Origin: Dictyostelium discoideum
Taxonomy: Eukaryota
Assembly: GCA_000004695.1 (NCBI GenBank)
Contig: CM000153.2
Span: forward strand, 4,064,001 to 4,128,000
Reading direction: 5' to 3'
DNA length: 64,000 nt
In this document: piece by piece, positions 1-64,000 of the stretch
How positions within the stretch are numbered: the first letter of the stretch is position 1
Layout of the letters: every line of letters begins with the position of its first letter
Position numbers and translations under genes: made by a program
Notes under the pieces: generated by a model
Database searches by the model: none
What the model was told of the DNA's origin: nothing
What the model saw: only the letters and a program-made list of their open reading frames with translations

Positions 1-322
1 TCTCTTGAGTGAAAACAACCCATTTTTAATAGTTTTCAATATTTTTTAGAAAATATAAAAATAATTTTAAAAAAGAAATAGATAATAAATTAATTTCAAA
101 AAATAAATTTTTTGGAAGTTTGAGTTCTTAAAAATAAAATAAAAAAATAAAAAATATTTACTCTTTCTTTGTTTTTCCAGTTGCAGTTGGTTCTCTTGAG
201 TGAAAACAACCCATTTTTAATAGTTTTGAATATTTTTTAAAAAATATAAAATTAATTTTAAAAAAGAAATAGGTAATAAATTAATTTCAAAAAATAAATT
301 TTGAGTTCCTAAAAATAAAAGA
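1..322. repeat. Two copies of a ~130 bp AT-rich direct repeat (copy 1 about 1-140, copy 2 about 192-322, period ~191 bp, ~90% identical); copy 1 starts exactly at the window edge, so the array may continue upstream
   Basis: Seen directly: 'tctcttgagtgaaaacaacccatttttaatagtttt[c/g]aatatttttta...gaaatag[a/g]taataaattaatttcaaaaaataaatttt' occurs at 1 and again at 192. Confidence 0.8.
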
Positions 323-802
323 AAAAAAAAAATAAAAAATAAAAAAAATAAAAAAGATAAAAATAGAATAAAAAAAAAAAAATAAAAAAAAAATAAAAAT
401 TAAATAATTAAAAAAAAAAATAAATGGCACCACCATATAATTATAAAAAAAAAAAAATTTAAAAAAATAAGAAAATCAAATTTATTTGAAGTTCATTTTT
501 CAATATATAAATATTTGTTAAATTTAGAACGAAATAAATAGTTAGAAAATGGGTAATAATTAATCAAAAAAAAAAAGTAAAAATAAAAAATAAAAAAGAT
601 AAAAAATCAAAAAAAATAAATCAATTATAATTAAAATAATAAAAAAAAATAATAATAATAAAGTTTTATTAATAAATAATTTACCTTCTTTTTAAATTTT
701 ATAATAATTTTTTTTTTTTTAGGCTATTTTATTTAATCTTTTCAGTCAAATGTTATCTATTTTCTCCAATTTATTTTTAAACTATTATTTTTTTAAATTA
801 AT

Positions 803-3352
803 TTATTTATCTTTTTTAACTTCTTTTACAGGGGAAGGTGAAGAAGTTGCGGCTTTTTGTTGTTTTTTTAATAATTTTTGTTGTTGATTAATTTGTTTTT
901 GAGTGAGTGGTTTTGTTGATTGTTGTTGTGGTGATGTTGGTTGTTGTTGAGATGGTGTAATAATTTCTGGTATTTGTTGTTGTTGAGCTGCTTGTTGAGC
1001 TGCTTGTTGTTGTTTTTGCTGAGCTGCTTGTTGTTGTTGTTGTTTTTGTTGAACTGTATCATTTGATTTTTTGTTTGCAACTTCATCATCGTCGCTATCA
1101 TCATCTGCAGCATCACCAATTTTTCTTTGTGGTGGTACAGGTTGTTGTTGAACACGTGGTAATGGTTGAAGTTGTAATGGACGTGGATTATGAGCGAGAT
1201 TAATTGAAACATCAGTTTCAACATCACAACCTAAATAACCATCACACATGACGTAGAGTGAATAATGAGCGGTACCAATTTCAGCGGCTGAAAGGAATGG
1301 ATATTTAACGATGGTACCTGGTGTAAAGGTTTCAGTTTTACCCAATGCAACCAATTCATTCTTTTGACGATTACCCATTAAAATCCAAAAGTTTACTGGT
1401 TTATCATCAAATGTGAATGGAGAATGACATAATTCCTTTGGTGGATTAATTAATGATTTCTTTGGTACTTTCTCCCAAGCATCATCGTCATCACTATCAC
1501 TGTATTCATCGTCATCAAATTCAGAGTCATCATCAGAGTCTTCAATTTCATTACCATCTGCATCTAAAATCTTTTTCTTTTCTTTCTTTTCTTTCTTTTC
1601 TTCTTTGATTTCTTCTTCTTGTTGTTCATCTTCACTTTGATCTTTTTCTTCGGCTTTACCAGAGGAGGAAGGGGATGATTCATCTTCTTTAGCACCATCT
1701 TTAGTTTTTTTAACGGTTGTTCTTTTTCTTGCACCACCTTTCTTTTCGGCTGGAGCTAAATTTGGTTTATTTTTAGCTGCTTCTTTGGTTGCGATGGCAG
1801 CGGCGGCTTCTTCTTGCTTTTGTTTTTTAAGTGCAATTTGATCAACAAACTCAACCTCTAAAATACAAACGGAACTAGCTAAGAATGTTGGATTTTCAGA
1901 GGTGATTCTCCATTTGATACCAACTTGACAAGGAATCTTTTCGAGGATGTTTTCAATATCTTTAATCTTTGCGTCGTTGAGGGCGGTACCACCAACTTTA
2001 GTTAATAGCTCCTTTCTCTTTTCCTCAGACATAGCTTTGAATTTGGCAATGTCTTGAACGTGATTACTCTTTAATTGTTGAGCCATGAAACTATCGAGAT
2101 GTGGTAATTGTTTGAGGGATTGATCTTCCCAAGCGCTTTGCATGATACATTGTGAGAGTTTAACCAATTCTACCAAACCAACCAATTGACGTTTCTCACG
2201 AGTGACTTGAAAAGCACCAGTCAAATAATGACGATAGGTCTTTATGATTTGATTGAGGTCATCTCTGAGGGTTTGTGGCATATCTTTGATACGGCATAAA
2301 TGGGCATACAATAGAATGGTACCCTTTACAATGTATGGAGCGTTGAAACGTGCCTTCTTAACCTTGTATGCGTCGGGAATGGATTTGAAGAGATTCTTCA
2401 AGTTTTCATCATCACTCTTTCTCTCTACCAAACTTGTCTTATACTCTGTGGTTGCAGCTAAAATTTCAATCATTGACTTTAGACGAGTTGTACCATCGAT
2501 CACATGATAGTAGAGTGCTAATGATTGTTGTTCAATTTGTGCTGGTAATTTACTCTTGGTACTCTTATTCCAATAGTAAACTGCACTTGGTAATGCAACA
2601 ACCAACAATAACAAATACACTGTCAATACAATTGGTGAATTACCCTTATTAATCAACCATGATGGTAATGCAATACCAATGGACATACGTTGTGGTCCAT
2701 CTGGATTACCATAAGTTTCCCATTTCTCTCTAATTGCATCATCAGTTAATGCTTGATATGCTTTTGCAATTGACATATACATTTCCTCTGCTTCAACATT
2801 ACCTGGATTCTTATCTGGATGAAATTTCAAACTCATCTTTTTATGTGCTTTTTTAATTTCTTCTGTTGTTGCTCCCTAAAAAAAATAATAATAATAAATA
2901 ATATTAAAAAATTAATATTTAATATATATTATTATTATTTTTTTTTAAAATTATTTATATATTTAATAATAATAACTTACAGGTTCAATGCCAAGAATTG
3001 TATAAGGATTATATGGTTCTTTAGTTGGTGCTGTACTTGTTAAAACAATGTATAACAAGAAGAAAAAGAGTACCCAAAAGAATGCAATGATACCAATTTT
3101 AATTTTATTTGATGTTGATTTCATTTCTTTCTTTTCTAATTTAATTCTTTCTTCAGATTTTCTTTCACAACCTTCACATGAACAATCGAAATGTTTAGCG
3201 ATTGGTTTTGGATTGAACTTTTTCCATAACCAAATTGTTGATGGAATTAATGCAACAAATAAAAAGAATACAAGCCATTGTACAAATTCAATATCTTTAT
3301 AATCCTCAGTTGATGATGTTTCTTTTCCAAAATTTGGGTGACTATCTTTCAT
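803..3352 (-). CDS. sec63: Sec63 translocon subunit (DnaJ-domain ER membrane protein); two exons: about 3352..2983 and about 2875..803 (intron about 2982..2876, GTAAGT donor, phase 0)
   Basis: Exon 1 (ORF 2963-3352) encodes an N-terminal TM segment, a CxC..C motif, a second TM and the start of a J domain (YNPYTILGIEP). Splicing to 2875 gives GATTEEIKKAHKKMSLKFHPDKNPG (the HPD J-domain motif). It is followed by a Sec63/Brl-like region and an acidic Ser/Asp/Glu-rich C-terminal tail typical of Sec63. Confidence 0.85.
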
Positions 3353-3501
3353 TTTTTTTTTTTTTTTTTTTTTTTTTCTCTCTTTAAGAATTATTAATTT
3401 AAAAGAAAAATTGAGAAATTAAAAAAAAAAAAAATTTTTTTTTTTTTTTTAATATATATAATATTATATTATATATTGAACTGATAGAAAAATAAAATGA
3501 C

Positions 3502-3533
<32 letters not shown>

Positions 3534-3783
3534 AATAAAAATAAAAAAAAAATAAAAAAAATAAAAAAATAAAAAAAAAATAAAATTTATTTTTGATAAT
3601 AGTTGAAATTTGGGGTGTCACGATAAAAAAACAAAAGGAAAAGTCAAACAAAAATAAAAATAAAAAAAAAAATGGAATGAAACACTAATTTATAGATTTT
3701 TAAAAAAAAAAAATGGTAATCCAATTTCTTTATTTTAAAAATTTAAATAAAATAAATAAATAAATAAAAAACAAATATATTTA

Positions 3784-3817
<34 letters not shown>

Positions 3818-3972
3818 CTCTAAACTTTAAACACAAATCTGTATATTTTTTAAAAAAAAAAAAAAATGATTAATCTGATATTTTAATTTTCAAAAATTTA
3901 AATAAAATAAATAAAATAAAAAAAAAATAAAATAATAAATATATATAAGTCTTTATTTTTTTTTTTTTTTTT

Positions 3973-6792
3973 CTAAACACTTCCTTTTCTTAAATTTTTT
4001 CCAATTGTACTTTTTCTTGTTAAAATTCTATGACCACCAGCGGTATTACTACCACCACTATTATTATTATTAATTGGAGAAGAAGAAGTTGGTGATGATG
4101 ATATTGAATTATTTGATGAGATCGATCCAATCGATTCACGTTCGCCCATAATACCATCTTCCTCTTCTTTATTCCAAGAAAAGTTTTTAAATGGAGAATC
4201 TAAATTATAAACACTGGCAGCTGATGATTTTCTTCTTTGGAAATTAATTTTTGCATTTAATTCAGGATCACAACTTAGAGTTAAATTATTATTTGTTGGT
4301 TGTTGAGAATTATTATTTGAATTTGAATTTGAATTTGGTAATGAGATTTCTTTAATGGTTGGTTTGAATGGTGGTGTAATCATTTTACTTTCCAACATTC
4401 TCCAAGGTATTAACTCAAAGAATGGATGGGAAGAGATCTCTTCAAAGCCTTGGGTTGAGCCTAACCTTTTATTTGGGTCGGGTACCAATAGTTTCTCCAA
4501 TAAATCTTGTGCATCGGATGAGAGGAACATTGGCATTCTTAGATTACCTTGAATCATTGATTTATACATATCATTTCTGTTGCTTGCTAAAAATGGTGAT
4601 CTTCCAGTTAACATTTCAAACAATAATATACCAACAGACCACCAGTCCGCTGCCTTACCATGGCCTGCGCCAGTGATAATTTCCGGAGCCAAATATTCTG
4701 GTGTGCCACAAAATGTGGTTGCAAATCCACCTTCGCCACCATTTTTACTACCAACCACACTTGTGATACCAGATTTACTTAGACCGAAATCGGTCAATTT
4801 TATATGACCCTCCTCATCCAATAGAATGTTCTCGGGTTTAATATCTCTATAGATGATATTATTGGAATGTAGATAATGTAATGAACAAATCACCTCTGCT
4901 ATATAAAACTTTGCCAATTCCTCAGGGAATTTTCCAGCTTTTTGTAAATGATGGAATAATTCACCACCTGGTACATAATCCATACACATGAATAGGAAAT
5001 CCTCATTTTGGAATGCAAAATGTAATCTAACTATAAATGGATGGTCCATCGTTGACAATACCATCTTCTCTGTATTTGTATGTGCAATTTGTTTCTTTTT
5101 CAACATATCCTTCTTATTCAATACTTTCATAGCATAGAATTTACCTGTATCTTTTCTACGTACTAAATAAACTCTACCAAATGATCCAACTCCTAATACT
5201 TTTAATAGTTCAAAATCATCAATTGTTAATTTCTTTATACTTTGTTTATTCTTTTTATTTAAACTCTTTGATGATGATAAATCACGATCTGATGATGATG
5301 AAACTTCTAAATTATCAAAATTGATTGTACTTGAACAAACATCTTTTTTATCATTTGTTTGGGATGTGGTAGTTGAATTTGATTTTGTTATATTATTATT
5401 ATTACTATTATTATTTGATGGTAATGATGATGGTTGATTAATATAAGGATTATCTTTTTCTTTATTAATTTTACTACTACTATTACCACTACCACCACTA
5501 CCAATATTATTATCTTTATTTTTATCATCTTTATTATCATCTAAAACTATTTTAATATCAGCTTTTGTAATTGGTGTTGGTGTTGTTGTTGCTACAGTTT
5601 GAGTTGATTTCGAACTTTTCTTTAAAAGGAATTGTTTTTTCAATTCTTCTGCTCTAATTTTCCAAACTCTTGAACCCTCGGTTGAGTTACTATTTGGTGT
5701 ATTTGGCATTGCATTAATATGTTGCATTAATGCAGTTTGAGAATTAGAATTTGGTGTTAATGGACTTAATCCCATTGATTCACTTTCATTATTAAATTTT
5801 GATGCTTGTGATATTGGTAATGTTGGTGTTTTAAATGTTGACGTTGTTGTTGTTGTAGTTGTTAAATTACTATTATTATTATTATTATTATTATTAAATG
5901 AAATACTACTATTATTATTTGAACTATTTATAATACCACTACTATTAATTGATGATGAATAAAGACTACTATTACTTGCTGATGATGCTATTAAATTTGG
6001 TGGTGTTGAATTATTAGCATTATTATTATTACCACCACCGCCACTTGCCGATGAACTACTTGTACTGCTACCTGATAAACCTTGTGGATGATATGTTGGT
6101 GATGATATATTATTTTCACTAGTACTTTGAGATAATTGACTAATCATTCTACTACTACTTAACATTGGACTTGATCTATGTACACCAACACTCTCTGATA
6201 ATGGTGGTTGTGGAGGTGGTGATGATGACGTTGGTTGATTCGATGGATCACTAACATATAATCTTATTGGACTTGTATTTGGACTGGTGGCAGTACTATT
6301 CGAACCATTGCTACTAACACCACTTCCACCACCACCACCACCAGATGGTGATCCAACTCCTAATCTTTTAAATTCCGATATTATACTTTTGGCTTGTTCT
6401 GGTGTTTCTGCTTCAAAATGATATCGATGTAAAAATGTTAATGAAAATTTATGTGAATCAGTTGGATCTTGCTCAATACTATAAACATCTGAATTTCTAA
6501 CAAACCATTGACATGATTGTCCATTTAAATTTGAAACTCCTAATGAACTAACTGCCAATGTTCTAAAAATAATTAAATATAAATAAATTATTAATTATTT
6601 ATTATTATTATTATTATTATTATTGATTTTTTTTTTTTTTTTTTTTTACCTTTGTTGTCTTTTTCCATATGCATTTACTTTTATTACATCATATTGAGTG
6701 CAATACCTTTCTTTATGATGTGATAAATCTCTTTCTTTTTTCAAACCTGGAAACCATGAAGTTGGTGTCTTTGTTTGTTTTTTAAACGACAT
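3973..6792 (-). CDS. AGC-family Ser/Thr protein kinase (PKB/SGK/S6K-like) with a PH-like N-terminal domain and a ~450 aa low-complexity linker; exon 1 about 6792..6650, exon 2 about 6562..3973
   Basis: Kinase motifs are intact: GVGSFGRVY, AMK, YRDIKPENILL, DFGLSK, activation-loop TFCGTPEYLAPE, an AGC C-terminal turn motif and hydrophobic motif FKNFSW. Upstream exon: ATG at ~6792 encodes MSFKKQTKTPTSWFPGLKKERDL...KRQQ, with a GTAAAA donor in phase 2 joining an acceptor at ~6563 that keeps the frame (R-TLAVSSLG...). Confidence 0.8.
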
Positions 6793-8415
6793 ATTTATCT
6801 TTTATATAATTATTTATTTTATTGTACAATTTGAAATAATAAAAAAAAAAAAAAAAACTCTATTCTATATTTTTTTAATATATATAGATTGATAGAATTT
6901 AAATTTTTAAAAAAAAAATAATAATAATAATAAAAAAAAAAAAAAAAAGAAAAAAATAAAATTATAAAATTTTTAGATATATGAATTTGAAAGCTTTATA
7001 ATTAGCTGCAACAAAAAAAAAAAGTTTTGTGGGGATGTTATTTTTGTTATTCTTTTTTTTTTTTTTTTGTTGTTTATTATTTTTTTTATTATTTTTTTTT
7101 TTAGTTGTGTTATTTTTGATTTGGTGAATTCAAAAATAAATTTTGTGTGTGTTGTGTGTGATGTTATTGATGGTGAGTGTTTTTTTTTTTTTTTTTTTTT
7201 TTTTTGCGAAGGTACTGTTATATGTTTTATTTTTAAAACAAAACTTTCATAATTTAAATTCTCCTCTATTGGGTACCCCTTCAAATTGTTATTATTTTTT
7301 ATTTATTACTATAACTTTTTTTCTTTTTTTTTTTCTTTTTCTTTTATTCCAACCATTAATTTTTTGGTTTTAGATATATATCAAATTTGGAATATTTAAA
7401 TATTATTATTATTATTATGAAAAAAAAAAAAAAAAAAAAAAAAAAACTAAAACTAAAAAAAAAAAAATTGATAGGGAAAAAAAAAAAAATTGAAAATTGC
7501 AATTGGGACAAATAATAATCACACTGATGATAAGAAACAAATTAATAATAATTGGCCGACTTTCGACAATATTTAACTGGCTGGTAAAAAAAAAATTAAA
7601 AAAATTAAAATTAAATAAATTTTTTTTTTTTTTTTTTTTATTTTTTTTATTTTTTTTTTTTTTTGTTTTATAACCTTTGTAGTTTTTCGTTGAATGATGG
7701 TGTCAGAAATTGAATTAAATTTTAAAAAAGAAAAAAAAAAAAACAACACTTAATTGTGTATTTCCTTTGGGTCTTTTATTTTTTATTTCTTTTTTTTTTT
7801 TTTTTTTATCGCTTTTTCTATTCACTTTTTTTACTTTTTTTTTCCACCTTTTTTTTTCCCACATTTATCGAATTCGAAACCAATTGGTTTTGATTTTTTT
7901 CAAATCTACTTTTTTTTATCCGATCACCATATTATTGTAAATATTGATCTTTATTTTTTTTTTTTTTCGTTTTGTTTTTGATCAAATAATTCAAAGAAAA
8001 AAATTCAAACCTGCTCAAACGCCCAAAAAAAAAATATTCGATTCTGAAATCAATTATTTTATATTTCAGGGGTTTTTCTCAAAATTTTTTTTTAAAATGT
8101 TGTCGAACTTAACAAATAAAAAAAGCATATTTTATATACATATATTAAAAAATAAATAAAAATAGAAAAAATTTAAATTTCCAAAGATTCTATACTTTTT
8201 TTTTTTTTTGTGATCGATCACAGTTGAATTACGAAAATTCACATAATAATTAAAATACGATTAAATTGTGATAGTTTTTAAAAAATCCTCTCATCTCTCT
8301 TTTTTTGTTTGTTAAAAATACATCTAAAAAAATTTTAAAATAAATAAGCTACCAAAACTATAATTTGTTTTGTTGTTTTTTTTAGTTTACTATCTCCAAT
8401 AAATTTATTTTATAT

Positions 8416-9194
8416 TTAGTTTTGTTGTGGAGCTGGGGCACTACGTTCAGTTCTGTATTGACCACGACCCATACCACCACGACGATCACCACCTTGACGA
8501 CGATCACCACGGTTGAATGATGGATCGAAATCACCAGAGGCACCGGTTCTCTTGGTTTCTTCAGATCTGGTGTAGGTTGATGGACGTGAAGCTTGTTTCT
8601 TCATAGTTGCTGGGACAACAGATTCTGGGACTTGGAGATAGGTTCTTAAGTATTTGATACCTTCTTCAGTTAAGACCCAGTAGTAATATTGCCAGTTGAA
8701 AGTTTCAGTGACGAATTTTCTTGATTTGAAGGATCTTAAGATTTGTAAGACATCTAAATTTGAAACAGTTTCAATTTGTGGATGCTTAGCTAAATGGAAG
8801 TCCTTTGGGGCAACCAATACACCTTCTACATAATTCCAATAAATAATAATATAATAAAAAAACAGTTAGTTTCAATCCTTCGTTTGTAATTTTGTTTTTT
8901 CTGTTTTCTCTCTTCTCACTCTCTCACGTTATCTTTAATCCAACAATTTAATGTAACTTTGTCAACCTGTTTCTATATCCAAACATAGTCTCCCCTCTGA
9001 TTTTCTTTAATCTTGATCAAACTTTTTTTTTATCTGTAATCCTTTATCAATATCCTCTCAATCCATCATAAATTTAATGTAATCTTTGTCAATCTATTAT
9101 TAAAAAGTACTCTTATTGTGTTTTATAAAAGTTCTTTACCTTGGAATAAGTATCTGTAGATAGCAAGTTTGTTTTCAGTTGGAATGAGTGGCAT
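8416..9194 (-). CDS. rps10: 40S ribosomal protein S10e; exon 1 about 9194..9140 (MPLIPTENKLAIYRYLFQ), intron about 9139..8826, exon 2 about 8825..8416
   Basis: Exon 2 matches eS10 (KDFHLAKHP...FNWQYYYWVLTEEGIKYLRTYLQVP...RGGMGRG). The N-terminal 18 codons are found upstream with a GTAAAG donor in phase 1; the splice restores E-G-V-L-VAPKD. Confidence 0.9.
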
Positions 9195-9499
9195 TGTATT
9201 ACTTTGTCTGTTAACAAAAAGATTCGAAAAGGACTTTGAAAACCAAAAACTTTTTTTAAAAAACACCCCTCAAAAAATTTTCAAATTTTTTTTTTTTTTT
9301 TTTTAATTTTTTTTTTTTTTTTTTTTTTTTTTTACTCCAAAAATCTCATAACAAAACGCGCAGGAAAATAAAAATAAAAATAGTCTATCATTTTTTCATT
9401 TTTCATATTTTCATTTTTACATTTTTTAATAAGAAAAAAAAATAAAAATAAATATCAAACAGATTTAAACTATATTACTAAATTAGGTTAATTAAAAAA

Positions 9500-9538
<39 letters not shown>

Positions 9539-9640
9539 CCATTCCCAAAAATTTTTTGGACCTTTACAAAGAGTATTTTTAATTGGAACCGGTTTCAAAT
9601 TTTTAACTAAATTAATTTTTTCCCCTCCTTTTTAAAAAAT

Positions 9641-9690
<50 letters not shown>

Positions 9691-10133
9691 ATAAAATCTA
9701 GATATATAAATAATATCCAGATTTTATTGACAAAATAAAATAAAAAATAAAAATAAAATAAAATAAATAATTAAAACAAAAAAAAAAAAAACTAAACATA
9801 AATTGTTTTTTTAATTTTTCTTTCCTTATTAATTTATTGTTTTTATATATACATATATATATAAATTTATTATTTTAAAAAGTAAAAAAAATAAATTAAA
9901 CAATTATAATAAAAAAAAAAAAATTGTTTTTTCACCCTTTTTTTTTTTTTTTTTTTTCATTTTCATTTTCACCTTTTTTTATTAAACTTCACATACACAA
10001 TTATTAATATATATATTAGGAAAGTATATCTTCATACATGTATATATAATATTCAAACAAATAAATTTTTTTTTTTTATTTTTTTTTATTTTTTTTTATT
10101 GTTTATTATTTTTTTTTATTTTTTTAAATGTAA

Positions 10134-10941
10134 ATGTTTGATTCACATATAGAAGATTTAATAGAGAATAGAGTCATGAATGACGAAATTACAAGTAATA
10201 AATCATCACCATCATTAAGGAGTATTCAACCACAAATATCAAGGGGTTTAAAAGATTTAATTAATCATCCACTGCCTAAAAGTAATTTAAGTGATATTGG
10301 TAGTGTTGGAAGTCAAAATAGTAGTAAATCAACTACACCACAATTAAATAAAAAATCAAAAACTACTGCTGCAATAAATTCATCAATCAAATTTGCAAAT
10401 AGAAAAGATCAATCATTAAGAGAGGTAGTTGAAGAATGGAGAACTGATTTCTATCCTGATTTATCTTATGATTATTTTAATGAAAATCCAATATCATTAT
10501 CATCATCAAATAATAACAATGATTACAATTTTAATGGTAATAAAAATAATGAAAAAGAAGATGATGAAGAAGAACAAGAAGAAGAGGATGGTGATGATGA
10601 TGATGATAATGAAAACTCATCAACAGAAAATAGTGATGAAGATAGTGATGAAGATAATCAAAGTAAAGAGGAAGACAATGATAATGTAAAGAATAATAGT
10701 ACATATAATGAATATATAAATAATTTAAATAATATGAAAGATCAAAAGGTTGAACAAGTACAAGAGGAATCATTACTTGAACAAAGAGTTAAACAATGGA
10801 AGAGTGATATAAGAACCGATATTTTAGAATCATCCGAATTGTTTATGGAACATTTACCACAAAGAGTATTTGAAAAAAAAGTAATCTCTGAACTACCAAT
10901 GACACCTTCAACAAAGAAAGAACCAATACAATCACCAAATA

Positions 10942-10989
<48 letters not shown>

Positions 10990-11129
10990 GTAGTAGTAGT
11001 AGTGGTAGTAGTGGAGGGGGAGGTAAATCACAATTTGAATATTGGAGAGATAATTTTAATAAAACAATGGATGAAAAAATGAAAGAAAAGAAAAGAACAA
11101 ATAAAATTACAATAACATCTAATAAATAA
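10134..11129 (+). CDS. Hypothetical acidic low-complexity protein (Asp/Glu/Asn-rich); there may be additional exons
   Basis: 331-aa ORF with non-repetitive N- and C-terminal segments; no recognisable domain. Confidence 0.4.
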
Positions 11130-11229
11130 TAAAGTTTATTTTGATTTAATATTCTTTACAAAAAAAATAATTACATGTAACTTTTTTTATTTTTTTATAA
11201 ATTAAAATCTTTGAGATTTTATAAATTAT

Positions 11230-11631
11230 CTATCTATAATTTGGGTCTAAATAATTTGTTTCACCAGATGGATAAGAGAATTTATAATCATCATCCATGA
11301 AATAATTATCAGGATTATCGATTGCGGTCATGTGATGTGAAGAGTTATGCGAGCCAATCTCTTCATATTTCTCTTTACAATCTTCACATAAATCAACTTC
11401 ATTTATACATTCAGCACAATGCCATCTAGTTCCAATAATTGGTTCAATATCACATCCATCACATTTAAATCCAGTATGTTCAACTTTTGATTTACCAACA
11501 TGTGATGATGATGATGATGATGATTTATTTTTAATTTTTTCATCATTATCAGATCTATCGGATGATGAATCAATTCTTGATGTTGGTTGTGGTTGTTTAT
11601 TATTGTTATTATTATTATTATTATTATTATT

Positions 11632-11671
<40 letters not shown>

Positions 11672-12134
11672 GATTGTTTTTTTTTTCTTGAACCAGGAAT
11701 TCTTAAACCGGCTTTTTCCAATTTTTTAAAGAATTTTTGAGTTCTACTTGCAACTTGTTGTGGTGTTCTACCCTTAATATGAGTTGCAATCTTTGTCCAT
11801 CTATGTGAAGCTACCTCTTCTTCTGGATATTTAACTAATAGTTGTTCTAATAGTTTTTGTTCTTCTTCTGTCCAATATGTTAAATTTTCACTTTGTCTTT
11901 TAGTTAAACGATTAGTTGTAACTCTATTATTTTCACCTTCTGATATTGATAATGAATTTATTTCTGTATTGGTCGTTGTAGTAGATGAAAATGATGAAAA
12001 TTTCCTTTTATTTCTACCACCATCACCACCATTATCACTTTCAGATTCACTTTCACTTGATAGATGAGGAATTTTTAAATTTGTTGCATTTCTTGATCTT
12101 GAATTATTGTTATTATTAATATTATTATTATTAC

Positions 12135-12216
<82 letters not shown>

Positions 12217-12548
12217 GTTCTTATTATTATTATATGTTCCTAAACCAATTGAAAATTTTGGTACTTCTTCTATATTTATTTTACCTGGTAATTGTATTTT
12301 CTTTTTTTTTTTTAAAAAAAAATTTATTAATTATTATTTATTTGATTTAAAAAAAAAAAAGTGAAAAAAAAAATTCACTTACACCCCCAATTAAATTTTC
12401 AATATATTCTATTGGTGATTTTAATGCTTCATCATACGCATTTTGAATGGTTTCTTTATCTTTTAAAACTTGTTCTCTTTGTTGTTGTAAGATATCTAAA
12501 ATTTTGGTTAGTTGTTTATATTCATAAGTCTCTGTAATTGGAATATTC

Positions 12549-12550
<2 letters not shown>
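11230..12550 (-). CDS. SANT/Myb-like + ZZ-type zinc finger protein (ZZZ3/ATAC-component-like); exon 1 about 12550..12386, intron about 12385..12300, exon 2 about 12299..11230
   Basis: ZZ finger FKCDGCDIEPIIGTRWHCAECINEVDLCEDC. The same frame carries an upstream SANT domain (WTEEEQKLLEQLLVKYPEEEVASHRWTKIATHIKGRTPQQVASRTQKFF) that the ORF track does not list. Exon 1 MNIPITETYEYK...ENLIGG ends at a GTAAGT donor; the acceptor (T)nAG at ~12300 preserves the frame through a poly-Asn tract. Confidence 0.7.
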
Positions 12551-12591
<41 letters not shown>

Positions 12592-13064
12592 TTTTTTTTT
12601 TTGGGGGTTTATTTTTTTTTTAAAAAATGTTGTTACATTATCGTTAAAATGAAATGACAAATAATTATGTTTTATCAACGATTTTTAAATAGTTTTTTAA
12701 TTTTAATTTTAATAATTTTTTTTTTTTTTTTTTTTAAATTAATTTTATTTTTTTTTAAAAAGTTTTTTTTTTTTTTTTTTATTTTTTTTTTTTTATTTTT
12801 CATTTTCAAATTCAAAAAATCCGAATTGAAGTTTTATTTGTCAATTATTCAAATAATATTTTTTATTTTATATTTTTTATTTTAAGGTTCAATATATATT
12901 TAAAAATATATAAATTATCAGTTTCAAAAAAAAAAAAAAAAAAAAGAAATTGACAAAATTAATAATCTAAATAACAATTTCAGATTATTAAATAGAATTT
13001 AATTTATTATCAAATTACACCAAAAATAAAATATATTTTTTTATTATTATAAATTTCAAATAAA

Positions 13065-13451
13065 ATGTCTTATCCAAAAAGATACGGCCAAGAAAATAAT
13101 AGAGTTCTAGGTGATGCAAATAATCAATGTATTCAAAGTATTAAAATGGGTTTTTTAATGGGTGCAGGTGTTGGTGCAACATTTGGTTCATGTATCGTTT
13201 TAATTATGTTTGCCGCAAAAAAATTACCAAGAGCTATTTTAATGAAAACTCTTGGCTCAAGTGCAATGAAAATGGGTGGTATGTTTGGTTGCTTCATGGG
13301 CATTGGTGGTGCATTAAGATGTGAAGTTGATGAAACTAAAATAAATAAAAATAATAAAAACAATAATAATAATAATAATAATATCCACTCATTTTTCAAA
13401 AATAGTAATACAGAATATGATATTTCAAAATTTAATAAAACCAAATTTTAA
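13065..13451 (+). CDS. ROMO1/Mgr2-family small mitochondrial inner-membrane protein
   Basis: MGFLMGAGVGATFGSCIV...GGMFGCFMGIGGALRC matches the ROMO1/Mgr2 glycine-zipper core; Asn-rich tail. Confidence 0.6.
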   Translation: MSYPKRYGQENNRVLGDANNQCIQSIKMGFLMGAGVGATFGSCIVLIMFAAKKLPRAILMKTLGSSAMKMGGMFGCFMGIGGALRCEVDETKINKNNKNNNNNNNNIHSFFKNSNTEYDISKFNKTKF

Positions 13452-13669
13452 AAAATAAAAAAATATTTATAAAAAAAAATAAAACTTTAAAAAAAAAAAT
13501 AAAAAACTAAAAATAAGTGTAAATAATCTCAATCGAATCAAATTAAACAAAAAATAAAATGAAAAAATAAAAATAAAAATAAAAAAATAAAAAATAAAAA
13601 AAGAATTTGGTTTGAATAAATTAAAAAAAAAAAAAAAAATAATTATTTATCTATCTTATTATTGAAGGT

Positions 13670-13760
13670 AGAGAGAGGGGGGTTATAACCCTGCTTGGAA
13701 CTGTGCACAATTAATTCGCCTATCAAAATCCAATCAAGTGAGATATTTTCTTTGATTATT
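13670..13760. other. GC-richer island in an otherwise AT-saturated spacer; candidate small ncRNA or promoter element
   Basis: gaaggtagagagaggggggttataaccctgcttggaactgtgcacaattaattcgcctatcaaaatccaatcaagtgag stands out compositionally. Confidence 0.2.
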
Positions 13761-13949
13761 ATCATAAGCTGTTTGTTTTTTTTTTTTTTTTATATGAGGG
13801 TTTGTTTCAAATTATTTTTATCCAATCCAAATTTTTTCAATTTTTTTATTTTTATTTTTTTTTCAATAAAAATCAAAACAATGTGCGAAATTCTGATTTT
13901 GAAAAATTTTTGATCAATCTTTTTTTTTTTTTTTTTTTTTATTTTATTT

Positions 13950-13983
<34 letters not shown>

Positions 13984-14148
13984 CCTTTTCTTTTTTTTTT
14001 TTTTCTTTTCTTTTTTTTTTTTTAAAAAAGGGGACTATATCTCGGGACCATTAAAAAAAATCAAATTTAAAAAAAAATAAAATCCCATCTTTAAATAAAA
14101 CATTTCAGCCCCTTAAAAAAATTTGTAAATAGAAAGTAAATAAAATTA

Positions 14149-14184
<36 letters not shown>

Positions 14185-14434
14185 ACAAAAAAAAAAAAAA
14201 AAAAAAAAAAAGAAAATCTTGATCATTTTTTTTTTATAATTTTTTTTAATTTTTTTTTTTTTAAATCTCCTTTTTAGGAATTTTAATTAAACCCGGTAAA
14301 TGTCCATTTTATAAACTTGTAAATTATTGGAGTTTTTTTTTTTCCATTATATTTTTTTTTTTTTTTAAAGTTAATTAATTTTTGATACTTACATTTTTAT
14401 AAAATTAATTATAGATATTAAAATTAAATAAATA

Positions 14435-17400
14435 ATGAAATCAAATACCAATATTAGGGTTTTACTCGTGTCTGGTTTAATTTTGATTTTTATATTTTTA
14501 GGAATAAAATTCGAATTTATAAATAAAAATAATAATGATAAAATTGGAATAAATAGAAAATTAGAATTTAGTTATTTTACTAAAAATAATAATAATAATA
14601 ATAATAATAACTTTAAACAAGATCAATTAAAAAATAAAAAAGATAAAAGAATTTTATTAAAAAATGAAATAATTGATACAAACATTAAAAAGAATATTAA
14701 AAAAAATAATCAAAAGAATAATAATGAAGAAATTTTCCCAAATTTTATTTCTAGATTATTAAAATCAAATGATGATATGGAAATCCAACAATTTACATAT
14801 AGAAAGAGTCATTATATAGTTCAATTTAAAGATCATATAAATGATGAAACTAGAGAACAATTTAAGCAATTTTTAATTAATACTGATATTGTGTTAGATG
14901 AACAACCATATCAATCACATATAGTTAATTATATACCACATGATAGTTTCTTAGTATTAATGAATGATGAACAAAGTAATTTATTATCAAGTAAAGAATG
15001 GGTATCTTGGATTGGTGAGTTTGAACCATCAAATAAAATACATTTAAATTATAATGAAAAATCAATTGGATTGCCAGTTTATATTAAATTAAGTGATTCA
15101 ACAAATTCATTAATTCAAAGATGGGAGAATACATTAAATTCAATTTTAACATCATATAATTCAAAAGTTAAATTAACATTAATTAATCAAAAGAAATTAA
15201 AATCAATTGTATATTGTAATGATGAATCATCATCACAATCATCATGTTCATTAGTTAGTTCAGAAAAGTTAGTTTATCAATGGATTTCAGAACAAAGTGA
15301 AAGTAATTATATTGAAAGATCAGAGAAATTTCAAACTGCAAATAGATTATCACCAAAGGCAATTTTCGGTACAAAAGATACATTGGTTAATAATGATAGA
15401 ATTGATATTCCATTGAGAGGTAAAGGTCAGATATTGAGTATTGCCGATACTGGTTTAGATGGTAGCCATTGTTTCTTTTCAGATTCAAATAATCCAATAC
15501 CATATAATAGTGTAAATTTAAATCATAGAAAAGTTGTAACTTATATTGGTTCTCTACATGATAATGAGGATTATGTCGATGGTCACGGTACACATGTTTG
15601 TGGTTCTGCAGCAGGTGCACCAGAGGATTCTTCATTGGCTATTTCATCATTTAGTGGTCTTGCAACTGATGCAAAGATTGCATTCTTTGATTTAGCATCC
15701 GACCCAAGTAATAATGAACCAGTTCCACCAGAAGATTATAGCCAATTATATCAGCCATTATATAATGCAGGTGCAAGAGTACATGGTGATTCTTGGGGTT
15801 CTCTTTCAATACAAGGTTATTTGGGTAGTTATTCCGATGATGCTGGTAGTATTGATGATTTCCTTTACACTCATCCAGATTTCATTATTCTTAGAGCTGC
15901 TGGTAATAATGAACAATATTCATCATTGCTATCACAAGCAACAGCCAAAAATGTAATTACAGTTGGTGCCGAACAAACTACTCACGAAAGTTATACCACT
16001 GATGCATTGGAATATTCAAATTTTGAAACAGTAGCAAAGAGTACATTAAATTCATTATGCCAATCATTTGATGATAAATATTGTACATATACAACTGCTC
16101 AATGTTGTACAGAATATTCAACTGTTAAAGGTTTATCAGGCTGTTGTACATCTTATATTAAAAATTCATACGCTTCAATATTTTCCTCACAACCAGAATT
16201 ATATAATGAGAATAATATTTGTTCATTCTCTTCAAAAGGTCCAACACATGATGGTAGATTGAAACCTGATATAGTTGCCCCTGGTCAATATATTACATCG
16301 GCAAGATCAAATGGTGCAAATACAACCGATCAGTGTGGTGATGGTTCTTTACCAAATACAAATGCACTATTATCAGAATCTGGTACATCAATGGCAACAC
16401 CATTAGCAACAGCAGCAACAACAATTCTTAGACAATATTTAGTTGATGGTTATTATCCAACTGGTTCAATTGTAGAATCAAATAAATTACAACCAACTGG
16501 ATCATTATTAAAAGCATTAATGATTAATAATGCTCAGTTATTAAATGGTACATTCCCATTATCATCAACAAATACAAATCCATCAAATGCAGTATTTGAT
16601 ACATTTGCAGGTGCAAATTTTGTTCAAGGTTGGGGTTCACTTAGAATGAGTGAATGGTTATATGTTGAATCATCAGGTGTTAAACCAAAACCATCAAGAT
16701 GGGTTGGTATTGGTGAATTAGGTAAAGATAAAAAAGCATCAAATTGGAAAGAATATAGTTTATCAACTGGTCAAAATGTTTCATATTGTTTCACATATAA
16801 ACCATCATCATCAGGTAGTAATAGTGGTGGTATACCAAGAATTGTTGCAACATTAGTTTGGACAGATCCACCATCATATTCTGGTGCAAAATTAAATTTA
16901 GTAAATAATTTAGATTTAACAATGACAAATACTGAATCAGAATTTATATTTTATTCAAATTCTGGTGGTTCATCATATAATGGTACAAAAGGTACAACAT
17001 TACCACTACAAGATTCAATTAATAATGTTGAAGGTATAATCTATACACCAATTAATACCAAATCAGAAATTTCTTTTAGATTTATAATTGCAGGTACCAA
17101 TATACCAATTGGACCACAAAATTTCTCATTTGTATTCCATGGTGAAAATGGTGAATTTGATTGGGCTGATAGTTGTATGCAATGTAATCCAGATGATACA
17201 CAACCTTGTTTCATTGAAAATGGTGTTGGTTCTCAAACTTGTGGCGATGATTATTTATGGGGTCGTTGTTTAGTACAATCTTGTAATAACAATTATAATT
17301 ATAATTCAATCTCTGATAAATGTTCAAAATTCTTATCATATAATTATATCGTTATCATTGTTGCAGGTGGTACAATGTCATTGATTATCACTGTATTAAT

Positions 17401-19912
17401 TTTAATTAAATATATGGAATATAAAGAAAATGGTAATAAATTTAGTTTAAAAGAATTTTTTAGTGGAGTTTTAGGTACTGGTAAAAATGTTAGTGGTGGT
17501 GGTAAAGGTGGTAGTGGTGGTAGTGGTAGTGGTAGTGGTACACTTAAAGATGGGACTATTGATGATGGTACAGGTATTCATGTTAGACCAAAACCAAAAG
17601 ATGCACCAGTTACACCACCAGATCTTTACAGTTTATTATCACCATTCATTATAGAGATAACAATTTCAACAGCTTGCTCGTTGGTGGCAACAGCAGCAAG
17701 TATCTTACAACCATATTATATTGGTCAAATTATTCAAGATATTCCAACAACTAAAGGTATTGGTGATTTAAGAGATCAATTTATTATTATATTTTTATTG
17801 GCCTTATTGGAATTTGTTTTCTCAACAATCAGTTCTTGGATCTCTGGTATTGTAAATGAAAAGATGGTAATGAGATTACAAAATAAAGTATTCCGTGCAT
17901 TGATTGCTCAAGATATGGGTTTTTTCCAAAAGAATAGTGCTGCAGTTTTAATGAATGTTTTAATCGTTGATACACCAATGTTAAGATCATCACTCACTGG
18001 TATACTATTATCAGTTTCAGTTGGTATTTGTAAATTTGTTGGTAGTTTGGTATTCATTTTCACAATTTCATGGAAACTTTCATTAGCATTCTTTGCAACC
18101 GTACCCGTATTGGCAATTGTAACACAAGTTCAATCTAAATTCACTAAAAGATTAACACGTAGATTATTATTCCACAATTCAAAAGCATCACAACATGGTC
18201 AAGAATCAATGGTCAATATGCATGTAGTTTCAAATTATTGTAAACAAGATAGAGAGATTGCAAAATATTCAGAGCAATTAATGATGGTTTTCCAAATTTC
18301 AAGAAGATTAATTATTAATAATACCTTTGCAGCTTCAATTAAATGGTTAATGGTTGAATCATTAGCTTTCATTATTCTTTATTTCGGTGCTTATCTTGCA
18401 ATTCAAAAGCAATTCACTGTTGGTCTTTTAGTATCATTCTCTTTATACATTGGTTATGTAATTGATTCTTCAACAACATTATTTGGTGTTTATTCAAGTT
18501 ATGTTCAATGTTTAGCTTCTGCAACTAGAGTATTCTTAATTTTAAGATCTGCACCAAGAAAAAGAACAACTTTAGAGGAAGAAGAACTTGATAATATTAT
18601 TGATACTAATCAAGATAATAATAATAACAATAATAATGATGATATTAGTGATAGTAGTAGTGATGATGATGATGATAATAATAATAATAAAAATAGTAAA
18701 AACAATAAAACTAAAAGTGGTGAATCGGATGATAGCTCAAGTGAAGATGCTGAATATAAAAAGAACAAAAATAAACGTAATAATGGTAAAATGACTACAA
18801 AACTATCAAATTCACCACCATTAGTAGGTGAAGGTATAGATAATAATAATAATAATAATAATGATAATAATATAAATGATGATAATAATCAACAAGATCC
18901 AAATAATAATAATAATGAAATTGATGATGATGGTGATGATGATGGTGATGATGATGATGAAGGTGAAGATGAAAATAATAATAATAATAATAATGATGAT
19001 CCAAATGATAATAATGGAATTGAAATGTTAACAGAAAAACAACTTAGAAAAAGAAAAAGACAAATGAAAAAAGAATTTTATAAGAAAACTGGTATTTCAT
19101 GTTTAGAATTAAATTTAATTCCATCAGCTTATACAGAGTTAACAGAATGTAGAGGTGAAATTGAATTTAAGAATGTATCATTTTGTTATCCATCAAGAGC
19201 AGATGTTGGTGTATTGTATAATATTGATTTGAAATTTGAATCTGGTAAATGCTATGGTTTGGTTGGTCCATCGGGTAGTGGCAAATCAACATTGTTGGAA
19301 TTGATTTCCAGATTCTATAGTCTACATCCATCAGGTGGTAAAATTTACATGGATGGTATTGATATTGCAAAAATCAGACCAAGTAATCTTAGAAGTTTCG
19401 TTACAAACGTTCATCAACATCCTTTCCTATTCGATGCTACAATTAGTGAAAACATTGGTTACGCATTGGATAATCCAACTCAAGAGGATATCATTGAAGC
19501 CGCCAAATTGGCAAATGCTCATGAATTCATTCAATCATTACCAAAACAATATGATACAATGTTAACTGATGGTGGTAATTTATCAGGTGGTCAAAAGAAA
19601 AGAATTGCAGTAGCTCGTGCAATTTGTGCAAAGAGAAAGATTATGTTATTGGATGAAATCACTGCTGAATTAGATCCAGAATCTGAAGAAGCTATCAATA
19701 AAAGTATTAAAGTTTTAACTCGAGGTCATACCGTTGTAATGGTAGCTCATAAAGTTGCTGCTGTCCGTGATTGTGATAAAATCTTTGTTTTAGATAAAGG
19801 TCAAATCGTTGAACAAGGTACTCATAATCAATTAATGGCTAAAAAAGGAAAATATTATAGAATGTTTGCTTTTTCTGAAGATGATGATTATGCTCCATTA
19901 TTAGTTTTATAA
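14435..19912 (+). CDS. tagD: Subtilisin-like serine protease fused to an ABC-B half transporter (Dictyostelium tag family), copy 1 (1825 aa)
   Basis: Signal/TM N-terminus, an I9-like propeptide, an S8 catalytic triad ([28 protein letters not shown]), a Cys-rich region, a single TM, a six-helix ABC exporter TMD, and an NBD (Walker [10 protein letters not shown], signature [10 protein letters not shown], Walker [12 protein letters not shown]-loop MVAHK). The symbol is assigned from my recollection that tagD is 1825 aa. Confidence 0.9.
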
Positions 19913-19940
19913 AAAAAATTTGATCATTTATTTTAAAAAA

Positions 19941-19981
<41 letters not shown>

Positions 19982-20087
19982 ATGAATCTTTTTGATCGAT
20001 TAATTTTTTATAAATCTAGTTTCCAATAAATCTCAAATAGTTAAAAAATAAAAATAAAAAAAAGTTATTTAATTGATTTTTTTTTTT

Positions 20088-20240
20088 TTATAATTAAAGT
20101 CAATCTCAGGTTTTTGGAATTTTTTTTTTTTTTTAGAAATTAAAGTCAATTTCAGGTTTTTGGAAAATATTTTTTTTTTTTATAACAAAAAAAGGTTTCC
20201 AATTTCAACCCATTTTGGAAAATTACACCCTTTTTTTATT
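20088..20240. promoter_or_regulatory. Direct repeat 'attaaagtcaat[c/t]tcaggtttttggaa' (two copies) plus 'ggtttccaatttcaacccattttggaaaatt' in the copy1-copy2 spacer
   Basis: Seen directly; a related TTGGAAAATT/TTCCAAT motif recurs at 26600-26650 in the copy2-copy3 spacer. Confidence 0.3.
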
Positions 20241-20417
20241 GGATAAAAATGGATAAAAATTATAATTTTTTTTTTTTTTTACTTATTAATATGCTTATGT
20301 GGTTATAAATGATAATTGTTTGAAAGGGTGGGTTTTTTTTTTTTTTTTTTTTTTTTATTCAAAATTAAAAAAAAAACACCCCTTGTGTGTATATATATAT
20401 TGGGCGATGTGGCAGTG

Positions 20418-20448
<31 letters not shown>

Positions 20449-21056
20449 ATTTTTTTAAAAAAAAAAAAAAAATAAATTAAAAAAGAAAAAAATAGATTGA
20501 AATAATTCAAAACAACAAAAACACCTTCAAAAATTGTTATTATGTATCACATCGAATCTATCTAATTTTTTAATAATTCACCTAACAGACTCATGTGTTG
20601 TGTACAATTTTATATAATTGTTAAAATTGTCTTTTTATAATTAAATTTTAAGTGTTTTATAAATTAAAATTTAATTTTTTTTTTATTTTTTAATATTTCT
20701 TATTTTTAATCTTGTATCTATTAATTAAATAAAAAAATAAATAAATAAAAAAAAAATAAAAATAAAAAAAAACAACAAACAATTATTTTTTTTTTTTTTT
20801 TTTTTTAACCAACACATACAATAATAATTTCTTTTATTAAAAGATACAATTGACAAAATATAATTTCATAAGGTAATAGGATAAATTTTATTTATAATTT
20901 TAAAATATAAATATTTACTAATTTTATTATTTCATTTTTTTTATTTTTTTTTTTTTTTTTTTAGCTTAAACATTATTTATTACTATTATTACTTTTTTTT
21001 TTTTTAACAAAAAAAAAAAAAAAAAAAAAAAAAACCAAAAAAAAAAAAAAAAAAAA

Positions 21057-21333
21057 ATGAAATTTCATTTTTCATCTAACAAATTATTGTTGATATCAGG
21101 TTTAATTTTATTAGTATTGGTAATAGGCATAAAGTTAGATATATTTTTAAGTAGTAAAAGTACCGAATATATAAAATTCAATAATAATAATAATCATTTT
21201 AAAAGAGATAAAAGAATTTTATTACATAATGAAATAATTGATACAAATAATAAGCCATCAATTAAAAATAATCAAATATTTATTAATGATAATGATAATA
21301 ATGAAAATATATCACCAATTTTATTAAGAATAT

Positions 21334-21366
<33 letters not shown>

Positions 21367-24300
21367 GTGATGATAAATCAATTTATAAAAAGAATCATTA
21401 TATAGTTCAATTTAAAGATCGTATAAATGATGAAACTAGAGAACAATTGAAGGAATTTTTAATTGGTACTGATATTGTATTGGATGAGCAACCATATCAA
21501 TCACATATAGTTCACTATATACCACATGATAGTTTCTTAGTATTAATGACTCAAGAACAAAGTGTATTATTATCAAGTAAAGAATGGGTATCTTGGATTG
21601 GTGAATTTGAACCATCAAATAAAATACATTTAAATTATAATGAAAAATCAATTGGATTACCAGTTTATATTATATTAAGTGATTCAACAAATTCATTAAT
21701 TCAAAGATGGGAGAATACATTAAATTCAATTTTAAAATCATATAATTCAAAAGTTAAATTAACATTAATTAATCAAAAGAAATTAAAGTCAATTGTATAT
21801 TGTAATGATGAATCACCATCACCGTCATGTTCGTTAATTAATTCAGAAAAGTTAGTTTACCAATGGATTTCAGAACAAAGTGAAAGTAATTTCATTGAAA
21901 GATCAGAGAAATTTCAAACTGCAAATAGATTATCACCAAAGGTAGTTTTCGGTACAAAAGATACATTGGTTAATAATGATAGGGTTGATATTCCATTGAG
22001 AGGTAAAGGTCAGATATTGAGTATTGCTGATACTGGTTTAGATGGTAGCCATTGTTTCTTTTCAGATTCAAAGTATCCAATACCATTGAATAGTGTAAAT
22101 TTAAATCATAGAAAAGTTGTAACTTATATTACCACATCAACAAGCGACGATAGTGATAAAGTGGATGGTCACGGTACACATATTTGTGGTTCTGCAGCAG
22201 GTACTCCAGAGGATTCTTCAGTTAATATTTCATCATTTAGTGGTCTTGCAACTGATGCAAAGATTGCATTCTTTGATTTGGCAAGTGGTTCATCAAGTTT
22301 GACACCTCCATCGGATTTGAAACAATTATATCAACCATTATATGACGCAGGTGCAAGAGTGCATTGTGATTCTTGGGGTTCTGTATCAGTAGAGGGGTAT
22401 ACAGGTAGTTATTCATCAGACACTGCTTCAATTGATGATTTCCTTTTCACTCATCCAGATTTCATCATTCTTAGAGCTGCTGGTAACAACGAGCAATACC
22501 TATCACTACTCACTCAATCCACTGCAAAGAATGTTATTACCGTTGGTGCTCATCAAACAATTCATGAAAATTATTTAACTGATGGTCCAAATTATATAAA
22601 TTATCAATCATCTGTCGATATAAATCAAGAGTTAATATGTGATTTCGATAGCAGATATTGCAATTACACAACTGCCCAATGTTGCTTAGAATCAAACGCA
22701 ACCACTGGTTTAGCAAGTTGTTGTCCTACTTTACTTAGAAAAAGTGTAATTGACGCTGCAAATACTCAACCATTATTATACAATGAGAATAATATTTGTT
22801 CATTCTCATCAAAAGGTCCAACACATGATGGTAGAATGAAACCTGATTTAGTTGCCCCTGGTGAATATATTACATCGGCAAGATCAAATGGTGCCAATAC
22901 AACAGACCAATGTGGTGATGGCTCTTTACCAAATACAAATGCATTATTGGCGATATCTGGTACATCAATGGCAACCTCATTTGCAGCAGCAGCAACAACA
23001 ATTCTTAGACAATATTTAGTTGATGGTTATTATCCAACTGGTTCAATTGTAGAATCAAATAAATTACAACCAACTGGATCATTATTAAAAGCATTAATGA
23101 TTAATAATGCTCAGTTATTAAATGGTACATTTCAATTGATTACATCATCAAGTATTACATATCCATCAAACCAAGTTTTTGAAAATTTTGCAGGTGCAAG
23201 TTTAGTTCAAGGTTGGGGTGCTATTAGAATGAGTAATTGGTTACATGTTGTCAATAATAATAATAGTAATAATAATAATAAAACATCAGATGGTATAACT
23301 AAATTTGTTGGTATTGGTGGATTAGATTTAAGATTAGTGAAACCAAATCAATGGAAAGAAGAAAGTTTATCAACTGGTCAAAATACATCATATTGTTTCA
23401 CATATAAACCATCATCATCAAGTAGTAATAGTGGTAATAATATACCAAGAGTTGTTGCAACATTAGTTTGGACAGATCCACCATCATATGCAGGTGCAAA
23501 ATTTAATTTAGTAAATAATTTAGATTTAACAATGATTTATTATCGTGATAATGGTTCAACTATATTTTATTCTAATCAAGGTGGTTCATCATTTTTAGGA
23601 TTAGCACCAACTCAAGATACATTGAATAATGTTGAAGGTATAGTTCATAATCCAACGGAACCAATGACTTATAGATTCATGGTAGCGGGTACAAACGTAC
23701 CAATGGGACCACAGAATTTCTCATTCGTATTTCATGGTGAAAATGGTGAGTTTGAATGGGCTGATAAATGTCCACAATGCAGTCCAGGTCAAGTATTAGC
23801 ATGTCCAGTTGAAAATGGTATTGGTACTCAACTTTGTACAAGTGATTTACAATGGTCAAGTTGTTTAATTCAGTCATGTGATAATAATTATAATTATAAT
23901 TCAATTAAAAAAAGATGTGATAAATTCTTATCATACAACTATATCATTATGATTGTTGCAGGTGGTACAATGCTATTGATTATCTTTATTTTGTTACTCA
24001 TTAAATATCAAGAATATAAAGAGAGTAAAAAAGATAGTTTCCGTAGATTCGACGATGGTACAGGTATTTTCGTTAGACCAAAGGATAAAGACGCAAAAGT
24101 TTCATTGGCTGACCTTTATAATTTAATTTCACCATTCATTATTGAATTGGCGATTTCAACAGCATGTTCATTGGTTTCAACAGCAGCAAGTATCCTACAG
24201 CCATTCTATATTGGTCAAATTATTAATGATATACCAACTGCAAAACATATTGGTGATTTCAAGAGTCAATTCATTTTAATCTTCATATTGGCAGTTATAG

Positions 24301-26282
24301 AATTTGTTTTCTCAACAATCAGTTCATGGATATCTGGTATTGTAAATGAAAAGATGGTAATGAGATTACAAAATAAAGTATTCCGTGCATTGATTGCTCA
24401 AGATATGGGTTTTTTCCAAAAGAATAATGCTGCAATTTTAATGAATGTTTTAATTTCTGATACTCCAATGTTAAGATCGGCACTCACTGGTATATTATTA
24501 TCAATTGCAACTGGTTTATGTAAATTTGTTGGTAGTTTAGTATTCATTTTCACAATTTCATGGAAACTTTCATTGGTATTCTTTGCAACCGTACCAGTAT
24601 TGGCATTTATCACTCAAATCCAATCACAATTCACTAAAAGATTAACTAGAGCATTATTATTCTACAATTCAAAAGCATCACAACATGGTCAAGAATCAAT
24701 GGTTAATATGCATGTAGTTACTAATTATTGTAGACAAGATAAAGAAATCATTAAATATACTGATAATTTAAATAATGTTTTCCAAACCGCTAGAAGATTA
24801 ATCATTAATAATACTTTGGCCTCTTCAATTAAATGGTTAATGGTTGAATCATTGGCTTTCATTATTCTTTACTATGGTGCTTATCTTGCAATTCAAAAGC
24901 AATTCACTGTTGGTCTTTTAATTTCTTTCTGTTTATACATTGGTTATGTTATTGATTCAACAACAACATTATTTGGTGTTTATGTAAGTTATGTTCAATC
25001 TCAAGCTTCTGCAACTAGAGTTTTCATGATTTTAAGATCTGCACCAAGAAAAAGAACAACTTTAGAAGAAGAAGAAGCTGATAGAAATAATGGTTTAGGT
25101 GGTGGTGGTGGTAATAATAATAACAATGACGATGATGATGATGATGATAATTATAATGGTAAAGGTAATGATAATGGTAAAGGTAGTGATGATCCAAATA
25201 ATAATAATAATAATACAACATTAGAAAATATTGATGATAATGGTGAATTAACAACAGTGCAACCAGTTGAATTAACAAAAAAACAATTAAAGAAACAAAA
25301 AGAAAAAGAACAAAAAGAATATTTCAAGAGAACTGGTATTTCAGTTGTTGAAATGTCATTAATTCCATCAAGTTATATTGAATTAACAGATTGTAAAGGT
25401 GAAATTGAATTTAAGAATGTATCATTCCGTTATCCAACTAGACCAGATGTACAAGTTTTACATAATATCAATATGAAATTTGAAACTGGTAAATGTTATG
25501 GTTTGGTTGGTCCTTCAGGTAGTGGTAAATCAACATTGTTGGAATTGATTTCAAAATTCTATCCACTTCGTGATGGTGGAAATATCATAATGGATGATAT
25601 TGATATTGCAAATATTAGACCAAACAATCTTAGAGGTTTCGTTACATGTGTTCATCAAAATCCTTACTTATTCGATGCTTCAATTAAAGATAACATTGGC
25701 TACGCATTGGATAATCCAACTATTGAAGAGGTTATTGAAGCTGCCAAATTGGCATATGCTCACGAATTCATTAAAGATTTACCACAACAATATGATACCG
25801 TCTTAGGTTCAGCTGGTAGTTTGTTATCAGGTGGTCAAAAGAAAAGAATTGCAATTGCTCGTGCAATTTGTGCAAAGAGAAAGATTATGTTATTGGATGA
25901 AATCACTGCTGAATTAGATCCAGAATCCGAAGAAGCCATTACTCAAAGTATTAAAGTTTTAACTCAAGGTCATACCGTTGTAATGGTAGCTCATAAAGTT
26001 GCTGCTGTCCGTGATTGTGATAAAATCTTTGTTTTAGATAAAGGTTATTTAGTTGAAGAGGGTACTCATGATGAACTCATGGAAAGAAAAGGAAAATATC
26101 ATAGAATGTTTAATAATGAAAAAGATGAGGAAGAATTATTAAATAATTTAGGTTTACCATCTAATAATGAAACTAATAATGAAAATAATAATGAAAATAA
26201 TAATAATAATAACAATAATAATAATAATAATAATAATAATAACGATGATAATAATAATCAAGTTGTTGGGGAACAAGTTTAA
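21057..26282 (+). CDS. tagC: Subtilisin-like serine protease / ABC-B half transporter fusion, copy 2 (1741 aa)
   Basis: Same architecture as copy 1 with a shorter linker; the catalytic Ser motif reads [12 protein letters not shown]; symbol assigned by length (tagC 1741 aa). Confidence 0.9.
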
Positions 26283-26295
26283 AAATTAATTGAGG

Positions 26296-26345
<50 letters not shown>

Positions 26346-26816
26346 AAAATAAAATGTATAAATAAATTTAAAACTTTTTTTTAAGAATTGAGTTTCATTT
26401 TTTTTTTAAAGTTTGAGTTCATTTATTTAATTATTTTATTATTTTTTTTTTTCCTTGAATCATTGAAGATTTTAATATTTTTAAAAATAATGAAAATTAA
26501 TATTTTTTAAATGAAGTAATAATTATAAATTAATTAGATTGAAAGACGTTTTTATCAGTTTTTTTTTGACGAATAATATTACCTAATTATCTTGGAAAAA
26601 TAAGATTAGTTTCCGGAAAATTGGAAAATTAAAAAAATAAAAAATTCCAATACAACCCCCATAATTAATAGACATTGTATTAGTATTTTATTTGTGTAAG
26701 TTACATACAAATTTGATATTGAGTGGTTATATAAATGTTATATCTGTTAACTTTTTCTTTTTTTTTTTTTTTTTATTTTCTTTTTTTTAATTGTCTTTAA
26801 ACTGGGGGAGGGTTGC

Positions 26817-26867
<51 letters not shown>

Positions 26868-27118
26868 ATTAATAGAGTGGTGTTTTGTTTTGTTTTAGTT
26901 GATCACATCTCAAAAATTTTATTTAAATAAAAATAAAAAAAAAAACAAAAATAAAAATAAAAAAAACAAAAACAAAAATTAATAAAAAAAAAAAAAAAAA
27001 AAACACTAAAAAACAAACCTTTTTTATAAAAGTATTAAAAAAAAATTATATAATTATTTTATTTCATTATCTGTAACAAGTAATTTTATCTATCTATTTT
27101 TAAAAAATTGAAATAAAT

Positions 27119-27149
<31 letters not shown>

Positions 27150-27334
27150 GAATAAAATAAAATAAAAGGTAAAGTAGATAGAAAAATATCAACTCATAAA
27201 ATATTTTGTTTTTATTTATTGAATTTAGTATTAATAAAATTATTTTTCATTTTAATTATTTTATTTAATATTAATTTAAAAAAAAATAAAAAAAAATAAA
27301 AAAATAATAAAAAAAAAAAAAAATAAAATAAAAA

Positions 27335-27367
<33 letters not shown>

Positions 27368-27462
27368 GATATTTTAATAAAAGCTGTTTAAAAATAATTA
27401 ATAATAATAATAATAACAATAATTAAAATATTAAAAAATAAAAAAAATAAAAAAATAAAAAA

Positions 27463-33183
<5,721 letters not shown>

Positions 33184-33397
33184 AATGATAAAAATAAATA
33201 AACTTTTGTTTTAAATAAAATAACAAAGAATTTATGCTACTTTTTTTTTTTTTTTTTTATATGTTGCAATTTTATAAGTCTTTGTTTTTTTATTATTACT
33301 ATTAATTTTATTTTTATTTTTTATTTTTTTATTTTTTATATATGTTTCACTCGTTATTTGATTAACATATTAATATATATCACGGTATCCAAATGTT

Positions 33398-33817
33398 TAT
33401 TCTCTGAAAGATCTTCTTAAATCGTTTTCTCTCTCAACTTGTTCAGTGTATTTTTCAATCATTTCTGTGAATTCAAAATCTTTTTGGTTATCTGACCATT
33501 CAGATTCTATTTAATTTAATGTGTTAATCAATCATTTCTTTTATATATATATATATAAAAAAAATTATAATAATAATAATAAGAAAATAATAAAAAATAA
33601 AATAAAGATACCATACCTGGTAAAAGTTGTTTCTTTAAACTTAAATCGATAGCAACTCTTAATCTTCTGTCTCTTTGAACGAGAACATCAAATGGTAATC
33701 TTCTGTAAACTTCTTGGTTGGCTTCAGTGTTATTGTAGAGATCAGCAAAATATAAACCTATAAATTTTAATTTTAATATTAATATTAATATTAATATTAA
33801 TATTAATATTAATATTA

Positions 33818-33890
<73 letters not shown>

Positions 33891-34012
33891 TATTATTATT
33901 ATTATTTTATTTTTTAATAATAATGATCATTACCCATTTTTCTATATTCAACCCATGAGGATTTTTGAAGAGATGAGACAAATGATTGTGGTAATAATTT
34001 TAAAATTGACAT
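33398..34012 (-). CDS. Cytochrome b-c1 complex subunit 7 (QCR7/UQCRB, 14 kDa); three exons about 34012..33934, 33756..33617 and 33506..33398
   Basis: Not in the ORF track. The spliced product MSILKLLPQSFVSSLQKSSWVEYRKMG-LYFADLYNNTEANQEVYRRLPFDVLVQRDRRLRVAIDLSLKKQLLP-ESEWSDNQKDFEFTEMIEKYTEQVERENDLRRSFRE aligns with the UQCRB core (RRLPxxxxxDRxxRIKRAxDLSxKxQxLPKExW). Introns are GTAATG..ATAG and GTATGG..ATAG; intron 1 contains an (AATATT)9 microsatellite at ~33781-33834. Confidence 0.7.
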
Positions 34013-34854
34013 TGTGTGTGTTTTGCTATATGTGATATGATCAACTCGATATGAAAAAAAAAAAAAAAAAAAAATTAAAAAAAATAAAAATTAAAAAAAA
34101 AAAAAAAATTAAAAAATAAAAAAAAAAAAAAAAATAAAATGAAAAAAACAAAAAATTTTCAAAAAACAAAACTTTTTTTTTTTTTCCTTTATTTCATGTT
34201 TTGAACTTTAGTTTCATCTGAATATATTTTTAAAATATAATATGTCTTTATTAGGTACAGTTTCAAATAAATAGAACCCACTTGGTTTCAACATTTTTTG
34301 ATACATATATAGTAGATAATAAATAAATAAATAAGTAAATAAATAAATAAATAAATTAAAAATACAAAAAAAAAAAAAGTAATGAAAATAGATAATAAAA
34401 ACATCCTTTTTTTTTTTTTGGTAAACAAATTTGTTAATTTCAGAGAATATGTGCATTTTTCTACTTTTTTTTATTTGTTTTTTTATTATCTATTTTTAGA
34501 TCAAATATTAAAACAATAAATTTTGTGTTTTTTGGCAATGAACAACTATCATGTGTTTCTCTTTTTTGGGTGTGTGTTTTAGTGAGATAGTTATTTTCAT
34601 TTTTTTTTATTTTTATTTTTTTTGTGTGTTTTTATTTGCACGTTTTATTCTATTTTTAACTCGTATACATTTAGGTTAATGGAAGTGATATTTTTATTTT
34701 TATTTTTATTTTTATTTATTTTTATTTATTTTTATTTTTTTTTATTTATTTTTTTATTTTTTTTATTTGAAAACAATTTTTAATTTTTTATTTATCATTA
34801 ACCTCTTTTTTTTTCTTTATATATATATATATATATATATATCTTTAAAAATAA

Positions 34855-34990
34855 AATAAAATTAAATAAAATTGAATTAAATTAAATAAAATAAAATAAA
34901 ATAAAACAAAATAAAATAAAATAAAATAAAATAAAAATAAAATATAGTAAAATAAAAATAAAAAAATAAAATAAAATAATCTCGTAAAAA
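34855..34990. repeat. (AAAAT)n / (AAATA)n microsatellite
   Basis: Seen directly. Confidence 0.8.
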
Positions 34991-35932
34991 TGATATTGTA
35001 ACTATTTCCTTTTTTTTTTTTATCATCTATATTTTTTTTTGATTGATTTTATGTTTTTTAAAAAAGTTTTGTTCGACACCTCCCATTTTAAGATTTTTTA
35101 CTTTTTTTTTTTTTTTTTTTTTTTTATTTTTTTTTTTTTTTTTTTTATTTTTTTTTAATTATTATTATTATTTTTTTTTTTTATTTTTTAAATTAAAAAA
35201 ATTTAATTTAAGAAAAAAAAAAAAAAAAATGACCAAAGATAGATTCATTAAAATAATTAATTATGGTTAAATCAATGTACAATAAATATTTGTTTATCTC
35301 ATTCAATCGAAAATCAATAAAAGAAGAGTAAATTTCATTAAAAATATATTTTTTTTTTTTAGTTATTTTTTATTATTTTTATTTTTATACTATTATTTTC
35401 CTTTTTTTGGTAGATTCGAATTTAGTAAAAAAATTAAAATAAAAAAAAAAATAAAATAAAATAAAAAAAATAAAAGCAATAAAATAAAAAAAATAAAAAT
35501 AAAAAAATATATATTCTAAAAATATATGCACAGTGGAAACTATTTTAAAAAAATTAACACTGTGTTTTTACAACAACAAACTCAACACACCACCACCACC
35601 ACCAAATCTATATTTAGCTTTTTTTTTTTATTTTATTTTTTTTTTTATTATTTATTTAAATTATTTTTTTACATATAAATTATTCTCTTTGCCTATAATA
35701 GTATTTTTTTAGTCATTGTTTTTTTTTTTTTTTTTTTTACTATTATTGTATAAATATTTATATCAATTTATTTAATTATTATTTTTTTTTTTTTCATAAT
35801 CTTATTCAAAAATAAAAATAAAAATTAATCCAATTTTGTGGAAAGAAATAGAAAATAAAAAAAAACAAAAAAAAAAACAAAAAAAAACAAAAAGTAAATT
35901 CTATTTTTATTTTTTTTCAAAATCTTATTCCG

Positions 35933-35964
<32 letters not shown>

Positions 35965-36538
35965 AAAACAAAAGTAAATTCTATTTTTATAATTTTTTTT
36001 AATTCAATTTTAATTATTGTTTGATTTAATTTTTTATTTTATTTCGTTTTATTCTTTTCCTTAAATTTTCATCTTCTTTAAATCATTTACGCATATTTTT
36101 GTGTTTGTCACCTCCACAATAATGTGTAGCGCAAATCTTTTAAAATTTAAAATTTTCATTTTAATTTATTATCATTATTATTTTTATTGTTATTTTATTT
36201 TATTTCATTTTTTTTTAAATTATTATTATTTTTTTTTTTTTTAATTTGGTTAGCTAGTTTGAAGATTTTGGTTGTAATTTCATAAAATGTCAAAACTATT
36301 TCTTTCTTTACACATCACTCTTTCGAGTATTAAAAATAATAACAAAAATAAACAAAAATAAAAAAAAAAAAAAAAAAATGTCCATTAAAAAATAAACAAC
36401 CAAAAAAATCACAAATACTTTATACATAAATATACACACCTATATATATATATATATTAAAATGTGTAAAAATAAAAGTATGCATGATTAATATAGTGAT
36501 AAATCTATTAAAATTTCTTTCACACACGATCTGCTTGG

Positions 36539-36587
<49 letters not shown>

Positions 36588-36689
36588 TGTCCAAAATTAA
36601 AAAAATTAATTAATTAAAAATTAATTAAAAAAATTATTAATTAATTAATTAAAAAAATTTTTTGAATAATAATAAAATAAAGTTTTTCC

Positions 36690-37100
36690 TTCCATTACCA
36701 AAAAAAGGTAAAAAAAAATTAAAGGAAAAAAAAAAAAAAATTTTTTAAAATTTCGTTAAAATTTTTGGATTAAAAAAATTAAATTAAAGGGAATTAATTT
36801 TTTTTTTGGAAAAAAATTTAAAAATTCCCCCTCCTTATTAAAGGGGTTTGGGTAAAATTAAAAAGGATTTTTTTTTTAGGCCCAATTATTCTATTTTTAC
36901 CTAAAAAAATTTTTTTTTTTTTTTTTAATTTTTTTTTTTGGTAACCACACCAATTTTTTGGGGTATAACCAAAAATTTTGGTGGTGGTTTTGGTTTTGGT
37001 GGTTTTGGCGGGAGGTGAAATTTTTTTTTCCACCTTAGTAAAATAAAGTATTCTCTTAAAAAAAGGGTCACTAAAATGACAATTCTTTTTTTTTTTTTTT
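36690..37100. other. Block of homopolymer runs interrupted by short G/C runs (ggggg, ccccc, a TTTTGG/TGG-rich segment); probable low-quality or assembly-affected sequence, or a degenerate repeat
   Basis: 'ggtaaccacaccaattttttggggtataaccaaaaattttggtggtggttttggttttggtggttttggcgggaggtg' and its flanks look unlike the surrounding intergenic DNA. Confidence 0.4.
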
Positions 37101-37107
37101 TTTTTTA

Positions 37108-37144
<37 letters not shown>

Positions 37145-38633
37145 TTGAATACAAAAGTTAAGATCTTGCAAAATAAGCACTCAAAATATCTCAATCGATT
37201 ATAATTCACTCACACACACACTCACACATGTGAAAACAATAAAACAACTACTATACCATTTCCCGTTAAACGTTAATTATTATTTTCATTTAAAATTTTT
37301 TAAAAAATTATATTTAAAATTATTTATAATTCAACACTATTAATAGAAAAAATGTGAAAAGGTATACAATAATAGAATTAATTAGAATTAAAAAAACCAA
37401 ATAGACACATTGTACATACAAATTTATACATACATACAAATAATAATTTTTTTATATAAATATGTATATAATTTTTTTTTTATTATTTTAAATATTATTA
37501 TTATTTTTTTTTTTTTTAAAAAAAAAGAAAATACACATATATGGGTAAACCATCACCGATGATAAAATTAATTTATAAAACCTTAAAAACATTTAGGGTG
37601 GTGGGTGAATGTGTGTGGGTTAGAGGATATTTTTTATATAAATATATATTTATATATATATATATATATGTAAAATAAGAGTGGTATAATGTGTGTATGT
37701 TTGTATGTTTTTTTTTTTTTCTTTTATTTTTTTTTTTATTTTTTTTTTATATTTTTTTTATTTTTTTATTTTTTTATTTATTTGTTTTATTATTTGTTTT
37801 ATTTATTTGTTTTATTTATTTATTTTTAAAAATAATTATTGTTTAAAACACATTTTTTTTTTGTATATCTCTCACTCTCTCGAATATCCATTTTATTTGT
37901 GTATTTTAATTTTCATCATTATTATTATTTTATAAAACAGAAAATTGTTGTTAAAAACAAAAATAAATAATTTAAAAAAAAAAAAAAAAAAAGCAAACTA
38001 ACCAATCAAAACTTATTTATAAACAATAATCATTTTTAGAGTGTATGTAGAGTGTATATCATATATTAATTATATATATACATATATAGGTTATTTGTTA
38101 ATTTTTTTTCTGTATTAATTACCATCACCAATTTCCATATCATGATTAATATTAAAAAAAAAAAAAAAAAAAAAAGAGAAATAAAACTATTTTGGGGAAA
38201 AAAAAAAAAGAGAATAAAAAAAAAATAATTGTCAATATCTTAACACACAAACAAAAACACACACACACACACACACAATTTCACCACATTCAAATTTTAT
38301 TTTAATCCAAAAAATAATTTTTTATTTTGTTTCTAAATATAAAACAAATATTAATACCAATTTAAAAAAAAATCAAATACTGGAGTTTAATATAATTAAA
38401 TTTAATATTTTTATTATTTTTTTAATTTTATTTATAATTTTTTATTATTACTTTAGTTTTTTTTATTATTATTTTTTTTTTCTTTTTTTTTTCCCTAAAC
38501 GTTTTTAAACACTCTAAATACTAAAATATATAAAAATAGAAATAGTTTTTTTTTATTTATTTTTATTTTTTTTTATATGTTTTTTTTTTTTTTTTTTTCT
38601 TCTTGCCATTCACACCAGTTCACGATATCGATA

Positions 38634-38675
<42 letters not shown>

Positions 38676-39160
38676 AAAAAAAAATAAAACTGTTTAAATA
38701 AATACAACATCCTTTTCCGCAATAAAAAACCATATCATCAGCAACCACTACCACCAGCTGTTTATTAATATTAAATATAATTAAAACCCAACCCAAAATT
38801 ATTTTTTAATGATAATTGTTGTTGTTGTTGTTTTTATTATTATTTAAATAATTTTCTCATAACAATTTGTTTTCTTTTTATTTCTATTTTTGTTATAAAT
38901 AGTACAGCGTACAGCTGTGAAGCATCAATAAAAATCCTCAAACCACCAAAAAAAAAAAAAATATAAAAATAAAAATAAATAAAAAATAAATTTATTTTTA
39001 AAAAATCAAACATAAAAAAACAAATAAAAATAATTAAATTATATTATTATATTTTTTTTTTTTTTTTTAAAAAAAAAAATAACAAAAACAAAAAAAAAAA
39101 ATTACATATATACATATATGTATTAAAATTGAAAAAAAAAAAAAAAAAACCTCACACACA

Positions 39161-39374
39161 ATGTCAACTAGAAAAATTTCAACATCAGTATCCACTCCAT
39201 CTATTTCGTCGTATGACATAATTTCTAACTTTAATAAATTTAGTTTTAGTGAAAATAGTGCATTAAAAAATAGATCCTTAAAAATGGATACAAGGTCACT
39301 AGGAAAATATTATACAGCAACTCAAAAATCAAATAAAAATAAATTATTTGAAGTTATTAATAATAAAGATTTAA

Positions 39375-39464
<90 letters not shown>

Positions 39465-40872
39465 TTAATTAAACTAATATTTATTTTTTTATTTATTTAT
39501 TTACTTTCTTTTAAACAGATCAGCATTTTATGACTTTTTAGCAACACAATTTTGTGTTGAAAATTTATTATGTTGGGAAGCAATTGAAAAATTTAAACAA
39601 ATTAATGGGTCACCATCTGAAATGTATTCGACTGCTGAAGAAATTTATTCATTGGTTAGTTTATTTTTTTTTTATTTTTTTTATTTTTTTTTATTTTTTT
39701 TTTTTTTAAAAAAATATTTTTTAATATTAATTTTTTTAATTTATTATTATTATTATAATTAGTTTATCAGAGATAATTCAAGATATGAAATTAATATTTA
39801 TGGTAAACAAAAAGACCGATTAAAGGAAACTTTAAAACATACATTTATAATACCAGAATTTTTAGAAAACAATAATAATAATTCTAATAATAATAATTCT
39901 AATAACAATAATTCTAATAATAGTAATAATAGTAGTCCATCATCTTCTGAAAATAATTTTGGAGGATTAACTCAAACAATTTCAACTTTAAATTTAAATA
40001 CCCCATCATCAAGTTCAAATAAAAATCATGATAAAAATCATGATAAAAGTAATAATAATAATAATAATTGTACAATTGTACAATCATCAACATTTATAAC
40101 AAATGCACCAATACAATCTGATACATTTCCAAAAAGAAAAAGAAAAATAAGATTTAGAAAATTAATATCGAAATCAAACCTTACAAATATATTTTCCGAC
40201 CCAAATAATAATAATAAATCTGCATCACTTACAAATATACATTCTCATACTAGTACATTACCACCACCACCAACAATATTACAAGAAATTATACATCCAC
40301 CATTATCACCTTCAAATACGATGAACTTTGATCCAGAATTTAAAAATATTGTTAATAATTTATCAAACAACAACAACAACAATAGCACTACAACTACAAC
40401 TACAACCAATTCAAATAATACACCAAATAATGGTTCAAATTGTGTGGTTGGATCATGCTCTGATAATGACTCGTTTGTTGTTATTTTTGGTAACACAATT
40501 GGTAATAGAAAGAGTGGTTCATCTTATGCTCTATCTGGTAGTGATAGTAGTGATGGAGAGTATGAGGATTTATTCGATAGAAATAATATAAAATTTGGTA
40601 TCGCTAAATGTTCAAACCTTTTCAATGATATTCAAGATGAATTGGAACAAATGATGATAGAGAATAGTTTGGGTGAATTTTTAAAATCAAAACTCTTTAA
40701 AGAGAAAACTTTGTACATACAACAACAACAACAACTACAACAACAACAACAACACCCAAATCAACAATTACAATGTATAGGTAACATTTCAAATACTTTA
40801 CCCACAATTACAAATTCAACTTTAATTACTTCAAAATCAAATAACAACGATAATTTAAATATTGTTAATTAG
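39161..40872 (+). CDS. RGS (regulator of G-protein signalling) domain protein; exon 1 39161..~39375, exon 2 ~39520..~39655, exon 3 ~39763..40872
   Basis: Spliced product ...FEVINNKDLR-SAFYDFLATQFCVENLLCWEAIEKFKQ...EEIYSL-FIRDNSRYEINIYGKQKDRL carries the RGS alpha4-6 signature (F..FL..EF..ENL.FW...E.FK; IY..FI....EINI). GTAAAA and GTTAGT donors, (T)nAG acceptors, frame verified across both junctions. A C-terminal RGS-like helix (SLGEFLKSKLFKE) lies after a ~230 aa low-complexity insertion. Confidence 0.7.
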
Positions 40873-40956
40873 TAAATTACTAAATTATATATTTTTAGAT
40901 TTTTAAATTCTTTTTTTTTTTATTTTTTTTTTTATTTTTTTTATTTTTTACTATTG

Positions 40957-41033
<77 letters not shown>

Positions 41034-41303
41034 AATAAATAAAATTTTTTCTAAACAAAAAAGTTTTTTTTTGTTTTTTTTACTCTAAAATCTGGGAAAA
41101 TCGATTTTTTTTTTTCTATTTTAGGATTTTTTTTTTTTTTTAGTATTTTTTTTTTAATTTTTTTTTTTTAAATTTTTTTTTTTTTTATTTTATTATTTTT
41201 TTTTTTTTTTTTTTGTTAAATTCATATAAAACAAAAAAATGTTTTGTATTAAAAAAAGATAAAAAAAAAATATAAAGAAATTATCAAAAAAAAATAAAAA
41301 AAA

Positions 41304-42351
41304 ATGAATTGGAAATATATTTGTTTAATAAATGTTTTTATAAATTATATTATTCTATTATATTTAAATTTTCGACAAATAAAAACAATTAAAAATAGTA
41401 AAATACCTAAAGAATTTAAAAATCTTTCAATAATAAATAAATCTGAATTTTTAAATTTAAAACAATTAAAATATAATTTAAAGTTTGTATTTTTGTTTAT
41501 AAAAAAAAGTAATTTGAAAATTTATTAATAAAAGATTTTATTTTATAAAAAAAAAAAAAAAAAAAAAAAAAAGAATATTTAAATTTATATCAACATTATA
41601 TAGTTTTATTAGTTTATTAGTATTTATTCTTTATTTATACCCTTTACTTTGGAATTTTTCAAATAATTTATCATCTATTGATAATAACCCTTTAAAAGAT
41701 GAAGTAAGTTTTAAATTTAATTTTTTAATTTTTTTTTTTTTTTTTTATCATTTCTAATTATACTTTTTTTTCTTTTCAATTAAATCATTCTTTTATAGAT
41801 AGTTGCAACAATAGTTTTTTTTTCAATTAAATCATTTTTATCATTAATTTTAAATTTCCCAATTTCATATTATCAAACATTTGTTTTAACAGATGAATTT
41901 AATTCAAGGAATATTAAATTATTTCTACAAGATAAAGCTTTAAATGTTATTTTCTTAGTTATAATTTATATACCATTAGTAACATTATCAATAACAGTTA
42001 TTAGAACTATTGATTTTAGGTATTGTTGGGTTTGTAAGTTTAAAAAAAATAAAAAATAAAAAAAAAATAAAATAAAATTAAAAAAAAAAAAATAAAATAA
42101 AATAAAATAAAAAAAAAAAAAAAAAAAAAACTAATTAATAAATTGTCAATATAAAATTATATAGATTGTACAATAATTTATTTATTATATGAAATTTTTA
42201 TAGATATTTTATATCCATCTTTAATTAAACCAAATTTTTTACCAAATGAATTAATACCAATGCCAGATGGAATTTTAAGAAAATCAATTCTAGAATTATG
42301 TAAAAATTGGTATAAAAAATCAAATTCACCTTCAAAAATTAAAAATAATAA

Positions 42352-42397
<46 letters not shown>

Positions 42398-43075
42398 TTT
42401 AATTTTAATGGTAATGATAATGATAATGATACAGGTGAAGGATGTGATAAAATTAATAATGAAGAAAATCAAATTAAAATATTAATATTAATGGATTATA
42501 AAAATTTTGAAATTAATAATAATCAAGATGATAATCAACAACAACATTTGAATACATATTGTTCATTATTAAATAAGCATATTGTTATTAATGAAAATTT
42601 AATAAAACGATATGATAAAGAAGAGATATTATCAATGGTTGCTCATGAAATCGGTCATTATAAACAACTCGATCAATTGACTAATTTAGTTATACCAACT
42701 TTTAATACTGCCTTGTTTTTATACTTGTTGAATCATTTCATTCAAAATGATATGGCATTTGTCGATTTCGGGTTATCTACAGTATCGTTGTATATGGGTT
42801 TACTATTATTTAGTTTTATTTATTTACCAATGGATACGATTTTCAAATCATTGCAAAATCATTTCATTAGACAACAAGAATATCAAGCTGATTTATTCTC
42901 TCAAAATATAATGGGTTGTAATCAATTCGCTTCACTTTTAAAAATTATTACAAAAGAAAATAATCCAATTTCAATTGATGATTATTGGTATTCTTTATTT
43001 TTTAATCCATATCCAACTTTTTATCAAAGATTTAAATATTTAGAAAATAGTTTAAAAAATAAAAAAATTAATTAA
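41304..43075 (+). CDS. CAAX prenyl protease 1 (Ste24/ZMPSTE24, M48 zinc metalloprotease); four exons 41304..~41508, ~41621..~41703, ~41799..~42033 and ~42204..43075
   Basis: HEIGH zinc motif plus C-terminal ...QADLFS...NPYPTFYQRFKYL (compare human FQADAF...SHPPLLERL). N-terminal exons were reconstructed by phase-checked splicing and align with the human N-terminus (YLNFRQIKTIKNSKIPKEF / [72 protein letters not shown] / [48 protein letters not shown]). Confidence 0.8.
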
Positions 43076-43381
43076 AAACAAAATGGTTACCATTCATTTT
43101 TTTTTTATATTTTATATCATTGTGTATTTTTGGGTGTTCTATTTTTACTAAATTCATATAAAAAAAAAATAAAAAAATGAAAATGTTCTTAAAGAATTTT
43201 TTTATTTTTTTTTTATTTTGAGTATAAAATTTGAATTGTTTTTATAAATAAAAAAATAAAAAAAAAAAAACTTTTTTTTAAAATAAAAAAAAAAAAAAAA
43301 AAAAGATACTTTTTTTTTTTTTTCATTCTTTCAAACATATTTTTTTTATTTTTTTAATCTTCTTTCAATTAAAAAGAGATA

Positions 43382-43412
<31 letters not shown>

Positions 43413-43415
<3 letters not shown>

Positions 43416-43604
43416 AAATGTTTAATTATTGTAGATTCAATTAAAGATGAAACCCTGTATTCAGAATATGATATTGAAACATTAGGTGTTAATATAAAAG
43501 CAGTAATTCATTTCATTCAAATGAATATTGGTGAAAAACCAACATTTTTTCAAGCAAATAAACATAGATTCGTTTTTCAATATGTAAGTAAACGGAATTA
43601 TTAA
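43413..43604 (+). CDS. Possible upstream exon or separate small ORF (MKCLIIVDSIKDETLYSEYDIETLGVNIKAVIHFIQMNIGEKPTFFQANKHRFVFQY) ending at an overlapping GTAAGT/GTAAAC donor pair
   Basis: Non-low-complexity sequence with an immediate donor; joining to the 43838 gene requires the weaker GTAAAC donor (phase 1), so the linkage is unresolved. Confidence 0.3.
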
Positions 43605-43662
43605 AATTTTATCTTTTAACTGATAAAAAAAAAAAAAAAAAAGGATAATTATTAAATTAACA

Positions 43663-43694
<32 letters not shown>

Positions 43695-43837
43695 CCTTAC
43701 TCTTATTTCTTTTTCAATTTTTTTAAAAAAATATATAATAAAAGAATGAAAACATTTGGTTTATTTTAGTATCAAATGATGATGATTCAGAAATATTATT
43801 AAGACATAGATTATATTTATTAAATGGATTATTTTCA

Positions 43838-46603
<2,766 letters not shown>

Positions 46604-46770
46604 TAACATTTTTTTTTTTAAAAAAAATTCTGGAAATAATATTATTTTCTCAATCAAAACAAAATAAAAAAAAAAAAAAAAACTTTTAATAAAATTAATC
46701 TTTAAATTTAAATGTAATTTAGTTTTATAGTTAACTTTTTTTTTTTTTTTATTTTATTTTTTAATATTGA

Positions 46771-47445
46771 TTAAACAATCATTGAAATTTCCATTAATGG
46801 AATTAAAAATATATATGGTAAAAGTTGTGATGTAATACACACGATTTCAAAATAAGTACCATCTGTAGAATACATATAATCACTACAAAAATTCATTAAA
46901 CCTGGTGAAACATTATTATATTTATTAATTTCATTACAATTAATATAGTTTGAAATTTCTAAATTCCCAAGTACAATCCATAATAAAGTTAGAATTGTAA
47001 ATTTAATTTTATTGAATTCACTACCATATGAATATAATTGAACATCTTGATAATATAATTGTTCTACACCATTAATTTCTTTATAAACATTGGTTTTTAT
47101 GGAATTTCTTTTTATGGTTTTGAATCTATAATATTGTAAAAGGATACCAGATAAACAATAAATAATTGGAAATAAAACCCAAAGTGTATCTGGAAATTGG
47201 AATTTATTCTCTAAAATTATTTTAATGAATAATAAAATATTTGGATAACTATTTAATAATACCCATACCAATGATATGAATGGAATTAATGAAATAACCA
47301 AATCAATTTTAAAAAATAAAATTTTATATGAAAAATTTGAATGATTGTCACTTATAATAATTCTTTTCCCATATTTGAATAAAAATGTTAAAAACCATAC
47401 AATTGAATAATATTTTATAACTAATAATATGAAATTATAATACAT
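46771..47445 (-). CDS. Predicted multi-pass membrane protein, no family recognised
   Basis: 224-aa ORF with several hydrophobic helices and non-repetitive composition, on the strand opposite the preceding gene. Confidence 0.45.
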   Translation of the reverse strand: MYYNFILLVIKYYSIVWFLTFLFKYGKRIIISDNHSNFSYKILFFKIDLVISLIPFISLVWVLLNSYPNILLFIKIILENKFQFPDTLWVLFPIIYCLSGILLQYYRFKTIKRNSIKTNVYKEINGVEQLYYQDVQLYSYGSEFNKIKFTILTLLWIVLGNLEISNYINCNEINKYNNVSPGLMNFCSDYMYSTDGTYFEIVCITSQLLPYIFLIPLMEISMIV

Positions 47446-48360
47446 TGTATATATTTTTTTTTTGTAATTTCTTTTTAAATGTATATCTAAATATATTTAA
47501 TTTATTTTTTGTTTTTTTTAAAAAAAAAAAAAAAAATGATTGGTTGGCAAAAAAGTGACAAATAAAAAAAAAAAAATAAAAAATAAAAAAAAAAAAAAAA
47601 ATTAAATTCTGTCGCGTTGTCCAATTATCCACATACAGTCATAATCAAAAAAAAAAAAAATATAAACAAATTAAAATAAAAAAATTTAACTGTGAGTAGT
47701 TGTCTGAATAATATGGGTGAAATTTCCCAAAAAAAATAAAAAAAAAATAAAAATCAATAATAAATCAATAATAAATCGACCAGGTTCCAAGTGATTATTT
47801 TTTTTATTTCTCGATATGTTCAACTTTAAAAAAAATTAAAAAAAAATATAAAAAAAAAAAGATTTAAAATTCATTTCTTAACAAAATAATTTAAAATTAA
47901 TTAATTAATTAATAATCTATTTTAAAAAACAAAAAAAGTATGGACAAACTATTTAATATTATATTATTTATATTTTTAAAAAAAAAACTAATAACCATCA
48001 AAAACAACTTTTAGATACAGTTTAAGTTATACATACATTTACCACCAGTTATTGACATATACCCACCCCATAAAAAATTTACTTTATTCTAAATTTATAT
48101 TATTTTCTTTTTTTTCTTTTTATTTATTATATGTATAACGATTCTTACCTTAAATATTTATAACACCTAAAAGTCCTAATAAAAAAAAAAAAAAAAATTA
48201 AATAAAGATGACTGAATCATCACAATATCATTTAACTTTAAGATTTAAAAATAAAATATTCTTGGAAAGTAAAAAAAAAAAAAAAAAAAATGAGATACAT
48301 TTTTGTTATTTTTTTTTTTAAATTTATTGTTTTTTTTTTTTTTTTGTTTTTTAATTACTA

Positions 48361-49195
48361 TTATTTCGAATTGATTGTTGAATCTTTAATTTCATTTAAA
48401 GTTTTTAAAATTGAATTAAAAGATGGACGTAAATTTGGATCAGCATTCCAACATTTAGTGATTAAAGAAGAATACATTCTATTACAATTTTGATTGATTG
48501 ATGGTCTTAAACCTGATAAGATATTATCTTCGAGAGTGCTCATAAATTTAAAATCGAACTCATCAAAAGGTAACTCTAAATGATAGCACTCCCAAAGAAT
48601 CATACCAAAACTATAGATATCGGATTTTTCATTGTATTCCATTCCTTTTAATACTTCGGGTGATTGCCAAGTTGGATTATCGACAACCTTTGAAGAGAAG
48701 TTTTGAACAATTGATCTTGATAGACCAAAATCTGAAACTTTTGCCGAGATTTCATTTGGATTGGTTGGATGAGAAGCCAATAGAATATTTGGACTTTTTA
48801 AATCACGATGTACCAATGGTGGTGTGATATTATGTAAAAACGCCATACCAGAGGCAATATCAGTGACAATCTTTAATAACATTTGCCAATCTAAAACTTG
48901 ACCATCTTCTTTTTTCTTTTTCAAAAATGATGATAAACTACCTATATCCATATATTCCATTACGATTGCATATGGTTCAAAACAAAATCCTTTCATCAAT
49001 ACGATGTTTGAATGTGATAAACCACTCATTAACCAAACTTCTCTTCTAAATTCATTAATTGCATTTAATTTACCACTTGAAATTTGATTCATTGAATCTT
49101 CACCTTGTGATGAATTACTTGATAATGAACTTGTTGATAAATTTCTTTGTAAAATCTTTGGTTGTTGCTGATTTTGTTGTTGTTGTTGTTGTTGC

Positions 49196-49277
<82 letters not shown>

Positions 49278-50367
49278 GATTTTGTTGAGTTTGTTGTTGT
49301 TGTTGTATATACAGTTTATTATTATTATTTAAATTATTTAAATTATTATTTAAATTATTATTATTATTATTATTATTTACAATTGGTGGTGATAAAGATG
49401 AAGTTGAAGAAGATAAAGAAATTGATAATGAAGAATTTGAAGGTGAAATTGTAAGACTATTTAAATTATTAAAACTTGTTGAATCGATTAAATCCATTCT
49501 TTCGAAATTGAATTGTTTAATTGCAACTGTATTATTTTTATAGATACCTTTATAAACACGACTAAAACCACCAACACCAATTTCCTCTTGATAGATTAAA
49601 TCCTCTTTTGAAACTTTTTTATTTGAAGATACTGAAGATAGAGTGATATCTGGTGAAATTTTACAAAGGGAAACCAATTTCATAGTGATTGGACATTTTG
49701 TATGTGATTCACCTTTACCAAAAGTTTCTTCAATTAAATCAATTGGGAAAAGGTGTGGTAAATCACGACATTCGCAACTACATGAGCAAGGTATATAAGT
49801 TTGTGATTGATTAATTTGATAATCCTTTAAGATGGTATCAACATTTTCTAAAACGATTTGAAATAGTTTTGCACATGCATCAAATTCATGGCCTCTTACA
49901 CGGATTTGTAATTGTTGAGTCACTGTATCAAATTCAACCAATGTGCCACAACTTGACATACTATCTTTGATGTTTTCACGATAGGTTTGAGTTTTTCTAA
50001 AGAGAATACCAGTACTCCAATAAACGATTGGTTCCATCATATAGAGGAATCTAACCATTACCCTTTCGAAACAATTCTTTGCTGAGATATTTCTAAATTG
50101 ATAATATCTTCCAATTTGATGTTCATCTTCACCACTCCATGTGTCCCAAAGTGAAGCTAAATGTGATGGTTTACCATTTGGTAATAAACATGGTATAATT
50201 ATACGATTAAATGATATATAACTACCATTTTGTAATAAATTACCACTACTATTACTATTACTATTTAAAATACTATTATTACTTAATGAAGATGAATTAT
50301 TTTCAATTGATTTTAAATTTTTTAATGAATTTCTTAAAAGTTTTGGTGATGTTGATATTGGTTGTGG

Positions 50368-50402
<35 letters not shown>

Positions 50403-51105
50403 CACTCTTATTATTATTATTATTATTTGGATTAGTAAATACAGATTGTGAAGAATTTGATAAACTTAATGAAGGTGAAGATGAAATTTCAGCTGATAAG
50501 GTTACAACTGTTGGTAATGGTGAAGATGATGATCTTGATTCAATTGAATAACTCATTGAATTTAAACTATTTTCTTTTGATAAATTTCCAAATGATTTTT
50601 GTTGTTGTTGTTGTTGTTGTAATTGTTGTAAATTTGAATTATTTTTTAAAGTATAAAGAATTTGATATCTTTCTAAAAGTTTTAATAATTTAATATGAAA
50701 TTGTTCTGGTACAATATTTGGTTTCCAAATATTTTTTAAATTACTTAATAATAAAATACCATCGGAATTAATGAATGAATGTTTTGCTAATAATAATTTA
50801 TAGAAACAATCACTAAACCATTGTGGATCTAAAATGACGAAATCTTTAAGTGAAGATTTTGAATCTTCAAACCAAATAATTGAACCCCATCTATTTAATG
50901 TATTTGTAGCACGTACTAATTTCTCATATGATGAAGTTGTAAAATTTGATAACTTTGCAATATTTTGATATTCATCCCATGTTACAATTGGTCTTTTCTT
51001 TGCTTCCTCTTGTAAATTAGTTTCTAATGTTATATAAATGCTTGGTATTCTTTCATTTAACCAATTTGTTGTTGAAATTGAATTACTTTGTTTATTATTA
51101 TTATA

Positions 51106-51140
<35 letters not shown>

Positions 51141-53474
51141 TTTGATTTAATAAAGTTTGAATTATTTCATTTTTTAATAAATCAATATTTCTTAAAGTTG
51201 TTGAAGAAACACCAATTACACCAGTGACTTCTAATGAACGTTGAGTTAAATATTGATCAATTTCATTTAATGGTACTAAAATATCACCACCATATTGATT
51301 AAAAGTATCTATATGAGTTGCAACTATATAGATTGGCGCATTTGGTGCTTTCTTTTTAATTGATTCAACCCAAAATTCCAAACCACTATGTGATAAATCT
51401 TTATTGATATCATAAGTAACTAAATAAAATGCACGTTCTGATAAAAAGAATTGATGAGTATGATAATAGACATCAATTGATGGCATTCTAAAATCATAAA
51501 TCATTAATTTTACATTTCTTTTTGTTGGTCTTTTCTTTTCTGGTGTTGTCATTGAAGAACCAAATGAATCTTTTCTTTGTGGTTTTAATTCTGATGTTGA
51601 TGATGATAGTTGTGTTGGTGGTGGTAAAGTACCAGTTGATAAATTTAAATTACTTGATGAAGTCATAATACCATTTTGTTGTTCAGGTGGTAAATCTAAT
51701 TTTAATTGAATTATTTCAATTGGGTCATTTAAAGATACTTCAGATGATGTAACTTTTTTTAAGAAATTAGCAGATTGTCTAGATAATGATTTAGTTTGAG
51801 ATTTTGTTAATGCTTTTACCAATGATGAACGACCAGTTTTTTCACTACCCAACACCATTAGTTTTATATGTGAAAGTGTTTCAGTACCTTCGAATAAATC
51901 TTTAAGATAACCAATTATATGAGTGAACCCTTTTGATGTGATTTCTTTTGGTGGTGATTTAATTATATCACGAGAGAAATCCAATTGTTCTAATAATGGT
52001 AGCGTTGAAAGGAATGAAGGTAACTCATTGATTTTATTTGACCCTAAAACATTCAAAGATTTCAATCTAACCAATAATCCCAACTCTTTTGGAATTTTAT
52101 TAATCTGTTTATTGAATGATAAATCCAATTTCTCTAAACTTTTCAAAGACCCAATCGATTCCGATATTGATGATAACTGATTGGCAGCCAATGATAACTC
52201 TTCTAAATTTGATAATTGAAAGACTACATTTGGTATAACTTGAAAGCAATTATGAGATAGTATTAGCTTAGTTAGGAGCTCCAATCTTGAAAAACTACTT
52301 GGTAATGTCGATAGTTGATTATGTGATAGATTACATGATTCTAAATTATAAAGTGTTGCAATTGATTCCAATTGATTACTCTCTGATAATTGATTGAATG
52401 ATAAATCAATAATACGTAAAAATTTACTAGTATTGATAATGGTTGTCGGTATAATTGAAATACATTTATGAGTTAAACATAAATCATCCAATCTCCTCAT
52501 TGCAACATGATTAATAATTGCTTCTGGTTTTGTTAAAAATTCATAAAAAACATTACCACAATCTTCAACAATTCTATTATCAAATGCTGGTATAGATGAT
52601 GTTGATAATGATAATGGTGATGATGAATATAATTGATTATTACTATTACTACTACTATTTAAAACTGATGCTGGTAATGTTGGTACTAAAAATCCACTAC
52701 CACTACTACTATTATTTAATAATGATGATGATGTTGTTGTTGTTGTTGTTGTTGCTGCTGTTGTTGATAATGATAATGATGATGACATTGTTGCTGTTGT
52801 TGATGATATTGATATTGGTGCTGTAAAACTTAAATTTAAAATGCTACTACTACTACTACTATTACTATTTGATTGTGATTGATTACTTAACTGTTGTAAT
52901 GATATTGAAGAAGGTATTGTAGTTGAAAGTGTTGAAGACATAACACCACCACCACCATTATTATTATTATTATTATTATTTGAAGAATTAAAGATTGTAC
53001 CAACTTCAATGAAAATATTTAAATGCATTAATGCAGAAGCTATTTGAATTGATTCTTTTCTTGTGACTTCTAATTTCTTTACTAGCCAATCAATTAATTG
53101 TGAACCTGAAAAACAAGAAATTGTTGTACCAGCTGCTCCTTTTTTCTTTTTTTGTAATTTTAAACCTTTATCTCCATTCATTAATTCTTGACTCAATTGA
53201 ATTAATTCATCTTTAACTAATGTCACTGTATTTAAATCTTCTAATACTACTTTTGATAATTCATTTATACTATATCTATGATGTTTTTTATTAAAACTAT
53301 TACTATTATATGTTGAATTTGAATTTGTATTTGTTGATGCTAATGATGATGATGTTGATGTTGTTGACGATGATGATGATGATGTTGATGACGATAATGA
53401 TGCTGTTACTAATACTGGTGGAGGTACTGATGATGTACGTCTACTACTATTATTATTACTATTACTATTATTAC

Positions 53475-53540
<66 letters not shown>

Positions 53541-53820
53541 TTTTATCAACAGCAGTTGATGATTTACTGCTTGATTTACCAATACTACCAATTTTAGTAG
53601 ATACTGGGGTTATAGGTGCTGTTGCTGTTGTTGCTGTTGATGTTGCATTATTATTATTATTATTTATATTATTATTATTTTTATTATTATCAAATTGATA
53701 AAATATATAATCATCTTTAAATATTGGATCTGCACCAGATGTAACATTACAAATAATACCCTAGTGGTAATTTTTTTGAAAAAATATAAAAAATGGTTTT
53801 TGAATAAATCTTGTGTTAAT

Positions 53821-53860
<40 letters not shown>

Positions 53861-54101
53861 TTTTTTAAAAAAAAAAAAAAAAAAGATTTATACTTACTGC
53901 ATCAAATAAAGTTTGACCTAATTTAATTGCATCTTCTCTTGTTTTTATATCTGGACAATTTCCAAAAATCCAATCAACGCATTCATAACCAACAAAAACT
54001 GATCTGTATGTTTTATATAAATAAGTTCTATCTTTAATTTGAAGTCCATCACTTGATTGAATTTTATCTTTCAATTTATTTAACTGGTTATAATCAAACA
54101 T
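48361..54101 (-). CDS. Roco-family (LRRK-like) protein: DEP-DEP-LRR-Roc-COR-kinase (TKL); exon 1 about 54101..53897, intron about 53896..53761, exon 2 about 53760..48361
   Basis: Exon 1 (ORF 53865-54101) encodes the first half of a DEP domain (FVGYECVDWIF...REDAIKLGQTLFDA). The GTAAGT donor and an acceptor at ~53761 continue the DEP domain in frame (GIICNVTSGADPIFKDDYIFYQF). A second DEP follows (ISCFSGSQLIDWLVKKLEVTRKESIQIASALMHLNIF), then LRRs (LSHNQLSTLP.. repeats), a Roc-like GTPase region, COR, and a kinase (IGVGGFSRVYKG, VAIKQF, HRDLKSPNILL, DFGLS). Confidence 0.85.
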
Positions 54102-54161
54102 GATTTATAAATTAATAAATCAAATTTTGATAAAATATAAAATATAAAATATTTTTTTTAA

Positions 54162-54192
<31 letters not shown>

Positions 54193-54417
54193 TTATTTCG
54201 CAGGAAAAAAAAATAAAAAAAACCATAAAAAAAAAAAAAAAAAAAAAAATTTTTTTGGAGAGCACTTACCGCAAAATTATTTTTATTTTCCATTTAAAAC
54301 TAGATTTTTTTTTTTTTTTTTTCTTTTTTTTAATAGTTTTTATTTTTTTATTTTTATTTTTATTTTTGTGGTTGTGTACCTATGAGTTTGATTAAATTTA
54401 ATAATATTACAAATAAT

Positions 54418-54449
<32 letters not shown>

Positions 54450-54703
54450 ATTTTATTTTTATTTTTATTTTTTTTTTTTTTATAATTATATTTTTATTTA
54501 TAATTTTTTATTATTTTAAAATTTTTTTTTTTTTTTATTTGATTGCTACTAAAATCAGTAGTTTGAACAATTTCGTTAATTAATTTTTATTATTATTTTT
54601 TTTTTTTATTAAATTTTTTATTTTTTTTTTGATATATTACATTAATAAAAAATAAATATATATATAAATATATATAATTTAAATTTTTATTTAAAAAAAA
54701 AAA

Positions 54704-54756
<53 letters not shown>

Positions 54757-54769
54757 CTAAAACACAAAA

Positions 54770-55010
54770 TACTTGATGAAATTCCCCCCCGGAAAAAAAA
54801 AAAAAAATTTTTTTTTTAAAAACTAAAAAAAAATTTTTTTTTTTTAAAAAAACCAAGGGTTTGGGCCAAAAAAAAAATTTTTTTCCCGGTTTTAAAAAAA
54901 TTTTTTTTTTTGAAATTTTTGGGGGAAAAAAAATTTTAAAAGGGGGTTTTTTTTTTTTTTTTTTTTAAAAAAAAATTTAGGTTTTAAAAAAAAAAAAAAA
55001 AAAAAATTTT
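54770..55010. other. Homopolymer mosaic (A/T runs punctuated by ccccccc, ggggg, ggg runs); probable low-quality sequence or assembly-gap flank
   Basis: 'gaaattcccccccggaaaaaaaaaaaaaaatttttttttt...ccaagggtttgggccaaaaaaaaaattttttt cccggtttt...tttgggggaaaaaaaattttaaaagggggttttt'. Confidence 0.4.
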
Positions 55011-55611
55011 TTTTTTTTTAAAATTATAAAATTAAAAAAAAAAAAAAAAAAAAACCTTTGTTATTATTAAAATTAAAAAATAAAAAAAAAAAAAAAAAAT
55101 AAAAAAAAAAAAAAAAAAAAAAAAAATAAAATAAAATTTTAAAAAAATCTCTTGCAATCACAAAGAGATATTTGAGTTTATGCCCCTCACCCCAAAAACC
55201 ACATACCCTCGTTATAAAAACAAACACATACACACAAACATACAAACACACAACACATAATTATTAATAATTTACATAAAAGGAAAATCATTATCACCAT
55301 AATAATTAAAAAAAAATAATTATTATAATCGAATTATAAAATTCTTATAATTAATTTGAATTAAGGCAACAAACCATAAAAAAAAAAAAATTGCCAAAAT
55401 ACAAATTTGTATATAAAAAAAAAAAAATAAAATAAAATAAAAAAAATAAAATATAATAAAAGATTAATAATTTACAAGTATAAAAAATTTAATTGAGATA
55501 TAATTTTTTATTTTAAAATTAATCTATGAGATTTATAATTATTTTGAGGGGGGTATTTCTTTTCTTTTTTTTTTTTTATTATTTTTTTTTTTTATTTATC
55601 CTTTAATAAAA

Positions 55612-57103
55612 TTATTTATTGATTTGAGCAAAAATTAATGATAAAATTAAAACAATTATTGCCAAAATGAATAACGCCTTAATTACTATGTATAGATATA
55701 AAAAAAAAAAAAAAATTAATAAATCTTGGAAAAAAGATATATATATATTTATATTTATTAAACTTACATTTTGTTGAATTTGATTTACTACCAAATCCAA
55801 TTCTATGAGATTTACAATTATAATCAGCAGAGGAGGAGAAGATGGTAGAGTTATCAGGAGAGAAACAAGCACCGGTTACGACGAAATCATGAGGTTCCCA
55901 TTTATCTAGTGGTTTGAAAGTTTCAGAGTTGTAGGCAGTGATTTTGGCATCGGCAGTTACGATTACTATGGTTTTATTATCGGATGATAGGGCGAAACAG
56001 GTGTTATGGTAGATGTCGACCTCTTTGAATGACTCCTCTTTACCAGTTGTGAAATTCCATTTAGATAAAACCGTACAACCAATTGAATTCTTACCTTTGG
56101 GAATCGACTGAGCGGTATAACAATACAACCCATCCGAAGTGAATTTACAACCACGGAAAACCAATTTAGGTTTTTGTTTATGTAATAGAGTGAATTCGAT
56201 TTTACCATTCAATAAATTGATTATCTTTGCCGAGCAATCACGTGACGTTGTCAATATATGGCTTGATGCAGGGTGAATATCGATATCAGTGATCTCGCCA
56301 CTATGTTGGGGTGATATAATCTTTATGAAATTCAATGATGGTAAACTCCAAACTTTAATTAAATTCTTATCATCAACAATTATAATTCTATCACCATCTT
56401 TATTAAATTTAATTAACTTAATCTCTGTTGATAATGATGTTAATGTTGTTGAGCATAGTGATGGTGTTGATGATGCTGATGCTGATGATGGTGTTGTTGT
56501 TGTTGTTGACTCATTCTCATTATTGGTATTGGCTTCATTTGATTTTACGTCATTTAATGATGGTGATGATGAGGTTGCTTTAATTGCCAAATGGTATGCA
56601 TTTGATGGAATGTTTTTATTGATATCAAATTGTAAAACTTTTTCGAGTTTGTCGTTTTTATAATCTACAATATGGCAAATTGTGCCAACTGGGTAGGCAA
56701 TTTGATTTTTACTATCATTGAATGTAACGTAGGGTATACAATCTTCAGTATCCATTTGATCGATTAATTGAAACTCTGATGAGGATGATCCTTCTAAATT
56801 CCATTTTAATAATGTTATTGCATTTGGAACACCTGTTTTTGAATTACCACCACCACCACCTGTTACAATATATGGACTCTTTACATTTGTTGATGAACTA
56901 CAACAAAATACTGGATAATTTAATTTAATTTTATCTGTAGTTTTAATTGGTGCTTTTGTTGTAGTTGTTGTAGTTGTAGTTGTGATTTTCTTATTATTAT
57001 TATCATCATTATCTTCTTTTTTTATATTTCTTTGCTTTAATTTTGATGATGATGAAGATTCTTTTTCTTGTTTATTTTCTTTTTTTTTTATAGTTTTAGA
57101 CAT
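55612..57103 (-). CDS. Sec12/PREB-like WD40-repeat protein with a C-terminal transmembrane anchor; exon 1 57103..~55768, micro-exon ~55685..55612
   Basis: WD40-like repeats (KLIKFNKDGDRIIIVDDKNLIKVWSL..., ITDIDIHPASSHILTTSRDCSAKIINL...). The GTAAGT donor after ...SKSNSTK (phase 1) joins a cATAG acceptor to give ...LIKALFILAIIVLILSLIFAQINK*, a tail anchor. This matches the overall Sec12/PREB layout, but the family call is tentative. Confidence 0.55.
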
Positions 57104-57361
57104 TATTATTTTTATTATTATTTGTAGTTTTTAGAAGATATTAAAAAAAAAAAAAAAAAACATTTCAAAAAAAAAAAAAAAAAAAAAAAAACTAAAACAA
57201 AAAAAAAAATAAAAATAAAAAAAAATAAAAAAATAAAAAAATAAAAATAATGATGATCATTATTCCAAAAACTAATTTTAGATTTAAATTTTTAAAAAAA
57301 CTTTTTTTTTTATTATTTTTTTTATTTATTTATTTATTTATTTGGTTGTTTATTTATTTAA

Positions 57362-57646
57362 CTTTTCTACCAGATGCTTGACCAGCAGGAGCAGATGTTG
57401 AACAAGAAAATTCACACTTCAAAGCCAAAACTGCAATAAGGATAGCAAAAAGTAAGGTCACAGTTGGTGTGATATTACCAAAATCAAGAGAATCTGCTAC
57501 TAAATCACCATATGGAATTGGATTACTTTTAAGGTGCTAAAATAATTAATTTAAATTTATATTAAAAATTTTAATATTAAAAATAATTATTAGTAATTAT
57601 AATAAAAATAATAAAAATAATAAAAATAATAAAAATAATAATAATA

Positions 57647-57687
<41 letters not shown>

Positions 57688-57800
57688 CTTACACTTTTTA
57701 CAAATGTTGCACCAATTGCTAATGTTTTTAATGAAAAGTTGGCAACAATTGCTGTAAGAAAGGCATAAAATACTGCACAAAAAACAGATAAAATCAACAT
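57362..57800 (-). CDS. Small (~96 aa) predicted two-TM membrane protein; exon 1 57800..~57691, exon 2 ~57537..57362
   Basis: MLILSVFCAVFYAFLTAIVANFSLKTLAIGATFVKS + GTAAGT; after a TTTTAG acceptor: HLKSNPIPYGDLVADSLDFGNITPTVTLLFAILIAVLALKCEFSCSTSAPAGQASGRKVK*. Confidence 0.4.
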
Positions 57801-57877
57801 TTTTTTTTTTTTTTTATATATATATGTATTATGTAAATTAATAATAATAATGAATTATAATAAAAAATAATTGAGTT

Positions 57878-57938
<61 letters not shown>

Positions 57939-58116
57939 AAAATAAAAATAAAAAAATAAAAAACAAAAATAAAAAAACAAAAATAAATTAAAAAAATAAT
58001 AATAATCAAAAGATTTCACACATGATGTGTTTTTTTTCTTTTCTTTTTTTTTTTTTTTTTTTTTTTCTTTTGACCGTTTTGACTTGGTGGTCAAATTTAA
58101 AAAATTTTAAACGTTT

Positions 58117-58471
58117 AATTTTATTCTTTTTTTTGATGAAGTTATAAGTGGTGATGTTGAACCTTTTGGAACAACCTGTTCATCTATAGCCTCATTTAAA
58201 AATGGGTTGATTAAATTATTATTATTATTATTATTGTTATTATTATTATTATTATTATTATTCTGGAAAATAATTATTTTTATAAATAATAAATATTAGT
58301 TTAGATTCAATTTTAATTTTTAATTTTTAATTTTTTTCCCAAATTTAAAAATTTACATACGTTTAAATTTAATGGTTGTATTATTGGCAAATTATTATTA
58401 TTTAAATTATTATTGTTTAAATTATTATTATTATTTATATTATTATTATTATTTATATTATTATTATTTGA

Positions 58472-58534
<63 letters not shown>

Positions 58535-58778
58535 TAAATTATTTAAATTATTGTTTAGATTATTATTACTATTTGCAACAGCCAGTCTCCTTAATAAATC
58601 TCTTTCATTTCTAGGAGTTGTTGGGTTTGATGTGGAATTATTAGGAGTATTTAAAGCACTCAAGGGCGGTGGTGGTTGAGGAAATTGCATTTGTGGTGCA
58701 ACCATAGGTGTTGTAGGAACACTAAATGAGTTTGGTGTCGAAAAATCGTTATTATTATTATTATTATTATTACTATTA

Positions 58779-58819
<41 letters not shown>

Positions 58820-59338
58820 TACATTGGTTTGTTGTTGCTGTGGTAGTTGATCAACTACACTATTATTATTATTTGAAATATCCACTCTAAGATGTGGATG
58901 TTGGTGGTGTTGTTGTTGACCATGATGATGTTGAGGTGAAAGAGTAATATTATTATTATTATTAGGTATTGTTGTAGTAGTTGTTGTTGTTGTTGTAGTT
59001 GTTGTTGTAGGTGGTAATGAGTTTATAGAGATAATTGTATTTGGAGTCATCATTGGTTGAAGTGGTGGAGTTGTAATGGTATTTGGATGATTTAATAGGA
59101 ATGCAGAAGGTTGTGGTTGTAATGGTTGTATTGGTTGATTTACAACTTGATTTTGGTGTTGTTGTTGAAGTTGTTGTTGCTGTTGTTGGAGTAATTGTAA
59201 TTGTTGTTGATGATGCATTTGAATTTGGTGTAATGATAACAAGGATGGAGATGATAGAGGAGATGGTGAGTTTGGATCATTAGGTGGTATTATAAATGGT
59301 GGTACAGTTTGATATTGTTGAGATAACATTGGTTTCAA
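58117..59338 (-). CDS. Gln/Asn/Pro/Thr-rich low-complexity protein; main exon 59338..~58361 with a possible 3' exon ~58264..58117
   Basis: 341-aa ORF (poly-Q, poly-T, poly-N); a GTATGT donor after ...QPLNLN and a TTCCAG acceptor give ...NNNNLINPFLNEAIDEQVVPKGSTSPLITSSKKRIKLNV*; the 5' end is unresolved. Confidence 0.35.
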
Positions 59339-59419
59339 CGTTGGTGAATAAGTTGGTGTTAAATCCCTTATGAAATTATAAAAAATTATATATTGGAATT
59401 TATTATTTTAAAAATTAAA

Positions 59420-59467
<48 letters not shown>

Positions 59468-59625
59468 TTTCTAATTTTTAATAAACTCTTCTTTTTTTAA
59501 TTTTTTTTTTTTTTTTTTTTTTATCCTTTATTTTTGAAAATTTTAAAAAAAAAAAAATAAAAAATATTATATATAGTAGTGTTAGTATGTATTAATTTTG
59601 AAATAACTTATATATTTATTTATTT

Positions 59626-59665
<40 letters not shown>

Positions 59666-59846
59666 TTATAATGCCATCCCTTTTTATTGAAAAAAAAAAA
59701 AAAAAAAAATTAAATTAAATAAAATAAAAAAGGAAAACTTACATGTAATTCAAATATTTTTAGTATTAATACTAATAAAATAGAAATAGTAAGAGAGAAA
59801 GTATTGTGTTAGTGAGTGTGTTGTGTGAGTGTGTTTTAATTACCCC

Positions 59847-59881
<35 letters not shown>

Positions 59882-59939
59882 AAAGTTAAAAATTATAAAA
59901 AAAAAATTATTTATTTATTTATTTTTTTAATTTATTTTT

Positions 59940-60002
<63 letters not shown>

Positions 60003-61468
60003 TAATACTGTTTATTTTAAAATTATTGAGTAAAATTTTAAAAAATAAAATAAAATAAAATTAAATTAGGTTTTTTTTTTTATCACTTTTGAATATCGTG
60101 TATTAAATTTTTTTTTTTTAATTATTATTATTTTTTTTTTTTATATTTTTTTCCAATATATTTTTATTTTTTTTTAATTTTTTTTTTTTTTCTAATTTGA
60201 TTTTAAAAAAAAAAAAAAATAAAAATAAAAATAAAAAAAAAAGATTTTTTTAAAAAATATCTTTTATTTTTAAATCAATGGTTTAATTTTAGATCAATTT
60301 CGTAATATTCATTTTATATTATTATTATTTTTATTATTATATTTTTTTTTTTTTTTTTTAAAAAAAAAATTTCCTTCATTTCGAATGAGTATAATGATTA
60401 TTGAAAGGAGAATTCATAAAATCAAGTAATTTTAATTATATTGTGAAAATTTAACAACACTGTTTTAATTTTATTAATTTTATTTTAATAATTCCACTTT
60501 TATTTGAATTTACAATGAAATGTGAATAGTTGCCCACCAAAAAAAATATAAATAAAAAAAAGAGAGAAAAAATAAATAAAATAAAATAAAATAAAATAAA
60601 AACAATTCTTTTTTTTTTATTTTTTTTATTTTTTTTTATTTTTTTTTTATTTCTTTTTTTTTTTTAAAAATTCAAAAAAAAAAACTAATTGATAAAAATA
60701 AAAAAAAAAAAACACATTGAAATTATAATAAATCATAATAAATAATCTTTTAATAGCACATCAAAACGGCTAAAAATTCTAATTTTTGATCCTTGATTTA
60801 AAAATAATTTTGATTGTTGTAAAAATAAAAAAAACAAACCAAAGTTGGTTTTGTAAATTGGACATGCGATAAAGTGGTTGTGTCCAAAATTTTGAATGGA
60901 AAAAAAAAAAAAAAAAAAAAAAATAATTTTAAAATTCAAAAAAAAAATAAAATTTCAAAAAAAAAAAAAAAAAAAAAAAAAATTTAATTTAAAAAAAACT
61001 TTTTTCTTTTTTTTTTTTTTCATTGTTTTAATAATACATTCTATATATTAATTTTTTATTAATTCTTTCTTTTTTTTTATTTTTTTTTTTTATTTTTCTT
61101 TTATATTTTTTTTTCTTTCTTTCATCAATATTGTTGTATATTATTCTATATTTACATTGGTATATTTATTCACTTTTTTATATTTATATATAATAAATCA
61201 TTTAAAATTTTTGATTTTATATCATATCACACACCACATCATACATATTTAAAAATAAAAAAAATAAAATAAAATAAAAAAAAAAAAAAAAAAAAAAAAA
61301 ACCAAAAACTAAATAATATAAAACTTTGCGCTTTTTGAAAAAAAGAAAAAGGAGATTTTTAAAAAAACTAAAGAGTAAGTCGAAACATAAGTTTTTTTTC
61401 TTAATTTTTAATTTTTTTTTTCCCCACTTTTTTATTGTTTATTTGTTCCAAAAAAAAAAAAATTATTA

Positions 61469-61502
<34 letters not shown>

Positions 61503-62003
61503 TTTCATATTCTCCCAATTTATTCATTCATTCATTATCGCATAATTTCATAATAATTAAAATTTTTTAATCATCCGATTTTCAAAACCCCATAAAAAAA
61601 AAATAAAATAATAATTTTAGGGGGGTTTTTTTAAAATTTTTTTTTTCCATATAAAAAATTCATCATCATCGTCAACAAATCGTTTGAATCTAATATGATC
61701 TTAATCTTTTATTTGGGGTTTTTTTATTTTTAATTATTTTTTTGGATTTTTTTAGTTTTTTTTTTTTAGTTTTTTCTTTTTTAATTAATTCATACTTGGG
61801 TAAATATTTGCAATCATAAAATCAAAAGATATTTTTGTGGTACGGTAGTTATTCATTATCAAATTATTTTTAAAAAAGCCAATTAATCACAAACAACCAT
61901 AAAAATTCTTTTTTTTATGATTATTTTATTTTTTTTATTTTTAATTCAAGTGGGTGTGGATTTTTTTGTGATTTCAATCACAATGTTTGAAGATATCGAA
62001 TTG

Positions 62004-62044
<41 letters not shown>

Positions 62045-62199
62045 AAAATAAAAAAAGTGGAAAAAAAAAGTGGAAAAAAAAAAAAAAAATTGATATATCT
62101 TAGAAGACAAACATGTAATTTATGTTATTGTAAATTAATCCAAAAAAAAACGCCCACCCACCAATAAGCTATAAAAAAAAAAAAAAGAAAAAAAAAAAA

Positions 62200-62300
62200 A
62201 AAAAAAAAAAATTTTTGAGGGGGGTTAATTTTGGAAAAAAAATAAAAATTTTAAAAAAAAACCCCAACAAATTGGAGGAAAACTAAAAATTTGTGTGTCA
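62200..62300. other. Another homopolymer/G-C-run mosaic ('tttttgaggggggttaattttggaaaaaaaataaaaattttaaaaaaaaaccccaacaaattggagg')
   Basis: Seen directly; same character as 36690-37100 and 54770-55010. Confidence 0.35.
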
Positions 62301-62340
62301 TCTGATTTATTAATGTGTATCACATATGTATTATTAATAA

Positions 62341-62381
<41 letters not shown>

Positions 62382-62890
62382 TAAAAAAAGAAAAAAGTGT
62401 GGTTGGTGATACAAAAAAAATTTTTTTTTTTTTTTTTTTTTTTCTTTTTTTTTTTTTAATTTTTTTTTTTTTTTAATTATTTTTTTTTTATTTTTCCTAT
62501 CAGGTTTTTTTTTTTTTTTGGAATTTATTTATTTATTATTTATTACAAACCCCCATTCAAACCCCCAAAAAAAAAAAAAAAAAAATTGAAAAAAAAAAAA
62601 AAAAAAAAAACAGAATTTATTTGTTTAATTTCTCATACCACAATTTATCGTACTCTTTTTTTTTTTTTTTTTAATCATTATTTTACTTACATTTTTAAAT
62701 TATTAATCATTATTCTTTTAAAATTTTTTTTTAAATCAAAATTATTATAGAAAAGAAAATATTTTAATTTGATATTTTTTTAATTTCTTTTTTTAAACCC
62801 TATACAAATAAAAAATAAATAAAATAAAATTTATATATATATAAAATAAATAAAAAAAAAATAAAAAATAAAAAAAAAAAAATAAAAAAA

Positions 62891-64000
62891 ATGGAAGAAT
62901 GTTCTCAAATTTCAACAATACCAGATCAAGAATCAATTGATAAAGTTGTAACACAAATTTCACCTCATCAAAAAACAATGGATCCATCGTCAGTGGGGTT
63001 TGTATATCATTGGATGTTTTCAATGATGGCATCAGCTTTAAATTTCAATAAACCAACCCCTTTGCCAACCGATAATATTATATTGGACAACAATGAAAAG
63101 GATAATAGCGATGGTGAAAATTTCATCCGATCTTCATTGGGTAATATAAGACTCTCTGCAAGTAGCGAAGAACCTGAATCCGATCCATTTTATACAAATA
63201 ATCATCATGATAGCAGTGATGACGATAGTGATCAACAAAATCAAGATAAAGAAAACGATGAAATAGTAAATAGTAATAACAATAACAATAATATAAATCC
63301 TAATAAATGTACAAAAAAAGATGAAAATAATAACAATAGTATCAAAACAACACAACATATAAATCAAAATAACTTTTTAACTTTACCTTCTAGTACTACA
63401 AAGAAAACATTAATTTTAGATTTGGATGAAACTTTAGTTCATTCAACATTAAAACCAGTAACACATCATCAAATTACAGTTAAAGTTTTAATTGAAGATA
63501 TGGATTGTACATTTTATGTTATTAAAAGACCACATGTTGATTACTTTTTGGAAAAGGTTTCACAATGGTACGATATAGTAATTTTCACTGCCAGTATGCA
63601 ACAATATGCCGATCCATTACTCGATCAATTAGATACTCATAAAGTTTTCAAAAAAAGATTATTTAGAGATGTATGTATTAATTAATTATTTATTGTATTA
63701 AAAATGAATTTTATTTTAACTTTTTTTTTATTTTATTTTATTTTTTTTTTTTTTTTATTTTTTTTTATTTTTAGTCTTGTTTAGAAAAAGATGGAAATTT
63801 CGTAAAAGATTTATCAATGATTGATCAAGATTTAACTTCAACTATTATTATTGATAATTCACCAATTGCATACTCGAATAACCTTGAAAATGCTTTACCA
63901 ATTGATAATTGGATGGGTGATAATCCATCTGATACTTCTTTGTTATCATTGTTACCATTCTTGGAAATCATTAGACACGTTCAAGATGTTAGAAGTATCC
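62891..64000 (+). CDS. FCP1/NIF-type CTD small phosphatase-like protein (CTDSP/Dullard family), partial (runs off the window); exon 1 62891..~63670, exon 2 ~63775..>64000
   Basis: DLDETLVHS (DxDxT catalytic motif), RPHVDYFLEKVSQWYDIVIFTASMQQYADPLLDQLD; the GTATGT donor after ...RLFRD and a TTTTAG acceptor continue SCLEKDGNFVKDLSMIDQDL...IIIDNSPIAYS...LPIDNWMGDNPSDTSLLSLLPFLE, collinear with human CTDSP1. Confidence 0.8.

Follow-up and report, generated by a model that had tools for sequence, protein, structure and literature searches.

The control of kinase activity by the Roc GTPase is the central question for LRRK2, in which the P-loop Lys and Thr are needed for nucleotide binding and for kinase activity, and in which mutations that abolish nucleotide binding also destabilise the protein and so confound experiments (PMC3976973). 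The window considered here, by which is meant the whole 64,000-nucleotide stretch of DNA that was analysed, contains a gene for a Roco protein whose Roc domain had been predicted to carry degenerate GTPase motifs, together with a kinase domain that looked intact. The question raised by this locus is whether such a Roc domain would still bind guanine nucleotide, hydrolyse it and act as a switch.

The locus and its product

The locus is the roco8 gene, from Dictyostelium discoideum or a species very close to it, which lies on the minus strand and encodes a relative of LRRK2. The spliced product is 1867 aa long with the domain order DEP-DEP-LRR-Roc-COR-kinase, and the gene and the domains are laid out as follows.

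53898..54101, minus strand: exon 1, 68 codons, starting MFDYNQ... and matching the N-terminus of the D. discoideum homologue P0001
53761..53897, minus strand: intron, 137 nt, GT..AG, A/T-rich, with the donor GTAAGT directly after exon 1, at 53897
48361..53760, minus strand: exon 2, 1799 codons plus stop, including the mechanically listed 1726-aa open reading frame at 48361-53541
53692..54047, minus strand: DEP domain 1, residues 19-91, across the intron (PF00610, E=6.7e-21, 74.4 bits)
52999..53166, minus strand: DEP domain 2, residues 267-322 (PF00610, E=8.2e-9, 35.7 bits against a cut-off of 32.7)
51973..52434, minus strand: leucine-rich repeats, residues 511-664 (Pfam LRR_14, LRR_8 and LRR_4)
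51151..51876, minus strand: Roc G domain, residues 697-938, with two inserts, aligning to the LRRK2 and M. barkeri Roc domains
50632..51045, minus strand: COR-A, residues 974-1111 (PF16095, E=3.2e-24, 85.9 bits against a cut-off of 35.3), pLDDT about 90 or higher
49765..50292, minus strand: COR-B-like region, residues about 1225-1400 with approximate boundaries, 60-74% identical to orthologues
48385..49602, minus strand: protein kinase domain, residues 1455-1860 (PK_Tyr_Ser-Thr, E=5.3e-51)
49075..49494, minus strand: kinase N-lobe insert, residues 1491-1630, 140 residues of low complexity with a polyQ tract, between VAIK and the alphaC helix

The roco8 frame is open over 5.6 kb with a canonical intron, removal of which brings the frame back and forms a complete DEP domain across the junction (74.4 bits). 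The D. purpureum orthologue P0002, annotated as 'roco8, ROCO family protein', is 70% identical to the window protein, and the window sequence forms with P0001-P0009 a clade with 100% bootstrap support against Pats1-like outgroups in a neighbour-joining tree. Closest relatives annotated as roco8, a single clade and a shared DEP-DEP-LRR-Roc-COR-kinase architecture are the marks of the Roco8 orthogroup, to which the window protein belongs. These ten sequences, which span the Dictyostelia, form the orthologue set used throughout. COR-B (PF25497) is a precomputed match in P0002-P0009, and a Pfam search of the window protein returned no COR-B match.

The original prediction that this is a Roco protein is borne out by Pfam matches to LRR, Roc, COR-A and kinase, and by a RocCOR fold found with both AlphaFold2 and Foldseek. 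The Pfam Roc match scores 32.9 bits (cut-off 27) and covers the C-terminal part of the domain only. The AlphaFold2 models of Roc-COR are ligand-free; that of Roc-COR-A (residues 676-1115) has a pLDDT of 82.3 and a pTM of 0.79, and within it Roc has the Ras-like beta1-alpha1...beta6-alpha5 topology with pLDDT mostly above 85. The best Foldseek matches were RocCOR structures, namely 4wnr (E=1e-17), LRRK1, LRRK2, 3dpu and 6hlu, with C. tepidum Roco among the top ones. A Ras-like Roc G domain with COR directly after it is the hallmark of the Roco family, and the LRR before Roc and the TKL-type kinase with its catalytic residues after COR place the protein with the LRRK and Dictyostelium-type Roco kinases. 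The catalytic motifs are all in place (GVGGFSRV at 1463, VAIK at 1480, HRD at 1719 and DFG at 1745), and the domain aligns to the Roco4 kinase 4f0f with E=3e-47, so that by its motifs the kinase is catalytically intact, as had been supposed.

The G motifs of the Roc domain

The motifs were placed by HMMER alignment to solved Roc domains, together with MAFFT and hmmalign, and the elements of the Roc domain are as follows.

51826..51849, minus strand: G1/P-loop GSEKTGRS, residues 706-713, with Arg712 (CGT, 51829-51831) in place of the Walker-A Lys
51712..51801, minus strand: lengthened switch I region, residues 722-751, SQTKSLSRQSANFLKKVTSSEVSLNDPIEI, with Asn746 at the expected site of the G2 Thr
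51529..51684, minus strand: beta2-beta3 insert, residues 761-812, variable and of low complexity, 15-48% identical to orthologues, pLDDT below 50
51478..51498, minus strand: G3/switch II equivalent YDFRMPS, residues 823-829, with the Asp kept and Met826 at the Gly position
51307..51321, minus strand: G4 ATHID, residues 882-886, with the guanine-specificity Asp kept and invariant among Roco8 orthologues
51199..51213, minus strand: G5 GVSST, residues 918-922, read as G[VI]S[STC]x in all orthologues

The wider G1 sequence on the minus strand is LMVLGSEKTGRSSLVKAL. When phmmer was run against the PDB, 'klmvlgsektgrsslv' was placed opposite 'KLMIVGNTGSGKTTLL' of LRRK2 and 'kvllvGdgeaGKtSLl' of M. 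barkeri Roco2, and at G3 'iydfrmpsidvyyhthqffl' was placed opposite 'vWDFAGREEFYSTHPHFM' of LRRK2 and 'fWDFGGQEIMHATHQFFL' of M. barkeri. The Arg in GSEKTGRS is therefore at the site of the Lys of GxxxxGK[ST], and YDFRMPS, within the MIYDFRMPS in which a Gly had been reported missing, is opposite WDFAG. The Roco8 switch II also has no Gln, and carries a two-residue insertion ahead of DVYYHTHQFF. At G2 the Roco8 residues L-N-D-P-I-E-I stand opposite the canonical S-T-D-G-I-D-I, so that the switch I Thr is absent, the alignment of this loop being less certain than at G1 and G3. The G4-like THID noted previously is present within ATHID, and the G5 of canonical Roc domains in Dictyostelium paralogues reads VSC[TK]. 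The motifs had been assigned to the interval 51600-52100, which does contain the P-loop, whilst G3 and G4 fall just below 51600.

That the degenerate motifs might be an artefact of the alignment can be rejected, since phmmer places G1 and G3 opposite those of LRRK2 and M. barkeri Roco2. A related suggestion is that canonical motifs are concealed by the low-complexity inserts. A scan of the entire Roco8 protein for GK[ST] gave a single match, a GKS at residue 129 in the N-terminal low-complexity tract, and a scan of residues 690-945 for D..G gave only DSFG at 799, which is in the disordered insert upstream of beta3 and is unconserved in orthologues. This suggestion too is rejected on these results. 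Compared with a canonical switching small GTPase, then, the G1 GxxxxGK[ST], the G2 Thr and the G3 DxxG are lacking, whereas G4 and G5 are present; a G-domain fold with at least one lost catalytic G motif is one mark of a pseudoGTPase, and Roco8 bears it.

Motif states across the Dictyostelia

The G3 Gly and the G2 Thr are missing in all ten Roco8 sequences, the latter position being occupied by N, A, Q or L. The P-loop position is more varied: it is Arg in six (the window sequence, P0001-P0004 and P0007) and Lys in the other four (P0005, P0006, P0008 and P0009), which have a fully canonical GxxxxGK[ST]; T. lacteum and H. album are among the species with the Lys type. Arg-type sequences occur in two separate clades, one comprising Dictyostelium and Polysphondylium (82% bootstrap) and the other uniting P0007 with the Lys-bearing P0008 and P0009 (97%), and apparently there were two independent changes from Lys to Arg, as read from a simple neighbour-joining distance tree in which one node has only 82% support. 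Only Lys or Arg is ever present at this site, which suggests that a phosphate-contacting positive charge is still selected.

Several residues are invariant across the orthologues, namely the G1 glycines and Ser/Thr713, Asp824 of G3, the Asp of G4 (THxD) and the Ser of G5. Basic residues are conserved in 10/10 sequences at two further positions, P-loop position 4 (Lys/Arg709, in GxE[KR]xG) and the switch II Arg825 position (DF[KR]x), and no covariation between the P-loop K/R and the switch II K/R was seen among the Roco8 orthologues. Among further representative Roc domains with an alignable G1, GK[ST] is present in 131/131 and Arg replaces the P-loop Lys in 0/131, and DxxG is kept in 136 of 141; a separate set of approximately 85 Roc domains gave the same picture. 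The sister protein P0022 is likewise without the G3 Gly.

Domain conservation was gauged by per-domain amino-acid identity to orthologues, synonymous sites being presumably saturated at the distance of D. purpureum. Identities are 61-79% for the Roc core, 58-86% for COR-A and 69-80% for the kinase C-lobe. There are zero substitutions in the Roc core between the window sequence and P0001, a pair too close to inform on selection. Judged by the identities across the orthologue set, the Roc core is under strong purifying selection, being conserved like COR-A and nearly like the kinase, and is not decaying. The switch I loop sequence is itself conserved in most Roco8 orthologues, and residues 722-744, the first 23 of the lengthened region, are predicted to be disordered with low pLDDT.

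A probable non-switching Roc domain

We infer from the motif states that the Roco8 Roc would be unable to bind or hydrolyse GTP normally, in keeping with the original prediction. The conservation of G4, G5 and the P-loop Gly and Ser/Thr suggests that it is the GTP/GDP switch and hydrolysis that have been lost, and not necessarily nucleotide binding. The explanation that we favour, with moderate confidence, is that the domain is a conserved non-switching, hydrolysis-deficient pseudoGTPase-like module that is probably still bound to guanine nucleotide, and that the kinase is governed by other inputs. The domain retains the Ras-like fold and, by the motif logic of Ras and LRRK2, the residues that contact the guanine base, the alpha and beta phosphates and Mg2+, namely the glycines and Ser/Thr of the P-loop, the Asp of G3, THxD of G4 and the Ser of G5. 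The 'loaded-spring' switch has lost both of the residues that sense the gamma phosphate, the Thr of switch I and the Gly of switch II, and the Gln or Arg of switch II has gone as well; in the Dictyostelium/Polysphondylium lineage Arg has also taken the place of the P-loop Lys. Guanine nucleotide, perhaps weakly held, would then be a structural cofactor, and Roc with COR would form a fixed scaffold for a catalytically competent kinase. Control of the kinase may come instead from the two DEP domains, by recruitment to the membrane or to partners, from the LRR, from the lengthened, conserved and Ser-rich switch I loop, or from the disordered inserts as possible phosphorylation or binding sites.

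A number of considerations complicate this explanation. Replacing Lys with Arg in the P-loop of a Ras-like domain could prevent binding outright and not just make it weaker, and the conservation of G4, G5 and the P-loop glycines might serve folding or contacts with COR instead of nucleotide binding. The basic residues Lys/Arg709 and Arg825 could serve as unconventional phosphate contacts or in catalysis, in which case the domain might still cycle.

A more far-reaching version is put forward tentatively, as a possibility that we would not yet prefer. In it, a Roco/LRRK-type kinase would have operated with no GTP/GDP switch throughout the history of the Dictyostelia, and probably for longer, given that the sister P0022 also lacks the G3 Gly. 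In place of the nucleotide sensor there would be a rebuilt and conserved switch I loop rich in Ser, together with disordered inserts that receive input from phosphorylation or from partners, and the P-loop Lys would have drifted to Arg twice because only a phosphate-holding charge was still needed.

Other explanations

It could be argued that nucleotide binding has gone altogether, at least in the Arg lineages, and that Roc, as a class-i pseudoGTPase, has a purely structural or dimerising function towards COR and the kinase. Changes are found in three of the five G motifs (Lys to Arg at G1, loss of the G2 Thr and of the G3 Gly), and changing the P-loop Lys of LRRK2 abolishes GDP/GTP binding, the change tested there being K1347A and not K-to-R (PMC3976973). 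A fully degenerate Roc is, moreover, tolerated in the Roco9-like paralogues P0017 and P0021 and in the Roco10-like P0035. It is in just such truly degenerate paralogues, however, that GxxxxG, Ser/Thr713, Asp824, THxD and the G5 Ser have decayed, whereas in Roco8 all of these are invariant across the Dictyostelia; the P-loop is fully canonical in four orthologues, and the Lys is replaced, where it is replaced at all, by Arg, a conservative change that was apparently gained twice. We regard this explanation as unlikely. The converse proposal, that Roc is an unconventional but functional GTPase which binds and hydrolyses GTP and gates the kinase by means of the basic residues of DF[KR]x and/or GxE[KR]xG, draws on the presence of those residues in 10/10 orthologues, on the strong purifying selection over the entire Roc core, and on a switch II helix (YYHTHQFFLSERAFY) that is kept and is near-identical to that of canonical paralogues. 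The P-loop of hGBP1, GLYRTGKS, provides an in-cis arginine finger and is the proposed analogue of the Roco8 position-4 residue. A basic residue at position 4 is, however, also found in the otherwise canonical Roc domains P0115, P0118, P0124 and P0055, and is thus not a specific compensation; nor do the P-loop and switch II basic residues covary, and no Ras-like GTPase is known to switch when the Thr of switch I and the Gly of DxxG are both absent. This proposal, too, seems rather improbable.

The motif states might also be put down to an error in sequencing or assembly, to a mutation peculiar to the strain or to a pseudogene, and it is true that the exact 1867-aa sequence was absent from the protein collection searched and that the region is rich in repeats. 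The frame nevertheless runs uninterrupted for 5.6 kb and has a canonical intron, P0001, which comes from a separate and independent assembly of D. discoideum, shows the same motifs, as do eight further species, and the Roc core is identical to that of P0001. The codon for Arg712, CGT, differs from the Lys codons AAA and AAG at all three positions and is the same in D. purpureum, which excludes a base-calling error at this site. Error, strain mutation and pseudogene are accordingly rejected as extremely improbable, given the orthologues, the codon comparison and the open frame.

Significance and earlier work

Roco8 is a kinase protein under stable selection for hundreds of millions of years in which both gamma-phosphate sensors are gone and the kinase motifs are intact, in a tractable organism, and it offers a natural means of separating the scaffold role of Roc-COR from its role as a switch. 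What the Walker-A lysine contributes can be judged within the orthologue set itself, by comparing its Lys-type and Arg-type members. Were the switchless reading true, the protein would be a natural control for the input of Roc-COR to kinase activation beyond nucleotide cycling, which is a question for LRRK2.

No published mention of degenerate GTPase motifs in Roco8 was found in the literature searched, and the alignments in the primary papers on the Roco family (Bosgraaf & van Haastert 2003; Marin et al. 2008; van Egmond & van Haastert 2010) may already show them. A literature search for pseudoGTPase with Roco gave no match, and the degenerate Roco8 motifs are unmentioned in the Roco reviews PMC6337361, PMC6320773 and PMC4104024 and in a survey of dictyostelid GTPases (PMC8923023). 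The gene is known, as is the concept of degenerate G domains, and more degenerate Roc domains exist in paralogues; because the gene is annotated and these precedents exist, the result adds a helpful detail and does not define a new type of system.

Comparison with known systems

Roco8 shares its core LRR-Roc-COR-kinase architecture and fold with the Dictyostelium Roco family and with human LRRK2 and LRRK1. The nearest solved structures are those of M. barkeri Roco2 RocCOR, LRRK1, LRRK2 and C. tepidum Roco, and for the kinase that of Roco4. Canonical Roco and LRRK proteins have GxxxxGK[ST], the switch I Thr and DxxG, and nucleotide binding is needed for the output of their kinase (PMC3976973), whereas the window Roco8 is without all three motifs, and it is further set apart by its two N-terminal DEP domains, its lengthened switch I loop and the two-residue insertion in switch II.

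The Roco9-like and Roco10-like dictyostelid paralogues have the architecture RhoGAP/myotubularin-LRR-Roc*-COR-kinase, that of roco9 having been described in PMC2927912, and their Roc domains, like that of Roco8, have left the GTPase consensus. Their precomputed Pfam lists contain no Roc match, and in the Roco9-like P0017 and P0021 and the Roco10-like P0035 the decay is complete, G1, G3 and G4 all being unrecognisable. The changes in Roco8 are confined to the gamma-phosphate sensors and, in certain lineages, to the Lys of the P-loop, whilst the base and Mg2+ contacts are kept. Among pseudoGTPases at large, p190RhoGAP pG1/pG2 (PMC5593906), AAGAB (PMC12490416) and the septin pseudoGTPases (PMC10731463) resemble Roco8 in having, within a larger protein, a G-domain fold that has lost catalytic or switch motifs and serves as a structural or interaction module. 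The p190RhoGAP, AAGAB and septin class-i examples have, however, lost essentially all G motifs together with nucleotide binding, whereas Roco8 keeps G4, G5 and most of G1, and on that account it is more likely to be a pseudoGTPase of the nucleotide-binding, non-hydrolysing or non-switching type.

Two further families illustrate the individual replacements. The RGK GTPases (Rad/Rem/Gem/Kir) have no switch I Thr and have DxWE for DxxG, and bind guanine nucleotides without acting as a classical switch; they differ from Roco8 in being separate small GTPases, in keeping the P-loop Lys and in their replacement residues, and they are unrelated to Roc. The IRGM-type 'GMS' GTPases show a lineage-specific replacement of the Walker-A Lys (GKS to GMS) and are still functional regulators, but they belong to the dynamin-like IRG family, have Met and not Arg at this site, and keep their remaining G motifs.

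The roco8 gene

The Roc motifs sit within a 1726-codon open reading frame (ORF; 48361-53541, minus strand) in a strongly A/T-rich window (G+C 13-33%), and the frame stays open further upstream as far as an AG acceptor at 53761. Removal of an intron joins it to a short first exon, giving a spliced product of 1867 aa and completing a DEP domain that spans the splice site (PF00610, 74.4 bits). Pfam matches on the ORF itself comprise a second DEP domain and LRRs, Roc (32.9 bits, the C-terminal portion of the domain only), COR-A (85.9 bits) and a TKL kinase (173.8 bits), and the domain order is DEP-DEP-LRR-Roc-COR-kinase.

Features of roco8
54101, minus: ATG of the first exon (68 codons)
53897-53761, minus: intron, 137 nt, GT..AG
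51849-51826, minus: G1, GSEKTGRS, residues 706-713, Arg712 at the Walker-A Lys site
51498-51478, minus: G3 equivalent, YDFRMPS, residues 823-829, Met826 at the DxxG Gly site
51321-51307, minus: G4, ATHID, residues 882-886
49075-49494, minus: low-complexity insert in the kinase N-lobe, 140 residues, beta3-alphaC (VAIK to alphaC)
49161-49306, minus: polyQ tract in that insert, ~47 residues (GTT x48.7 on the plus strand)

No identical entry to the window protein was present in the protein collection searched. The closest protein, P0001 (D. discoideum 'hypothetical protein', 1836 aa), differs by repeat lengths and by ~10 substitutions outside the repeats, and the Roc core has none of these. The D. 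purpureum orthologue P0002 (70% identity) carries the annotation 'roco8, ROCO family protein'. These matches identify the gene as the roco8 of D. discoideum or of a species very close to it. Every feature tested places the protein in the Roco family and in the Roco8 orthogroup.

State of the G motifs

The original prediction held that the Walker-A Lys is replaced by Arg and that switch II has no Gly. HMMER comparison with PDB sequences sets the Roco8 P-loop against GNTGSGKT of LRRK2 and GDGEAGKT of M. barkeri Roco2, and YDFRM against WDFAG and WDFGG, and thus both substitutions are borne out, with Arg712 at the Lys position and Met826 at the Gly position. The motif strings quoted were all found in the protein, but only G1 falls inside the span proposed for them, 51600-52100, the G3 equivalent and G4 lying outside it. 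Loss of the switch I Thr had been overlooked: L-N-D-P-I-E-I stands in place of canonical S-T-D-G-I-D-I. Switch II also carries an insertion of two residues, measured from the conserved THQFF anchor. It had been allowed that canonical motifs might be placed elsewhere, and a scan for GK[ST] and D..G found none that would serve: the protein's one GK[ST] (residue 129) belongs to an N-terminal tract of low complexity, and the only D..G within residues 690-945, DSFG at 799, lies in a disordered insert ahead of beta3 and is not conserved in orthologues. The Arg712 codon, CGT, is three changes from AAA or AAG and is identical in D. purpureum. As a canonical switching GTPase, Roco8 fails at G1, G2 and G3.

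The Roco8 Roc is not decaying. Identity to orthologues is 61-79% in the Roc core, 58-86% in COR-A and 69-80% in the kinase C-lobe, against only 15-48% in the inserts, and all orthologues keep the P-loop glycines, Ser/Thr713, the Asp of G3 and of G4, and the Ser of G5. An AlphaFold2 model of Roc-COR-A, built with a 40-sequence alignment, was confident (pLDDT 82.3, pTM 0.79) and had the full Ras-like order of strands and helices, with two low-confidence segments, namely the lengthened alpha1-beta2 loop of the switch I region and a low-complexity insert at beta2-beta3. The first Foldseek matches were RocCOR structures (M. barkeri 4wnr, LRRK1 8e05, LRRK2, and C. tepidum 3dpu and 6hlu). Most orthologues keep the lengthened switch I loop, KSQTKSLS[KR]QSAxFLKKV, which has the look of a rebuilt segment and not of a degenerate one. 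The kinase looks catalytically intact, as had been proposed, with Gly-loop, VAIK, HRD and DFG all present, and it aligns to the Roco4 kinase structure (E=3e-47); its insert is poorly conserved (12-39% identity to orthologues).

Phylogenetic distribution

The Roco8 set (n=10; the window sequence and orthologues P0001-P0009) spans Dictyostelium, Polysphondylium violaceum, Tieghemostelium, Heterostelium, Acytostelium and three further sources. None of the ten has the G2 Thr or the G3 Gly, and at G3 all read DF[KR][FM]. At the P-loop position, P0005, P0006, P0008 and P0009 carry Lys; the window sequence, P0001-P0004 and P0007 carry Arg. A neighbour-joining tree built on 807 well-aligned columns unites the Arg sequences of Dictyostelium and Polysphondylium in one clade (82% bootstrap) and places Arg-bearing P0007 with Lys-bearing P0008 and P0009 (97%). 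The simplest reading is that the gamma-phosphate sensors were lost once, prior to the diversification of Dictyostelia, that Lys is the ancestral P-loop state in Roco8, and that it changed twice, independently, to Arg and to no other residue. P0022 (Logan assembly, 1950 aa; DEP, Roc-COR and kinase), sister to the Roco8 clade with 100% bootstrap, has a canonical P-loop (GIDKSGKS), WDFDS at G3 (Gly to Ser) and a switch II insertion of ~15 residues, a state which hints that the G3 loss is older than Dictyostelia.

Two samples of Roc domains were compared, ~85 gathered by two homology searches and 145 further representatives from the best 150 of 15,024 proteins in an exhaustive profile search (E<=0.001). 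Among the latter, P-loop GK[ST] was found in 131/131 alignable domains, with Arg in none, and DxxG in 136/141; across both samples the Lys to Arg change is confined to Roco8. Loss of the G3 Gly is uncommon in the Roc domains examined, occurring in all Roco8 sequences, P0022, a handful of others and the Roco9-like and Roco10-like dictyostelid paralogues, of which P0017, P0021 and P0035 have lost every G motif. The Roco9-like proteins (P0017-P0021) combine RhoGAP, myotubularin, LRR, COR and kinase domains. No P-loop, DxxG or G4 is recognisable in the Roc-aligned region of P0017-P0021 and the Roco10-like P0035, and fully degenerate Roc domains therefore exist within the same family.

Possible function of the Roc domain

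In Ras-like G domains G4 and G5 recognise the guanine base, and Mg2+ is held by the Ser/Thr together with the Asp of G3. The P-loop Lys spans the beta and gamma phosphates. Contacts to the gamma-phosphate come from the switch I Thr and, through its backbone NH, from the DxxG Gly, and these two drive the conformational switch between the GTP and GDP states. The Roco8 Roc keeps the elements that hold base and Mg2+, and lacks the two gamma-phosphate sensors as well as the catalytic position of switch II. Given this combination, we favour on balance, from the sequence, a domain that can neither act as a GTP/GDP switch nor hydrolyse GTP efficiently. Guanine nucleotide is probably still bound, as a structural cofactor, and a P-loop site occupied only by Lys or Arg fits a continued need for phosphate contact. 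Control of the kinase would then pass to the DEP domains, LRR, the rebuilt switch I loop or the inserts.

That nucleotide binding has been wholly lost is rather doubtful. An unconventional yet working GTPase, in which conserved basic residues in the P-loop (position 4) and in DF[KR]x would do the work, is unlikely, and an artefact is exceedingly improbable. RGK GTPases, which keep nucleotide binding without the switch I Thr and with DxWE replacing DxxG, and GMS-type IRGM proteins, with a natural replacement of the Walker-A Lys, are among the nearest functional analogues of Roco8. Pseudo-GTPases likewise belong to these nearest analogues (PMC5593906, PMC12490416, PMC10731463). Inside the Roco family, motif loss in the Roco9-like and Roco10-like proteins is more radical than in Roco8. 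LRRK2 carrying K1347A or T1348N no longer binds nucleotide and has impaired kinase activity (PMC3976973).

The roco8 gene is already annotated, its family is well studied, and G domains with degenerate motifs form a known class. No mention of roco8, and no link between Roco proteins and pseudoGTPases, was found in the library searched, outside which the primary Roco family papers lie, and accessible reviews do not note the degenerate Roco8 motifs. The main value of Roco8 is as a natural, tractable control with which to tell what Roc-COR does as a scaffold from what it does as a switch in LRRK2-type kinases.

Neighbouring genes

Other ORFs in the window
803-2836, minus: DnaJ and Sec63 Brl domains, an ordinary neighbour
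3973-6558, minus: 861 aa, canonical Pkinase domain, an ordinary neighbour
14435-19912, 21057-26282 and 27463-33183, plus: three tandem paralogues, 1741-1906 aa
43838-46603, plus: 921 aa, sole Pfam match PG_binding_1 (putative peptidoglycan-binding)
55679-57103, minus: WD40 beta-propeller, directly upstream of roco8
58313-59338, minus: 341 codons, almost wholly polyN, polyQ, polyT and Pro-rich low complexity

Each of the tandem ORFs encodes subtilase (Peptidase_S8), ABC_membrane and ABC_tran domains, a protease/ABC-transporter fusion which we take to be that of the Dictyostelium Tag proteins (a tagB/C/D-like cluster). The EukProt gene models P0006 and P0007 have many WD40/beta-propeller Pfam matches; the WD40 neighbour of roco8 has probably been fused into them, and if so the roco8-WD40 synteny is conserved. 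The PG_binding_1 ORF may be linked to the handling of bacterial prey in the amoeba. The ORF at 58313-59338 gave no match in a Pfam search, and it overlaps a strong GC-skew spike at 58-60 kb.
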